Counted from the first letter of the whole stretch, positions 1 to 61,941 are shown. The stretch is DNA of 61,941 nt, filler included, from Eubacteriales bacterium (GCA_045636665.1; 6 parts of 6 records of this genome joined end to end with filler, not necessarily neighbours in it), one strand, 5' to 3'. Notes: generated by a model not told the origin, from the sequence alone. Numbers and translations are program-made.

Positions 1-1
1 A

Positions 2-991
2 TTGCTTCGTCAGTTATCGTTCTTCAGCACCGAAAAAAGCGTTTCATCGGTCTATTTCGGCGGCGGCACACCGCCAATGCTCGGAATCGACAGATTATGT
101 AAACTTTTAGAAGCGGTGAAAAGCAAATTCAAGCTCGAACAGGATTGCGAGATAACGGTTGAGGTCAACCCGAAAACGGTTGATTTTGACGGCTTGGCAA
201 AGCTGCGCGAGGTTGGTTTTAACCGTCTTTCGGTCGGTGTACAATCGGCAAACGACGAAATGCTTCGCAGTATCGGGAGAATCCACAGCTTCGGTGACGC
301 GGTCGATTGCATTAAAAACGCAAAAGCGGTTGGATTTGACAATATAAGCGCAGATATAATCTTTGCACTTCCCTCTTTAACGCTCGATGTATTAAGGGAC
401 AGCGTTATTAAGATTATGTCAACCGATGTTTCGCATATTTCGGCATATTCGTTGCAGCTGGAGGAGGGCACACCGCTTTATAACAGGCGAGAGGATTTGA
501 GCCTTCCGACCGAGGAAGCCGAGGAGGAGCAATATAATTTATTGTGCGACCTTTTAAGCGGAAACGGATTTTCGCATTACGAAATTTCATCGTTTTGCAA
601 GGACGGAAAAAGGTCGCGCCACAACCTTTCCTATTGGAAAAGGGATGAATACTTCGGCTTTGGCGCAAGCGCGCATTCCTTTTACAACAACCGCAGGTTT
701 TCAAACGTTTCGGACGTTAACGAGTATATAAGGCTGACGAATATCGGACTTTTCGCGCCGACCGATTACGATAAGGCGCAACCGATTTCAAGCGACGAAG
801 CGCTTGAGGAATCGATACTTTTGGGGCTTCGCACGTCCGACGGCGCATTGATTCCCGATCGTGCGGTCAAAGCCGCAAAGCAGGTTTCAAATTTAGGCTA
901 CGGCAGCTTTGAAAACGGTATTCTTGCGCTCAATTCAAAGGGCTTTCGCGTTTCGAACGCGATTATCGGCAAAATCATTGAAAGCATTTAA
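2..991 (+). CDS. hemW: Radical-SAM heme chaperone HemW/HemN-like, 5'-truncated at window edge
   Basis: YFGGGTP, EITVEVNP, NRLSVGVQS, HISAYSL, HYEISSF and HNLSYW...YFGFGASAHS motifs; the CxxxCxxC motif would lie upstream of the window. Confidence 0.9.
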   Translation: MLRQLSFFSTEKSVSSVYFGGGTPPMLGIDRLCKLLEAVKSKFKLEQDCEITVEVNPKTVDFDGLAKLREVGFNRLSVGVQSANDEMLRSIGRIHSFGDAVDCIKNAKAVGFDNISADIIFALPSLTLDVLRDSVIKIMSTDVSHISAYSLQLEEGTPLYNRREDLSLPTEEAEEEQYNLLCDLLSGNGFSHYEISSFCKDGKRSRHNLSYWKRDEYFGFGASAHSFYNNRRFSNVSDVNEYIRLTNIGLFAPTDYDKAQPISSDEALEESILLGLRTSDGALIPDRAVKAAKQVSNLGYGSFENGILALNSKGFRVSNAIIGKIIESI

Positions 992-1003
992 TATTAACAA
1001 CTT

Positions 1004-1037
1004 GAACAGAATCGTTTATCGGTTCTGTTCTTTTTTT
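1004..1037 (+). terminator. Intrinsic terminator after hemW
   Basis: GAACAGAATCG-tttat-CGGTTCTGTTC stem followed by T7. Confidence 0.85.
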
Positions 1038-1084
1038 ATGCACATTTTACAGATTACGTGGGATTTCGGTGAGAAAAACACGGG

Positions 1085-1113
1085 ATGAAATCACGTTTAA
1101 AAAGCTTTACAAT
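1085..1113 (+). promoter_or_regulatory. Sigma-A-like promoter of the phage-like cassette
   Basis: ATGAAA-17 nt-TACAAT; AAGGAGG RBS at 1131-1137 precedes ATG 1151. Confidence 0.5.
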
Positions 1114-1150
1114 AATGTCATCGGATGCGAAAGGAGGCGAAAAATTACGC

Positions 1151-1531
1151 ATGGACGATAGCAAGAACAAAAGCACTGTTTTCGATTCACCCGAGGAATT
1201 GAACCAAGCGATCGAAGAATATTTCGGCGAGCATTTACCGACAAGCGGTGAGATTGCCGATATTGAATCGCTTGCCGATTACTTGGGCACGACAAGGGAC
1301 GAGCTTATTGCGATGATGAACGATAAAAGGGTTGGCTTTACGTTGGGGCTGGCGAGGAACAGAATCGCAAAAATCAAAAAGCAGTTGGCGTTTGGCGGAA
1401 AGATACCTGCGGCGGTTCTTTCGTTTGATTTAAAGAACAACCACGGTTACAAGGACAAGCCCGAGGATACCGACACGACTCCACACGAAAGCGTTGTATT
1501 TAAGGGCAAGACCTCACAATGGGCGCAATAA
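1151..1531 (+). CDS. Terminase small subunit (P22 gp3-like packaging family)
   Basis: FDSPEELNQAIEEYF...LADYLG...FDLKNNHGYKDK pattern; overlaps terL; start chosen from the RBS. Confidence 0.75.
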   Translation: MDDSKNKSTVFDSPEELNQAIEEYFGEHLPTSGEIADIESLADYLGTTRDELIAMMNDKRVGFTLGLARNRIAKIKKQLAFGGKIPAAVLSFDLKNNHGYKDKPEDTDTTPHESVVFKGKTSQWAQ

Positions 1532-2886
1532 AGGAAATCCTTATCCAACCAAACGCAAAGCAGAAGCAGTTTTTCGAATCGAAGGCTCGCTATACCGCCT
1601 ACGGAGGAGCACGTGGCGGCGGCAAAAGCTGGGCGATGAGAATGAAGCTGATACTCCTTGCGCTTAATTACGAGGGCATTCAAATACTTCTGCTTCGCCG
1701 TACACTCTCCGAGCTTCGCGAAAACCACCTTCTGCCGATGCTTTCGCTTTTATCGGGCATTGCGAAATATTCGAGCACCGAAAAGGAGTTTCGCTTCCCC
1801 AACGGCTCACGGATAAAGCTTGGGTACTGCGAAAGCGTGAACGACGTGCTTCAGTTTCAGGGACAGGCTTATGAGGTTATCGGTTTGGAGGAAGCCACAC
1901 ACTTCACCGAATTTCAGTTTCTCGCCCTTACCGAAAGCAACCGAGCAAGCGGTTTTATGAAAAAGAAGTTCGTTCCGAGAATGTATTTTACCTGCAACCC
2001 CGGCGGTGTCGGGCACGAATGGGTGAAAAGGCGCTTTATCGACCGTGATTACCGCGGTAACGAAAAGGAAAGCGATTACCTTTTTATTAAAAGTCTGGTG
2101 TTCGACAACGAATACATTATGAAAACCAACCCCGAATACGTCGACACGCTTCTTAACCTTCCCGAAACGCGAAGAAACGCGATGCTTTACGGCGATTGGA
2201 ACGCATTCGAGGGTATGTTTTTCCCCGAATTCGACCCGAAAAAGCATATCGTTTACGGCGATATTCGCATCCCCGACGGCGCGATACGCTTCCGTGCGCT
2301 CGATTACGGACTCGATATGACGGCTTGCTTGTGGTGCGCGGTTGCGCCCGACGGCAAAATCACCGTCTACCGCGAGCTTTACGAAAAGAACCTTTTGCTT
2401 TCCGAGGCGGCGCAAAAAATCATCGCTCTGACCGAAAAGGGCGAAAAAATACGCTATACCGTCGCATCCCCCGACCTTTGGAACCGACGGCAGGAAAGCG
2501 GAAAAAGCGGGTTCGACATTATGTCGGAAAACGGACTAAGGCAAATGATAAAGGCGGATAACAGCCGTATTTCCGGCTGGCGCGTCGTTAGGGAATATTT
2601 GAAATCGGGCGAATTTACCTCTCCGAAGCTCGTTATTTCAAGCAATTGCCAAAACCTTATTCGCTCAATCCCCCTGCTTCGCTTCGACGAGCGCATCCGC
2701 GAGGACGCATCCGATTCGCCTCACGAAATAACCCACGCGCCCGAAGCGCTGCGTTATGCGTTAATGTCGCGTCAGCCGAAAACCGCACCGCAAAAACGAA
2801 ACCGCTATGCGTCGAGCGTTTACACCTTTGACAACGCAAACGACAGCAACGAAAACAGCGATTTCCAAGACTTTATTTCCTATTAG
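1519..2886 (+). CDS. Terminase large subunit
   Basis: YGGARGGGKS Walker A, IGLEEATHF Walker B, FTCNPGG coupling motif, C-terminal nuclease RALDYG...HAPEALRY. Confidence 0.95.
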   Translation: MGAIKEILIQPNAKQKQFFESKARYTAYGGARGGGKSWAMRMKLILLALNYEGIQILLLRRTLSELRENHLLPMLSLLSGIAKYSSTEKEFRFPNGSRIKLGYCESVNDVLQFQGQAYEVIGLEEATHFTEFQFLALTESNRASGFMKKKFVPRMYFTCNPGGVGHEWVKRRFIDRDYRGNEKESDYLFIKSLVFDNEYIMKTNPEYVDTLLNLPETRRNAMLYGDWNAFEGMFFPEFDPKKHIVYGDIRIPDGAIRFRALDYGLDMTACLWCAVAPDGKITVYRELYEKNLLLSEAAQKIIALTEKGEKIRYTVASPDLWNRRQESGKSGFDIMSENGLRQMIKADNSRISGWRVVREYLKSGEFTSPKLVISSNCQNLIRSIPLLRFDERIREDASDSPHEITHAPEALRYALMSRQPKTAPQKRNRYASSVYTFDNANDSNENSDFQDFISY

Positions 2887-2899
2887 AAAGGAGAATCGA

Positions 2900-4468
2900 A
2901 TGAAAAGACTTAAGCCCTTTACCGAGGAATGGGAGCTTTATGAAAAGGGCAAGGAGTATAACTACTCGCTTAATCTTTATGAAAAGGTGAACACAAACGA
3001 AAGGTTTTACCGAGGCGACCAATGGGACAACCTTAAATCTTCGGGACTTCCGACACCCGTGTTCAACATCTTTAAGCGCATTATCGGGTATTTCACAAGC
3101 AGTATAATGCAGTCGCCCGTTAAAATGCGCTATACACTCGCATCCCCCCAATACGGCAAGGGTATTGACGGCAACAAGGCAAAAATCGCCTCGGCTAAGC
3201 TCAACTCCATCGCGGATATGCGCTGGGAGAAGAACAAAATGAACTCGCTTCTTGCCGATAGCCTCGTCGATGCCGCCGTATCGGGCGATGCGGTGTGCTA
3301 CACCTATTGGGACAACGATATCAAAACGGGACAGCCCTTTACGGGCGATTTCGTAAGCGTCCTTATCGATAACACAAACGTCTTTTTCGGCGATCCCAAC
3401 TCGAAGGACGTTCAAAAACAGCCCTATATCCTTATCGCCCAGCGCGAAACGGTCAAGGACCTTATCGCTCAGGCAAAAAGGAACGGAATGGGCAAGGACG
3501 TTACCGACAAAATAACGCCCGACGGCGATTATCAAACCCAATCGGGCGATATGGCAAGGTTCGAGCTTGAAAACACGAAATGCATTTCGCTTATCAAGCT
3601 TTGGAAGGACGAAAACGGCAAGGTTATGTACCGCAAATCGGTGAAAAACGCCGTAATTAAGGACACGACCGACACAATGCTCACGCTCTACCCCATCGCC
3701 TTTTACAATTGGTCGAGCGTTAAAAATTCTTGGCACGGTACCGCCGTCGGAAGCTCGTTAACCGACAACCAAATATTCATTAACAAGGGTTTTGCAATGG
3801 TAATGAAGCACATGATGGATACCGCGTTTTCAAAGGTCGTTTACGATTCGACGTTGCTTGACGGCTGGTCGGACCGTGTTGGCGAGGCGATTGCCGTAAA
3901 CGGTCCGGTTGAAAACGTCGCCAAGGTCATCTCGCCCGGGGTGATGCAATCGGGAATGCTCGACGTGATTAATATGGCGATTGCCAACACGAAGGAGTTT
4001 ATGGGCGCGACCGACGCCGCATTGGGCAACGTTGCACCCAACAACACAAGCGCAATTCTCGCACTGCAAAACACGTCGGCTGTTCCGCTTGAAAACGTCA
4101 AGCGCAATATGTATCAGTTCGTCGAGGATATCGGTCTTATCTGGCTCGATTTTATGTTTTCCTATTACGACGACGAGCGTCTTGTCGCAACGCTTGACGG
4201 CAGTGACGAGTCCTTCACCCGTTTTGATATGTCGGTATGGAAGGACGCGCTGTTTTCCTGCAAGGTCGACGTCGGCGCAAGCAGCTATTGGAGCGAAATC
4301 AGCGCACTTAACACGCTTGACCGACTGCTTGAGCTCGGCAGGATAAACACAATTCAGTATCTCGAACGCATTCCCGACGGAATCATTCCCGAAAAGGAAA
4401 AGCTTATCGAAGAAATCAAATCAAACGAAGCCGCACAGAAAGGAAGTGAATTAATTGAAAAAAATTAA
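2900..4468 (+). CDS. Portal protein (P22-like)
   Basis: FYRGDQW...PVFNIFKRII N-terminal pattern; ~520 aa; position after terL; AAAGGAG RBS before ATG 2900. Confidence 0.85.
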   Translation: MKRLKPFTEEWELYEKGKEYNYSLNLYEKVNTNERFYRGDQWDNLKSSGLPTPVFNIFKRIIGYFTSSIMQSPVKMRYTLASPQYGKGIDGNKAKIASAKLNSIADMRWEKNKMNSLLADSLVDAAVSGDAVCYTYWDNDIKTGQPFTGDFVSVLIDNTNVFFGDPNSKDVQKQPYILIAQRETVKDLIAQAKRNGMGKDVTDKITPDGDYQTQSGDMARFELENTKCISLIKLWKDENGKVMYRKSVKNAVIKDTTDTMLTLYPIAFYNWSSVKNSWHGTAVGSSLTDNQIFINKGFAMVMKHMMDTAFSKVVYDSTLLDGWSDRVGEAIAVNGPVENVAKVISPGVMQSGMLDVINMAIANTKEFMGATDAALGNVAPNNTSAILALQNTSAVPLENVKRNMYQFVEDIGLIWLDFMFSYYDDERLVATLDGSDESFTRFDMSVWKDALFSCKVDVGASSYWSEISALNTLDRLLELGRINTIQYLERIPDGIIPEKEKLIEEIKSNEAAQKGSELIEKN

Positions 4469-4997
4469 CAACGAAGCTATTCTCGACGTCATCTATGACC
4501 TTGCGGATGCAAACGGTATGAGAATAGACAGATTTTTGGAGCTTATCGAGGAGGAATTCGGCGCACAGCCCATCGACACAGATGGACTCCCCGAGGAAAT
4601 CGTCACCGAGCTCGAAAACGCGCGTTTAAGCGCAAAGGAGCATAAAAAGCAGCTCCGCGAGAAAAGGGATAAAGAGGAAATGGCGAAGGATATACAAGCC
4701 TTCCGCGAGGTCTTTTCCGACGTAACGGCGGAATCGATTCCCGACACCGTTTGGGACGACGTTGCAAACGGCATACCTCTTGCCCACGCCTATGCACTTC
4801 ATATCGCCTTAAGCACGCGTCTTAACGAACGCGCCGAAGGTATCAACGCAAGAAACGGCAGTATTTCGGCAATGAGCGTACAGGGAGGCGCAACCGAGCC
4901 GACCTTTACCAAGGAGCAGGTCGAAAAAATGTCGGGTCGTGACGTCCGCAACAACTACAAAAGCATTTTAAAATCAATGAAAAATTGGAGATTTTAG
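4455..4997 (+). CDS. Putative capsid scaffolding protein
   Basis: Acidic helical/coiled-coil 180 aa between portal and capsid; TTG start overlapping the portal stop. Confidence 0.65.
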   Translation: MKKINNEAILDVIYDLADANGMRIDRFLELIEEEFGAQPIDTDGLPEEIVTELENARLSAKEHKKQLREKRDKEEMAKDIQAFREVFSDVTAESIPDTVWDDVANGIPLAHAYALHIALSTRLNERAEGINARNGSISAMSVQGGATEPTFTKEQVEKMSGRDVRNNYKSILKSMKNWRF

Positions 4998-5008
4998 GAG
5001 GAATTTAA

Positions 5009-5833
5009 ATGGCAAACTACAACTCTATCGAAAAAATCATTTCGGCGGAGATTCTCCGCACCAACGAGGATAACCTCCTCGCAAACACCATCTGTAACAC
5101 CGAATTTTGCGGTGACATCAAAAACCGCGGTGACAGCGTGACCTTTATCGGTCTTAACGACCCCACCGTTTACGATTACGAGGGCAATATCGTCTATGAG
5201 GACATCGACGACGCATCCCTCACCCTTCTCATCGATCAGGACAAGGCGTTTTCCTTTAAGGTAAAGGACATCGAGGCGCTTCGCTCCTCTATCGGTCTTG
5301 AGGACAGCCAAACCAAGCGCGCAAGCTATCTTCTTAAGAACGAGGTCGATACCTACGTATTCGGTCTTTACAACGAAGCGGGTGAAACGCTTGACGAATC
5401 CGAAATCACCCCCGACAACGTCATCGCGACCGTTGCGGCAATGAAGCAAAAGCTCGAGGAGGCAAACGGGCCCGACGGCAGAACCTGGATCGTCGTACCC
5501 CCGTTTATCAAAACCAAGCTTATGCTCGCAGGCATCAAGTTCCAAATCAACAACGGCGTAAACGGTACCGGTGCAGTCGCCTTTACCGACGAGCTCGGCT
5601 GCGACATCTTCGTGTCCAACCAGCTTGCCGAAAGCGGCGATTACACAATGATGCTTGCAGGCTCTTACTCGGCTATCGCCTATGCCGAGCAGGTGCTTGA
5701 AACTCAAGTGCTCGACCGTCTTGAAAACTCGTTCGACAAGGCGGTGCGCGGCAGACTCGTCTTCGGCGCAAAGGTAATCAAGCCCAACGAACTCGTGTGC
5801 TGTCCCGTAAAAGACGGCGGCAACACGCTCTAA
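5009..5833 (+). CDS. Major capsid protein (HK97 fold, P22-coat-like)
   Basis: NTEFCGDIKNRGDSV, LLIDQDKAFSFKVKD and AVRGRLVFGAKVIKP patterns; strong AGGAGG RBS. Confidence 0.85.
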   Translation: MANYNSIEKIISAEILRTNEDNLLANTICNTEFCGDIKNRGDSVTFIGLNDPTVYDYEGNIVYEDIDDASLTLLIDQDKAFSFKVKDIEALRSSIGLEDSQTKRASYLLKNEVDTYVFGLYNEAGETLDESEITPDNVIATVAAMKQKLEEANGPDGRTWIVVPPFIKTKLMLAGIKFQINNGVNGTGAVAFTDELGCDIFVSNQLAESGDYTMMLAGSYSAIAYAEQVLETQVLDRLENSFDKAVRGRLVFGAKVIKPNELVCCPVKDGGNTL

Positions 5834-5855
5834 AGCAAAAAAGGAGGTTTCTTAA

Positions 5856-6218
5856 ATGAACGTTATCACTGCAAAAGGTTATTTTAATTCAACCGCACTC
5901 ACTCTCCAAAAGCTCGAATACGCCGATACTCAATATCAATTTTCGGCAAACGTTTCGGGCGGAAAAAGCGTTACCGTGCTTGTCGAGCTTGCCGCACAGG
6001 CATCGACGAAATGCAAGCTCGTTTGTGTAGGCGTGAACGGCTATCCCGACAAGGAAATCGCCCTCACCCCCGGTGTGCTCAACGTTATCCCTATCGAAAC
6101 GATGGGCTATATCAGAAGCGACGGCACAACCGAGTTCATCTTCAAAAGCGACAAGGCGGTCCTTGACGCAGGCGCAATGATGGGCGTTGTAAGACATATC
6201 GACGCAGTAAACAACTAA
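5856..6218 (+). CDS. Hypothetical beta-rich protein, possible capsid decoration protein
   Basis: Strong AAGGAGG RBS; lies between the capsid gene and an internal terminator. Confidence 0.5.
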   Translation: MNVITAKGYFNSTALTLQKLEYADTQYQFSANVSGGKSVTVLVELAAQASTKCKLVCVGVNGYPDKEIALTPGVLNVIPIETMGYIRSDGTTEFIFKSDKAVLDAGAMMGVVRHIDAVNN

Positions 6219-6226
6219 CTTTTTTC

Positions 6227-6261
6227 AGGGCTGCCGCACAAAAGGGCGGCGGCCCTTTTTT
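6227..6261 (+). terminator. Internal terminator after the capsid module
   Basis: AGGGCTGCCGC-loop-GCGGCGGCCCT followed by a T-run. Confidence 0.8.
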
Positions 6262-6281
6262 AATTAAGAAAGGAGGAAACA

Positions 6282-6665
6282 ATGACAGGCAATCAACTTT
6301 TTGAAGCATCGCTTGACCTTTTAGGTCTTCGCAACGAAAATGCACAAGCGCCGAGCGACACCGACGATTTAAAATCGCGTGCATTGACGCTTATCAACAC
6401 CGCCCTTGCCGAAGTGTCGACGCTCGATTGCAGAATCCGCCGATGCGAGCACACCGTCAAAAGCATCCCCTCGATGGAAAGCGAAATCGATTGCTCGGAT
6501 ATCGTTTTACATACCGTATTGCCCTATGCGGTTGCGCGCTTGCTTATCATCGGCGAGGATGAAGCGCTTGCCGCTTCGATGTCACGTCTTTGCGAGGAAG
6601 GCAAAAAGGGCGCGATAAGGTTCGGCAAAGCCAAAGCCCAGCCGATTGCGGAGGTGTATAAATGA
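6282..6665 (+). CDS. Putative head-tail adaptor (P22 gp4 / T7 gp11-like position)
   Basis: 127-aa helical protein with LPYAVARLL; AGGAGG RBS; synteny. Confidence 0.6.
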   Translation: MTGNQLFEASLDLLGLRNENAQAPSDTDDLKSRALTLINTALAEVSTLDCRIRRCEHTVKSIPSMESEIDCSDIVLHTVLPYAVARLLIIGEDEALAASMSRLCEEGKKGAIRFGKAKAQPIAEVYK

Positions 6666-8368
6666 TAACCACCCAAAAAGGCTTTATCGGTATCGACAAG
6701 CGCATTAAATTCGCCGACGGTATCCAAGCCGCGGCAGATTTAACGAATTTCAAAATCACCGACAGCGGCTCGCTCGAAAAACGCGCGTCGATTATCGAAA
6801 GATTCCGCTTTGCGGGTAACGTCGACGGGCTTTGGAGCGGTATGCTCGGCGGAAGCGAGTTAGTCGCGGTGGTTGCATCGGGCAAGCTTTATCGTGTAGA
6901 CGCATCGGTCGAAAACGCCGAAATCCACCTTGTCGGCAACGCCTGCTCGGAAAAGTGCAATATTTTCGAATTCAACGGCGCGCTTTACATCAAAAGCCAA
7001 AGCTATTACGGAAAATACGACGGCAAAAACCTCAAGGAGGTTCAGGGCTATATCCCCTGCGTCGCGTTAAGCTGTACGCCCAACGGCGAGGGCACACCGT
7101 TCGAGCAGTTAAACCTTTTGACCGACAAGCGCCGACAGCTTTTTTCGTCAGACGGCGAAAGCTTGGTCTATACCCTTGCCGAGGAGGACGTCGATTCGAT
7201 AATAAGCATCATGGTAGACGGAGAACCCTACACCAAGCCCTATTCGCTTGAGGATTGGTGCAGCGTGGCATTTCAATCGCCCCCAAAAGCAGGGCTTAAC
7301 AACGTTGAAATAACCTATTCAAAGGCGATGCGCCAATCCGACCGCGAACGCATTATGAAATGCACAAACGTGATGCTTTTCGGCGGTAACTCCGACGGAC
7401 GCGCATTCCTTTGGGGCAACCCCGAGCTTCCCAACTACCGCTTCCATTCCGACCTTGCAAACGGTGTGCCGAGCGTCGAATATTTCCCCGTAAACGCGTT
7501 CACCGTCATCGGCAACAGCAAAATTAACTGCATCGTACAACAATACGACAAACAGCTTATATTCACGAAAAACGAAGCATATTATTCCTACAGCGAGCTT
7601 CGTGACGACGGCTTGGGCAACACGATAACCTCGTTTCCGGTATTCAGCCTTAACGGAAGCAAGGGCTGTACGATCGAAACGTCGGGATGCATTATCGACA
7701 ACCGCCCCGTAACGCTTTGCGACGACGGGTTTAATATGTGGGAATCGACAAGCGTCGAAAACGAACGCAACGCGATATGCTTCTCGTCGCAAATAAATGC
7801 GGATTTAAACAAGCTTAGCTTGGCGGAAAAGGAATCGATGGTCATCTTCGATTTCCAAGCGAACCGCGAATTTTATTGCATCGTCGGAAGCAAGGCGTAC
7901 GTTTTCAATTACGGCAACGGAGCTTGGTATTGCTTCGAGGGATTGGACGGCGAGCTTTTTTCGGCATACGGAAACAAGCTTTACTTTTCAAGAAAAAACA
8001 GTCTTTTCAATTTTGGCAATTCGGTGCGCGAAGCAGACCTTACCTGCGAATTTTCAAGCCCGTTTATCTCCAACGCGCAAGGCAAAAGCGATTGCGACGT
8101 AACCCTGCTCGAGGCAGACGTTTTTATCGACGGCGAGGCAGGGTTGACCTTTGAATTTGAAAAAAGCAACGGCGAAACCAAAACGCGAAGATTCTATTAC
8201 CCCAACGGCACAAGCCGATTCTTCCGCATCTCGATGCGCCCGTCGCTTAAAAGAGCGATGCCCTTCCGCATCAAAATCAAGTCCGAGGGAGTCGGCAAAA
8301 TCGCCATCCACGGCATAACCATTAAAACAAGAGAAAAAGAAAGGAGCAAAAAATATGGCATACTCTGA
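6662..8368 (+). CDS. Putative tail hub/stabilisation protein (P22 gp10 / T7 gp12-like)
   Basis: Beta-rich 568 aa starting GFIGID...NFKITDSGSLEKR; ATGA overlap with the adaptor; synteny. Confidence 0.65.
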   Translation: MITTQKGFIGIDKRIKFADGIQAAADLTNFKITDSGSLEKRASIIERFRFAGNVDGLWSGMLGGSELVAVVASGKLYRVDASVENAEIHLVGNACSEKCNIFEFNGALYIKSQSYYGKYDGKNLKEVQGYIPCVALSCTPNGEGTPFEQLNLLTDKRRQLFSSDGESLVYTLAEEDVDSIISIMVDGEPYTKPYSLEDWCSVAFQSPPKAGLNNVEITYSKAMRQSDRERIMKCTNVMLFGGNSDGRAFLWGNPELPNYRFHSDLANGVPSVEYFPVNAFTVIGNSKINCIVQQYDKQLIFTKNEAYYSYSELRDDGLGNTITSFPVFSLNGSKGCTIETSGCIIDNRPVTLCDDGFNMWESTSVENERNAICFSSQINADLNKLSLAEKESMVIFDFQANREFYCIVGSKAYVFNYGNGAWYCFEGLDGELFSAYGNKLYFSRKNSLFNFGNSVREADLTCEFSSPFISNAQGKSDCDVTLLEADVFIDGEAGLTFEFEKSNGETKTRRFYYPNGTSRFFRISMRPSLKRAMPFRIKIKSEGVGKIAIHGITIKTREKERSKKYGIL

Positions 8369-9509
8369 TACCGTCAAGGCGTTCAAGGACGCGTTAAACG
8401 GCTATTCCGAAGAGGAAAACAAGCTGTCGGAGCTTTATAAAACCGCGCTTTCGAGAAACGAAAAGGCAAAAAACGATGGACTTACCCGGCTCGATACCGC
8501 CTATAAAAGCGACCGCAACGAGGTCTTTGCCGACAACGCCCGCGCCGAACAAAACGCCGCAAGAGTATTAAACTCGCGCGGGCTCGGCTTTTCGGGCGAA
8601 ATGGCTCAATCGAAGCTGAATTCAAACCTTTCGCTTTCAAACCGCTTGGGCGATTTGGCAAGTGAAAACGCAAAAAACAAACAAGACCTTATAAATCAGC
8701 ACGACCGCTATGCCCACGAGCTTTCGGTCGAGGAGGCGGAAAAGCGCTCAACGCTCAACGAGGGCAAAAGCAAGCTTCTTGCCGACATCGCAAAGGCAGA
8801 GCTCGAAAGCGAGCAAAAGGAAAAGGAGCTTGAGCTTGGATATGCCGAGCTTGAAGCCGAAAAAGAGCTTTTTAAAGCCGAATTGGAGGCAAAATACCAA
8901 AACACCCAAAGCAACGGCTCGACCGGTAACACAAACGGAGGAATCAACGGCTCGCAAACCGAATCCGACGAAGTCGACGATTACTTTTCACCCGAAATAA
9001 AGCCGAAGGACCTTGCAAACCTTATGGTTCAAAACGCGACCGGAGGCGATTACATCAAAACCGAACGACACGCCTACCTCGTCAACAAATATCTTCTCGA
9101 GGCGACCGAAAAATACAACCTCTCCGATTCGTATATGCAAGAGCTTGTATTTATGCTCAAGGCATACGGTCTAAAGGAATTGTCCTACTCCGAGCTTCGC
9201 AAAACCGTCATCACCCAAGACGCGCAGGAGCTTTATAACCACTCCTATGAAAAGCGCTATAAGGAATACGTCGAGCGCGGCGCGAAGCCCTTCAGAGCGC
9301 GTACCTACGCAAGAGGACTTGCGGTGACCGATACCTTCGATTACATCTTCTCGCACACCCAAAGCAAGGAGGAATTTTTGGAATACTGCGAGCTTATAAA
9401 GCTCGATTCCGAAGCGGCGAAGAATTACGCGTCGAACAAGGTCTGGAGCAAAAAAACCGACAAATCAAGTCCGCCTAAGCTTCAAAGCGCGACTCGTTTA
9501 ACAAAATAG
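8355..9509 (+). CDS. Coiled-coil protein, putative DNA ejection/pilot protein
   Basis: Long helical N-terminal half with an RGLGFSG motif, G/S/N linker; follows the hub gene as podovirus internal proteins do. Confidence 0.5.
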   Translation: MAYSDTVKAFKDALNGYSEEENKLSELYKTALSRNEKAKNDGLTRLDTAYKSDRNEVFADNARAEQNAARVLNSRGLGFSGEMAQSKLNSNLSLSNRLGDLASENAKNKQDLINQHDRYAHELSVEEAEKRSTLNEGKSKLLADIAKAELESEQKEKELELGYAELEAEKELFKAELEAKYQNTQSNGSTGNTNGGINGSQTESDEVDDYFSPEIKPKDLANLMVQNATGGDYIKTERHAYLVNKYLLEATEKYNLSDSYMQELVFMLKAYGLKELSYSELRKTVITQDAQELYNHSYEKRYKEYVERGAKPFRARTYARGLAVTDTFDYIFSHTQSKEEFLEYCELIKLDSEAAKNYASNKVWSKKTDKSSPPKLQSATRLTK

Positions 9510-9517
9510 GAGGCTTT

Positions 9518-9841
9518 ATGGATTTTACCGAATATATCGACCCCGAGCTTTTCGTCACCGTACCGGTGCTTTACCTGCTCGGTGTGATGATTAAAAAAAG
9601 CAGCATCAACGACAAATTCATCCCGTTAATTCTCGGTATCGTCGGTATTCTGCTTGCGCTCAGCTATCAAACGGCATCCCTTTTGCCGTCAACCGCTTCG
9701 GAAATCGCCTCGCTGATATTCGCAAGCGTAACGCAGGGAATACTTTGCGCTTCGTGCAGTGTGTATGCAAACAATTTGTTAAAGCAGCTCGGGAAAGGAA
9801 ACGGAAATGCTTCTTTTAAGGATAGCGAAAAAGGCGATTAA
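9518..9841 (+). CDS. Phage holin (Hol44/superfamily V-like)
   Basis: PELFVTVPVLYLLG..IK, DKFIPLILG, TQGILCA..SVYANNLLKQ; three hydrophobic segments; AGGAGG RBS. Confidence 0.85.
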   Translation: MDFTEYIDPELFVTVPVLYLLGVMIKKSSINDKFIPLILGIVGILLALSYQTASLLPSTASEIASLIFASVTQGILCASCSVYANNLLKQLGKGNGNASFKDSEKGD

Positions 9842-9884
9842 ATTCTATGCCGATTGCCTTTACGCCCTGATTTACGAGCCTTAA

Positions 9885-10211
9885 ATGTCCTTTGAACTGT
9901 TAGCCGAGCTTCTGCCGATAATCCTTTCTTCCGCAGGTGTGACGGGATCGCTTTTCGCGGCAATAACGGTATACGCGATAAAAAAGGCGAAAAAGGATGC
10001 CGAACAAAAGCGTGAAGAACGGCTTAAGCTCGAAATATTGCGTCTTGAGGGCGATGAAAAGCTTTCTTCCCTCATATTCGCCCTAATACGCACACTCAAC
10101 GGCAACGGCGACTCTCACGAGCTTGACGAAGCAATCCGCGCATACACCGAGCACATAAATAAATCCAACGCGCTGAAAAATCTTATCATCACAAATCACA
10201 CGGCAAATTAG
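9885..10211 (+). CDS. Single-TM coiled-coil protein of the type found in phage lysis modules
   Basis: N-terminal hydrophobic helix, KKAKKDAEQKREER, then NGD..ELDEA; adjacent to holin. Confidence 0.55.
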   Translation: MSFELLAELLPIILSSAGVTGSLFAAITVYAIKKAKKDAEQKREERLKLEILRLEGDEKLSSLIFALIRTLNGNGDSHELDEAIRAYTEHINKSNALKNLIITNHTAN

Positions 10212-10229
10212 CCCGATTTTTACTCACCT

Positions 10230-10298
10230 GCCTTTTAAAAGAATCGGGGGCCTTTTTAGTTATCAAACGGCTTAAAGGTCACCGATTCCTCAAAAGGC
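10230..10298. other. Long imperfect hairpin at the right end of the cassette
   Basis: Nested pairs GCCTTTT/AAAAGGC, GAATCGG/CCGATTC, GGCCTTT/AAAGGTC. Confidence 0.6.
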
Positions 10299-10325
10299 GC
10301 AATTAAAAAGCAATTAACTTTTGTC

Positions 10326-10354
10326 TTGCATTTTTTCAGTTTCCGTGGTATAAT
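10326..10354 (+). promoter_or_regulatory. Sigma-A promoter with extended -10
   Basis: TTGCAT-17-TATAAT with TG extension, then GGAGG RBS. Confidence 0.75.
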
Positions 10355-10384
10355 TGATAAAATTTCACCTATGGAGGTAAAAAA

Positions 10385-13300
10385 ATGAAAAAATGGTTTA
10401 AATCAACGCTTGCTTTATTGCTTGCTCTCACCATGCTTTTGGGCGTTCTTGCGTCCTGCAACGATGAAAGCACCGATAGCAGCGAAACCGAATCGGGCGC
10501 AGAAAGCTCGGCTTCTTCCGACGAATCCAAGTCCGAAACAAGCAAAGACGACGGCGCCGAGTTTATTAAAGGCGAACCTGTTAACAACCCCGAATATGCT
10601 ACCGTTGTAAGCGTAGGTCGTTCTTACAACTCCACCACCGAATCCAATACTCAATATCCCGATACTTACGGTATCGAGCTTACAGACGGTAAATACGGCC
10701 CTCCCGAAGGCAGTGACTATACCTCCGTTGATTTTAACGGATATTCAGGCTCTACCCCCATTATTTTGTCTATCGACCTCGGCGAACAATTCGATACCCT
10801 TTACGAATTTCGTCTTGGTTATCTTTCGACCAACAATGCAGGCGTAAAGGCACCCACGAAGGTTCGTGTCGGTGCATCGATCGACGGCAAAAAATATTAC
10901 ACCGTAGGCGACCTTGAAATCCCCGAATTTGTTGAAGGCAAGCGCCTTGAAGCAATCCTCAAGACCGAAAATTACGTCAAAGCGCGTTACATCCGCTTCT
11001 CTATCATCAAAGGCGGCTGGCTCTTCCTCGATGAAGCAGAGGTCATCGGTAACGTCGAAAAGGTTGCCGACTCCAGCGAAGTTATTCTTGAAAACCTCAA
11101 AGCGGCTTACGATAAGCTCGGCACCGTTAAATACGAGGGCGGCAAAGAGATCGATATGAACCTGCCTCTTTCGCTCATCAGCCAAAATAAGAGCTATACC
11201 GCTTCCGTTGAACCTGCCGCAGGCTTCCTCGATAAATCCAACTACCTCACCGACGGTCAGATTACCGGTATTCTCAGCGGCGGCAACTGGGTTGGCTATG
11301 ACGGAAACCAAAATCTCGAAATCGTCGTTGACCTCGGCTCCTCGAGAAGCGATATTTCGGACTTCCGTCTTACCTGCTATGCCACCAACACCGTCGGCAA
11401 CGGACTTCCCGTCGCAGTTACCTATTCGGTAAGTGAAGACGGCAAGACATATACCGAGGTCGGCAGAGTTTTCGGCCCCTCCGCAAGACAAAACACCTTT
11501 GATTACGGTCTTTCGCTCGTCAAATGTGCAAGCGGCAGATACGTTAAATTCGCTATAGAATCAACCGACACCGCAAGATATCTTATCGAAGAAGCGGCTG
11601 TTTACAACCGCGCACTCGGTCAGCTCGGTCACGAATCTTACCCCTATCCCACCTTTGACCTTGAACCCAAGGAATGGGATAACCCCTCCTCCAAGGAAAC
11701 CAACCTCGCTCTCGGTCTTCAGCAATGGGTTTACATCCCCGCCGATATCGATGTTGAGCTTAATAACACCACCCCTGCAGATACCACCATCCTTACCAAT
11801 GGCAAGAAGGGCCCCAACACCGATATACATAACGGCTGGTTCTTCAAGATTCACAGCTCCTCTTCTCCTCTTGAAATATTCTTTGACCTTGGCGCAACCA
11901 GCACGGTAAAGAGCGTCAACATTGAATTTATCAACCGCGAAGGCTGGGGCGTATTGCCTCCCGCATCTTACGACGTTTACGTTTCCGATGACGGCATTAA
12001 TTGGTACAGCGCAGGCACCTGCAAGCCCGAACCCAAAAACGAAAACTGTCTTGTAGACGCAACCCTTAAGTTGAAAAAGCCCGTTCAGGCACGTTACGTC
12101 AGCGTTTATATGATGACCAACGGTTGGGTTGGCTTCTCCGAGGTTGAAGTATTCGGCTGCACCTCCACAAAGGGCACCGCAACCATCGAGGGAGCTAAAT
12201 ATCCCAAGCGCGGCGAAGGCAATCTCGGCTATCTCGAGCCCAGCGAAGACCTCATCAAGGGCTACAAGGACGTTTGCTTGCTCTACCACCGCGTTGACAG
12301 ACCCGGCTACAACGAAAGCGAGCTCCTCCGTTACCTTGCATACGTTGACGAACAAGGCAATATCAAGGACACCCTTTTCGACAGCTTCCTCTTCCTGCAA
12401 AGCGGCGACCTTCCCTCGGGCAAGGCGAATAACAGCGCAATAACCAAAGCCGACCTTGATTGGATGCTCGATTCGATATTCTCGAAGGATATCAACCTCG
12501 GCGCTATGGAAAAGGTTGCGGCTCAAATCAAGTCCGAGCTCGGTCTTGACAAGGACTTCAAGTTCGGCGTAAGCATGACCATCTACAAGCCCTTCCTCGG
12601 CACCGATTACGGTGATTACGACGGCGACGGCAAATCCAACGTACTCAACACCGAAGCAGACAGAATCGCGGCTATCGACGCATATATGACCGAGGTTGAA
12701 AAGAGATTCGCAGAAGGCGGCTATGAACATCTCGAGCTTATCGGCTACTATTGGTACCGCGAAGGTATTTATCCCGAAGATGATAACGACATCGAGGTTA
12801 TCAAGGCAACCAGCAAGAAGAGCCACGAGCACGGCTATGATTTCTTCTGGATTCCGTGGTACAACGCTCCCGGCGTTGAATATTGGAAGGACTGCGATTT
12901 CGACGTTGCAGTAATGCAGCCCGGTTACGTATTCGACCTTGCAATTCCCGAAGGAAGACTTGAACAGGCGGCTAACTATATCCGTCAGTACGGTATGGGT
13001 ATCGAAATCGAAATCGGTTGGGCAAACCTCAACGACCCCGCACTCCGCGAAAGATATATCGAATATCTTATGGGCGGCGTTCAGTTCGGTTATATGAAGA
13101 ACTGTATCCATATGTACTACCAAGAAGTAACCGCTATCTATGCGGCTTCCGCTTCGACCGACCCCAAGGTAAGACAGCTTTACGATTACACCTATCAGTT
13201 CATCAAGGGTACGCTCCAAGCATATCCCGATGCACTTGAAACCGTTAAGGTAAGCGGAAAGGCTAACGAGCTTATCACGGGTAAGATTACCGAGGATGCT

Positions 13301-13480
13301 GTTGATTACATAATCAGCACCGTCCAAAGCCCCGAGCACGGTACTCTCTCCCTCTGTTCGGACGGTTCCTTCACCTACTACCCCGAAAAGGACTTCAAGG
13401 GCACCGTAACCTTCACCTACACCTTCAATGCAGGCCTCGGCGAATCCAAGCCCTGCACGATCGAAATTACGATTGAATAA
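10385..13480 (+). CDS. Lipoprotein with about three discoidin (F5/8C)-like modules, a DUF4855-like domain and a C-terminal Ig/cadherin-like domain
   Basis: Lipobox LASC; repeated LTDG...IDLG...S.DG..Y...ARY modules; DTLFDSFLFL, GYYWY, FWIPWY, MQPGY, GMGIEIE; HGTLSL..DGSFTY.P. Confidence 0.8.
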   Translation: MKKWFKSTLALLLALTMLLGVLASCNDESTDSSETESGAESSASSDESKSETSKDDGAEFIKGEPVNNPEYATVVSVGRSYNSTTESNTQYPDTYGIELTDGKYGPPEGSDYTSVDFNGYSGSTPIILSIDLGEQFDTLYEFRLGYLSTNNAGVKAPTKVRVGASIDGKKYYTVGDLEIPEFVEGKRLEAILKTENYVKARYIRFSIIKGGWLFLDEAEVIGNVEKVADSSEVILENLKAAYDKLGTVKYEGGKEIDMNLPLSLISQNKSYTASVEPAAGFLDKSNYLTDGQITGILSGGNWVGYDGNQNLEIVVDLGSSRSDISDFRLTCYATNTVGNGLPVAVTYSVSEDGKTYTEVGRVFGPSARQNTFDYGLSLVKCASGRYVKFAIESTDTARYLIEEAAVYNRALGQLGHESYPYPTFDLEPKEWDNPSSKETNLALGLQQWVYIPADIDVELNNTTPADTTILTNGKKGPNTDIHNGWFFKIHSSSSPLEIFFDLGATSTVKSVNIEFINREGWGVLPPASYDVYVSDDGINWYSAGTCKPEPKNENCLVDATLKLKKPVQARYVSVYMMTNGWVGFSEVEVFGCTSTKGTATIEGAKYPKRGEGNLGYLEPSEDLIKGYKDVCLLYHRVDRPGYNESELLRYLAYVDEQGNIKDTLFDSFLFLQSGDLPSGKANNSAITKADLDWMLDSIFSKDINLGAMEKVAAQIKSELGLDKDFKFGVSMTIYKPFLGTDYGDYDGDGKSNVLNTEADRIAAIDAYMTEVEKRFAEGGYEHLELIGYYWYREGIYPEDDNDIEVIKATSKKSHEHGYDFFWIPWYNAPGVEYWKDCDFDVAVMQPGYVFDLAIPEGRLEQAANYIRQYGMGIEIEIGWANLNDPALRERYIEYLMGGVQFGYMKNCIHMYYQEVTAIYAASASTDPKVRQLYDYTYQFIKGTLQAYPDALETVKVSGKANELITGKITEDAVDYIISTVQSPEHGTLSLCSDGSFTYYPEKDFKGTVTFTYTFNAGLGESKPCTIEITIE

Positions 13481-13483
13481 ACC

Positions 13484-13517
13484 GAAAGGACAGAGATTTT
13501 TCTCTGTCCTTTTTTCT
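13484..13517 (+). terminator. Intrinsic terminator
   Basis: AAAGGACAGAGA-ttt-TCTCTGTCCTTT followed by Ts. Confidence 0.8.
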
Positions 13518-13665
13518 ATCTATGACCGTAACAGTCAAGAAAACTTCTCTTTAAATCCTACCAAAATAATGCCCCTCATCCGTCACCTTCGGTGCCACCT
13601 TCCCCCAAAGGGGAAGGCAATTAAGACCGTCACGCATACAGAGATTTTTCTCTGTCCTTTTTTCT
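13490..13665. repeat. 28-bp exact direct repeat (13490-13517, 13638-13665) enclosing a two-hairpin element (13571-13618)
   Basis: ACAGAGATTTTTCTCTGTCCTTTTTTCT twice; inside are CACC-TTC-GGTG and CCTTCCCC-CAAA-GGGGAAGG. Confidence 0.85.
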
Positions 13666-13693
13666 TGCAATTTGCGTTTTAATATGATATAAT
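13665..13693 (+). promoter_or_regulatory. Sigma-A promoter
   Basis: TTGCAA-17-TATAAT with TG extension; AAGGAG RBS. Confidence 0.7.
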
Positions 13694-13719
13694 ATCCAAA
13701 AATTAAAAAGGAGATAACG

Positions 13720-14724
13720 ATGAAAAGATTTATCGCGTTCATTCTTACTATGTTATTTTTAACAGTTCCGCTCACCGCAAGCGCAAAGGGCGACATTAAC
13801 GAGGTCGCTACCTTCAACACCTACAAAAACGACAACACCGTACTCCCCTACCGCCTTATCCTCCCCGATAATTACGACGACAACAAAACCTATCCCCTTA
13901 TTTTCTTCTTCCACGGCGCAGGCGAACGCGGTAACGACAACAAGCTTCAATTCTTCCACCTCGTTCAGTATATCTATGACAACGCACCCGAGGATTGCAT
14001 TATCGTTGCGCCTCAATGCCCCGTTAACAACCAATGGGTTGATACCCCTTGGATAAGCGGCGCATATTCCACCGATACCGTCAAGGAATCCAACGAAATG
14101 GCAGCAGTTATGGAGCTCCTCGACAACCTTGAAGCAAAATACAGCGTTGACGAAGACAGAATCTATGCAATCGGTCTTTCGATGGGCGGCTTCGCTACTT
14201 GGGACATCATCACCCGCCACAACGACGTTATCGCGGCGGCAATTCCCATCTGCGGCGGCGGCGACCCGAGCAAAGCAGAGCTTCTTAAGGAAACCCCCAT
14301 CTTCACCTTCCACGCAGTAAACGATACCTCTGTTCCCTACCAAGGCACAAAGCAAACCGTTGACGCTATCAAGGCAGTCGGCGGCACCAAGATTGAATAT
14401 ACCCAATATACCACCGGCGGCCACGGCATTTGGAATCAAGCTATCCAAACCAAGGGACTTCTCGAAAAGCTCTTCAATTGCAAGCTTTCCGACCGTTATC
14501 CCGATGAAACAAGCACCGATGTATCCGAAACCGTTTCCGACGTAAGCACCGAAAACGGCACTGACGCATCGACCGACGCTTCCGCCGAAATTTCCCAACC
14601 CACCACCGAAGAAACCGAAGGCGGATTCTGGAATGCAACAACCTTAACCTTGGCAATTTCTATCGGCATCGCCGCAATCATCACCGCACTTCTTTCGGTA
14701 TTCAAGAAAAAGAAAAAAGCATAA
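13720..14724 (+). CDS. Secreted, C-terminally anchored alpha/beta hydrolase (esterase/peptidase-like)
   Basis: Signal peptide; HGAGERG, GLSMGG nucleophile elbow, D..VP and GHGIW; S/T/E linker, TM helix and KKKKK tail. Confidence 0.85.
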   Translation: MKRFIAFILTMLFLTVPLTASAKGDINEVATFNTYKNDNTVLPYRLILPDNYDDNKTYPLIFFFHGAGERGNDNKLQFFHLVQYIYDNAPEDCIIVAPQCPVNNQWVDTPWISGAYSTDTVKESNEMAAVMELLDNLEAKYSVDEDRIYAIGLSMGGFATWDIITRHNDVIAAAIPICGGGDPSKAELLKETPIFTFHAVNDTSVPYQGTKQTVDAIKAVGGTKIEYTQYTTGGHGIWNQAIQTKGLLEKLFNCKLSDRYPDETSTDVSETVSDVSTENGTDASTDASAEISQPTTEETEGGFWNATTLTLAISIGIAAIITALLSVFKKKKKA

Positions 14725-14734
14725 AGGATAAATT

Positions 14735-15322
14735 ATGAGAAGAGAGATAGATATATACGACCCTATCGAGGATAAGCTTCCGCAAAAAGCTCAGTTAAAT
14801 CCCAAGCTCAAAAAAATACTTATCTATCTTCTTTGCGCGGTCATCGGCGTCGGCGTGGCATTCGGCATCATATTAATTGCCGACCTCGCCGTAACGGGCG
14901 CCTCAAGCCCTGCGGAAGCGGTCAAGGAGTATGAAACCGCCGCGCTTCTTTACGATATCGACGGTATGATTGAATATTCCTCGGAATATAACAAAGTTGT
15001 GCTTTACGACAACCGTACAACGAGCGACCGACTTTTGGAGGACTACCTTACAAAAGCCTATGAGGGCAGAGCGCCCAAGTACAGCGCGGATGAAATCAGC
15101 TTCCGCCTCATTTCCTCGCTCGAATACGAAAAAGGAAGCCGTAAATACGAAGAATCTCTCCGCAAATACGACGAAAAGATTGAAAACGGCTCGGAATCGA
15201 TCGATTCCGTGGCAATCGTCAAAATGAAGATGATCACCGGCAAGGACGAGCTCACAAAGGACTACCTCGCAGTGAATATCGACGGCAGATGGTTCTTCGC
15301 CTACGCAGGAGTTAAGCTATGA
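14735..15322 (+). CDS. Hypothetical membrane-anchored protein
   Basis: One N-terminal TM helix; RBS; overlaps the next gene. Confidence 0.7.
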   Translation: MRREIDIYDPIEDKLPQKAQLNPKLKKILIYLLCAVIGVGVAFGIILIADLAVTGASSPAEAVKEYETAALLYDIDGMIEYSSEYNKVVLYDNRTTSDRLLEDYLTKAYEGRAPKYSADEISFRLISSLEYEKGSRKYEESLRKYDEKIENGSESIDSVAIVKMKMITGKDELTKDYLAVNIDGRWFFAYAGVKL

Positions 15323-16854
15323 AAAACTTTGTTAAAGAAGAAAATAATCTTATCCTCAATTTCGAAAAGTGCGAATACCACGAAAACGGACAACCCTATG
15401 ATAACCGCTTTTACTACGGCGAAAAGAGGTTATCACTTACCGAAAAGCCCTATGTTGCCGAAATCGAATATTTCAAGCGCACAGGCGGTAGATATATTTA
15501 TTCTAACAACCCCGAAATGCTGGCAAGCGAGGATATCGGTCAGGCAATATTGCGAACAAAGGACCTTGAAGGCGACGTTAATTTCACCTATGAGCATTCG
15601 AACCATACGGGCGTACCCGTCTATTTCGGCTATCAGCTTTTAAACGAGGGCGAAACCGAAGTTACCGTTACGGTAACCAACCTCGGCTTCCAGCCCGACG
15701 GCGAATGGCTCGGTCAAAGGTCTTGGAGCGATTATTTCAATTACAGATTCGAGCTTCCGACCGATTATTTCAACGCTGACGGAAGCGTCAACCCAATCTA
15801 CGTCGGCTGCGACTATATCGATTATACCCCTATTCCCCGTGCACCGATAAGCTTTAAAATCCCGCCTCACGAATATATCTACGTGCTCGGCGGCACAAGC
15901 GAGGATGCCTATGGCAACGCAAACGTATTTTCCTCCGCCGACGTGCCGATACTCCCCGGAAAATGCTCTAACGCCGTTGTAAAGTTCAACGTTTCGGGCG
16001 GAAGCGTAACAGGTACGTTCTACGTCTATACCGATGCTTCTCAGGTTCGCGCAAACCCCAAAGAGCAGGGCTTTATTACAGAACGCTTCAATTCCCGCAC
16101 CGGCAAAATGACCGACTATTCCAAGCAATACAAGGGCGTCGACCCGACTGTCGGTGTTATCGAATCGAACATAACCCTCTTCGTCGATGACGAAACCGAA
16201 AACGGCAGACTTCCCGTTCGCTACACCAAATATTACGACCCCGATTTCGCTTCAAAAAACACCCCTTACGCGAAATACGAGCTTAAGGAAAAGATTATCG
16301 AATCGGATCATTGGGTGACAGCACTTAACCCCAACGGCGTCGATATGGCTATCGGCACCGATATGATGATATTTAGGTGCGTCGATACGAACGGAAACGA
16401 AATAGTTATCGATACCGAGCGTGCCGATTCAAGCGGCGAGCCTGCAAATATCGGCAACTGGATGGTTCAGTATACCGACAATTTCACGCTTGTAAACGCG
16501 GCAAGCGTCGATAAGACCTTCACCTTCTCAAAGCGCGGAAACAGCGGCGTGCTGTTCGTTATGACGCGTGAAGAAAACGGTAACGTCTTAGGCGCAAAAG
16601 CGCTCACAGGGCCTTATAACTTCCCAAGCCTTGACGCCTGCTTCGATGGCGTGGATAAATCGCTCCTCACCGAAAAGAACGGTCGTTGGTGGTTTAGAAT
16701 TGCCGACGGCAGACCGTTTTGCGACGTCGTCGACGAGCGCAGTGAGGTTATAAAAATAACCGTAAACGCAAAAAGCGTCGAGCGTATCAGTATCGACTAC
16801 GTAATACTCGGCAACTCCTGCGGCGGCACCACCCATTGGGTGACGGTTGAATAA
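15319..16854 (+). CDS. Hypothetical beta-rich protein (511 aa)
   Basis: Long ORF with host-like codon style; AGGAG RBS; no recognised family. Confidence 0.75.
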   Translation: MKNFVKEENNLILNFEKCEYHENGQPYDNRFYYGEKRLSLTEKPYVAEIEYFKRTGGRYIYSNNPEMLASEDIGQAILRTKDLEGDVNFTYEHSNHTGVPVYFGYQLLNEGETEVTVTVTNLGFQPDGEWLGQRSWSDYFNYRFELPTDYFNADGSVNPIYVGCDYIDYTPIPRAPISFKIPPHEYIYVLGGTSEDAYGNANVFSSADVPILPGKCSNAVVKFNVSGGSVTGTFYVYTDASQVRANPKEQGFITERFNSRTGKMTDYSKQYKGVDPTVGVIESNITLFVDDETENGRLPVRYTKYYDPDFASKNTPYAKYELKEKIIESDHWVTALNPNGVDMAIGTDMMIFRCVDTNGNEIVIDTERADSSGEPANIGNWMVQYTDNFTLVNAASVDKTFTFSKRGNSGVLFVMTREENGNVLGAKALTGPYNFPSLDACFDGVDKSLLTEKNGRWWFRIADGRPFCDVVDERSEVIKITVNAKSVERISIDYVILGNSCGGTTHWVTVE

Positions 16855-16859
16855 GAAAG

Positions 16860-17049
16860 CCCCAAAAACGCAAGCGTTTTCGGGGACCCCGAAGTCGCTG
16901 ACGCTCCTGACACAAAATGCAGACATTTCGGTCGTCTTTTGTGAGCGTCGTTCGCTCGCGCAGCATTTGTGCGCACCTGCGGCTTGTCCAAATGCTCGAC
17001 GCTCCAAGGTATAAAAATCCACGCGCATGTCGCGGATTTTTATGTGATT
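16860..17049. repeat. ~190-bp structured dispersed repeat, copy 1
   Basis: Aligns with 31809-31991; shares TTTTCGGGGACCCCGAAG and the exact 34-mer ATAAAAATCCACGCGCATGTCGCGGATTTTTATG. Confidence 0.85.
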
Positions 17050-17186
17050 TAAAAATATAATCGCTTTGTCAAGCGCCTTACGGGAAAACCCCTTTTGCAA
17101 AAGCGGTTTTCCCGTCCCCTTTCCCTAAAAACCTTTGTGGATTTAAAAACAATTCCCCCCGCTTGTCACATAAAAAGGATTAATTT

Positions 17187-17780
17187 ATGAAATCGAAAAA
17201 ATCGAATTACTTTTTCAGCATCTTTGTTATCGTTTCCACGATCGCGGCATTCGCGCTCTTCACGGTTTTGCTGAATATGCTCGAAAAACCGCTTACCGAG
17301 CCCTCCGACACCCCTACGGTAATTTATCTTAAAATACTCTATAATATCGCGCGTTGCACGCCCGTTCTTTTGATTTTAATTCCCTATCCCTATTTCGAAA
17401 AGGTCATATTCGACGAATACGGCGTTACCTTCAAGCGCTTTTTCAAAACCGTCGGCTTCTTCTCGTGGCACGAGATTGAAAGCGTTTCGGTCATCTATGG
17501 CGCCCCCTTTCGCTTTAAAGGTCAGGAGATTACGTTACCCTACGTTATCGCAATAACCAAAAACCACCGCACGATCCCCACCATTGCAAAACGAGGTTGC
17601 GTAACCAACCGCGATGAAAACGGCAAAAAATTGAAATTCAACCGCGATAAATCGCCTCTCGCGTGGATATTCGGTATCGGCGCTTCCTGCTCCGATCTGT
17701 TTGTCGAGCACGTCAAACGTTACCGCCCCGAGCTTTTAAAACAAAAAAACAAAAACCTTTCCTGCATCGGCTACGATTGA
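17187..17780 (+). CDS. Hypothetical membrane protein
   Basis: Two N-terminal TM segments and a soluble domain; AAAGGA RBS. Confidence 0.65.
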   Translation: MKSKKSNYFFSIFVIVSTIAAFALFTVLLNMLEKPLTEPSDTPTVIYLKILYNIARCTPVLLILIPYPYFEKVIFDEYGVTFKRFFKTVGFFSWHEIESVSVIYGAPFRFKGQEITLPYVIAITKNHRTIPTIAKRGCVTNRDENGKKLKFNRDKSPLAWIFGIGASCSDLFVEHVKRYRPELLKQKNKNLSCIGYD

Positions 17781-17831
17781 TTTTAAATCCCCCCCCACAA
17801 AAAAACAAAACGCCCACTCGGGCGTTTTTTG

Positions 17832-18392
17832 TTAGTCATTATATTCTTTGAATTCGTTTTCGATAGGACTTGCAAACTCGAAGCGTGTTACCTTTATGCC
17901 GAATAATTTCTCTAACTGTTCAAACGACATCTCGGTCGAGATAACGTGCGACACCTTTTCTGAGGACTGATATTCCTCAACGTAATTAATACAAGGCTTT
18001 CGATCAATTTCAACCGGATCTCCGAGATAATATCCGCCGTCGCCGTAAAAAAGCGTTACTCTCGACTCAGCGTTAATTCTCCCCTCGGTCAAAAGCGATT
18101 CGCTGTTTTTGGGAAACTCGATAAGTATGCACTTATCCTTATTTCCGCTTTTAAGCGTTTGATGCCAGGTGCGCGAGTAATCGATAAACGGAAAGCCGTT
18201 TGATTTGTCATAGCCGTCGAACGTGCAATAAACGGTATCTGAAATCAAATATTTTTCGCCGCCGAGCTCATATTCAAACACAAAAGGAAACTCCCCTTCG
18301 GTTATCAACGGCATATCCTCATATCCTTTTTCACAAGCAGAAAAAGTAAATAACGCAACAAAAATCGCAAATATCAAAGCAAGCTTTTTCAT
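17832..18392 (-). CDS. Hypothetical lipoprotein
   Basis: MKKLAL...FSAC lipobox; GGGGAG RBS. Confidence 0.75.
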   Translation of the reverse strand: MKKLALIFAIFVALFTFSACEKGYEDMPLITEGEFPFVFEYELGGEKYLISDTVYCTFDGYDKSNGFPFIDYSRTWHQTLKSGNKDKCILIEFPKNSESLLTEGRINAESRVTLFYGDGGYYLGDPVEIDRKPCINYVEEYQSSEKVSHVISTEMSFEQLEKLFGIKVTRFEFASPIENEFKEYND

Positions 18393-18541
18393 TACTCTCC
18401 CCCCGCGCGGCTTTCCGCGCTGTCAGACGTTATATGATAATTTGACGTTTTACGAGCGTTTCCAAGCGTCATAAAAAACGCAAGGCTTACGCGTTTTTAT
18501 TTTGTTTGCTTTTTGCAGTTTTAATTGAGGCGAGCACTTGT

Positions 18542-18901
18542 TTATTTGTGATTGATTCGGTCCTCGATTGTAATGCAAGAAGAAGTTAACATTCGTTGTA
18601 TTCTGCCGCAAAGATTTCTATATTTTTTAAATGTTCCTTCATCAATGGAATTGTTTGAATATAAAAGCTTTAACCAACCTTCTGTTTCAGCACATTCTTT
18701 GCGAGCTATTTTAAATTTGGACAGCATATCAGGCAGACTTTGAGGATATTGTGCTTCGGTTATGTTAGCAAAAACGCTTGATGATGATTTGCGAATTTGA
18801 AAAATAATATTCGAGTTACCTTTGTATTCTAAAGTCTTACAAAGCGCCTCAATATCAAAAGCTAACAATTCTGCATTTTTAAGTAACGGATTATCTTTCA
18901 T
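18542..18901 (-). CDS. Four-helix-bundle protein (23S rRNA IVP-like family)
   Basis: QIRKSSSSVFANITEAQ...SKFKIARKECAETEGWL pattern; visibly AT-rich. Confidence 0.85.
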   Translation of the reverse strand: MKDNPLLKNAELLAFDIEALCKTLEYKGNSNIIFQIRKSSSSVFANITEAQYPQSLPDMLSKFKIARKECAETEGWLKLLYSNNSIDEGTFKKYRNLCGRIQRMLTSSCITIEDRINHK

Positions 18902-18943
18902 ACCCTCACCTCGCCAATAGTATAGCATGAAATTATTTAAAAA

Positions 18944-19127
18944 TCAAGGTGAAGCCTTGTATGTCATCAACACGGAGTGTTGTATGTAATCGACGAAGTC
19001 GTATGTAATCATTTTCGCAAGAAAATGCATGTAATCAATCCGAAGGAAATGCACCTTCGGTGATGCCATACACGCCCCGCGTGATTACATGCGCCTGACG
19101 GCGATTACATACCAATCCTTCGGATTG
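18944..19127. repeat. Array of GYATGTAATC units and inverted copies separated by mini-hairpins (REP-like)
   Basis: Direct units at 18959, 18982, 19001, 19027; inverted units at 19062, 19083, 19103. Confidence 0.8.
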
Positions 19128-19130
19128 GAT

Positions 19131-19164
19131 AGAAAAAAACCACTTCTTTCGAAGTGGTTTTTTC
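19131..19164 (-). terminator. Terminator of the tRNA cluster
   Basis: AAAAAACCACTTC-tttc-GAAGTGGTTTTTT immediately 3' of tRNA-Phe. Confidence 0.8.
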
Positions 19165-19240
19165 TGGTGCCTCCGATCGGAATTGAACCAATGACACGGA
19201 GATTTTCAGTCTCCTGCTCTACCAACTGAGCTACAGAGGC
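19165..19240 (-). tRNA. tRNA-Phe(GAA)
   Basis: Reverse complement GCCTCTGTAGCTCAGTTGGTAGAGCA-GGAGA-CTGAAAA-TCTCC...GGTTCAATTCC...GAGGCACCA. Confidence 0.95.
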
Positions 19241-19271
19241 ATATCACTCCCCCACTATTGCAGGAAAGCGA

Positions 19272-19348
19272 TGGCGATTCGGATGGGACTCGAACCCACG
19301 ACCTCCGCCGTGACAGGGCGGCATTCTAACCAACTGAACTACCGAACC
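19272..19348 (-). tRNA. tRNA-Asp(GTC)
   Basis: Reverse complement GGTTCGGTAGTTCAGTTGGTTAGAATG-CCGCC-CTGTCAC-GGCGG...GGTTCGAGTCC...CCA. Confidence 0.95.
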
Positions 19349-19353
19349 ATTTT

Positions 19354-19389
19354 TGGAGCGGATTACGGGGTTCGAACCCGCTACCTCCG
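19354..19389 (-). tRNA. 3' half of a tRNA, probably Gly; truncated by contig end
   Basis: T-arm GCGGGTTCGAACCCCGT and 3' end ATCCGCTCCA; anticodon not visible. Confidence 0.7.
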
Positions 19390-19489
19390 NNNNNNNNNNN
19401 NNNNNNNNNNNNNNNNNNNNNNNNNNNNNNNNNTTAATTAATTAANNNNNNNNNNNNNNNNNNNNNNNNNNNNNNNNNNNNNNNNNNNN
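19390..19489. other. Artificial contig linker
   Basis: N44-TTAATTAATTAA-N44 (stops in all six frames). Confidence 0.98.
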
Positions 19490-19626
19490 TATAGAAAAAA
19501 CTTTAAAACAAGACTTGTATTTCCGATTGGAGTATGATATGAAAAGCCGATTAACGTAAAGAAATATTGATTTTTCTTTCGATTTTTTGTATAATGAATT
19601 TAACTAAAAGCTTTCAGAGGGGAAAT

Positions 19627-21087
19627 ATGCCGTATTTAACGATAAAAAATGGCGAAAATATAATAACCGTTGAATTTGTCGGCACACCGATTCTGCGCGA
19701 CGTTTTGGCAGAGAACGGCTATGCCGTCATTTCGCCGTGCGGCGGCAAGGGTATTTGCGGTAAATGTGCCGTCAACGTCAGCGGCGATATTACCCCTTCC
19801 GACGAGAGGGAAATTGAGCTTAATTGCCGTCTTTCTTGCAGAACAAGGCTGCTCGGCGATGCTTTTGTTGAATTAAAAAGAGATAAATACGTTTTTGATA
19901 AAAGCGATGAAACCGAAATTTATGAAAAGAAAAGCGATTGGGTCGGCTTGGGTGTAGCAATCGACATTGGCACGACGACGGTCGTTTTGAAGCTTTTTGA
20001 CGATGGCGGTAAGTTGTTAGGCGAAGCTTCCGCATTGAATCCGCAAAACAGCGTTTCCGCCGACGTTATCGGCAGGATAGATGCCGCTTTGCACGGCAAG
20101 GGAGAAGCGTTGCGCGGAAAAATCGTTGAATGTATCGATAATTTGGCAACGCGTTTATGCGTTGGAGTTAACCGTTCAAAACGCGAAATCAACCGCGTAA
20201 TCATTACAGGTAACACGGCAATGATGTACCTTTTAACAAACCGCAATCCCGAATCGATCTCCCATTATCCCTTTGAAGCGGACGAGCTTTTTGGAATTTG
20301 GGCTGACGAAAAGACCTATTTGACGCCTTGTATGAACGCGTACGTCGGCGGTGATATTACCTGCGCCTTGCTCGCGTCGGGAATGTGTGAAGGTGACAAG
20401 ACGGTTCTTCTTTGCGACATCGGTACAAACGGCGAGATAGCCTTGAGGAAAAACGGCTCTCTTATCACTACCTCTGCGGCGGCAGGCCCTGCCTTTGAGG
20501 GAGGCGCGATAAGCTGCGGCTGTCAAAACGTTCGCGGTGCGGTGAATAGGGTAAGGATCGAAAACAAAACGGCGGTTGCCGAAACGGTCGGCAACGAAGC
20601 CGCAATCGGAATCAACGGTACCGGTCTTATCGATGCGGTCGCTTCGTTTTTGGAGCTTGGTTATATCGATAAAACGGGCTATGCCGCAAAGAAGCTTATA
20701 TTAATCGCAAACGGAAAAGATATTGAGCTTACGCAAGACGATATCCGCGCATTACAGCTTGCAAAGGCGGCGATACGCGCGGGAATCGAAACGCTTCTGG
20801 AATCGACCGACACGAGGATTAAGGATGTTGACGAATTTTTGATTGCAGGCTCGTTCGGCAGCAATCTTTCGATTCCGTCGGCGGTAAAAATCGGCTTGAT
20901 ACCCAAGGAGCTGGAAACCAAAGCAAAATGTATCGGAAACGCTTCGCTTAACGGCGCGGTGCTTATTCTTTCGGACGATGCGAACATCAAAAAGGCAGAG
21001 GAAATCGCAAAAAATTCAAAGCATATTCAATTGGGCGGAAGCGAAGAATTTTACAACAGTTTTATTAAGGCTATCGATTTTGAATAA
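19627..21087 (+). CDS. ASKHA/DUF4445 protein with N-terminal 2Fe-2S domain (reductive activator of corrinoid proteins-like)
   Basis: CGGKGICGKC...RLSC; DIGTTT, DIGTNGEI, AAGPAFEG, TQDDIRALQLAKAAI, AGSFG. Confidence 0.9.
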   Translation: MPYLTIKNGENIITVEFVGTPILRDVLAENGYAVISPCGGKGICGKCAVNVSGDITPSDEREIELNCRLSCRTRLLGDAFVELKRDKYVFDKSDETEIYEKKSDWVGLGVAIDIGTTTVVLKLFDDGGKLLGEASALNPQNSVSADVIGRIDAALHGKGEALRGKIVECIDNLATRLCVGVNRSKREINRVIITGNTAMMYLLTNRNPESISHYPFEADELFGIWADEKTYLTPCMNAYVGGDITCALLASGMCEGDKTVLLCDIGTNGEIALRKNGSLITTSAAAGPAFEGGAISCGCQNVRGAVNRVRIENKTAVAETVGNEAAIGINGTGLIDAVASFLELGYIDKTGYAAKKLILIANGKDIELTQDDIRALQLAKAAIRAGIETLLESTDTRIKDVDEFLIAGSFGSNLSIPSAVKIGLIPKELETKAKCIGNASLNGAVLILSDDANIKKAEEIAKNSKHIQLGGSEEFYNSFIKAIDFE

Positions 21088-21090
21088 AAT

Positions 21091-21130
21091 AAAACTCGCA
21101 GAGGTTTTAAGCCCTGCGAGTCTTTTTTTT
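21091..21130. terminator. Bidirectional terminator
   Basis: ACTCGCAG...CTGCGAGT with flanking A/T runs between convergent genes. Confidence 0.75.
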
Positions 21131-21136
21131 GTTTGC

Positions 21137-22858
21137 TTATTTGGTGGTTTCGTTTCCTTCTGCGGTGTAGTACTTAAAGGTGTTTTCCTCTGCGTTATAG
21201 ATACCGTAAGCGGCATTGGATTCTTCGTTGTTGAATTCAACGAGATAGAAGTTGCCTTCTTCAAGGTCGCAATGCTTTGCATAAGCGGATTCAGCGGTAA
21301 TCTTCGAGAGATAAATACCGATAAGCTCGCGGTAGCCCTCGGTGCCCTCGTTTGCTTTTGCCTGTTCATAGGTCATATTGAACATCGCGCAAGCCATTTC
21401 GGGGCTTTCAACCGACATAAAGGTCGAGGAGTTATAGCCGCACATATAAATATCGGGGTAGAAGAAGAGGATAAGCTCTGCATTGATCGAGGATTCAACG
21501 TCGATAAGGTCGAGATCCTCAAGCTGATCCTGCTTGTCGGGGTGGTTAATGGTGGGGGTGTTGGGGTGTCCCTTGTAGTAATAAACGAATTCTTCTTCGC
21601 CGTAGTAAGCCTTAACAAGGTTTACGTAGTCATTGAAATCGGGTTCGTTTTCGGCGTATGCCCACGAGCCGAGAATCATCATCGCCTTCTTGTTTGCTTC
21701 GTCAGCCGCTTCAAACATTTCGTTGTTGAAGTTGTAAAGCGATTTAAGAGCGGTCTTTTCGTCGTCGGTCATTTCCTTAAGAGGGTTAGCGAAGTTACGT
21801 TCTTCCATAACGCCTTCTTTTTTGTCGTCGTTAAGAACCATATTGATGAATTCTTCATCGGGCGAGCAAAGAACGCCTGCGCGGGGACGGAGAATCCACC
21901 ATTCGACGTTGTTCATTTCCTTAGCCGCAACAAAGGAATACTGTCTGAACGTTTCACCGTTTACCGAGAAGCTGCTGCCGCCGTCGTAATCCTTGGCTTC
22001 GCGTACCTCGGTGTAAAGGGTTTTAAGCTTTTCTGCCATTTCGGCATATTTAGCATCGGCATCAAAGCCTTCTTCTTCGATATTGAACGCCTTGTTGAAA
22101 TCGGCATAAGAAGCGCCGCCATCGGAAAGGAGGGTAACGTAATAGTTGCTTTCGGGGATGCCGTTACCTGCCAAGAGCTTCAAATAAAGGTAGGAATTGT
22201 AGTCGTTGATATAAAGATTGAACTTCGAGCCGCTGTTGATGCTGTAAAGCTCTTCGATGTAAGCATCGGTCGCCGCAACCATTTTATCGTAATTGTTGTG
22301 GGTAAGAACCTCTTCGATAGAAGCGTTGGGCATTGCATATACGTTTTCGGGAAGCTTATCCCAGTTCCAGCTATCGGGACGAGCAAGCCAAACGAATGCG
22401 GGGATTTGGTGGTCGTTGGTAATCTCTTTCATATTGAGAGTGAAATAAAGCTGGGGCATCGAGCCGGAAATGGGCGCGATAACGTATTCACTTGCGGAAA
22501 GAGAAACTTCCTTAAATACCTCGGCAACGCCGCCGGATTCGGAGGTAGCGCGAATATTCACGGTGTGCTTGCCGTAATATGCGTCAACCGTAACGTTGTT
22601 TTCCTTAAGCGCATCGCCTTCGAAAACGTTGTTGGAAACTACTTGTTCGCCGTGCTTAACGGTAATTTCAACCTTTTCGATAGCTTCATCGCTGTTATAG
22701 GAAACGTTGAGCTTTTGTTCTTCGTTAACCTGATTGATAACGAAAACGCAAACGAAATCACTGTGGATGGTGCTTACTTCAACGGTGTCCTCGCTACAAG
22801 CCGAAAACAGCATTGAAAAAGCAAGGATCAGTGCAATAATCGCGAATGATTTTTTCAT
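21137..22858 (-). CDS. Lipoprotein with GT-B sialyltransferase (GT80)-like motifs
   Basis: FSAC lipobox; SDGGASY, YYKGHP and GYNSSTF in GT80 order. Confidence 0.6.
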   Translation of the reverse strand: MKKSFAIIALILAFSMLFSACSEDTVEVSTIHSDFVCVFVINQVNEEQKLNVSYNSDEAIEKVEITVKHGEQVVSNNVFEGDALKENNVTVDAYYGKHTVNIRATSESGGVAEVFKEVSLSASEYVIAPISGSMPQLYFTLNMKEITNDHQIPAFVWLARPDSWNWDKLPENVYAMPNASIEEVLTHNNYDKMVAATDAYIEELYSINSGSKFNLYINDYNSYLYLKLLAGNGIPESNYYVTLLSDGGASYADFNKAFNIEEEGFDADAKYAEMAEKLKTLYTEVREAKDYDGGSSFSVNGETFRQYSFVAAKEMNNVEWWILRPRAGVLCSPDEEFINMVLNDDKKEGVMEERNFANPLKEMTDDEKTALKSLYNFNNEMFEAADEANKKAMMILGSWAYAENEPDFNDYVNLVKAYYGEEEFVYYYKGHPNTPTINHPDKQDQLEDLDLIDVESSINAELILFFYPDIYMCGYNSSTFMSVESPEMACAMFNMTYEQAKANEGTEGYRELIGIYLSKITAESAYAKHCDLEEGNFYLVEFNNEESNAAYGIYNAEENTFKYYTAEGNETTK

Positions 22859-23053
22859 GCAAAAAATTCTCCTGTTTTTAATTATTTTACAAAATCCGAC
22901 AGTATATTACCACATTCGTGCCGAAATTGCAACAGTTTAAAGACAATTCATTATTTCTTAATTAACAATTAACAAGTTTTTCGGCTTTTACGGTGTATTG
23001 CATTAATCAATCTTTTGTTGTATAATGGTAATAATATATATCGGAGAGAAAAA

Positions 23054-24772
23054 ATGGAAAGAAAACGAATCGAAACGGTCGAGCTATATACAGAATATGA
23101 AGCGGAGTTGAAAAACGGCAATATTCCTTTTTCGGAATATCCCCGTCCGCAATTAAAGCGCGATTCTTATTTTTGCTTGAACGGATATTGGGATTTCAGC
23201 ATCAGAAACAAGGGCGAGGTTACTTATAACGGCAAAATCCTTGTTCCCTTTGTTCCCGAAAGCAGGATTTCGGGAGTAAACACCGAAATAAAGAAGGATG
23301 ATTTTCTTTGGTATGAGCGCAAGCTCACCATACCCGACGGATTCAACAAGGGACGTATAATTTTGCATATCGGCGCTTGCGATCAATATGCGGATCTTTT
23401 TATAAACGGAAAAAACGTCGGCTGGATCGGCGGTTATTTACCCTCGTCGAGCGATATTACCGAGCTTTTGCTCGACGGCGAAAATCTTATTCGTATCGTT
23501 GCGAGAGATGAGCTTGACACCGATATACCCTACGGCAAGCAGACAAACAAGCGCGGCGGTATGTGGTATACGAATATAAGCGGAATTTGGCAAACTGTTT
23601 GGTTGGAAAGCGTTCCCGAAAGCTATATAACCGATATTAAAATCACCCCCGATCTCAACGGCGTTGATATCGAAATCCTCGGCGGCGAGGACGAAAAAAC
23701 GCTTATCTTCAACGGCAGGGAATATACCTTTAACGGCAACCGCTTCCGTCTTGACGTGGCAGAACCGATTCTTTGGACACCCGAAAACCCGCATATTTAT
23801 AATTTCGTTATCGTTTCGGGTGACGACAGAATCGAATCCTATTTCGGCTTGAGAACGGTCGAAATTAAAGAGATAAACGGTAAAAAGCGGATTTGCCTTA
23901 ACGGCGAGCCGATATTTATGCACGGCTTGCTCGACCAAGGGTATTTCCCCGACGGGATTTTTCTTCCCGCAACGCCGAAAGGGTTTGAGGATGACGTCGT
24001 TCGTATGAAGCGATGCGGCTTTAATATGCTTCGCAAGCATATTAAGCTCGAACCCGAGCTTTTCTATTATTATTGCGATATCCACGGTATGCTCGTGTGG
24101 CAGGATTTTATAAACAACGGCAAATACAGCTTTTTTATCGATACCGCGTTGCCGACCGTTTTCCTCCGCAAGGGTATAAGCCACAAGGCGACCGAAAGAA
24201 GAAGGGCGTTTTTCCTCGAAACCGCAAAGGGGATAATGAAAGACCTTTACAATCATCCGAGCGTTGTTTATTACACGATATTCAACGAGGGTTGGGGACA
24301 GTTTGATGCCGATAAGTGCTATGATGAATTAAAGCCGCTTGACCAAACGCGTATTTTCGATACGACCTCGGGCTGGTTTAAAGCCAAAAAGACCGACGTG
24401 GAAAGCGAGCATATTTATTTTAAGCCGATAAAGCTCAAAAAATCAGACAAGCCAATCGTTTTGTCCGAGTTCGGCGGTTATTCTCACCGTGTTAAGGGGC
24501 ATATTTTCAACCTCGCAAAAAATTACGGGTACAGAACCTTTAACGATAAAGCCGAATATTCAAACGCGATTGCCAAGCTTTATCGGAATGAAATCATTCC
24601 CGCGATCAATAACGGTCTTTGCGCCTCGGTCTATACTCAATTGAGTGACGTTGAGGATGAAACGAACGGACTTTTGACCTATGACCGCAGAGTGTTAAAG
24701 GTAGAAGCGGAAGAAATGCAAGGGCTTTCAAACGAGCTGTTTAACGCCTTTGATGAAACCGTTAAGGGTTAG
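23054..24772 (+). CDS. Glycoside hydrolase family 2
   Basis: EYPRPQ, SGIWQTVWLE, GFNMLRKHIK, FNEGWGQF (acid/base), LSEFGG (nucleophile), YTQLSDVEDE. Confidence 0.92.
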   Translation: MERKRIETVELYTEYEAELKNGNIPFSEYPRPQLKRDSYFCLNGYWDFSIRNKGEVTYNGKILVPFVPESRISGVNTEIKKDDFLWYERKLTIPDGFNKGRIILHIGACDQYADLFINGKNVGWIGGYLPSSSDITELLLDGENLIRIVARDELDTDIPYGKQTNKRGGMWYTNISGIWQTVWLESVPESYITDIKITPDLNGVDIEILGGEDEKTLIFNGREYTFNGNRFRLDVAEPILWTPENPHIYNFVIVSGDDRIESYFGLRTVEIKEINGKKRICLNGEPIFMHGLLDQGYFPDGIFLPATPKGFEDDVVRMKRCGFNMLRKHIKLEPELFYYYCDIHGMLVWQDFINNGKYSFFIDTALPTVFLRKGISHKATERRRAFFLETAKGIMKDLYNHPSVVYYTIFNEGWGQFDADKCYDELKPLDQTRIFDTTSGWFKAKKTDVESEHIYFKPIKLKKSDKPIVLSEFGGYSHRVKGHIFNLAKNYGYRTFNDKAEYSNAIAKLYRNEIIPAINNGLCASVYTQLSDVEDETNGLLTYDRRVLKVEAEEMQGLSNELFNAFDETVKG

Positions 24773-24894
24773 AAAACCGAGCCGTAACGAACAAAAAAGA
24801 AACCGATAATTGACTTTTGCGCGTATGTGTGGTATAAGCTTTTTGTGTCAGGTCACACAGACACGCCAAAATCTCACCGCAAAGGAAAATAAAA

Positions 24895-25227
24895 ATGAAG
24901 AAATTGATTTCGATTTTTCTCGCAGTTGTTGTACTGTCGGCTCTGTTTACCGTTTACGCAGGCGCAACGAGTCAGGTCGAGGACGTAAGCTCTGTCGGCG
25001 GAGATGCAGAAGCGCAGTCTGTTGATATTTCCGACGAATCGAGCGAGCCCGTTGTCAGGGAAGCGTCTGCGTTCGAGAAGGTTTTTCAGGTGCTGTTTAT
25101 CGCAATAATGAGTATTGGATTGCTCGGACTTCCTTACTATTTTTGGGTTAATTCCAAAAAGAATAAAGCGAATCGCGAATATGCCGAAAGCAACGACGAC
25201 GAAGACGAAAGCAACGGCGAAGAATAA
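24895..25227 (+). CDS. Small exported/membrane protein
   Basis: Signal peptide, acidic linker, TM helix, acidic tail; AAGGA RBS. Confidence 0.7.
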   Translation: MKKLISIFLAVVVLSALFTVYAGATSQVEDVSSVGGDAEAQSVDISDESSEPVVREASAFEKVFQVLFIAIMSIGLLGLPYYFWVNSKKNKANREYAESNDDEDESNGEE

Positions 25228-25689
25228 ATTTTTTTAAAAAGGTAAAGAGGGCGGTTTTCCGCCTTCTTTTTTGCTGTTTTTTCACAAAAAACGTAAATAC
25301 GGCGGTGAATAAAAGACACAAAAACAACAAAAAAATTTTACATTTAGTGTTAAATGAGCATAAAATAGATTGACAACCGAAAGAATATGTGATATATATA
25401 TTTTTAAGTATAGTAATATACAAAAAAGTTGTAAGAAAGGAAATTCCGAAAGAAGGAGACACCCTCTCTCCCGCCCGCAGGTGTTCTCGTCTGGGTGTTG
25501 TTCGCTGTTGGTGTTTGGGGTGTTGTTATTTCCGCTGTTTGTGTTGGGAGAGCTCTGAATTTCTGCCTGCAGGCGGTCTGTCTTGCTCTGTAAAGCAGAC
25601 AGTTGTTCCTGGAGCTTCTGGTTCTGCTGGGACCAATAATTATTCAGTACCATTCCGGATAGAAAACAGCTGGATGCAATACAGCCAAT

Positions 25690-25789
25690 NNNNNNNNNNN
25701 NNNNNNNNNNNNNNNNNNNNNNNNNNNNNNNNNTTAATTAATTAANNNNNNNNNNNNNNNNNNNNNNNNNNNNNNNNNNNNNNNNNNNN
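25690..25789. other. Artificial contig linker
   Basis: N44-TTAATTAATTAA-N44. Confidence 0.98.
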
Positions 25790-26878
25790 GAACTGAAAAG
25801 TATCGGTCTGAGCGACGTTGGAATAGACGAAAACGGTTACGTTTACGGCGTGCTTCCCGCAAGCGAGGGCAGAGAAAACGATCCGTCAATCGGATTTATC
25901 GCTCACATGGACACAAGCGACGGCGCATGCGGTGACAATATCAAGCCGCAAATCGTTAAATACCAAGGCGGCGACATTAAGCTTAACGAATCGGAAAGCA
26001 TCACGCTTAAGGATTTCCCCTATCTTGCAAAGTATGCAGGCGGTGAAATTATTACCACCGACGGCACAACGCTTTTGGGCGCAGACGACAAGGCAGGCAT
26101 TGCCGAAATCTTTACCGCGCTTGAATATTTGGTCGAGCATCCCGAAATCAAGCACGGCAGAATCCCCGTTTGCATTACTCCCGACGAGGAAATCGGACGC
26201 GGCGCGGACAGATTCGACCTTGAGCGCTTTGCGGCGGATTGGGCATATACAATCGACGGCGGCGAGCTTGGCGAGATTGAATACGAGAACTTCAATGCCG
26301 CTTCGGCGCATATCGTCATCAACGGCGTGAATATCCACCCCGGCAGTGCGAAGAATAAGATGAAAAACGCGCTTCTTATCGCAGGCGACGTTATTAAAAT
26401 GTTCCCCGATGCCGAAACTCCTGCGCATACCGAGGGTTATGAGGGCTTTTATCACCTCGGCAGTGTTCACGGTGACGAAACTACTGTTACGATGAAATAT
26501 ATCATCCGCGACCACGATCGAAGCAAGTTCGAATCGCGCAAAGCGTTCGTTTCTAACCTCGTTAACTACTTAAACGGTGTTTACGGCGAGGGTACGGTTG
26601 AATTGACGCTCCGCGACAGCTATTACAATATGCGCGAAAAGATACTTCCGCATATGCACATTATCGATTCGGCGGTGGAAGCGATGAAAAAAGCAAACGT
26701 CGAGCCGATGATCGTTGCCATCCGCGGCGGTACCGACGGCGCGCGCCTTTCCTTCGAGGGGCTTCCTTGCCCGAACCTTTCGACAGGCGGCGCGAATTTC
26801 CACGGCGTTCACGAATTTATTCCCATAAACTCTATGGAAAAAATGGTCGAGATAATCGTTACTCTTATGCAAGGATAA
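25790..26878 (+). CDS. pepT: Peptidase T, 5'-truncated
   Basis: FIAHMDT, LLGADDKAG, TPDEEIGRG, ENFNAA, IRGGTDGARLS; frame is open from the contig start. Confidence 0.95.
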   Translation, partial: ELKSIGLSDVGIDENGYVYGVLPASEGRENDPSIGFIAHMDTSDGACGDNIKPQIVKYQGGDIKLNESESITLKDFPYLAKYAGGEIITTDGTTLLGADDKAGIAEIFTALEYLVEHPEIKHGRIPVCITPDEEIGRGADRFDLERFAADWAYTIDGGELGEIEYENFNAASAHIVINGVNIHPGSAKNKMKNALLIAGDVIKMFPDAETPAHTEGYEGFYHLGSVHGDETTVTMKYIIRDHDRSKFESRKAFVSNLVNYLNGVYGEGTVELTLRDSYYNMREKILPHMHIIDSAVEAMKKANVEPMIVAIRGGTDGARLSFEGLPCPNLSTGGANFHGVHEFIPINSMEKMVEIIVTLMQG

Positions 26879-26899
26879 GACTGCAAAGCAGGTGCTTTT

Positions 26900-27583
26900 A
26901 TGGACGAATACGTTATAAAACCTATAGCATACATACATAACGACCTTAAAACAAAATTCGGTGTGCCGAGGCAGAGCGGATTGGCCAATTCGCTCCTTTC
27001 GAAAATCGTTTTCACGCCCGAATACCGCGTTTCCGATGCGTTGCGCGGAATAACCGATTTTTCGCATATATGGCTTATTTGGAGCTTTTCGGAGGCGCGC
27101 AAGGACAATTGGTCGCCCACGGTACGTCCGCCGAGATTGGGCGGTAACGAGCGTGTCGGCGTTTTCGCAACGCGTTCTCCTTACAGACCCAACAGTCTTG
27201 CGCTTTCCTGCGTGAAGTTGGTGCGTATCGAGCACCGCGAGGGCTTGGGTGACGTTATAACCGTTTCGGGAGCCGACCTTATGAACGGCACCCCGATATA
27301 TGACATAAAGCCCTATTTGCCTTATGCCGATTCGATCGGGGACGCGATTGGCGGATTTGCGCCCGACGGCGGAAAAACGCTTGAGGTTATCGATGAAAGC
27401 GGCGCATTGAACAAGCTTTCGCTCGAAAAAAGGAATGCCTTGACCGAGCTTCTCGCCCGTGACCCGCGTCCGCAATATCACGACGATGCATCACGCGTTT
27501 ACGGAATGGAATACGGCGATTTTGAAATTAAATTCCGCGTAGACGGAAGCGCGCTATACGTTGTTTCCGCAGAAAAAAGATAA
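26900..27583 (+). CDS. trmO: tRNA (N6-threonylcarbamoyladenosine(37)-N6)-methyltransferase
   Basis: KFGVPRQSG, PTVRPPRLGGN, GVFATRSPYRPN, DIKPYLP. Confidence 0.92.
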   Translation: MDEYVIKPIAYIHNDLKTKFGVPRQSGLANSLLSKIVFTPEYRVSDALRGITDFSHIWLIWSFSEARKDNWSPTVRPPRLGGNERVGVFATRSPYRPNSLALSCVKLVRIEHREGLGDVITVSGADLMNGTPIYDIKPYLPYADSIGDAIGGFAPDGGKTLEVIDESGALNKLSLEKRNALTELLARDPRPQYHDDASRVYGMEYGDFEIKFRVDGSALYVVSAEKR

Positions 27584-27598
27584 AAAAGGTGAAAAACC

Positions 27599-28105
27599 AT
27601 GGCAAGATATCATAACGAGTTCAAATTCAATCATCCTATCCACGAACAGCTTTTTGCGGATATTCATCAATATATGCTTAGCGAGGGATATGAATATCTG
27701 GATTACGAGGGTGAAAACCTTTATAAAAAGGGTAAAGGTCTTGCAACCGGCCCGACCTTTATAAAGATAATGACCGACCAAAATCATATCGTAATTGAAG
27801 CTTGGGTAAAGTTTGCGGTTCTTCCCGGCGTTTATGCGGGTGAAATGGGAATCGACGGAGCAATCGGCGCGATTCCGAAAAGCGTTCTTGGCGGACGCGT
27901 TCGTTATATCGAAACGATGATAATTAACAACGGCGGAATTGCTATCGGTACGGCGGCGTATGCGCCCAACCCCAACGCTTCCTCTGCATACGGACAGCCG
28001 CAACAGACACAGCAAAGCCGCGACCATATCTTTTGCACCAAGTGCGGAAACAAAATGCAGATAACCGCATCATTCTGCACCAAATGCGGAAACAAGCTTA
28101 AATAA
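27599..28105 (+). CDS. Hypothetical protein with C-terminal zinc ribbon
   Basis: FCTKCG...FCTKCG. Confidence 0.8.
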   Translation: MARYHNEFKFNHPIHEQLFADIHQYMLSEGYEYLDYEGENLYKKGKGLATGPTFIKIMTDQNHIVIEAWVKFAVLPGVYAGEMGIDGAIGAIPKSVLGGRVRYIETMIINNGGIAIGTAAYAPNPNASSAYGQPQQTQQSRDHIFCTKCGNKMQITASFCTKCGNKLK

Positions 28106-28223
28106 CGCGAAAAACGGAAGACGATTTCTTTAAAAGAAGTTGGCTTCCGTTGTTGTTTTTCTTTACAAATAAAGGTTTTCGTGATATAATATAAAATAGC
28201 AAAATTTGGAAGGATTATTTCGA

Positions 28224-30368
28224 ATGGACATAATAGCAAAAATAGCAGAGGAATTAAAAATACGAGTAAAGCAGGTCGAGGCGGCGGTTGCGCTTATCGA
28301 TGAGGGCAATACGATACCCTTTATCGCGCGTTACCGTAAGGAAGCGACAGGCTCGCTTGACGATGAAAAATTGCGCGAGCTTGGCGAAAAGCTTGAATTC
28401 TACCGCGCGCTCGATGCAAGACGCGCAGACGTTCAACGTCTTATCGACGAGCAGGGTAAGCTCACCGAGGAGCTTGTCAACGCTATCGAAAACGCGCAAA
28501 CACTTTCCGAGCTTGAGGATATTTACCGCCCCTACCGTCCCAAGCGCCGCACCCGTGCGAGCATTGCGGCTGAAGCAGGTCTTACGCCTCTTGCCGAGCT
28601 TATGCTTGAGCAGAAAAAGGATATTGATATAGTTGCCGAGGCGGAAAACTATCTCAACCCCGAAAAGAAGATAAATACTGCAACCGACGCGTTGGGCGGC
28701 GCAAAGGATATTATTGCCGAGCGTGTTTCGGATAATGCCGAATTCCGCAAGTGGATACGCGAATTTACCTATCGTTCGGGCAACCTCGTTTCAAAGGCGA
28801 AAACCGAGGAGGACAGTGTTTACCGTCTTTATTACGACTATAACGAGCCGCTTGCCAAAATGCCGTCTCACCGCGTTTTGGCGGTCGACAGAGGCGAAAA
28901 GGAAGGCATCCTTTCGGTTAAGGTCGAGGTTGACAAGCAACAGATTTTCGATTACCTTCGCGGTCAGATGCTTTCTGCGCGTGAATGCTCGAGCACCGAT
29001 TTCGTGCGCGAGGCGACCGACGATGCTTACGAGCGTCTTATCGCACCTTCGGTTCAAACCGAAATGCGTAACACCATAACCGAAAACGCACAAGAGCAGG
29101 CGATTCGCGTTTTTGGTGAAAACCTTAAAAACCTTCTTATGCTTCCTCCCGTACGCGGCAAGGTCGTTATGGGCTTTGACCCTGCATACAGAACCGGCTG
29201 TAAGATTGCAATAGTAAACGACGTCGGCGACGTTTTGGATACCACCGTCGTTTATCCGACACCTCCCCAAAACAAGACCGATGAAGCAAAGGCGAAGCTT
29301 AAATCGCTTATCAACAAGCACAAGGTCGACATTATTTCTATCGGTAACGGCACCGCATCGAAGGAAAGCGAAATTTTCGTTGCCGATATGATCAAGGAAA
29401 TCGACCGTCCCGTCAGCTATATTATGACCAACGAGGCAGGCGCTTCGGTTTATTCTGCGAGCAAGCTTGCGAGTGAGGAATTCCCCCAGTTCGACGTTTC
29501 GCTTCGTAGCGCGGTTTCGATCGCTCGCCGTTTGCAGGATCCGCTTGCGGAATTGGTAAAAATCGACCCCAAAGCTATCGGCGTTGGTCAGTATCAGCAC
29601 GATATGGAGCAAAAGGCGCTCGATTCCTCGCTTTCGGGCGTTGTTGAATCCTGCGTTTCGGGCGTTGGCGCAGACCTTAATACCGCGTCGGTAAGCCTTC
29701 TTTCGCATATTGCGGGTATCAACTCCAAGATTGCAAAAAGCATTTATGAATACAGAACCACAGTTTCGCGCTTTAAAACGAGAAGCGAGCTTTTAAAGGT
29801 AAAGGGCATTGGCGAAAAGGCTTATAAGCAATGCGTCGGGTTCCTGCGTGTGCCCGAAAGCGCCGAGGTTTTGGATAATACCTCGGTCCACCCCGAAAGC
29901 TACGAGGCGGCATATTCGCTCCTTAAGCTGCTCGGATATGGCAGAGAAGACGTTCGCGCACGTAATCTCGGCGAGATTCGTACAAGACTTGAGGAAAAGG
30001 GTGTACAATCGGTCGCTGACGAACTTAATATCGGCGTGCCCACACTTAACGATATCGTTTCCGAGCTTATCAAGCCCGGCCGCGACCCCCGTGACGAGCT
30101 TCCTCCTCAAATCCTCCGTACCGATGCGATGGATATTTCCTCGCTTAAGACGGGTATGGAATTTGTCGGTACCGTCCGTAACGTAGCCGACTTCGGCGCG
30201 TTTGTCGATATCGGCGTGCATCAGGACGGCTTGGTTCACATTTCGAAGCTCAGCAACAAGTTCGTTAAACGCGCAAGCGACGTTGTAAAGGTTGGCGACA
30301 TTATCAAAGTGAGAGTTATCGACGTAGACGTTGCAAAAAAACGCATTTCATTGGAAAAAATTAAATGA
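28224..30368 (+). CDS. tex: Tex family RNA-binding transcriptional accessory protein
   Basis: TIPFIARYRKE, DPAYRTGCK, EAGASVYSAS, IGVGQYQHD, C-terminal S1 domain. Confidence 0.95.
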   Translation: MDIIAKIAEELKIRVKQVEAAVALIDEGNTIPFIARYRKEATGSLDDEKLRELGEKLEFYRALDARRADVQRLIDEQGKLTEELVNAIENAQTLSELEDIYRPYRPKRRTRASIAAEAGLTPLAELMLEQKKDIDIVAEAENYLNPEKKINTATDALGGAKDIIAERVSDNAEFRKWIREFTYRSGNLVSKAKTEEDSVYRLYYDYNEPLAKMPSHRVLAVDRGEKEGILSVKVEVDKQQIFDYLRGQMLSARECSSTDFVREATDDAYERLIAPSVQTEMRNTITENAQEQAIRVFGENLKNLLMLPPVRGKVVMGFDPAYRTGCKIAIVNDVGDVLDTTVVYPTPPQNKTDEAKAKLKSLINKHKVDIISIGNGTASKESEIFVADMIKEIDRPVSYIMTNEAGASVYSASKLASEEFPQFDVSLRSAVSIARRLQDPLAELVKIDPKAIGVGQYQHDMEQKALDSSLSGVVESCVSGVGADLNTASVSLLSHIAGINSKIAKSIYEYRTTVSRFKTRSELLKVKGIGEKAYKQCVGFLRVPESAEVLDNTSVHPESYEAAYSLLKLLGYGREDVRARNLGEIRTRLEEKGVQSVADELNIGVPTLNDIVSELIKPGRDPRDELPPQILRTDAMDISSLKTGMEFVGTVRNVADFGAFVDIGVHQDGLVHISKLSNKFVKRASDVVKVGDIIKVRVIDVDVAKKRISLEKIK

Positions 30369-30370
30369 AA

Positions 30371-30414
30371 TATGCAAGAACCCTATTGAAATCTTGCATA
30401 AAGCATTGTATAAT
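30371..30414 (+). promoter_or_regulatory. gdhA promoter with a 9-bp inverted repeat around the -35 box
   Basis: TTGAAA-17-TATAAT; TATGCAAGA-N12-TCTTGCATA. Confidence 0.65.
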
Positions 30415-30424
30415 AACTCATTAA

Positions 30425-31804
<1,380 letters not shown>

Positions 31805-31808
31805 AACT

Positions 31809-31991
31809 CCCCAAAAATGACAAGCATTTTCGGGGACCCCGAAGGCGCTTCGCTCTCGACACAAAACGCAAGCGTTTTGGTCGGCTTTCGTGATGTTCGT
31901 GCGCTCGCGCCGAATCCGTGCATAAATGTCCGGATTCGCGAACATCTAAGGAATAAAAATCCACGCGCATGTCGCGGATTTTTATGGAATT
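31809..31991. repeat. ~190-bp structured dispersed repeat, copy 2
   Basis: Homologous to 16860-17049; starts a few nt after the gdhA stop. Confidence 0.85.
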
Positions 31992-32235
31992 GATCATAAG
32001 AAGGGTAGCTTAGGCTACCCTTTTGTTGTGGTGGTACACGTTTCTGCAATCTGCATCCACTCTGCTACGCCGTTCGGGTGAAAATTCAATCGGCACAACA
32101 CAGTGGTCGCGGATTTTTATGTGAATCAAATTAAAAAAGGACGTCTTCGGACGTCCTTTTGTTTTTGGGCAGGGAAACAGTGCAAAGCAAAAACGGCTTG
32201 GAAAACCAAGCCGTTTTTTATAAGAGGAGATTACA

Positions 32236-32739
32236 CTAAAGAGAATGTACTCTTTCCTGTATAAGTAATTTTGCGGATATCTTGTCCAATCCGAGTGCGG
32301 CGGCAAGCTCGCCGTAAAGAAGGTCTTCTACCTTCTTAAGAAAGCGTTCGTCGATAGCCGACACCTTCTTTTTTTGTTCGGACAAGAGTTTTTTCTTTTT
32401 GTGGAACGAAACGACAAACTTCATATATTCGTTGCAGTCGTGCGTTTTAATCATTTTGTCGTATTTGTCGGTAAGCTCACGCGGGGAGGTGGATTTTGTA
32501 ATTTCGGGCTCGATCGTTTCAATCGAATCGATAACCGCCTGAGCCTCTTCGCGAGAAAGGATATTACGCATAAAAACAGTTTCGCTGTCTGCGGGGGTGA
32601 AAATCGTACAGCTTTGGTAAATGGGACATAACCTGTAGCAGGTCCGAATTTCGCCTAAAAATTCCCTTTCAACAATTTCCTCGACACGGCAGGTGCCGGA
32701 TTCTCCGTAAAAAATCAAATCGCCTATTGCGAACCTCAT
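32236..32739 (-). CDS. CarD/CdnL family transcriptional regulator
   Basis: MRFAIGDLIFYGESGTCRVEEI N-terminal RID pattern; helical C-terminus ending LYGELAAALG. Confidence 0.85.
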   Translation of the reverse strand: MRFAIGDLIFYGESGTCRVEEIVEREFLGEIRTCYRLCPIYQSCTIFTPADSETVFMRNILSREEAQAVIDSIETIEPEITKSTSPRELTDKYDKMIKTHDCNEYMKFVVSFHKKKKLLSEQKKKVSAIDERFLKKVEDLLYGELAAALGLDKISAKLLIQERVHSL

Positions 32740-32832
32740 ATGAAAATACCTCTCTGGGGAAACAAAAAAGGTCTGTTCTGTTTTCCTACAAAACAAACTC
32801 GCGGATGAAGCGTGAATCTCAGTGTACAAAAC

Positions 32833-32861
32833 AGTATAACACATCTTTTTTATTTTTGCAA
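32833..32861 (-). promoter_or_regulatory. Sigma-A promoter of the CarD-family gene
   Basis: Minus strand TTGCAA-17-TATACT with TG extension. Confidence 0.65.
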
Positions 32862-32945
32862 GCACTTTTTTACTATATTATCATATTTTTTTGTTATTAT
32901 TGTCGATTATTAAACATTAAACCTCCTCAAACGAGGAGGTTTTTG

Positions 32946-33902
32946 CTATTTTATAGGGGTATAGCCGTTTTCGTCGATTATTTTCTGTCCGTCCTCGGAA
33001 AGAATAAAGTCGACAAGCGTATGTACGTTTTCGTTTTGGTTATCCTTGCGGTATACGGCATAAAATTGGTAGATTATCGGATAACTGCCATTGCGGATAT
33101 TCTCCTCGGTCGGCTCGATTCCGTTGACCGAAAGGAGCTTGATTCCGCCGTTTGCGACAACGCCCTCGACGTAAAACCTAAACGAAAAGCCAATAGCACC
33201 GCCGAAGATTCCAAGCGGATTCTTTTTTATCTCGCGGTCGCCCATAAATTTAAGCATAACCGTTTGGCTTCCGCTTCCTTCGGGACGGTCAAGCGGATTG
33301 ATCTCGCGGTCTGCACCGCCGACGTCTGCCCAATTCGTTATTTCGCCTGCATAAATATCCTTTATCTGCGAAACCGTAAGGTTTTCCACGGGGTTGTTTT
33401 CGTTTACGAAGAAAACAAACGCTTCGTATCCGACGGGTACGTAAACCAATTCGACGCCTTGGTCCTTTGCATATTGCTTTTGTTGCTCCGAAGGTGCGGC
33501 GCAAAGGATTAAATCGACCGTTCCGTCGGTAACGCCCTTGTATGCCTCTATCGTGTCGGTGAAGCGAATTGCACTGTCATCGGCATACTTCTTTGCTTCT
33601 GTATCGAACTTGACCGATTCCTGCGGATATACCGAATCGACAATCGACGAATAAACGGGCACCAATGCCGCCGCACCGTCGATGACGGGAATATCTCCGT
33701 CAAGCTCGAAATCCGAATCGACTCGGGTGTATCCTGCGTTAGCATCGAAGGGAAGATAACGCTCGGGCTCGATGATGCGTGTGTCGAAATTGTTTCCGCA
33801 GCGTTGGGTGAAGAGCGCGTAAACACCGCCGTTGAGGCACAAAAATACCGTTGCGGTAAGTATCAGTATAAGTATCTGCCTTGATTTTCTCATTATCACC
33901 AC
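32946..33902 (-). CDS. PstS-like substrate-binding protein
   Basis: IDGAAALVP, EAFVFFVN..NPV.NLT..QI.DIY.G.I.NW, RPEGSGSQ, SVNGIEPT.ENI. Confidence 0.85.
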   Translation of the reverse strand: MVIMRKSRQILILILTATVFLCLNGGVYALFTQRCGNNFDTRIIEPERYLPFDANAGYTRVDSDFELDGDIPVIDGAAALVPVYSSIVDSVYPQESVKFDTEAKKYADDSAIRFTDTIEAYKGVTDGTVDLILCAAPSEQQKQYAKDQGVELVYVPVGYEAFVFFVNENNPVENLTVSQIKDIYAGEITNWADVGGADREINPLDRPEGSGSQTVMLKFMGDREIKKNPLGIFGGAIGFSFRFYVEGVVANGGIKLLSVNGIEPTEENIRNGSYPIIYQFYAVYRKDNQNENVHTLVDFILSEDGQKIIDENGYTPIK

Positions 33903-34036
33903 AGCTCCCTCGAAACGAAATGAATTATCGAGGAGTTTCCGTACATATAAACGGCATAAATCGCGTGGGCGACGGTGAGTAAAACCCCTAACGCGATAAT
34001 AGAATAGAGTATTGTTAGGAATGTTTTTGTTTTCAT
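33896..34036 (-). CDS. Small membrane protein (46 aa)
   Basis: MKTKTFLTILYSIIALGVLL...; packed between neighbours and overlapping the next start. Confidence 0.55.
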   Translation of the reverse strand: MKTKTFLTILYSIIALGVLLTVAHAIYAVYMYGNSSIIHFVSRELW

Positions 34037-34038
34037 AA

Positions 34039-34269
34039 TTACATATTGCTTACCACCTGCGTGGCAAGGTTTTCGATTAAAAGCAGAAACGAAAAGATTG
34101 CCGAAACGACTATTGAAGATGCGATAAGGTTGTCGCGCCAAACCTTTCGGTCGTAGGGGTAATTCTTGTGCTTTATGAACATAATAAGACTTACAATAAA
34201 CCAAATGGCCGGTGCAATGCAGATTATTGCAAAGAATAAAAGAAAAAGTACATACAAAAAATAATTCAT
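34039..34269 (-). CDS. Small two-TM protein
   Basis: GAGGTG RBS; two hydrophobic helices. Confidence 0.6.
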   Translation of the reverse strand: MNYFLYVLFLLFFAIICIAPAIWFIVSLIMFIKHKNYPYDRKVWRDNLIASSIVVSAIFSFLLLIENLATQVVSNM

Positions 34270-34368
34270 ACAGCTTCACCTCGCTATTTGTTTACTTATA
34301 AATTATCGCATCCTGAGCGGAGTAGACGATAAGCGTGATAAAACGGCGAAAAGTATAATAACTATATC

Positions 34369-34434
34369 TCCGTCGGTAACGCCCTTGTATGCCTCTATCG
34401 TGTCGGTGAAGCGCATCGCGTTGCCGTCGGCATA
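34369..34434 (-). pseudogene. Orphan fragment duplicating part of the PstS-like gene
   Basis: 34369-34413 is identical to 33522-33566 (45 bp); adjacent codons YADGNAMRF versus YADDSAIRF. Confidence 0.7.
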
Positions 34435-34509
34435 AATACACCGCTGTAATCATTATAGCGGTAACTGTAGCGGATTCTTTGCATCGTTTAGTTGAAGCAG
34501 AGAGTGCTT

Positions 34510-35181
34510 TTAAACGGTCGCCGCAAGTATTTTCTTTTGCAATGCTTCGCGGATAACGGTGTGGCCCTCGGCGCTGGGGTGCATTCCGTCGATACCGAGC
34601 ATATTGCCCATACTGCCTTTAAATATCGAGCGAAGGTCGAGTATCGCACAGTTTGCAATATGCGCCACCTTTTCGGAAAGGCGGCTGTAATATTCCTGCC
34701 AACGCGCAATGCGGTTAATATCGCCCATCCACTTGATGACGTTTTCATAATTGAGTCCTTTGGTTACCCAATTAATAAAACGCTCGGAATCGATAGGGAC
34801 AAGAGTGCATATCGCAACCTTTGCGCCCTTATTACGCGCATATTCAACCAATTTTAAATAGGTTTCGGTAAATTTATCCTCGGGCGTGTTGGGAAAATAT
34901 TCGCCCTTGGGATTTTCGGCGACGGCAGACCAGTTATAGTTGCAATCGTTTCCGCCGTATTCAAGCAAAACAACGGTGTCCTCGTCGCAATCGTCAAGAG
35001 TAGCCTTCATTATTTCCAAGCCCTGGTCAACGGTCGCGCCCATTTTGCAGTTGTTTTCAACCTCAATGCCGTTTTCTGCCAATTCGTCAAAGCGATAGCC
35101 GAAAAGCTTATAACGCTTTAATTCCTCGTTATACATTACGCCTTTGAGTATCGAATCACCGTAGATTTTAATTTTTTTCAA
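34510..35181 (-). CDS. SGNH/GDSL hydrolase
   Basis: YGDSI, GGNDC, DGMHP. Confidence 0.9.
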   Translation of the reverse strand: MKKIKIYGDSILKGVMYNEELKRYKLFGYRFDELAENGIEVENNCKMGATVDQGLEIMKATLDDCDEDTVVLLEYGGNDCNYNWSAVAENPKGEYFPNTPEDKFTETYLKLVEYARNKGAKVAICTLVPIDSERFINWVTKGLNYENVIKWMGDINRIARWQEYYSRLSEKVAHIANCAILDLRSIFKGSMGNMLGIDGMHPSAEGHTVIREALQKKILAATV

Positions 35182-35372
35182 GTTGCTTCATCCTTTCGGG
35201 TTTTGTGGTCGGGCATATCGCCAAACAGCAACCTTATAATACCCGCAAAATGGTAAAAAGTCCACCTACTCACGAGTGCGCACACCCTCCCGTGTGTGTT
35301 TTTAACAGTAGAGCGATTTTTCTACTACTCTACCAACGGTAGAAAACCTTGGAAAATCAAGGACTTTGCGAC

Positions 35373-35401
35373 TTGACAAGAAAAAAACGATGTGTTATGA
35401 T
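35373..35401 (+). promoter_or_regulatory. Sigma-A promoter of the XRE gene
   Basis: TTGACA-17-TATGAT. Confidence 0.7.
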
Positions 35402-35424
35402 ATAACAAAGGATGTGCTTGTTGA

Positions 35425-36021
35425 ATGACCGATTACAAAAGAATTATAGCAAATAATATTACCGAATTACGCAAGGCTGTTCCGCTTACACAAGCCGAGC
35501 TTGCCGAAAAATTGAACTATTCCGACAAAGCGGTTTCAAAATGGGAGCGTGGCGAATCGATACCCGACGTTGTTGTTTTGAAATCTATTGCCGATATGTT
35601 TGGCGTTACCGTCGACTATCTTTTAGAGGAAGTGCATCCGCTTAAATCGACAGCGCTTAGCGCTCCGCATCAGCTTAAAAAGAACCGTGTGCTTATCGCG
35701 TCCCTTAGCTGTGCGCTCACCTTTTTGATCGCAACCGTCGCATTCGTTTCTCTTTTGCTTGCAACTGAAATAAGCAACGCTTGGCTTGTGTACGTTTACT
35801 GCTTGCCTGTTTGCTCGATCTTGCTTATTGTTTTCAATTCGATATGGGGACGTAAGAAGCTTAACTTCTTTTACATCACCTGCCTCGTTTGGACTCTGCT
35901 TGCGAGCATTTATCTGACTATCGGCGATTTCGGTTATTGGCCTATATTCCTTATTGGCATCCCCGGACAAATCATTATTTTGCTTTGGTCGGGCATCAAG
36001 GCGAAAATTTTCAAGAAATAA
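35425..36021 (+). CDS. XRE-family HTH regulator with C-terminal TM helices
   Basis: LTQAELAEKLNYSDKAVSKWERGESIPD followed by about four hydrophobic segments. Confidence 0.9.
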   Translation: MTDYKRIIANNITELRKAVPLTQAELAEKLNYSDKAVSKWERGESIPDVVVLKSIADMFGVTVDYLLEEVHPLKSTALSAPHQLKKNRVLIASLSCALTFLIATVAFVSLLLATEISNAWLVYVYCLPVCSILLIVFNSIWGRKKLNFFYITCLVWTLLASIYLTIGDFGYWPIFLIGIPGQIIILLWSGIKAKIFKK

Positions 36022-36023
36022 AC

Positions 36024-36060
36024 AAAGGACAGAGAACTTTTTTCGTTCTCTGTCCTTTTT
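36024..36060. terminator. Bidirectional terminator
   Basis: AAAGGACAGAGAAC...GTTCTCTGTCCTTT. Confidence 0.8.
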
Positions 36061-36061
36061 A

Positions 36062-36913
36062 TTATTCTAAATTAAATCTCATCTTAAACGAGGTGAGGGT
36101 GTTTTGCATAAGAATTGCAATCGTCATAGGGCCAACACCGCCGGGAACAGGAGTGATATAGGATGCTTTTTCGGCGCAGGTATCAAACTCAAGGTCGCCG
36201 ACAAGCTTGTCGCCAACGCGGTTTATACCGACGTCGATAAGCACTGCGCCCTCCTTAACCATATCGCCGGTTATCATTTGAGGCTTGCCGACAGCGGCAA
36301 TCAAAATATCGGCGTTACGGGTAAACGAAGCAAGGTCCTTTGTGCGCGAGTGACAAATGGTAACGGTTCCGTTTTCCGCAAGCAAAAGCGCGCCCATGGG
36401 CTTGCCGACGATATTGCTTCTGCCGACAACAACGCAATTCTTGCCCGAAACGTCAACGTTCGATTCCTTAAGCAAACGCATTACGCCTGCGGGGGTGCAG
36501 GGCTGGAATCGGGGTGCGCCCGTGAAAAGCTTACCGACGTTATAAGCGTGGAAAGCGTCGACGTCTTTATCGGGGTGGATTGCCTCGATAACCTTGTCGG
36601 GGTCGATGTGCTTGGGTACGGGCATCTGAACGAGTATGCCATCCACCGATTCGTCTTTATTAAGGAAATCGATAAGCTCAAGCAGCTTTTCTTCGGTTTC
36701 GTCAGCAGAAAGAAGATATTCAAGACTTGTGATGCCAACCGCTTCGCAAGCTCTTTTTTTGTTGCGTACGTAAACTGCGCTTGCAGGGTCGTCGCCTACA
36801 AGGATAACCGCAAGACAAGGAGCGCGCAAGCCGCTTGCGGTAATCGCCTTAATTTCTTCTGCGGTTTCCGCCTTGCATTTTGCGGATATAGCTTTTCCGT
36901 CGATTATGTTCAT
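36062..36913 (-). CDS. folD: Methylene-THF dehydrogenase/cyclohydrolase
   Basis: YVRNK, KDVDAF, PCTPAG, GRSNIVGKP, TPVPGGVGPMT. Confidence 0.96.
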   Translation of the reverse strand: MNIIDGKAISAKCKAETAEEIKAITASGLRAPCLAVILVGDDPASAVYVRNKKRACEAVGITSLEYLLSADETEEKLLELIDFLNKDESVDGILVQMPVPKHIDPDKVIEAIHPDKDVDAFHAYNVGKLFTGAPRFQPCTPAGVMRLLKESNVDVSGKNCVVVGRSNIVGKPMGALLLAENGTVTICHSRTKDLASFTRNADILIAAVGKPQMITGDMVKEGAVLIDVGINRVGDKLVGDLEFDTCAEKASYITPVPGGVGPMTIAILMQNTLTSFKMRFNLE

Positions 36914-36916
36914 TTT

Positions 36917-37969
36917 TTATTCCTCCGTGGGTTCTTCTTCGATATCATCGACGTCGCCGTCGAGCATGTCCTGTTCTTTCAAGGTTTCTTCGTCATCTTC
37001 GTCGATTTCTTCGTTTTCGTCAAGCGCTTCGGCTTCTTCCGATTCAACGTCTTCAACGCTTTGAGCATTTAGCGCATCCTGTTCGTTTGCGAGCGCGATT
37101 TTTATTGTTTCGAACGAGGATTTATATTCCGACATCTCAAGCTTTTCTTCTTTATATCTTCTGTAAAGCACGATTTCGCCGATAATTGCGGCGATAACGC
37201 AGGCGATACCTACGAAAACCGAGAATTTAAGCTCGCCTACAAGATAAAGACTGTCGGCGCGGAGAGTTTCGATATATGCTCTGCCAAGTCCGTACCAGCC
37301 GAGGTAAGCAAAGAAAACCTGACCGTTGAACTTCTTTTTGCGGTAAACGATAAATACGATTATCGCAAGACCGATCAAATTCCAAAGCGATTCATAAAGG
37401 AAGGTCGGGTGTACTGCGGCAGTGCCCAAGCGCTGACCGTCAACGACTACGTTGTCAAGCTCCATTCTCCAAGGAAGCGTATCAACGCCTGCCGACCAGC
37501 CGTATGCTTCGGCGTTTATAAAATTGCCCCATCTGCCGATGATTTGACCGAGCATAACCGCGGGAGCAAGTGCATCGAGCATCGAAAGCGAGCTTGTCTT
37601 TTTGACCTTGTTATAAACAAGCACCGCAATAAGACCGAAAATTATCGCGCCGTATATCGCGATACCGCCGTTGCGGATGTTTACAATGTCCCAAAAGCTT
37701 TTATCTTGAAATTTTTCCCAAGAGGTTATAACGTAGAAGAATCTTGCGCCGATTATTGCAACGGGGAGAACGAGAAGCATAACGTTGAAAATGGAATCGC
37801 CGATAAAGTCCTCTTTTTTGGTCGCAAAGCGGTAAAACATTAAAAAGGCGAGTAAAATGCCGGTCGTGATGATAATTCCGTACCATTTAATTTCGAGTCC
37901 GAAGATTGAAAACGCATTTTCGTCGATGTTAAATTCCCAGCCCAATCCGGGGAATGCAACTCTGTTCAT
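36917..37969 (-). CDS. lgt: Prolipoprotein diacylglyceryl transferase with an acidic C-terminal tail
   Basis: WYG, IIGARFFY, GGIAIYG, GRWGNFINAEAYG, HPTFLYES. Confidence 0.93.
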   Translation of the reverse strand: MNRVAFPGLGWEFNIDENAFSIFGLEIKWYGIIITTGILLAFLMFYRFATKKEDFIGDSIFNVMLLVLPVAIIGARFFYVITSWEKFQDKSFWDIVNIRNGGIAIYGAIIFGLIAVLVYNKVKKTSSLSMLDALAPAVMLGQIIGRWGNFINAEAYGWSAGVDTLPWRMELDNVVVDGQRLGTAAVHPTFLYESLWNLIGLAIIVFIVYRKKKFNGQVFFAYLGWYGLGRAYIETLRADSLYLVGELKFSVFVGIACVIAAIIGEIVLYRRYKEEKLEMSEYKSSFETIKIALANEQDALNAQSVEDVESEEAEALDENEEIDEDDEETLKEQDMLDGDVDDIEEEPTEE

Positions 37970-37974
37970 ATACA

Positions 37975-39249
37975 CTATCCTTTCTTAATTACGCTTATAG
38001 CGAAGTTTGTAAGGTCGATTGATTCAAGCGCCGATTTGATTTCCTCGTAAGTGATTTCACGAAGCACCTTTAAACAATCGAATTCGTCATAATTCAAGTG
38101 AGCGCTTGCCGCCAACGACGAAGTGAAATCCTCGTCTGAATCGAAAACGGTAATGCTTTCGGCATAAGCCGCCTTTTTCTCGCGCAAAACCTGTTCATCT
38201 GTGAAAAACACCTTTTTGCGGTATTCAAGCTCCTTTAATGCAAGCTCTTGAATTTTTTCATATTCGTTTCCGCTTCCCGAAATCACAACGTGCGACGCAT
38301 GGCGCGATTGCGTGTATCCTGCATAAAAGCGTTCGTTCAGCAATCCGTTTTCATAATTGTTGCAGTAAAAATCACTTGCTCTGCCGAAGGTGAGCGAAAT
38401 GGCGATTCTCATCGCAAGCGCTTTGCGGTAGGATTGCAAATCGTCGGTCGAATCGGGCGTGCATTTAATGCCGATGCAGTAAAGCGCGCTTGCGACCGAT
38501 GAATATTCTGTATTTTGCTTTTTTGCGACCGTCAACGGCTCGGATCTAAATATCGTTTCGGGGCGTTTGTCGGATTTGTTGGGGAAATAACGGGTAACCG
38601 CTTCCGTTACTCTTTCAAGGTCGACTATTCCGCAAATACAAAGCGAAAGGTTGTTAGGAACGTAAAAATCGTTATATGCCCTTAAAAGCGTTTCCTTTGT
38701 AATTTCTTCAATGCTTTCAAGCGTACCCGAAACCGGCTTGATTGTCGGGTGAGAGAAATAGAGCGATTTATAAAGATTTCTGGTTACGGTGGATAACGGG
38801 ATATCCTCGTACATCGTTATTTCACGCGCGATAATCTTTCTTTCCTTATCGACCGATTCATCGCTGAAATGAACGCTTGACACGGATTTCAGCAATACAT
38901 CGAGGTTTTCATAAAAATTATCGGTGCAGGAAAAGTAATAGCAGGTGTTTTCAAACGACGTTGCCGCGTTTGCGTTTCCGCCAAATCGGTCGAAATCCAA
39001 AAACAAATCGCTTCCGTCTTCGTTTTCAAACATCTTATGCTCCAAAAAGTGGGCGGTGCCTGCAGGGAGGGTATAGGTTACGTCACCTTTTTTATATTCG
39101 GTGTCCGCTCCGCCGAAATTGCAACAGACCGATGCGTGAAACGACGGCGAAGCTTTTGGAATAACGGTTATTTTAAAGCCGTTATCAAGCTTTTTAAAGT
39201 AATATTTTTCTTTTAGCTCTTTATTTTCAACGGTGATGAAATTATTCAT
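37975..39249 (-). CDS. M16 family metallopeptidase (YmfH-like)
   Basis: PAGTAHFLEHKMF (HxxEH), NAATSF, KERKIIAREI. Confidence 0.9.
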   Translation of the reverse strand: MNNFITVENKELKEKYYFKKLDNGFKITVIPKASPSFHASVCCNFGGADTEYKKGDVTYTLPAGTAHFLEHKMFENEDGSDLFLDFDRFGGNANAATSFENTCYYFSCTDNFYENLDVLLKSVSSVHFSDESVDKERKIIAREITMYEDIPLSTVTRNLYKSLYFSHPTIKPVSGTLESIEEITKETLLRAYNDFYVPNNLSLCICGIVDLERVTEAVTRYFPNKSDKRPETIFRSEPLTVAKKQNTEYSSVASALYCIGIKCTPDSTDDLQSYRKALAMRIAISLTFGRASDFYCNNYENGLLNERFYAGYTQSRHASHVVISGSGNEYEKIQELALKELEYRKKVFFTDEQVLREKKAAYAESITVFDSDEDFTSSLAASAHLNYDEFDCLKVLREITYEEIKSALESIDLTNFAISVIKKG

Positions 39250-40084
39250 TTGCACCTCTGAGGGTATAAACAAGTTCGGGGGTAACGGTTTTTGCAAATT
39301 CGATGACCTCGTCACGGGTTACCGACAAAATAAGCTCGATATTTTGTTCAACTGTCGTTGCATCCTTGTTGAGTATCTGCGAGAGCAGATAGCCGTTTAT
39401 CGAATTAAGGTCGGCTTCAAAGCTTTTAAGCGCGCGGATTATCGAATTTTTCGCATTGGTAAGATCATCCTCGCTGAAGTTGCCGATTTTCATTTCGTTA
39501 ACCTCGTTGAAAATGGCGTCGGTCGCTTTGTCCTCGACACCCTGCTCAAGTCCGCACGAAACGAAGATGATGTTTTTCCTTGCCGCAGGATATGACGAGC
39601 AGTAATAGCAAAGCCCTTCCTTTTCGCGTACGTTCATAAAAAGCTTGCTTGCGGGCGAGCCACCGAAAATTTCGTCGTAAACGGTAAGGATGGCGCGTTT
39701 TTTGGCTGTGTTTGCCACTTCGGTCGTAAATCCGAGAATAAGAACGGTTTGTTCCATTTCCATTTCCTCGGAAACGCGCAAAAGCTCTCCGCAATGGTTG
39801 TGAATAACCGATTCGGGAAGCTTGTTTTCACGCGGCTTGAATCGGAGATGCGCATTAACGCATTCCTGCACGTATTCAAAATCCGCTTCGCCTGCGTAGG
39901 TGATAAAAACGGGCGCGTTATCGATTATATGGCGGTGGAACTTAACAAGCTCCTCGCCGTCGAGCGTAACACTTCCGTCGCGGCTAAGCTTATCCTCGGG
40001 AACGTGGCAGTAATCTGCAATGTACGGGATTTCCGCACCGGTGTCAAATGACAAGGCACAGGGCGTGTCAGCCGAGATTTTCAT
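39242..40084 (-). CDS. M16 family partner subunit (YmfF-like), 5'-truncated
   Basis: FGGSPASKLFMNVREKEGLCYY; overlaps the M16 gene. Confidence 0.85.
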   Translation of the reverse strand: MKISADTPCALSFDTGAEIPYIADYCHVPEDKLSRDGSVTLDGEELVKFHRHIIDNAPVFITYAGEADFEYVQECVNAHLRFKPRENKLPESVIHNHCGELLRVSEEMEMEQTVLILGFTTEVANTAKKRAILTVYDEIFGGSPASKLFMNVREKEGLCYYCSSYPAARKNIIFVSCGLEQGVEDKATDAIFNEVNEMKIGNFSEDDLTNAKNSIIRALKSFEADLNSINGYLLSQILNKDATTVEQNIELILSVTRDEVIEFAKTVTPELVYTLRGANE

Positions 40085-40085
40085 A

Positions 40086-40185
40086 NNNNNNNNNNNNNNN
40101 NNNNNNNNNNNNNNNNNNNNNNNNNNNNNTTAATTAATTAANNNNNNNNNNNNNNNNNNNNNNNNNNNNNNNNNNNNNNNNNNNN
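40086..40185. other. Artificial contig linker
   Basis: N44-TTAATTAATTAA-N44. Confidence 0.98.
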
Positions 40186-40186
40186 T

Positions 40187-40315
40187 ATGGGCACCTTGGA
40201 CCTTACCGACGCACAGCAAAAGGCTGCTGACGTTAACGGCAAGGACGGCGTTGAAAAGTATGACTACATTCTTATCAAGCGCCACGTTATGGGCACCTAC
40301 ACCATCGGCGAATAA
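40187..40315 (+). CDS. 3' end of a protein with a C-terminal dockerin domain (not in the ORF track)
   Basis: Hand translation MGTLDLTDAQQKAADVNGKDGVEKYDYILIKRHVMGTYTIGE* matches a second dockerin repeat. Confidence 0.75.
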   Translation: MGTLDLTDAQQKAADVNGKDGVEKYDYILIKRHVMGTYTIGE

Positions 40316-40329
40316 TCAAAAGGCATCAA

Positions 40330-40358
40330 AAAAGGACTTGCGCTACGCAAGTCCTTTT
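40330..40358. terminator. Bidirectional terminator
   Basis: AAAAGGACTTGCG-cta-CGCAAGTCCTTTT. Confidence 0.85.
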
Positions 40359-40372
40359 GTTTTGTTGTAAGC

Positions 40373-41758
40373 TTAACGATTTTTATATTCGGGGCGTTTG
40401 AATTCAAATATCGCAAAAACCACCGCAAGCAGGAATGCAAGGAAATCGGTTATCGGTGCGGCATAAAGCACACCGTCGAGTCCCAAAAACAAGGGGATGA
40501 TCAAAAGCAACGGAACGATAAGCAAAACCTGACGGGTAAGCGAAAGTATTACGCCGCGCGTCGGCTTTCCGATTGCCGAGAAGAAGTTTGAAATAGTCAT
40601 CTGCACACCCGTTGCAGGAACCATAAGCAGGAATATTCTAATCGTCTTAACGGCAAATTCCTCGTAAAACACATCGCCTGCGCCGAACATTCCGACAATA
40701 TATTCGGGGAAGATTTGGAAGCAAATTATGCCGACCGTGGCAATGGCTCCGCAAAAACCCGAGGCAATCAAGCAAACCCTTTTAACACGGTCGAACCTTT
40801 TCGCGCCGTAGTTAAAGCCTGCAATCGGTTGCATACCCTGCGCCATACCGACAAACACCGAAATGATTATCGAATTGACCTTCATAACAACACCGAACGC
40901 GGCAAGCGGAGTGTCCCAATCGGCTTGAGCCAATTCCTTCATCGCATAGGTCGTAAGCTGAGCATTCATAACGATTTGAACCAAGCAAATCGCAAGCTGG
41001 TTAACGCAGTTGCTCATACCGAGCGAGGCGATGTTAAGCATCTTGCGCGGTTGAAGCTCAAACGTGCTTTTGCCGATCTTAACCGCCGAAAAGCGTCTTA
41101 AATACGTCAAAGCGATCACGCACGAAATAAGCTGTGAAATAGCGGTTGCCGCCGCGGCACCCGACATACCCCAATCAAAGCCCCAGTCGCAAACGAAAAG
41201 CGCGTCAAGACCGATATTTATCACAGCACCGACAACCATACAAACCATCGAAAACTTGGGAGAGCCGTCGGCACGGATAAAGTTGCTCATTACGTTTGAA
41301 ATAATAAGAAACGGCATCGCAGGGATGATGAAATTCGAATATTCCATCGCAAGACGAAGCGTTTCACCGCTTCCGCCGAAAAGCGTAAGCAATTGCTCAC
41401 TGAAAACAAAGGCAAGCACCGAATATGCAATACTTAAAATAGCGGCAAACGTCAGCGCGTTGCCGATGCACTTCCCTGCCTCCTCCTTGTCGCCCTTGCC
41501 AAGCTCGATCGAAAAGCGCGAAGCGCCGCCCACACCTGCAAGCACCGAAATGGCAATGCATATCGTCGTAAGAGGAAACGCAACCGTCGTAGCGGCATTA
41601 CCGAGCTTGCCGACGTAGTTTCCGATAAACATCTGGTCAACTATGTTGTAAAGCGAGCTGACAAGCATCGCAACGATACTCGGAAGCGCAAAGCTGCGTA
41701 AAAGCTTCGATATCTTCTCGTATCCAAGCGGATTTTCTCGTGTGTTTTGATTAGTCAT
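40373..41758 (-). CDS. MATE family efflux transporter
   Basis: LYNIVDQMFIG, IRADGSP, GAAAAT, QPIAGFNYGA; about 12 TM; GGAG RBS at the chosen start. Confidence 0.93.
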   Translation of the reverse strand: MTNQNTRENPLGYEKISKLLRSFALPSIVAMLVSSLYNIVDQMFIGNYVGKLGNAATTVAFPLTTICIAISVLAGVGGASRFSIELGKGDKEEAGKCIGNALTFAAILSIAYSVLAFVFSEQLLTLFGGSGETLRLAMEYSNFIIPAMPFLIISNVMSNFIRADGSPKFSMVCMVVGAVINIGLDALFVCDWGFDWGMSGAAAATAISQLISCVIALTYLRRFSAVKIGKSTFELQPRKMLNIASLGMSNCVNQLAICLVQIVMNAQLTTYAMKELAQADWDTPLAAFGVVMKVNSIIISVFVGMAQGMQPIAGFNYGAKRFDRVKRVCLIASGFCGAIATVGIICFQIFPEYIVGMFGAGDVFYEEFAVKTIRIFLLMVPATGVQMTISNFFSAIGKPTRGVILSLTRQVLLIVPLLLIIPLFLGLDGVLYAAPITDFLAFLLAVVFAIFEFKRPEYKNR

Positions 41759-41954
41759 GAATATTTCTCCAAAAACGTTTGTGCTTTCATTTTTGCAATA
41801 CCCGACTATTCTATCACAAAATTCGACAAAAATAAAGAAAAAGTTATAATAAAATAGTAACGAAAATTTATATAATTCTCTATTGCGTTTTTGGCAAATA
41901 AGAGTTATAATGTTTTCGTATGTATTCTCATAAGCAAAGGAAAGGAGCATTTTT

Positions 41955-42332
41955 ATGCGCAGAGCGATAATATTCCTTATCTTACTTGCAATAATGTGCG
42001 CTATCGCATTCGTTAGCTTTACCGCATACAACAATCACGACCAAGTTGCCGAACTGAACGAGCTGAGCTCCAACTCGCGCGTTCTTGATTCAAACGGTAA
42101 TTTCAGCGGCAGGTTCAGAACGAATGATGAAATGCTCGCAATAAAAGATTTCACCTATGAGGTTGTCGATGACGACCTTCATATAACCATCTTCGTCGGT
42201 TTCGGCGGAGCTGCAATGGAAACCGATGACGAAGGCTACGTTGTAATCGAAATCAGCGACCTGCCCGAAATCGATAAGGTCTATTACGTCAACGGCGATT
42301 CAAAATCGGTTTTAACCACCGACCGCAAATAA
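41955..42332 (+). CDS. Hypothetical exported protein
   Basis: N-terminal signal/TM; AAGGAG RBS. Confidence 0.7.
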   Translation: MRRAIIFLILLAIMCAIAFVSFTAYNNHDQVAELNELSSNSRVLDSNGNFSGRFRTNDEMLAIKDFTYEVVDDDLHITIFVGFGGAAMETDDEGYVVIEISDLPEIDKVYYVNGDSKSVLTTDRK

Positions 42333-42350
42333 CAGAGAGGAAAATAAACA

Positions 42351-42926
42351 ATGAAAAAGCTTTTAATATTAACACTCACCGTAATTATGACGTTTACATT
42401 TTGCTCTTGCTCAAGCTCGAGCGATGAAGTAATCGTAGGCGACGGACTTAAGCTCGCAGGCTTTGACGCAGGCAACAAAGCGGTTGAATACAGCTTTACC
42501 TACCCCGAGCTTTGGTCGATGATCCGTAACGACGGCGTTATCGAAATCCAATTCGACTGTGACGATTCCGCAATGTACGCAAAATATGCAACCTTGTCCG
42601 TTCTTACCTTCGGTCTTTCCGACGTTTCGCAAACCGCAAAAGCTTATTGGGCAGAACGCGAAAATCAGCTTCAAGGCATTTATACCGATTACAAACTGCT
42701 CGACAGCGAAGAATATGCCGAAGCCGATAAGTATCTTCACGACGTACCCGCTTTAAAGGTTAAATATTCGGGCAAGCTCAATAACATAACCTATATTAAC
42801 GAGCAAATCGTTGCCTGCCGCTACGGCAAGGCTTACCTTATCACCTTGGTTGTTCCCGAAGAACATTACGAAAAGGTCGAAACCGTTATGAGCGTCGTTA
42901 AGAAGGATTTCAAATTCGCCGAATAA
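42351..42926 (+). CDS. Lipoprotein, possibly PsbP/DcrB-like fold
   Basis: FCSC lipobox; YSFTYPELW...KAYLITL pattern. Confidence 0.65.
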   Translation: MKKLLILTLTVIMTFTFCSCSSSSDEVIVGDGLKLAGFDAGNKAVEYSFTYPELWSMIRNDGVIEIQFDCDDSAMYAKYATLSVLTFGLSDVSQTAKAYWAERENQLQGIYTDYKLLDSEEYAEADKYLHDVPALKVKYSGKLNNITYINEQIVACRYGKAYLITLVVPEEHYEKVETVMSVVKKDFKFAE

Positions 42927-42982
42927 TTTTAAATTTTACGCATCAAAAAAGAGCCGCAACGCGACTCTTTTTTTGTTTTAAT

Positions 42983-44545
42983 TTATTCCGCAACACCGTT
43001 CTTTGCGGCTTCGAAATCTTCTTCAACCTCCTTGCTCGGCTTCTTTGTAAGAAGCGAAACTGCAACGATACAAATGCACGAGAAGATAAACGCGGGAAGA
43101 AGCTCGTAAATACCGAAAACGCCGCCCATGGGCTTAAGCACGAGCTTCCAAAGGAAGACCAAGCCACCGCCGCCGAGCATACCTGCAATCGCGCCTGCGC
43201 GCGTTGTACGCTTCCAGAACAGCGAGAAGAGAACGAGCGGACCGAAGGTCGCGCCGAATCCTGCCCAAGCAAACGAAACGATTTGGAAAATAACGCTGTT
43301 TTCATCGATAGCGATGATAACGCCGATAATCGAAAGAACCAACAAGGTTATACGCGACATAACCATTACCTGCTTATCGGTCGCATTCTTTTTGCAAACG
43401 CCTTGGAAAATATTCTTTGCAAACGCGGAAGCGGCGATAAGAAGATAAGAGTCGGACGAGCTCATCGTTGCGGCAAGGATACCTGCCATAACAAATCCGG
43501 CAAGCACTGCGGGGAGCAAGCCCGTGGAAAGTGTGATAAAGATATTTTCGGAAGCCGCCGAGGTAAGATGCGCGGTCGGTTCGAGCGTTCTGCCGATAAG
43601 ACCGATAAATACAGCGACTGCAAGCGAAATAACAACCCAAACCATCGCAATACGGCGCGAACGCTTCAATTCGCCTTCCTTGCGGATAGCCATAAAGCGA
43701 AGAAGAACCTGAGGCATACCGAAGTAACCCAAGCCCCAAGCAAGAGTCGAGCAAACGGTAAGCAAGCCGTATTCGGCAGCTACACCGAATTGAGGGATGC
43801 CGTCAACAACGACCTGCGCGCCGTCGGCGCCAAGCTCGGGAGAAGCAAGTCCGAAGAATTCAAGGAAGCCGGGGATATTTTGCGAGTTTTCGATAACCGC
43901 ACCGATACCGCCTGCGCTGATAGTACCGAGAATCACGATAACCGCAAGCGCAACAATCATAATGATTGCCTGAACAAAGTCGGAAATACTTTCGGCAAGG
44001 AAGCCGCCGAGCAAGGTGTAAGCAAGCACGAAAACCGCGCCGATAATCATCATAACAACGTAATCTGCGCCGAACAAAGCCGAGAAAAGCTTACCGCAGG
44101 TTACAAAGCAGCTTGCCGCGTAAACGGTGAAGAACACAAGAATGAAAACTGCGGAAATCGAAAGAATAACCTTCTTCTTTTCGCGGAAACGGTTCGAGAA
44201 AAATTCGGGCAAGGTGATCGCGTTAGTACGAATACTGTAACGTCTTAAACGCTTGGAAACGATAAGCCAGTTGACGTAAGTGCCTATTGCAAGACCGATT
44301 GCAGTCCAAGCCGCATCGGCAATACCGCACCAATAAGCAACACCGGGCAAGCCCATAAGCAACCAGCCCGACATATCCGAAGCCTCGGCGCTCATCGCCG
44401 TGACCCAAGGTCCAAGCGATCTGCCGCCAAGGAAATAATCCTCGGAGCTGCGGTTTGCGCGTTTGGAATAAAAAACGCCGATAAGTACAACGGCGGCCAT
44501 GTAAAAGCACATGGCAATAAGAATTTGTATCTGTTCGCTCGTCAT
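42983..44545 (-). CDS. putP: Sodium/proline symporter
   Basis: YFLGGR, SAEASDMSGWLLMGLPG, WGLGYFGMPQVLLRFMA, FAWAGFGATFGP. Confidence 0.93.
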   Translation of the reverse strand: MTSEQIQILIAMCFYMAAVVLIGVFYSKRANRSSEDYFLGGRSLGPWVTAMSAEASDMSGWLLMGLPGVAYWCGIADAAWTAIGLAIGTYVNWLIVSKRLRRYSIRTNAITLPEFFSNRFREKKKVILSISAVFILVFFTVYAASCFVTCGKLFSALFGADYVVMMIIGAVFVLAYTLLGGFLAESISDFVQAIIMIVALAVIVILGTISAGGIGAVIENSQNIPGFLEFFGLASPELGADGAQVVVDGIPQFGVAAEYGLLTVCSTLAWGLGYFGMPQVLLRFMAIRKEGELKRSRRIAMVWVVISLAVAVFIGLIGRTLEPTAHLTSAASENIFITLSTGLLPAVLAGFVMAGILAATMSSSDSYLLIAASAFAKNIFQGVCKKNATDKQVMVMSRITLLVLSIIGVIIAIDENSVIFQIVSFAWAGFGATFGPLVLFSLFWKRTTRAGAIAGMLGGGGLVFLWKLVLKPMGGVFGIYELLPAFIFSCICIVAVSLLTKKPSKEVEEDFEAAKNGVAE

Positions 44546-44657
44546 AAAAAAGTCCTTTCTTAAACAAGTGATTGGATATATTGTTTTAATTGTACCACAC
44601 TATCGCGTTAAAGTCAACTGTTTTGCAGGATTTTTGTCGGGAAAAGAAAAAAGCACC

Positions 44658-44757
44658 NNNNNNNNNNNNNNNNNNNNNNNNNNNNNNNNNNNNNNNNNNN
44701 NTTAATTAATTAANNNNNNNNNNNNNNNNNNNNNNNNNNNNNNNNNNNNNNNNNNNN
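44658..44757. other. Artificial contig linker
   Basis: N44-TTAATTAATTAA-N44. Confidence 0.98.
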
Positions 44758-44948
44758 GTGCTTTCTGCGCAGATAAAATTGATTACATCGACTATAAGGA
44801 AACCAGACGTTTCGTTAAGAATCTTTCCGAACGTTATAAGATTCTTCCCCGTCGCGTAACCGGTACTTGCGCTCGTCATCAAAGACAGCTCACCATCGCT
44901 GTTAAGAGAGCAAGGCACCTCGCGCTTATCCCTTATATCACCGACTAA
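44758..44948 (+). CDS. rpsR: 30S ribosomal protein S18, 5'-truncated (not in the ORF track)
   Basis: Hand translation [13 protein letters not shown]...[33 protein letters not shown]. Confidence 0.95.
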
Positions 44949-44956
44949 ATAATCCA

Positions 44957-44989
44957 TGCGGACAACCGATTGGTTGTCCGCACTTTTTT
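44957..44989 (+). terminator. Terminator after rpsR
   Basis: TGCGGACAACC-gatt-GGTTGTCCGCA followed by a T-run. Confidence 0.85.
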
Positions 44990-44997
44990 GAGGCAAT

Positions 44998-45789
44998 ATG
45001 TTTAATATAATTAAGGATATATTCAAATCGGAAGGAATCGACAATATCGGAATGATTCCTTTAAAAGAATGCGAAATAATCAACGAACGAATTTTACCAA
45101 AAGATGCAAAAAGCGTAATCGTGTTTTCAATTCCCTATCGCTCTACAAAAGCACAGTCTAACGACGGATTTTCCGAATATGCAAGAATATATGATTATCA
45201 TAAATTCGCACAAGAGCTTTACGAGCGCATAATATCTTTGATGAAGGAAAAAACAGGATTTAATTTTTACGGTTTTTGCGACCATTCACCGATTAACGAA
45301 AAGCTTGCGATCGCAAAATGCGGACTTGGGGTTATCGGCAGAAACTCGCTTTTTATTGATAAAAAATACGGTTCTTTTGTATTTATCGGTTCAATTCTTA
45401 CCGACGCGGAATGCCCCGTTTATGATTTTAAAATAAACTCTTGCATTAACTGCGAAAAATGCATAAACGCTTGCCCCAACAATGCCATAACAAGCCGCGG
45501 AATCGATCGCACAAAATGCTTGTCTGCTATATCTCAAAAGAAAAACAAAACAGATGATGAAAAAGCAATGCTCAGACTACACAACATAGTCTGGGGATGC
45601 GATATTTGCCAATTAGCGTGTCCATATAACGAACAAGCTACCATATCACCCATTAAACAGCTTTCCCAAACACGAGTCGATAATATAGATAAAGCTTTTA
45701 TCGATTCATTAAGTGACGAAGACTTTAATAAATTTGCATTTTCTTACAAAGGCAAAAAAATCATAACGGATAATATTGAGTTCAAGTAA
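44998..45789 (+). CDS. queG: Epoxyqueuosine reductase QueG-like
   Basis: YARIYDYH, GLGVIGRN, YGSFVFIG, CxxCxxCxxxCP, WGCDICQLACP. Confidence 0.8.
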   Translation: MFNIIKDIFKSEGIDNIGMIPLKECEIINERILPKDAKSVIVFSIPYRSTKAQSNDGFSEYARIYDYHKFAQELYERIISLMKEKTGFNFYGFCDHSPINEKLAIAKCGLGVIGRNSLFIDKKYGSFVFIGSILTDAECPVYDFKINSCINCEKCINACPNNAITSRGIDRTKCLSAISQKKNKTDDEKAMLRLHNIVWGCDICQLACPYNEQATISPIKQLSQTRVDNIDKAFIDSLSDEDFNKFAFSYKGKKIITDNIEFK

Positions 45790-45849
45790 TGCTTGACTAC
45801 AATCGTATCTAATGATATAATATTAAAAATCCCAATTGGAGTATATATT

Positions 45850-46413
45850 ATGAACGTTAACGAACAAATTAAGCAAATCGCCAATAGAATCAAATACCTT
45901 CGCGATGCCGTTGATATGACAGAAAACGAAGTTGCAAATGCTTTGGGTATCACGGTTGATGAATACGCACAATATGAAAACGGCGAAAAGGATATTCCTA
46001 TAAGCATAATATATTCCACTGCCGCTGCATTGGGTGTTGACCCGACCGAATTAATACTTGGCGAAGCTCCTCGTATGGCAGAATATTGCATCACTCGCAA
46101 AAACGCAGGCATTATGATCGAACGTTACCCCGGCTATTCATTCGAAGCGCTTGCGCACAATTTTATCGGCAGAGATAAGGAACCGATGATTGTCACGCTT
46201 TCCTCATCGCAAGAACGCGCAGCGTTGGTTTCCCACGGCGGACAAGAATTCAATTACGTTCTTGAAGGCACTATCGGCATCACACTCGGAAGCAGAACAT
46301 TTGAATTAAACGCCGGCGATTCTGTGTATTTTTCTCCTTCTATTCCCCACGGACAATTTGCAATAACCGAAACTGCAAAATTCCTCACGATAATTGATAA
46401 AGAAAATGGCTGA
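45850..46413 (+). CDS. XRE-HTH plus cupin transcriptional regulator
   Basis: N-terminal HTH; HGGQEFNYVLEG...GDSVYF...PHG. Confidence 0.9.
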   Translation: MNVNEQIKQIANRIKYLRDAVDMTENEVANALGITVDEYAQYENGEKDIPISIIYSTAAALGVDPTELILGEAPRMAEYCITRKNAGIMIERYPGYSFEALAHNFIGRDKEPMIVTLSSSQERAALVSHGGQEFNYVLEGTIGITLGSRTFELNAGDSVYFSPSIPHGQFAITETAKFLTIIDKENG

Positions 46414-47230
46414 TTTTAAAAAGAAAAAGCAATACGGTCAAAACTTTTTGACCAACGTTGCGATACCAAAAAGAATAGCTGCCGAAAGCGGCATAACTTC
46501 CGAGGATTGTGTTATCGAGGTAGGGCCGGGTTTCGGAATCCTCACACGTGAGCTGTCTGCAATTGCGCACAAGGTTGTTGCTATTGAAATCGACACTGAA
46601 TTGATGGATATATTACCCCAAAAACTTGCAGACTGCGACAATGTAAAGGTTATCAACGCAGATATTCTCAAAATTGATGTTGACGAACTTATAAGAAACG
46701 AATTTGATGGCAGAAGCGTGTGCGTTTGCGCCAATCTTCCCTATTATATAACGACTGATATCGTTATGAAGCTGTTGGAAGGTAATTTTGGTTTCAAAAC
46801 AATCACTGTTATGGTTCAAAAAGAGGTCGCTGAACGCTTTTGCTCACCTGCAGGCACAGACGGTTACGGAGCGATAACCGCTTCTATCAATTACTATGCA
46901 TCTGTAAAGCGTTTATTTACGGTAAAAGCAGGATCATTCGATCCCAAACCGAAGGTCGATAGTGCGGTAATTCGTTTCGATTTGCACAAAGAACCGCCCG
47001 TTGCGCCCAAAGATAAAAAGCTCTTTTTTGACGTTATCAAGGCCGCTTTTTCTCAACGAAGAAAAACGCTTTCGAATGCATTGATTTCATCCTTCGGTTC
47101 AAAACTCACCAAACAAGATTGCAATGAAATCATTGTCAATTGCGGTTTTTCCGAAACAGTACGCGGTGAAGAATTGGATATCGTTGCTTTTTCAAAGATC
47201 GCAGATTCAATTTTCGATCGCATAAAGTAA
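46406..47230 (+). CDS. rsmA: 16S rRNA adenine dimethyltransferase
   Basis: GQNFL, IEVGPGFG, ANLPYYIT, MVQKEVA, PKVDSAV, FSQRRKTL. Confidence 0.96.
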   Translation: MADFKKKKQYGQNFLTNVAIPKRIAAESGITSEDCVIEVGPGFGILTRELSAIAHKVVAIEIDTELMDILPQKLADCDNVKVINADILKIDVDELIRNEFDGRSVCVCANLPYYITTDIVMKLLEGNFGFKTITVMVQKEVAERFCSPAGTDGYGAITASINYYASVKRLFTVKAGSFDPKPKVDSAVIRFDLHKEPPVAPKDKKLFFDVIKAAFSQRRKTLSNALISSFGSKLTKQDCNEIIVNCGFSETVRGEELDIVAFSKIADSIFDRIK

Positions 47231-47242
47231 ACACATCAAATT

Positions 47243-47274
47243 AAAAGACCGTATCGATTTGATACGGTCTTTTT
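47243..47274. terminator. Bidirectional terminator
   Basis: AAAAGACCGTATC-gattt-GATACGGTCTTTT. Confidence 0.85.
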
Positions 47275-47275
47275 G

Positions 47276-50200
47276 TTATTTTCTCGTGTTAAGACGAAGC
47301 GCAGAGATTTTAAGCCAATATTCAAGCACTTCGAACTCGGAAATTATCGAATCGGTTTCATTATTCTCGCCGCATTTGCTTAAAACGTTTGTTTTTGCAG
47401 AAGCGAGCTTTGTCATTGCTTTATTACACCAATCGATTTTCTGAGACACGGTTGAATTATCAACGTCAAAATCATTCGAGAATTTGATTATATCATCGCA
47501 TTGAGATTTGATATAGTCAATATCCTCTGCGTTAAGTGTTTGATAAAACGGCGACAGATTATCCGCTTTTGCCTTAATATATTCCATTTGAGCGGATGCT
47601 GTTAACGACAACTTGTTGATTTGAACCGCAGGTGCGCGGAAAGCGCCCTCGGTAATAGGTTTGTAGTAAGAACCGGGAGTAATTGATGATAGCGAGAAAA
47701 TCGATACACCGTCGGCACCCTTGTTTACAACCTCATCAAGTTGGCTTGCAAAATTCTTATCTGTAGTTTCGAGGAAAGCCGCAATACCTGCCGAATAGAA
47801 AACCTTATCCTCTGTAATGGAGTTATAGCTCTTAACGCTTGGCGTTACAGAAGTATTATCAACTCCGTATGACATCGAAAACACTTCATCGAGATATCCC
47901 TTGTTTATAATGCTGCGAACATCCTGGAAAATATCGTTTTTAGCCATATTAAGATCGGGATATGTCGCTGCCGACAACCAAAGCTCGGGGTTGTTCTTTC
48001 GAACCATATCATAAACCTCACCTACAAAGCCGGTTATGATATTGCATCTGAATTCCACCCATTTTTGATGTTCTGCAGAATTCTTTATAAACGTCGACGG
48101 GGCTTTGGTAATACCCGTTTCTTTGGCAAATGCATCAATAATATCTTGGTTATATCCGAAATCATCGGTGCCGTAATTTAATTCGGGCATTCTCACGTAG
48201 TCAAGATGCAAGCCATCAAGCTTATAATTTGTTATAAGCTGCTCGTAAATATTTAATATAAGATCACGGCATTCTCTGTCGTACGGATTAAGGAAGACAA
48301 AGTAATTATTGTTTGCGGTATAATAAAAATGTTCTCTTCCCTTAATATCGATCAAATATTTGTCTTTATACTCATCAAACGTCGGATTATAATAATGATT
48401 TCCGTCTTTATAAAAATATCCTACGAAAAAGTTGTGAACCCACGCGTGAACTTCAATACCATACTCGTGACCGATTCTGATAAAGCCTTCAAGAGCATCA
48501 TAAGTGCCGTTGTTAGGATGTTTTGCAATCCCCTCAACATCAACCTTAGAGCCTATACAATATCCCTCATACCAAGTTTCAAGGTACAGAGAGTTGATAT
48601 TAAGTTCCTTTAATTTTTGAACGGTGGCTCTAACCTCGTCATCGCTTTTTTCGGTACTGCGATACCAAACAGCGCGATTTTCGACTCCGTTTGATTCATA
48701 AAAGGAATACTGAAGCTTTTCACAAGTAGAAATGACCGATTCTGCTTTTGCAAGCGCAGTTTCAAAATCATACGAATCAAACGCCGCTTCAGCTTCATCA
48801 ATAACGTTATCCATAAGAGCGAATTGTTCGGAGATGCCGTTATAATCAAGATTCAAAAACACTTTTTTTGCCGAATCCAATTTGTCGCTTACCAAGGCAA
48901 AATCGTGTTTTGCATTTTCCAAACGCTGTTTGGGTGTTTTTATAAGTGCAACAGTGTTATTTTTAGCATCAAAAACTACGTCCTGACCGATTACAAACGC
49001 TTCTTCAAGAGCGGTTTTATTAACACCATGACCCGACAAAACAAATCCATCCTTGGGAATTGCCATATTTCCGCTATAACCGTCCAAAACAGCGATTCCG
49101 TTTTCATCGATAGCAATTTCGTATCCGTAAGGATTTGTCTGAGTAGAGGGCTTATCTTTATACAAAATCAGAGTGTTTTCATTTCTAACCGAATTAATCC
49201 CGTTAATTTTGAGAACCTTAATATCGTAAACACCGCCTGCATAGCCAATCGTAGCGGAATCGCCAACCTTAACGTTTTTGACAGTCTTATAGTATTCCGA
49301 ATCTTTATGGATGCTTAAAACAAATCCGTTTTGAGGAATTTGGCTGTCGCCTTTACCAATATTGATACTCGATACCTTTCCGTCAACAACGACAATTTCG
49401 CTTCCGTAAATATTCGAACCGGTTGTCTTGCCGTACTCGGGTGTATAGATAACCGAAACACCCTCTGGAGCGCGAACACCGTTTTGAAAATCAAATCCAA
49501 AATACTTACCGTTAATTTCAACGTACTTTTCCGGTATGGAAAAATAATCAATATAACAGGTGTTAATTGTTTTACCTATTTCAAACTCGCCTATATTTGC
49601 AGCCGCTTTATCTCCGACAAGCGTAATGACAAAACCGTTGCCTTCGGGAATAAGCGACCTTTCGTTTTCATTGGCAATCGAAACTACATAATCGTTGACA
49701 ATAACAACGTCGATACGTTTTGAATCAATCTTGGGCGTTACCGAAGACGAATATTCACTATCGAAAACGTAAATACCGTCATTTTTAATTTCAGAAGCAT
49801 TAAGATTTTCTTTATTAAGTTCAACTGCACCGTTTTTCAAAACGATTGCAGGATTATCGCTATAGGAATTGCACTTATCCAAATTAGAAATAGTAATCAT
49901 TTCGGCTTTCTTAAAATAATATTCGGCAAAGGATATGTTGTATTCACCGGTAAAGACAAATACCGCTTCCCCTTTTTTTGCCGCCTCTATTCTGTCTTTC
50001 TTTTCTATAGACAAAATTTCACAGCTATAATTAGTTAAAAGCTTTGCGGTAATAGTAATATTATCAACTGCAATATCTTCACCTCGGAAGTTATTGGTTA
50101 TGTAATAGATCTTATCATCCGTAAAGCCGTAAGCAGGGTCAACCAAACCAACGCGCCTTGTAGCGGTGGACATTAAATAGTCGGGCGAAATCGTGGCAAG

Positions 50201-50677
50201 GTCAGTTCGTTCAAAGTCGTTACAAAGATTTTCATATCCTTCAACGGTGACAAGTTGTCCAACGTTTAACCGAACACCCTCCAACATATCGGTCGGAATC
50301 GAAAGAGCGAAGCCGTTAAAAGGAATTGCCCCGCTTTTTGTATCTTCGGTTCTACCTACAACATCAAACTCATAACCGTCATCGGTCAAAGCGGCGCGAA
50401 CGGAAACGATGGTTCTTGCTTGCGTTTCCACTCCGACAACCGGTGTAGGCTTCCCTTCCAAGCGATAATCTTTTGTGTATACAACTATTTCATTTTCAAT
50501 TGCAGCACTGTTAATTTTATCAATTTCAAATATCTTCGTACCGATTTTTACTGTAAAATCATAATCAGACGAAGGCACGTCGGAGGACGCACTTTCGTCT
50601 GCATTATTACTTTCACACGCAACCAAATTCACAAAGATAAAAAGAAATGCAAGAAACATGCAAACAAATCTTTTCAT
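47276..50677 (-). CDS. Large lipoprotein with four repeated beta modules and a glycosyl-hydrolase-like 10 (DUF187) domain
   Basis: LVAC lipobox; IP.NGF.LS repeats; RAVW, GIEVHAW, YKLDGLHLDYVR. Confidence 0.8.
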   Translation of the reverse strand: MKRFVCMFLAFLFIFVNLVACESNNADESASSDVPSSDYDFTVKIGTKIFEIDKINSAAIENEIVVYTKDYRLEGKPTPVVGVETQARTIVSVRAALTDDGYEFDVVGRTEDTKSGAIPFNGFALSIPTDMLEGVRLNVGQLVTVEGYENLCNDFERTDLATISPDYLMSTATRRVGLVDPAYGFTDDKIYYITNNFRGEDIAVDNITITAKLLTNYSCEILSIEKKDRIEAAKKGEAVFVFTGEYNISFAEYYFKKAEMITISNLDKCNSYSDNPAIVLKNGAVELNKENLNASEIKNDGIYVFDSEYSSSVTPKIDSKRIDVVIVNDYVVSIANENERSLIPEGNGFVITLVGDKAAANIGEFEIGKTINTCYIDYFSIPEKYVEINGKYFGFDFQNGVRAPEGVSVIYTPEYGKTTGSNIYGSEIVVVDGKVSSINIGKGDSQIPQNGFVLSIHKDSEYYKTVKNVKVGDSATIGYAGGVYDIKVLKINGINSVRNENTLILYKDKPSTQTNPYGYEIAIDENGIAVLDGYSGNMAIPKDGFVLSGHGVNKTALEEAFVIGQDVVFDAKNNTVALIKTPKQRLENAKHDFALVSDKLDSAKKVFLNLDYNGISEQFALMDNVIDEAEAAFDSYDFETALAKAESVISTCEKLQYSFYESNGVENRAVWYRSTEKSDDEVRATVQKLKELNINSLYLETWYEGYCIGSKVDVEGIAKHPNNGTYDALEGFIRIGHEYGIEVHAWVHNFFVGYFYKDGNHYYNPTFDEYKDKYLIDIKGREHFYYTANNNYFVFLNPYDRECRDLILNIYEQLITNYKLDGLHLDYVRMPELNYGTDDFGYNQDIIDAFAKETGITKAPSTFIKNSAEHQKWVEFRCNIITGFVGEVYDMVRKNNPELWLSAATYPDLNMAKNDIFQDVRSIINKGYLDEVFSMSYGVDNTSVTPSVKSYNSITEDKVFYSAGIAAFLETTDKNFASQLDEVVNKGADGVSIFSLSSITPGSYYKPITEGAFRAPAVQINKLSLTASAQMEYIKAKADNLSPFYQTLNAEDIDYIKSQCDDIIKFSNDFDVDNSTVSQKIDWCNKAMTKLASAKTNVLSKCGENNETDSIISEFEVLEYWLKISALRLNTRK

Positions 50678-51933
50678 TCGTAATCAACCTTTTTGCGTTT
50701 GTATAATTTAATTTTGTTAGCAATATAGAGCGCTAAAATAATGGAAATTACAACGGCGCAAATAATATATACCGTGTAATTACTGCTTTCCTCGGTTATG
50801 GTGGCGCCAAGAGCAGTCCATTTATCAGCCATATATCCTTTTGTTTCCTCGGGGAGATTTACAAAAGAATCGGTAAATACCTTTTCGGAGGATTCATAAA
50901 GAATCTTATATGCATCGGGATGCAATTCTTCCAAGAAAGCTATGTAATCCTCATTTTCAACAACGGCTGTATTGGGAGAAGCATAATACATATATTCCGC
51001 ATTTGCTTGTGCAATCGCAGGATCCATAAGGAAATTAATGTAAAGCTCAGCCGCTTCCTTGTTCTTCGAATTCTTCAAAATACAAGCAGCATCAATGAAA
51101 ACGTTTGTGCCTTCTTTAGGATAGTAGAAAGCAAGATCTTCATTGTTACCATACATCGTGAAAAAGTCACCTGCATAATAGGGAGCAACGTACGCTTCGC
51201 CGCTTTCCATCTTATTAAAGACTTCATCCATTACGTAGCTTTGAAGAATCTCTTTTTGTTCCGCAAGAAGCTCATACGCTTGATCCCAAACCGCTTTATC
51301 GGTGCTGTTGATATCGAGCTTACTGTAAAACTGCGCCGTAGCAAAAGCATCACGCGAATTATTAAAGTTAAGTATTTTACCCTTATAATTCTCATCCCAC
51401 ATCAAAGACCAGCTGTCGGGTTCGCCTTCTATTGCTTGAGAATTATAAATTACGCCAACCATACCAACGTTATAAGGAACGCTGAATTTGTTTTGGGGGT
51501 CATACTTGGTGTTTCTATATTTTTCGTCTATATATTCATAATTGGGAATGTTGTCAAAATTCAATTCTGCCAACATATCCTCCTCGATAAGACGGCCGAT
51601 CATATAATCGGAAGGAATGATTACGTCATAATCAACGCCACCGCCCGAAAGCTTCGCATAAAGACTTTCATTGGAATCATAATTATCATAAACGACTTTA
51701 ATTCCGGTAAGCTTTTCAAACTCCTCGTTGACATCTATCGAGCCGTCGGACCCGTCGGAAATATAATAACCCCAATTATAAACACTGAGTTCAACACCTT
51801 CAAATCTTGAATAATCAATATTCAAGGTGTTTTCGTCATATTCAATTTCAATATATTCATACGCTTCGGCGCATCCCGAAAACGATGCTAAAGCAAGAAG
51901 CGCAATAAATACAAAGGAAAAAAATCTTTTCAA
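50674..51933 (-). CDS. potD: Spermidine/putrescine-binding protein
   Basis: VYNWGYYI, YDSNESLYAKL, PSDYMI, YYPKEG; extra C-terminal TM helix. Confidence 0.92.
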   Translation of the reverse strand: MKRFFSFVFIALLALASFSGCAEAYEYIEIEYDENTLNIDYSRFEGVELSVYNWGYYISDGSDGSIDVNEEFEKLTGIKVVYDNYDSNESLYAKLSGGGVDYDVIIPSDYMIGRLIEEDMLAELNFDNIPNYEYIDEKYRNTKYDPQNKFSVPYNVGMVGVIYNSQAIEGEPDSWSLMWDENYKGKILNFNNSRDAFATAQFYSKLDINSTDKAVWDQAYELLAEQKEILQSYVMDEVFNKMESGEAYVAPYYAGDFFTMYGNNEDLAFYYPKEGTNVFIDAACILKNSKNKEAAELYINFLMDPAIAQANAEYMYYASPNTAVVENEDYIAFLEELHPDAYKILYESSEKVFTDSFVNLPEETKGYMADKWTALGATITEESSNYTVYIICAVVISIILALYIANKIKLYKRKKVDYE

Positions 51934-51950
51934 TTCTTAATCCCCTCAAA

Positions 51951-52754
51951 TTATTTTTGTTTAGGATGGGCATTTTTATCTTTGCCAACGAAATTAATAA
52001 GCACAAGCATCACTAAAACCGCAACAATGATAACTGTATTTGCGGCATATAAAGTAGGACGCACGCCTTTTTTTACAGCAGAATAGATGTAAATCGGCAG
52101 AGTTTCAAATCCCGTACCCTTTACAAAATAGCTTATAACAAAGTCATCCAAAGATAATGTAAATGCCATAAGCATACCGGATATTACACCGGGCAATATA
52201 CACGGAAGCTCAACCTTGAAAAAGGACATCAAAGGAGTACATCCGAGGTCCATTGCGGCTTCGGGTAAATGCCTATCCATTTGCTTGATCTTGGGCAATA
52301 TCGAAAGAATAACGTAAGGCAAGCTAAACGTAATATGAGCAATTAGCATTGTCCAGAAATTAAGCGACGATTGCATACCGATAAGAGTGCCGGTGAATAC
52401 GAACAAAAGCATCATCGATACGCCGGTAACAATGTCGGGATTCATCATAGGAATATTGGTTACCGAAAGCAGACTTTTTCTTAAATATCTGCTTCGCATA
52501 CGACTGATTCCCACAGCGGCAGCGGTACCGAGAACACCCGAGATCGCAGCAGTTGTAACGGCGAGGATCAGAGTGTTTTTAAACGCATCGATAACCTTAG
52601 AGTTATTAAACGCTTCTTGATAAAATCTGAACGAAAAACCTGTAAACTCACTCAAGCTGTTACTTGAGTTAAATGAAAATACGATCATCACGATTACAGG
52701 CGCATACAAAAGCAAAAAGATGATAATTGTGTAGATTTTAGACAAGGTCTTCAA
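51951..52754 (-). CDS. potC: Polyamine ABC permease
   Basis: LYAP...SFN, EAAMDLG, FTLSLDDF. Confidence 0.92.
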   Translation of the reverse strand: MKTLSKIYTIIIFLLLYAPVIVMIVFSFNSSNSLSEFTGFSFRFYQEAFNNSKVIDAFKNTLILAVTTAAISGVLGTAAAVGISRMRSRYLRKSLLSVTNIPMMNPDIVTGVSMMLLFVFTGTLIGMQSSLNFWTMLIAHITFSLPYVILSILPKIKQMDRHLPEAAMDLGCTPLMSFFKVELPCILPGVISGMLMAFTLSLDDFVISYFVKGTGFETLPIYIYSAVKKGVRPTLYAANTVIIVAVLVMLVLINFVGKDKNAHPKQK

Positions 52755-53584
52755 AGAATCATACCTCCGTCTTCTTCATCATCGGAAAACTTATTGATAA
52801 CCGCAATCGAAAGCATAATGATAATCATCAAAATAAACGAAATCGCACTACCAAAATTCCAATTTTCACTATTCAAAAACGAATCCTCAATAACCTCGCC
52901 AATAAGACGGTTATCGGTTCCGCCCAACTTTTTAGAAATGTAGAATGTACTGATTGCGGGAACGAATACCATGGTTATTCCCGAAACGATACCGCTCTTG
53001 GAAAGCGGCAAAATAACCTTCATAATAACTTGGAATTTATTACAACCAAGGTCTTGTGAAGCCTCAATAACGTTCTTATCAAGCTTAGAGATAACGGTAT
53101 AAATAGGCAACACCATAAAGGGCAAATAGTTATAAACCATACCCAAAATAACCGCAAACGGTGTATTGATCATATGAATCGGGTCGTCCAAAAGACCGAG
53201 CGCAGTGTTAATAACGCCCGTATCCTCAATAAGATTACCCAAAGAGTAGGTTCTGATAACGAGGTTAGTCCACATAGGCAACATAATAAGCATAATTGCC
53301 AGCTTTTGCGTTCTGGGTTTTGATTGCGAAACGAAATAAGCCAAAGGAAATGCAATCAAAAGACAGATCACGGTAGCAAGAAATGCATAAGCAACCGAAC
53401 GCGAAAATATTGATAAATATTCCTTTTCGGCTAACTTTTCTATGTTCTGAAACGTGAATGAGCCCGTACCGTCTGTAAACGTATAATAAACTACCATAAC
53501 CAAAGGTATTACGATAAACAGCACCGACCAGACGGTATAGGGTGCCGCCACAAACCTTTGAAGTAGCGATGAGCGTCTATTCAT
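52751..53584 (-). CDS. potB: Polyamine ABC permease
   Basis: [30 protein letters not shown]. Confidence 0.92.
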
Positions 53585-54710
53585 TTTCTTCCTCTATGTT
53601 TTCGGAGAGTTTATCCAATTCATCACTGTACGAGCTATAATCGCCGAATACACCCGAATACTCACTTTTCTTCATAATGTGAATTGCATCAGGTTCAATA
53701 TAAAGACCGATATTAGCTCCGACAGGTTCATAATCGGTTGTTTGAATCATCCATTTAAAGCCATTTATATCAACGATGATTTCAAAATGAACGCCTTTGA
53801 AGGTTACACTGGTAACCTCGCCGGAAAGCATTCCCTTTTCAACAGGCACAACGTCAACGTCTTCGGGTCTGATAACAACGTCGACAGGTTCATTTTTACC
53901 AAAGCCTTTATCCAAGCAATCAAAGGTTTTACCTGCGAAAGATGCCTTAAAGTCTTCAAGCATAACACCGTCAATAATGTTACTTTCGCCAATGAAATCG
54001 GCAACGAAAGCATTTTCGGGTTCGTTATAAATATCAAGCGGCGAACCGATTTGCTGAATTTTACCGTTATCCATTACAACAACTACATCGGACATCGAAA
54101 GAGCTTCCTCTTGGTCGTGAGTAACGTAAACAAACGTAATGCCAAGACGTTGCTGAATATTTTTAAGCTCAACCTGCATATCCTTGCGGAGCTTAAGGTC
54201 AAGTGCGCCGAGCGGTTCATCCAACAAAAGAACGCGGGGTTTTACCGCCAAAGCGCGCGCAATAGAAACTCGTTGCTGCTGACCGCCGCTTAACGAGTTG
54301 ATATTACGTTTACCGAAACCTTTAAGATTAACGAGTTCAAGCATCTCATTAACTGTATTTTTAATTTCTGTTTCATCTTTTTTCTGCACACGAAGACCAA
54401 ACGCTACGTTCTCAAACACGTTAAGATGAGGAAATAGCGCATATTTTTGGAAAATAGTATTAATCTGACGTTGATAAGGAGGAACGTCATTAATTTTTTT
54501 ACCTTCAAACAAGACTTCGCCGCTATCCGGCTTTACAAAACCGCCCAAAATTCTCAACGTGGTGGTTTTGCCGCAACCCGAAGGACCCAAAAGAGTAACA
54601 AACTCTTTTTCATTGATATCCAGACTCAAATTGTCAAGTATTTGTTCATCGTCAAACTTAACAGAAATGTTATTGAGACGCACCAATGCGCCGTGTTCAA
54701 GTTCGTTCAA
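53577..54710 (-). CDS. potA: Polyamine ABC ATPase
   Basis: [30 protein letters not shown] start inferred from the RBS. Confidence 0.93.
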
Positions 54711-54841
54711 TTCTCTTTTTCTCCGACATATAATATAGTCATATATTATTTGCATAATACATATTATTAATAATACAAATTATTTACACTTTTGTCAATA
54801 CTTTACCATAATATTTCTCTAAATGAAAGAAATCGACAAAC

Positions 54842-55561
54842 ATGAAAAATGACATTAATTTCCTAACGCTGTTTTTCAAAGGAATTTTAATCGGAATCGG
54901 TGCAATTATACCGGGTTTAAGCGGTGGCACGATGGCTGTTGCAACCAAAACCTTTGAAATAATCGTCGAGTCTGTTGCAAACGTTTTTCATCATTTCAAA
55001 AGATCTTTTTACGTGCTCGCGCCAATAGCAACGGGAGCGCTGTTTTCAATAATAACTTTAGCAAAACCTCTAAGCTGTTTCGGAACGGAATTCCCTTTAA
55101 TTTCAAAAGTATTTTATTTAACAATTGCATTATTGAGCATTATATTCTTTGCAAAAAACAACATCCAACCCAAGATTAACATTGCAAAAACGTCTGCGAT
55201 AATTTTGGGGATAATCCTTTCTTTTTCGATTTCATATTTTACACAATATTTTAAACTTTTCGACGGTCAAATCAACTACATTTTTTTATTACTTATTGGC
55301 TTTCCGCTTGCCATTTCGCTTGTTTTACCCGGAATAAGCTTTTCTTATATGTTGCTGTTTTTCGGGATTTACGAAAGGACATTATCGGCAATAGATAACT
55401 TCGATTTATATTTTTTAATCGTTCTGTTTTCGAGCGTATTAATCGGCACGTTTGTATTTTCAAAATGCTTGTTAAAGCTTATCGAAAAGCATAAACAGGA
55501 AACCTATTCATTTGTATTGGGATTTGTATTAATTTCCATTATAGATATCTTTATATCATAG
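54842..55561 (+). CDS. DUF368 family membrane protein
   Basis: IIPGLSGGTMA and LPGISFS repeats; multiple TM. Confidence 0.85.
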   Translation: MKNDINFLTLFFKGILIGIGAIIPGLSGGTMAVATKTFEIIVESVANVFHHFKRSFYVLAPIATGALFSIITLAKPLSCFGTEFPLISKVFYLTIALLSIIFFAKNNIQPKINIAKTSAIILGIILSFSISYFTQYFKLFDGQINYIFLLLIGFPLAISLVLPGISFSYMLLFFGIYERTLSAIDNFDLYFLIVLFSSVLIGTFVFSKCLLKLIEKHKQETYSFVLGFVLISIIDIFIS

Positions 55562-55646
55562 AATTTGTTAACACTTTATTAACAAACTCGGCTGCAAAAT
55601 ATGATATGATAAACGAGATATTTATAATTTCTTTTAGGAGATAAAT

Positions 55647-56696
55647 ATGATTACGAAAAATTTGGCAAAAGCTGTCGAAGATATCGGCTTCACTTATGTA
55701 GAAGGCACAAGCTCCGACAAAAGCCACGCATATGCAGTATATGGTGATTATCTTGTAACTGTTTATGAAGAATCGGCTAAAAAAATTGCATATTTTAACT
55801 TCCGCTTTTCCGACAGCGAAGAAAACGACTTGAAAAAATACGATATGTCGGAAAGTTTTTCTGCCGATTTAGAGGAATACTCGGTCAGTGATTATTCTAT
55901 CGATGAAGACGGTATGAGAGTTATCTGCAACGGTAACGTTCCCGTATTTTTAAAGCTGATCGACAGATGCATTTCCCTTCTTAAAGAAAACGATATCAGA
56001 GGCGTTGAATATTGCTCGAAATGCGGAAATAAATTCGGTTCGAGAAAACCAAAAAAGGTTACCGATGGCAAAGAAAATCACTTAATGTGCGAACACTGTG
56101 CTTTGGAAACCGTTGAAGAGGTAGCTAACCGCATTAACGAAAATGAAGAAGAAGCAAAGAGCGGCTCTACAGGTAAAGCTATTTTATTCTCTACCCTTTT
56201 CGCACTTGGCGGAGCTTTGCTCTATTTTGTACTTTATTTCTGGCTTTCCCCTGCTATGAACGAAAGCGGTCTTAATGAAATTCGTTATATTTTCTGCGTT
56301 GCAGGCTTCATTACCTCGATGCTTGCTTATTTCGGCTATGTTATTTTCCGTAAAAAAGCCTCTGTTTGCGCTTATGTAACCGTGACCGTTAACGCATTGT
56401 TGTTCTCGGCAATCGGTCAGTATATTGGTATTGTGTTTGAATTTATTGCAAAAGAAGGATTTTCTCTTTCCGCTTTATCAAACAAACATTTTTGGCTCGT
56501 CCATCTCCGTAACACAATCCCCGCCGATCTCGCCGATAAATTCGCCGATTCTAATTATTCGGGAATCTTTTGGAAAATGCTTGTCATCAGCTTGTGTTTT
56601 GCAGCAGTCGGATCTGCCATTTTCCTCCTTTCGCTTCGCGATAAAACCGAAAAGAAGCCCGAAACCGTTGAAATCGAAACTATTACGATTAAATAG
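55647..56696 (+). CDS. Hypothetical membrane protein with a Cys4 motif
   Basis: CSKC...CEHC followed by four TM helices; AGGAG RBS. Confidence 0.75.
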   Translation: MITKNLAKAVEDIGFTYVEGTSSDKSHAYAVYGDYLVTVYEESAKKIAYFNFRFSDSEENDLKKYDMSESFSADLEEYSVSDYSIDEDGMRVICNGNVPVFLKLIDRCISLLKENDIRGVEYCSKCGNKFGSRKPKKVTDGKENHLMCEHCALETVEEVANRINENEEEAKSGSTGKAILFSTLFALGGALLYFVLYFWLSPAMNESGLNEIRYIFCVAGFITSMLAYFGYVIFRKKASVCAYVTVTVNALLFSAIGQYIGIVFEFIAKEGFSLSALSNKHFWLVHLRNTIPADLADKFADSNYSGIFWKMLVISLCFAAVGSAIFLLSLRDKTEKKPETVEIETITIK

Positions 56697-56728
56697 TTTA
56701 AGTTTACAAATTTCTACAACCTCATAAA

Positions 56729-56758
56729 GTATTTATGACCTCCGATTTGGGAACACTT
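56729..56758 (+). promoter_or_regulatory. SigF-type promoter of sigG
   Basis: GTATT-15 nt-GGGAACACTT fits the Bacillus sigma-F consensus GYATA-N15-GGNNANANTW. Confidence 0.65.
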
Positions 56759-56784
56759 TCAGTGAAACCAAACGGAGGTCATTT

Positions 56785-57558
56785 ATGTTCAATAAAGTCG
56801 AGATATGCGGTGTTAATACCTCAAAGCTGAGGGTTCTTTCCGAAGAAGAAAAAAGAAAACTTCTTTTCGAAATTAAATCAGGCAACAAAAAAGCGCGCGA
56901 AGAGCTTATAAACGGCAATTTACGATTAGTTTTAAGCGTTATACAAAGCTTTAAAAACCGTAATGAAAACCCCGATGATTTATTTCAGGTTGGTTGCATT
57001 GGACTTATCAAAGCAATCGATAATTTTGATCCAACGCTCGAAGTCAAATTTTCAACTTATGCTGTTCCGATGATAATTGGAGAATTGAGAAGGCATCTTC
57101 GCGATTACAACGCAATAAGAGTGCCGAGGTCGATGCGTGATATCGCTTATCGCGCTTTGAAAGCAAAAGAGCTTTTATCTGCGAAAATGTCAACCGAGCC
57201 AACCGTTGATGATATCGCCAAGGAATTGAATGAAGACACGAAAGTTATATCAAAGGCGCTCGATGCAATTCTCGACCCTATATCTCTTTATGACCCGATT
57301 TATAACGATAACGGTGATACGCTTTATATATTCGATCAAATCAAGGATGAAAACGAAAACGATGAAAGTTGGACAGATAATATTGCAATCAAAAATGCTA
57401 TTTCAAATTTAACGGGGCGCGAAAGACAAATACTTTTAATGCGTTTTTATTCAGGAAAAACACAAACTGAAATTTCCAAAGAAATCGGGATATCACAAGC
57501 ACAAGTAAGCAGACTTGAGAAAAACGCGTTGGACAAAATGAGAAAGCAAATGAGTTAA
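56785..57558 (+). CDS. sigG: Forespore sporulation sigma factor G
   Basis: NKVEICGVNTSKL N-terminus, GNLRLVLSV, DDLFQVGCIG, FSTYAVPMIIGE, ISQAQVSRLEK. Confidence 0.93.
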   Translation: MFNKVEICGVNTSKLRVLSEEEKRKLLFEIKSGNKKAREELINGNLRLVLSVIQSFKNRNENPDDLFQVGCIGLIKAIDNFDPTLEVKFSTYAVPMIIGELRRHLRDYNAIRVPRSMRDIAYRALKAKELLSAKMSTEPTVDDIAKELNEDTKVISKALDAILDPISLYDPIYNDNGDTLYIFDQIKDENENDESWTDNIAIKNAISNLTGRERQILLMRFYSGKTQTEISKEIGISQAQVSRLEKNALDKMRKQMS

Positions 57559-57560
57559 AA

Positions 57561-57585
57561 AAGGCCGCGTTAATTACGCGGCCTT
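57561..57585. terminator. Terminator between convergent genes
   Basis: AAGGCCGCGT-taatt-ACGCGGCCTT. Confidence 0.75.
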
Positions 57586-57592
57586 CAAAATG

Positions 57593-58267
57593 TTATTTAG
57601 CTTTAGGATATTCGTTGCAAAGAAGATAAATAGGTTCTTCATCCTCTTCGATAGTCGGGAAACGTCCCTGCGTTTCGTAAAAACGGTTATCGGTATTGTC
57701 ATCATTTACCATGGAAACTTCACCGATAAGCACCTTTCCAAAGCCCTTTTCTGCCCAAAAGGCGTGATACTGTCTCTGAGGAAGCGTAATGCTTTCACCG
57801 GGTGTCAAACGAATCTTTGTACCGGCAGGAACTATTTCGGTATGTCCGTCGATATAGACGGTAACGTCGGTATCTGCAAGCTTATCGTCTTCAGTCGAAT
57901 TATAAACCTCTACAATAAGATTACCGCCGCCGCGGTTAATAATATCTTCCATCTTATTGTGGTGGAAATGCATGGGTGAATATTGATCTTCATCTGAAAT
58001 CAAAAGCTTTTCGGCATAATTTTTCCAAGGCTTGTTTAAATTGCCGTTGCGGATTGTAAACAAAAACAAACCGATGTTTTTGAAATCGCCGTGGCCGTAA
58101 TCGGTTACGTCCCAACCAAGCATATTTTCGCGAATTTCATCATATTCAGAACCCTTTTCATTCCATTCCTCGGGTGTGAAATATGCAAATTTGGGAAGTT
58201 TAAAGTTCATTTTATCAATGAATTCGATATTTTCAAGCAAAATCTTATTAATTTCAGATCTTTTCAT
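57593..58267 (-). CDS. D-lyxose/D-mannose family sugar isomerase
   Basis: MKRSEIN, LGWDVTDYG, YAEK, PMHFH..KMEDIINRGGG, GEVSMVNDDNTDN. Confidence 0.92.
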   Translation of the reverse strand: MKRSEINKILLENIEFIDKMNFKLPKFAYFTPEEWNEKGSEYDEIRENMLGWDVTDYGHGDFKNIGLFLFTIRNGNLNKPWKNYAEKLLISDEDQYSPMHFHHNKMEDIINRGGGNLIVEVYNSTEDDKLADTDVTVYIDGHTEIVPAGTKIRLTPGESITLPQRQYHAFWAEKGFGKVLIGEVSMVNDDNTDNRFYETQGRFPTIEEDEEPIYLLCNEYPKAK

Positions 58268-58409
58268 ATAAAATCTCCTTATCATCTCTTGAAGAAATTA
58301 TATCAAATTGCTTGTTTGATGTCAACAATATAAATTCATATATTTTTCTTAAAAGATATTCACAAATGGATTAATTTGTGATAAAATACTGCAAAAGGAG
58401 GTTGGAATT

Positions 58410-58606
58410 ATGAAAATGACGTTCAGATGGTACGGAGAGAAGGACTGCATTCCTCTTTCGTACATAAAACAAATTCACGGCATGACGGGTGTTGTAACCG
58501 CTGTATACGACGTTCCTGTCGGTGAAGTTTGGCCCTTGGAATCGCTGCAAAAGCAAAAAGCTCTGTGCGATGAAGCAGGACTCGAAATGGAAGTTATCGA
58601 AAGTAT
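58410..58606 (+). CDS. uxuA: Mannonate dehydratase, 3'-truncated
   Basis: MKMTFRWYG...IKQI.G..GVVTA...GEVWP...VIES. Confidence 0.9.
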
Positions 58607-58706
58607 NNNNNNNNNNNNNNNNNNNNNNNNNNNNNNNNNNNNNNNNNNNNTTAATTAATTAANNNNNNNNNNNNNNNNNNNNNNNNNNNNNNNNNNNNNN
58701 NNNNNN
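58607..58706. other. Artificial contig linker
   Basis: N44-TTAATTAATTAA-N44. Confidence 0.98.
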
Positions 58707-59445
58707 CGTCTTCGGGAATGTGAGCTTCGGTCTTACCAACAAGGTCAGCACCCATGTCAGCAGCCTTGGTATAGATACCGCCGCCGATACGAGCGAACAT
58801 TGCGATGATAGAGCAGCCGAGAGCGTAACCCGAAAGAGTCATGGTGAAGGATGCGCCGAAGTCGAGAGAACCACCGGTGAAGATGGTGAGAAGGCTCTTG
58901 CAGGAATCTGCAAAGGGAGCAACAGAGTAAACTGCCTCACCGTTAACAACGGACATGCTTGCAGCAGCGTCGATCTGGTTCAAACCGATACCGAAAACGA
59001 TAAATACGATGAAAATACCGAGCAAAGCGAAGCCGGAAACGCAAAGACCCATAACCGAACCGCCCTTGAAAGCAACCTTAAGGGTGCTGGAAAGCGATTT
59101 GGTGGTACGTGCAGTGTTGGTAACACGAACGTTTGCGTAGGTTGCGATTTTCATACCGACCCAACCTGCGGAAGCACTCATAACTGCGCCGATGATGAAA
59201 GCAATGCCGGCAGACCAGGAGATGATGAGTGCGAGAACGAGAGCAACGACAGCTGCAACGATAGCAACGATCTTGTACTCGTAAGTGATAAATGCGTTAG
59301 CACCTACACGAATCGCAGAAGCGATTTCCTGCATTCTTTCGGTACCTTCTTCGAGTTTCTTGACCGAGAAAAAGTTGAACGCCGCGTATGCAAGACCGCC
59401 GAGCGCTGCAACGATTACCAAGCCAAGGACGAGAGTAAAGTTCAT
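58707..59445 (-). CDS. hppA: Membrane-bound Na+/H+-translocating pyrophosphatase, 3'-truncated
   Basis: GMKIATYANVR, GGGIYTKAADMGADLVGK.E..IPED signature. Confidence 0.95.
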
Positions 59446-59814
59446 AATCTTGTCCCTTTCTTAAATTTTTAACGGATTCCCGTTTATTTGATTATGATTG
59501 CGCGTTTCTTGGTTCGGTTTTCTCACTTTACGAGCCGATGCCCATACTTCGCACGCTACATATTATATAAATGTGACGCAATAGAGTCAAGCAAGATTTT
59601 ACAAAAAATTCATTTTTGTGTGCTTGACCAAAAATATCGTTTTTTCGATTTATTTTTTGGACAAAATTAAGAATCGGTTAAGAAAAAACGTTTTCGCTTA
59701 AGAAGCGGTAAAGAGAATGCGCTCCTTTTGGTGCAAAAATTCGGGAGAAGATTGACATTTCGTTCGGGGTGTGGTAGAAAGTAAATATAAATAATGAAAC
59801 AAGGAGAAATTGCA

Positions 59815-61620
59815 ATGACAATAATTCCCCAACCCAGAAAGCTTAAAAAAACGGGCGGCTTCGTTTCGACCGCGGGACTCGATATCGTGCTCACGGTTAA
59901 ATGTGACAGCCGTATTTTCAAAGCGGCTCAAAAGCTTGCAAACGAAATATATGAAGAAACCGGCATCGATCCCGTTGTCACAAAGGTATTGGGCACTCCC
60001 GATATCGACGGCAAAATCGTTATCGAATGTCTTGGCAAAAAGAGCGGAGAGGGATATAAAATCTCTGCGCGTGAAAACGGTATCCATATCGTAGGCGACA
60101 CTCTTGCAGGTACCTTTTACGGTATCCAAACTCTTCGCCAAATGCTCGAAACCTGCGGCGAAGATATTGAATGCTGCGAAATTGAAGATAAGCCCGATAT
60201 GTCCTACCGCGGATTTTATCACGATGCATCGCGCGGCCGTGTTCCCAATCTTGACGGCGTGTTCAAGATGATCGATTTCCTTGCATATTACAAGCACAAT
60301 TCCTATCAGCTTTACATTGAGCATACCTTTGCTTTTGATGAATATAAGGGCATTTACAAGGCGTTCGGTTATATGACCGCCGAGGAAATTATGCAGATCG
60401 ATGATTACTGCTATGAAAACTTCATCGATTTCGTTCCCTCGCTTTCCTCATTCGGACACCTTTTCCGTCTTCTCGAAAGCAATAAATACAAGCATCTTTG
60501 CGAGCTTGACGAATTTGAAGCAACCAAGAACCCTTGGCACAACTTTATGCTTCACCACACTATAAACGCAAACGACGAAAGAAGCTTCGAGCTTATTACC
60601 TCGCTTATAGATCAATACGTTCCCCTTTTCCGCAGTAAGTATTTCAACATCTGCTGTGACGAAACCTTTGACATCTGCAACGGCAAGAACAAAGGACAGG
60701 ATAAGGGCGAGCTTTATCTTGAATTTACACTTAAAATAATCGAACACCTTAAATCGCTCGGCAAGACGGTTATGATGTGGGGCGACGTTGTTCTTAACCA
60801 CCCCGAAACCATTTCGCGCTTCCCCGACGATATGGTAATGCTCAACTGGTGCTACGATTGCAACCCCATTCTTGAAAATATCGACCGCTTTGCCGCTGAA
60901 AAATTCAGTCAGGTCGTTTGCCCCGGTACAAGCTGTTGGAACCAGTTCTGCGAATGTGTCGGCTATGCAGAGCAGAATATCAGCAAAATGGTTCAAAAGG
61001 GCGGCGAATGCAAGGTTATGGGTATGCTCAACACCTCTTGGGGTGACTTCGGTGCAGTTTGCCCGATGAGCTGTACTCTTTACGGTTGCGTTCTCGGTGC
61101 TTCGAAGGCATGGAACCGCAAGACGAAAGCCGCTTGTGAAAAGTTTGACAAAGCAGTTTCCGAGCTCGTCTACGGCGACGCTTCGGGTGATACCGTAAAA
61201 CTCATCCGCGAATTCGGCGATGTTCAGGCGCTCTTGTCCTGGGGAACGTTCTGCAGCGCGTTCTTCGATAACCGCATCGGCTACGGCGAAACGATCGAAC
61301 CGCTTCCCACCGATAGCAAGCCCTACGTTGAAAACGCACAGAAGGCGTTTGCTCTTGCCGAGAAATTCCGCCGTCTCCCCGTTCAGAGCGAGATCACGAA
61401 CGATCTCCGCATAGGCGCAGAAGGCCTTGCAATCATCACTCTCCGCTTCGCGAAGCTTATCGACGAAAGCGTTGCTATCGACGAAGCTTACGTTGAAAAA
61501 TGGTGTGAACGTTATGCAGAATCCTGGCTCACGAACGATAAGTACGCTGAGCTTGATGCAGTTCTCGCCGTAATGAGAGGCAAGAAGCCCTCGCTCGATT
61601 ATATCCTTACAAACACCTGA
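59815..61620 (+). CDS. GH20 family beta-N-acetylhexosaminidase
   Basis: IIPQP, FYGIQTLRQ, YRGFYHDASRGRVP, SFGH, NICCDE catalytic pair, MMWGD. Confidence 0.9.
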   Translation: MTIIPQPRKLKKTGGFVSTAGLDIVLTVKCDSRIFKAAQKLANEIYEETGIDPVVTKVLGTPDIDGKIVIECLGKKSGEGYKISARENGIHIVGDTLAGTFYGIQTLRQMLETCGEDIECCEIEDKPDMSYRGFYHDASRGRVPNLDGVFKMIDFLAYYKHNSYQLYIEHTFAFDEYKGIYKAFGYMTAEEIMQIDDYCYENFIDFVPSLSSFGHLFRLLESNKYKHLCELDEFEATKNPWHNFMLHHTINANDERSFELITSLIDQYVPLFRSKYFNICCDETFDICNGKNKGQDKGELYLEFTLKIIEHLKSLGKTVMMWGDVVLNHPETISRFPDDMVMLNWCYDCNPILENIDRFAAEKFSQVVCPGTSCWNQFCECVGYAEQNISKMVQKGGECKVMGMLNTSWGDFGAVCPMSCTLYGCVLGASKAWNRKTKAACEKFDKAVSELVYGDASGDTVKLIREFGDVQALLSWGTFCSAFFDNRIGYGETIEPLPTDSKPYVENAQKAFALAEKFRRLPVQSEITNDLRIGAEGLAIITLRFAKLIDESVAIDEAYVEKWCERYAESWLTNDKYAELDAVLAVMRGKKPSLDYILTNT

Positions 61621-61629
61621 TAGTTTTTT

Positions 61630-61662
61630 GGCTCCCGATTTTCCGATCGGGAGCCGTTTTTT
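61630..61662 (+). terminator. Intrinsic terminator
   Basis: GGCTCCCGAT-loop-ATCGGGAGCC followed by a T-run. Confidence 0.85.
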
Positions 61663-61865
61663 GCCGTTTTAACGGCTGATTACAAAAAAACTTTAAGTAT
61701 GCTTTAAGAAACGTTGGATTTTGTGTTAAAAAAGATACAAACCTTTTGTTGTATCTTTACAAAAAAGAGTTTCCGGAGGAAAAGTTTTTGTAAAATTGTT
61801 GCAATCGACTGAGAAATATGCTATCATCGATGCAGAATGAAAAACAATGGAAAGGATATAATCTT

Positions 61866-61941
61866 ATGAAAAAGAAAATCAGTTTCATTCTTTCTGCGAT
61901 TATGCTTCTTTGCGTATTCGCTGTTCCCCTCAGCGTTGTTG
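61866..61941 (+). CDS. Start of an exported protein running off the window
   Basis: AAAGGA RBS; MKKKISFILSAIMLLCVFAVPLSVV signal peptide. Confidence 0.7.
   Translation, partial: MKKKISFILSAIMLLCVFAVPLSVV

Follow-up and report, generated by a model that had tools for sequence, protein, structure and literature searches.

The question raised by this locus is whether a cluster of phage head, DNA-packaging and short-tail genes of ~9 kb (1151-10211), lying between host genes of a gut clostridium, is a phage, what is left of one, or a particle system that now belongs to its host. The window, meaning the whole stretch of DNA that was analyzed (61,941 nucleotides), comes from an Eubacteriales genome that is 80% complete. 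The first-pass annotation, made from the sequence alone, had read the cluster as an intact packaging and virion operon, and this was borne out by the ORF listing and family scans: 11 intact, co-oriented ORFs on the plus strand abut or overlap between 1085 and 10211 (Table 1), encoding TerS, TerL, a P22-type portal, a scaffold, a capsid, two small proteins, a podovirus nozzle, a coiled-coil protein, a holin and a membrane protein.

Table 1. Features of the cluster and its left flank, numbered from the first nucleotide of the window.
Feature	Position	Strand	Evidence
hemW-like radical SAM gene	2..991	+	Radical_SAM + HemN_C; 5' end cut by contig start
Intrinsic terminator of hemW, 11-bp stem + T run	1004..1037	+	hairpin 1004-1030
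Putative promoter, conserved	1081..1113	+	CGGGATGA box 1081-1088, 19 nt, -10 TACAAT 1108-1113
Small terminase TerS, 126 aa, P22 gp3-like core only	1151..1531	+	GP3_package E 8e-10, residues 8-104; phrog_606
Large terminase TerL	1519..2886	+	Terminase_3/6N; phrog_979 E 4e-49
Portal, P22/SU10 type	2900..4468	+	P22_portal E 7e-20; phrog_156
Putative scaffolding protein, acidic, helical	4455..4997	+	between portal and capsid; weak phrog_14606 match
Major capsid protein (MCP), 274 aa	5009..5833	+	phrog_267 E 2e-37; precomputed Pfam PF25209 Phage_capsid_4
g7, small beta-rich protein, fast evolving	5856..6218	+	
Strong internal intrinsic terminator, 11-bp stem, 9 G-C	6227..6256	+	after head genes
g8, putative head-to-tail adaptor	6282..6665	+	directly before nozzle gene
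g9, tail hub/nozzle of short-tailed phage, 568 aa	6662..8368	+	Foldseek of AF2 model; phrog_3287
g10, all-alpha protein, 180-residue coiled-coil hairpin	8355..9509	+	AF2 model pLDDT 82.7
Holin, Hol44 family	9518..9841	+	Phage_holin_5_2 E 7e-24; phrog_1129
g12, small protein, one N-terminal membrane helix + coiled coil	9885..10211	+	

The proposed start of the element at 1151 held up: although the terS ORF opens at 1085, the ATG at 1151 follows a strong ribosome-binding site (AAAGGAGG, 1130-1137) and orthologues align from there. Likewise, ATG 2900 is the most likely start of the portal, rather than 2807, where its ORF opens, because orthologues align from residue 23-32. TerL is present as a single copy in the genome. 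The family matched weakly by the putative scaffold is also matched by the scaffold-position gene of phages L197 and L221. The capsid gene is the most conserved of the cluster (66-88% identity, dN/dS 0.011-0.047); among the best 120 capsid homologues listed, identity is at least 77% and all are nameless or called 'hypothetical protein'. The product of g7 gave no match in family searches and has orthologues detectable in close species only; we would guess at a decoration or connector protein. The atlas neighbors of g8 are viral clusters, one of which has SU10_adaptor in 15% of its members, which serves as a lead only.

The nozzle model (pLDDT 86.7) matched the tail protein of Pa223 (9nwi_Y, E 3.5e-18, TM 0.64/0.71) and P22 gp10 (8eap_D, E 7.7e-17), as well as T7 gp12, Sf6 gp8 and SU10. 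The coiled-coil protein g10 is encoded by the fastest-evolving large gene (23-42% identity between species) and has no PDB match, by sequence profile or by fold; a needle, ejection or fibre-like role is a guess. The g12 product, without a family match, is conserved downstream of the holin in 21 of the 33 family loci and is perhaps a lysis accessory, again a guess. Neither an endolysin nor a tail fibre or receptor-binding protein was detected within the cluster, and protein queries from related clusters found no fibre or endolysin elsewhere in the 80%-complete genome. The encoded particle may be incomplete, or its missing parts unrecognizable.

Both borders are as originally described. The hemW-like gene, a host neighbor outside the element, ends in its terminator on the left; on the right, a weak hairpin past 10211 is followed by a TTGCAT-17-TATAAT promoter before a gene at 10385, whose 1031-aa product belongs to a host family with matches on ~20 other contigs of the same genome. 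Since the contig opens within hemW, this assembly keeps only 1 kb of left flank; in relatives, secDF-lepA-hemW precedes the cluster. Also in agreement with the initial reading, family scans found no integrase, repressor or replication genes at the cluster and no integrase on its contig, and no flanking direct repeats or att repeats were found around it. The claim that its codon style matches that of the host stood only in part: 11% of genome windows exceed the cluster in tetranucleotide distance, but its GC content is 0.495 versus 0.453 for the genome (+1.7 sd, the sd of 9-kb windows being 0.025), and random sets of host genes totalling 9 kb are as distant in codon usage in only 2% of cases (RSCU r 0.876 to the host for the cluster). 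The composition is slightly foreign; a GC content shifted relative to the host has also been described for gene transfer agents (PMC7360931).

Complete phages with this structural module do exist. L197 and L221 are uncultured, complete temperate phages of 41-42 kb in IMG/VR, and phages of this lineage have, immediately ahead of terS, genes for integrase, RusA, methylase and replication. They share with the cluster, as does Pagevirus of Bacillus megaterium, the module, its gene order, the scaffold and capsid PHROGs and the nozzle; however, Pagevirus, L197 and L221 have complete genomes that also encode integrase, replication, regulation, lysis and a tail spike or fibre, whereas the cluster keeps terS to g12 only. 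The locus does not have the make-up of a complete temperate podophage, as no adjoining integrase, regulators or replication genes and no att repeats were found. The relationship is distant: the portal is 32% identical to that of the Bacillus podophage Page, 46-48% identical to those of L197 and L221, and 49% or less to that of any of the nearest complete phages.

The distribution of the cluster is near-universal and clade-structured rather than patchy. Across eight genera of the family, a portal occurs in 101 of 109 species genomes (g1 53/60, g28 2/2, g29 10/10, g31 13/13, g33 5/6, g34 12/12, g36 4/4 and g39 2/2), with one full-length copy per genome at 54-95% identity, in pieces in a few fragmented assemblies. 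In genera g26, g27, g30, g32, g35, g37 and g38 it was found in 0-1 genomes each, the only two matches having E 9e-4 and 32% identity. The TIGR04387 capsid family, typical of ordinary prophages and used as a control, was patchy (12/164 genomes). Gene order is kept in 33/33 family loci examined, as far as contigs reach. The site is largely constant, downstream of lepA-hemW: in 16/33 loci, secDF-lepA-hemW directly precedes the cluster, one of them with a 3.4-kb insertion between hemW and terS, while locus G077 has an inverted cluster at this site and several lineages have the cluster away from hemW.

Inheritance across the clade is vertical. A tree of TerL, portal and MCP was compared with a host marker tree of LepA for the 31 genomes common to both; the two are congruent, with 18 of 28 splits in common against 3 at most (mean 0.31) in 1000 label permutations, and patristic distances correlate (r 0.85, Mantel 0/2000; 0.95 within genus). 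An AU test marginally rejects genus monophyly on the element tree (p 0.037), a post hoc result for a node whose LepA support is only 89. The time scale is indicated by LepA, which in the eight genera is only 73-80% identical to that of the host genus. Every cluster gene is under purifying selection, with dN/dS (NG86, 8 close species pairs) of 0.011-0.36, far below 1, and a portal value of 0.116; LepA gave 0.009-0.04 and hemW 0.08-0.25 for comparison. Pseudogenization is rare, the ORFs being intact in 33 loci except for one likely frameshift. In the two closest species, dS is 0.02-0.10 for MCP, g7 and g8, 0.12-0.35 for terS to g5, and 0.5-0.7 for g9-g12, a mosaic which indicates that part of the locus has been exchanged by recombination and that its descent is not strictly clonal. 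The cluster has been lost in at least 3 species, and those examined bear deletion scars at the same site: G081 and G030 retain the promoter, a terS fragment, a g10 fragment, the holin and g12, and G027 has a 32-aa stub of g12, flanked by hemW and by the downstream genes found in the window. In sum, the domesticated short-tailed system fixed in a lineage of gut Clostridia that the first-pass annotation had envisaged is supported, having passed each of the refutation tests named there that were run.

Ahead of terS, the CGGGATGA box overlaps a weak -35 (ATGAAA), and the same box, spacing and distance to terS recur in 16 genomes of genera g1, g31, g28 and g36. A relaxed form of the promoter pattern has 4 sites in this genome, fewer than in shuffles; the conserved box has no second site in this genome, the only one being that before terS. 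The element is a putative promoter, and the internal terminator a putative attenuator; in phage Page, terminators are annotated just after the head gene and after the small genes following it. Among public sequencing runs searched for the stretch, none covered it well.

It is likely that the cluster descends from a phage and is now a particle operon passed on vertically as a host locus, which makes it a viriform of podovirus architecture and of the gene-transfer-agent kind. The operon would be transcribed from the conserved, probably activator-dependent promoter just past the hemW terminator. TerS and TerL would form the packaging motor, and portal, scaffold and the 274-aa capsid protein a small head; the terminator behind the head genes may reduce tail-gene expression, adaptor, nozzle and coiled-coil protein would close the head with a stubby tail, and holin and the small membrane protein would aid particle release. 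Since there are no replication, integration or immunity genes and the locus is inherited with the chromosome only, the terminase would have only host DNA available. This may be packed by headful, by analogy with FpGTA, the podovirus-like gene transfer agent of Faecalibacterium prausnitzii (Borodovich et al., Nat Commun 2026, PMC12946183; preprint 10.1101/2024.11.15.623857). We infer that particles are produced, package host DNA at random and deliver it to other cells.

The alternative that survives best, though unlikely, is a particle kept for a purpose other than transfer, whether PBSX-like killing or a programmed device for lysis and DNA release, which would pack DNA without delivering it productively. 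Such a purpose is left open for FpGTA by its authors (PMC12946183); the survival of holin and g12 after deletion of the structural genes in G081 and G030 is consistent with it, and the fast-evolving C-terminal part of g9, g10 and the holin fit a weapon under diversifying selection. However, purifying selection on TerS, TerL and portal is as strong as on the capsid (dN/dS 0.03-0.29), which argues that DNA packaging itself is maintained, and family scans of the cluster turned up none of the sheath, tube or baseplate genes that known tailocins have. A functionless, decaying prophage remnant carried along beside essential genes would account for the presence of structural genes only, the lack of a recognized fibre or endolysin and the loss of the cluster from some species, but it is very improbable: eleven genes are intact across eight genera, a time scale on which decay is expected, with dN/dS of 0.01-0.36 and one candidate frameshift in 33 loci, and the losses are clean deletions. 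A mobile element, such as a capsid-forming satellite (cf-PICI-like), that depends on a helper phage for tails or lysis and inserts repeatedly beside hemW is scarcely credible, for although such islands have head and packaging genes without a recognizable fibre or endolysin, as the cluster does, the cluster has no integrase, primase/replicase, regulator or att repeats, carries its own adaptor and nozzle, and is a single-copy element whose tree follows that of the host.

The reading as a host-owned, gene-transfer-agent-like locus may extend beyond this family. In the sister family, the same portal occurs in 49/51 genomes and all 8 genera, and related host-flanked clusters appear to be fixed there; the TerS-TerL pair and the portal lie on different contigs in 5/5 genomes checked. 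Across the order, sampled evenly, a related TerL is near-universal in several families (26/26, 25/26, 5/5 and 3/3) and was not found in others (0/26 and 0/26). TerL clusters by host family, and in 17/29 loci of the other families the five ORFs closest to it on the upstream side include housekeeping or metabolic genes; host-flanked clusters are probably fixed in other families as well. Phage TerLs interleave in the tree, which indicates that domestication or module replacement occurred several times. We tentatively propose, with somewhat less than even confidence, that the cluster forms one branch of a large and old radiation, spanning this order of gut Clostridia, of particle operons that derive from podoviruses and are fixed in their hosts. 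If so, these bacteria would possess GTA-like particles as a standard organelle throughout the lineage, with FpGTA as one instance, and the dedicated, conserved promoter would point to a common host-side switch. Gut viromes contain GTA-like packaging of Oscillospirales DNA that is unexplained; the cluster is a genetic candidate for it, and supplies a defined operon and promoter suited to expression and testing.

To our knowledge, gene transfer agents have been well studied almost only in Alphaproteobacteria, and Faecalibacterium provided the first podovirus-like one, which was also the first from a gut commensal, only in 2024-2026. Among other particles, PBSX of Bacillus subtilis is likewise phage-derived and chromosomally fixed in a Gram-positive host, but it is contractile-tailed and much larger, while the cluster is without sheath or tube genes. 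RcGTA has known regulators, CtrA and GafA; for the cluster, only a conserved promoter has been seen. PBSX packs host DNA and acts as a killing particle (PMC12946183). RcGTA, as described, and the cluster are both host-fixed sets of head and tail genes without replication or integration functions, and share vertical inheritance, co-divergence with the host, purifying selection and sporadic loss (PMC5721377; PMC6821227; PMC10883770). RcGTA is nevertheless siphovirus-like, belongs to a different phylum and differs from the cluster in its head protease and tail genes.

The first-pass annotation knew of no characterized element of this type, which is out of date, as FpGTA has the same operon layout (PMC12946183). 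According to the order of accessions RCH50853 to RCH50844 and the functions in supplement 1, FpGTA I, like the cluster, is an operon of ~9-10 kb in the order TerS, TerL, portal, scaffold position, capsid, small genes, nozzle and coiled-coil protein (PMC12946183). Both nozzles match P22 gp10 (PDB 8eap), and the coiled-coil protein, annotated 'TolA' in FpGTA, has its counterpart in g10; both systems occur near-ubiquitously in their host genus in gut Clostridia, and no lifestyle genes are present in the cluster or reported for FpGTA (PMC12946183). FpGTA particles of 40 nm contain ~8.5-9 kb of host DNA, packed by headful, and particle, proteome and DNA-size data are available for them (PMC12946183). 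The FpGTA holin, endolysin, fibres and receptor-binding protein lie in a second operon 125 kb away (PMC12946183); the cluster has its holin in the main operon, and queries from related clusters found no second locus in the 80%-complete genome. The scaffold-position gene of FpGTA is annotated as a Prp protease, a match that the gene of the cluster does not have, and its capsid is annotated as N4-gp56 family (PMC12946183), while that of the cluster is Phage_capsid_4/phrog_267, without an NCBIfam match to N4-gp56 at E <= 0.01, and TIGR04387 was not found in this genome. The host families also differ. Because the capsid families differ, in a comparison of layout and annotation only, the cluster looks like a lineage separate from FpGTA. 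With co-divergence, purifying selection, deletion scars and a conserved promoter, its domestication signature is complete, and comparative genomics alone thereby adds to FpGTA a second, apparently separate lineage of podovirus-like GTA architecture, fixed in an entire uncultured family.

The source assembly (1.8 Mb in 139 contigs, 80% complete) places window positions 1-19389 on a single contig, C124, while everything beyond 19389 comes from other contigs of the genome, separated by N runs. The ORF listing for this contig gives 11 co-oriented reading frames, abutting or overlapping, between 1085 and 10211. Together with family scans (Pfam, PHROGs and NCBIfam) and a structural model of the nozzle protein, it confirms the 11-gene phage packaging and virion operon proposed in the first-pass annotation. 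The assignments are collected in the table.

Features of the cluster on contig C124 (window positions)
Feature	Position	Strand	Basis or remark
Intrinsic terminator	1004-1030	+	3' of hemW
Small terminase (TerS), 126 aa	start 1151	+	RBS AAAGGAGG in front; P22 gp3-like core and nothing else
Large terminase (TerL)	in cluster	+	family scans
Portal, P22/SU10-type	likely start 2900	+	family scans
Scaffold	4455-4997	+	position and weak leads
Major head protein	in cluster	+	phrog_267; precomputed Pfam: Phage_capsid_4
Small protein	5856-6218	+	position and weak leads
Strong intrinsic terminator	6227-6256	+	3' of head genes; phage Page much alike
Adaptor	6282-6665	+	position and weak leads
Holin, Hol44	in cluster	+	family scans
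Small protein	9885-10211	+	position and weak leads

Modelled with AlphaFold (pLDDT 86.7), the 568-aa protein g9 matches podovirus tail hub and nozzle proteins, including Pa223 (E 3.5e-18, TM 0.64/0.71), P22 gp10, T7 gp12, Sf6 gp8 and SU10. The model of the 384-aa protein g10 shows a 180-residue coiled-coil hairpin and a helical domain (pLDDT 82.7), and a Foldseek search of structures with this fold gave no match at E <= 0.001. Sequence-profile searches of the PDB with g8 (the putative adaptor), g9 and g10 returned nothing below E 0.08.

Directly upstream of terS lies a conserved box, CGGGATGA, then about 19 nt and a TAnAAT-type -10 element, often with an extended TGn. Sixteen genomes, belonging to four genera, have this promoter equally far from terS; among them are a subclade with a relocated cluster and genome G030, where only the holin and g12 (a small membrane protein) are left. 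Because a weak -35 is combined with a conserved upstream box, the promoter's sequence suggests dependence on an activator or an alternative sigma factor. A pattern search of the source genome found no second such site: there were 4 matches against 13-20 in shuffles, of which the terS site alone is real. An Rfam scan of C124 detected just two tRNA genes at the far end of the contig (19168-19348, minus strand) and no riboswitch or leader ahead of terS. Among public sequencing runs, 9 DNA runs are listed with the stretch, each with 5-7% of sampled words, and no RNA run is listed.

As had been claimed, no integrase is encoded on C124 and no direct repeats were found flanking the cluster. The composition, earlier described as host-like, is indeed near that of the host, yet not identical to it. 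The right-hand neighbour is a 1031-aa gene of a host family with matches on about 20 other contigs of the same genome. It encodes a DUF4855/F5-8 type C/Ig protein and, with an esterase gene, occupies 10385-14724, between g12 and the pair d195-d511 (14735-16854). In several other species of the source genus, g1, this pair follows g12 directly. The 1031-aa gene and the esterase gene look like an insertion, one shared by G032 and G027. The position of d195 and d511 in these relatives first suggested that they were extra cluster genes; they were ruled out because the other seven genera lack them at their loci, and d511 also because it has a paralogue in the source genome and resembles DUF3370 proteins.

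The portal was searched for in 164 species genomes of family CAG-382. It is present in 53/60 genomes of g1, 2/2 of g28, 10/10 of g29, 13/13 of g31, 5/6 of g33, 12/12 of g34, 4/4 of g36 and 2/2 of g39. Carriers have a single full-length copy per genome at 54-95% identity, which is in pieces in a few fragmented assemblies. Apparent stops inside portal matches proved to be either ahead of the true start or at the edges of the alignments, the open frames being full length. Each of the remaining seven genera has a portal match in 0-1 genomes, and both matches there are weak. As a control, the capsid family TIGR04387, typical of ordinary prophages, was patchy (12/164 genomes over 7 genera).

As far as contigs reach, gene order is the same in 33/33 family loci examined. 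A check of synteny beside hemW, as had been proposed, found secDF-lepA-hemW directly upstream in 16 of the 33 loci, with 3.4 kb inserted between hemW and terS at one of the 16; in one genome (G077) the cluster is inverted at an unchanged site. Some lineages have other neighbours, as at some loci of g28, g31, g34 and g36. In a g1 subclade of four genomes (G025, G008, G036 and G012; loci L025-L028) the cluster lies away from hemW, head-to-head with a divergent gene for a 780-810 aa protein with glucosaminidase, Big_2, SH3 and dockerin domains. This gene is a possible cell-wall hydrolase partner of the cluster; a homologue (38%) is found on contig C58 of the source genome.

Seven g1 genomes lack the portal, and deletion scars mark the site in three of them. 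Two (G081, locus L063, and G030, locus L064) retain the promoter, pieces of terS and g10, the holin and g12. Here the terS and g10 remnants are fused, and promoter, holin and g12 are intact despite loss of the structural genes; holin and g12, a lysis pair, may serve a purpose by themselves. The third, G027, keeps only a 32-aa g12 remnant, followed by the same downstream genes as in the window. In two further portal-less genomes the contig stops at or just past hemW, and in the last two the sequence fetched beyond hemW contains no cluster genes.

Congruence of TerL and portal with the host tree was assessed with a LepA tree (55 rows) and a tree of TerL, portal and capsid (32 rows), which have 31 genomes in common. 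The two agree closely, sharing 18/28 splits (label permutations: mean 0.31, maximum 3), and patristic distances correlate with r 0.85 (Mantel 0/2000) overall and 0.95 within genus. The one conflict is at g33/g1: the element tree places g33 inside g1, with an AU test against g1 monophyly giving a post hoc p of 0.037, and LepA support there is only 89. Six of the portal-less genera form one clade of the LepA tree (support 100), while the seventh, g32, is sister to portal-bearing g31, which implies loss in g32.

Purifying selection had been proposed as a check, and Nei-Gojobori estimates for eight close species pairs bear it out: dN/dS is 0.011-0.047 for the capsid and 0.03-0.36 for the other cluster genes (0.116 for the portal in the pair formed by the source genome, G000, and G032), compared with 0.009-0.04 for LepA and 0.08-0.25 for hemW among host markers. 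The 33 loci contain one broken-gene candidate, a likely frameshift in the nozzle gene of G089. Between the source genome and its closest relative, G032 (locus L103), dS is mosaic. Values are about 0.04-0.05 for lepA and hemW, 0.02-0.10 for the capsid gene and the small genes g7 and g8 behind it, and 0.12-0.35 for terS, terL, portal and g5 (the scaffold position). Across the stretch that begins with the nozzle gene, runs through g12 and continues into the downstream d195 gene, dS is 0.5-0.7. This pattern indicates that the tail-distal part (6662-10211) was exchanged by recombination.

Among cultured phages, the nearest are podophages of Bacillus megaterium in the genus Pagevirus, with the same module order and a portal identity of 32%. 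A portal of 32% identity is also found in MT836592.1, an unannotated 'Bacteriophage sp.' of 9588 bases from human faeces, a size near that of these clusters and of the DNA cargo of FpGTA, the podovirus-like gene transfer agent of Faecalibacterium prausnitzii. In IMG/VR, seven short contigs (<=13.4 kb) at 59-80% identity represent the same cluster; L190 (9150 bases) is among them, and one record runs exactly from terS to g12. Records of this sort, in which a host-fixed cluster is filed as 'viral', would raise the apparent number of viruses of these hosts. All other IMG/VR matches have at most 49% identity, several being on contigs of 36-42 kb. Two of these, L197 and L221, were annotated. Upstream of TerL both encode RusA, a methylase, regulators and replication initiators; there is also an integrase in L197 and a recognisable TerS in L221. 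Both have scaffold and capsid PHROGs as in the cluster, and L197 also has the nozzle and a lipase-type tail fibre. The cluster is the remainder, from terS to the lysis genes, of a phage genome like these.

Related genes extend beyond the portal-bearing genera. In f16, a second family of the order, a related portal was found in 49/51 genomes and all 8 genera, in the rearranged order portal-adaptor-nozzle-scaffold-capsid with host genes on the flanks (loci including L034, L139, L145 and L269-L273). The f16 TerL is 60-66% identical to that of the cluster and lies on a contig other than the portal's in 5/5 genomes; in G051, the only genome annotated for this, TerS and then TerL stand between genes for phosphoglucose isomerase and a large serine recombinase. 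Across the order, 400 evenly sampled genomes yielded TerL in 26/26, 25/26, 25/26, 5/5 and 3/3 genomes of five families, in 19/25 and 20/25 of two, and in 0/26, 0/26 and 1/26 of three. When the five nearest upstream ORFs were scanned at 29 TerL loci, housekeeping or metabolic genes were found at 17, a resolvase with a replication gene at 1, and a phage integrase at none. Sigma-70-type genes adjoin TerS in two other families (L288, f9; L296, f27), and at a third set of loci (L294/L295, f27) pectate-lyase-like beta-helix genes, which are tailspike-like, are transcribed divergently from TerS; these neighbours are leads to regulator and receptor-binding parts, respectively.

In the portal-less clade of CAG-382 (L298-L302, from g27, g30, g35 and g37), TerL was present at about 50% identity in 5/5 sampled genomes, with TerS recognised beside it in 4/5 and host genes (UvrD/AddA-like helicase, AsnA, DHH/HAD) upstream in the same four. 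This TerL belongs to a different lineage on the TerL tree, so a further domesticated cluster may be present in these genera. On the tree (70 rows) family labels need 20 changes, against a minimum of 16 and a shuffled mean of 53; CAG-382 and f16 are sisters (support 98), and phage TerLs are interleaved. This clustering by family with phages interspersed points to several domestications or module swaps in the wider order, rather than one clean event.

Domestication of the CAG-382 cluster is strongly supported. No published description of the family's cluster was found in literature searches. The first-pass annotation had known of no characterised element of this type, a statement overtaken by FpGTA, the first podovirus-like gene transfer agent according to its authors (Borodovich et al., PMC12946183). 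According to that article, operon I encodes a TerS that lacks a DNA-binding domain, the large terminase and portal, a gene at the scaffold position, the capsid, small proteins, a nozzle for which 8eap is the match, and an abundant protein annotated as 'TolA'. Fibres, RBP, holin and endolysin come from a second operon 125 kb off, and about 8.5-9 kb of host DNA is carried in 40-nm capsids. CAG-382 is listed in the article's table of families whose particle-borne long-read share varies by read length, and is not discussed in its text. The accessible part of a 2026 mouse preprint (10.64898/2026.07.08.737213) describes Oscillospirales families as enriched in VLP DNA and reports no gene clusters. 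Compared by published annotation, the layout of the CAG-382 cluster is the same, whereas the capsids differ: that of FpGTA is assigned to the N4-gp56 family, which the cluster capsid does not match. The best 120 homologues listed for the cluster capsid (at least 77% identity) are nameless or 'hypothetical protein'. By analogy with FpGTA, a gene-transfer function is plausible. The kind of element is already known, and the CAG-382 cluster is a well-supported new example of it, not a new category.
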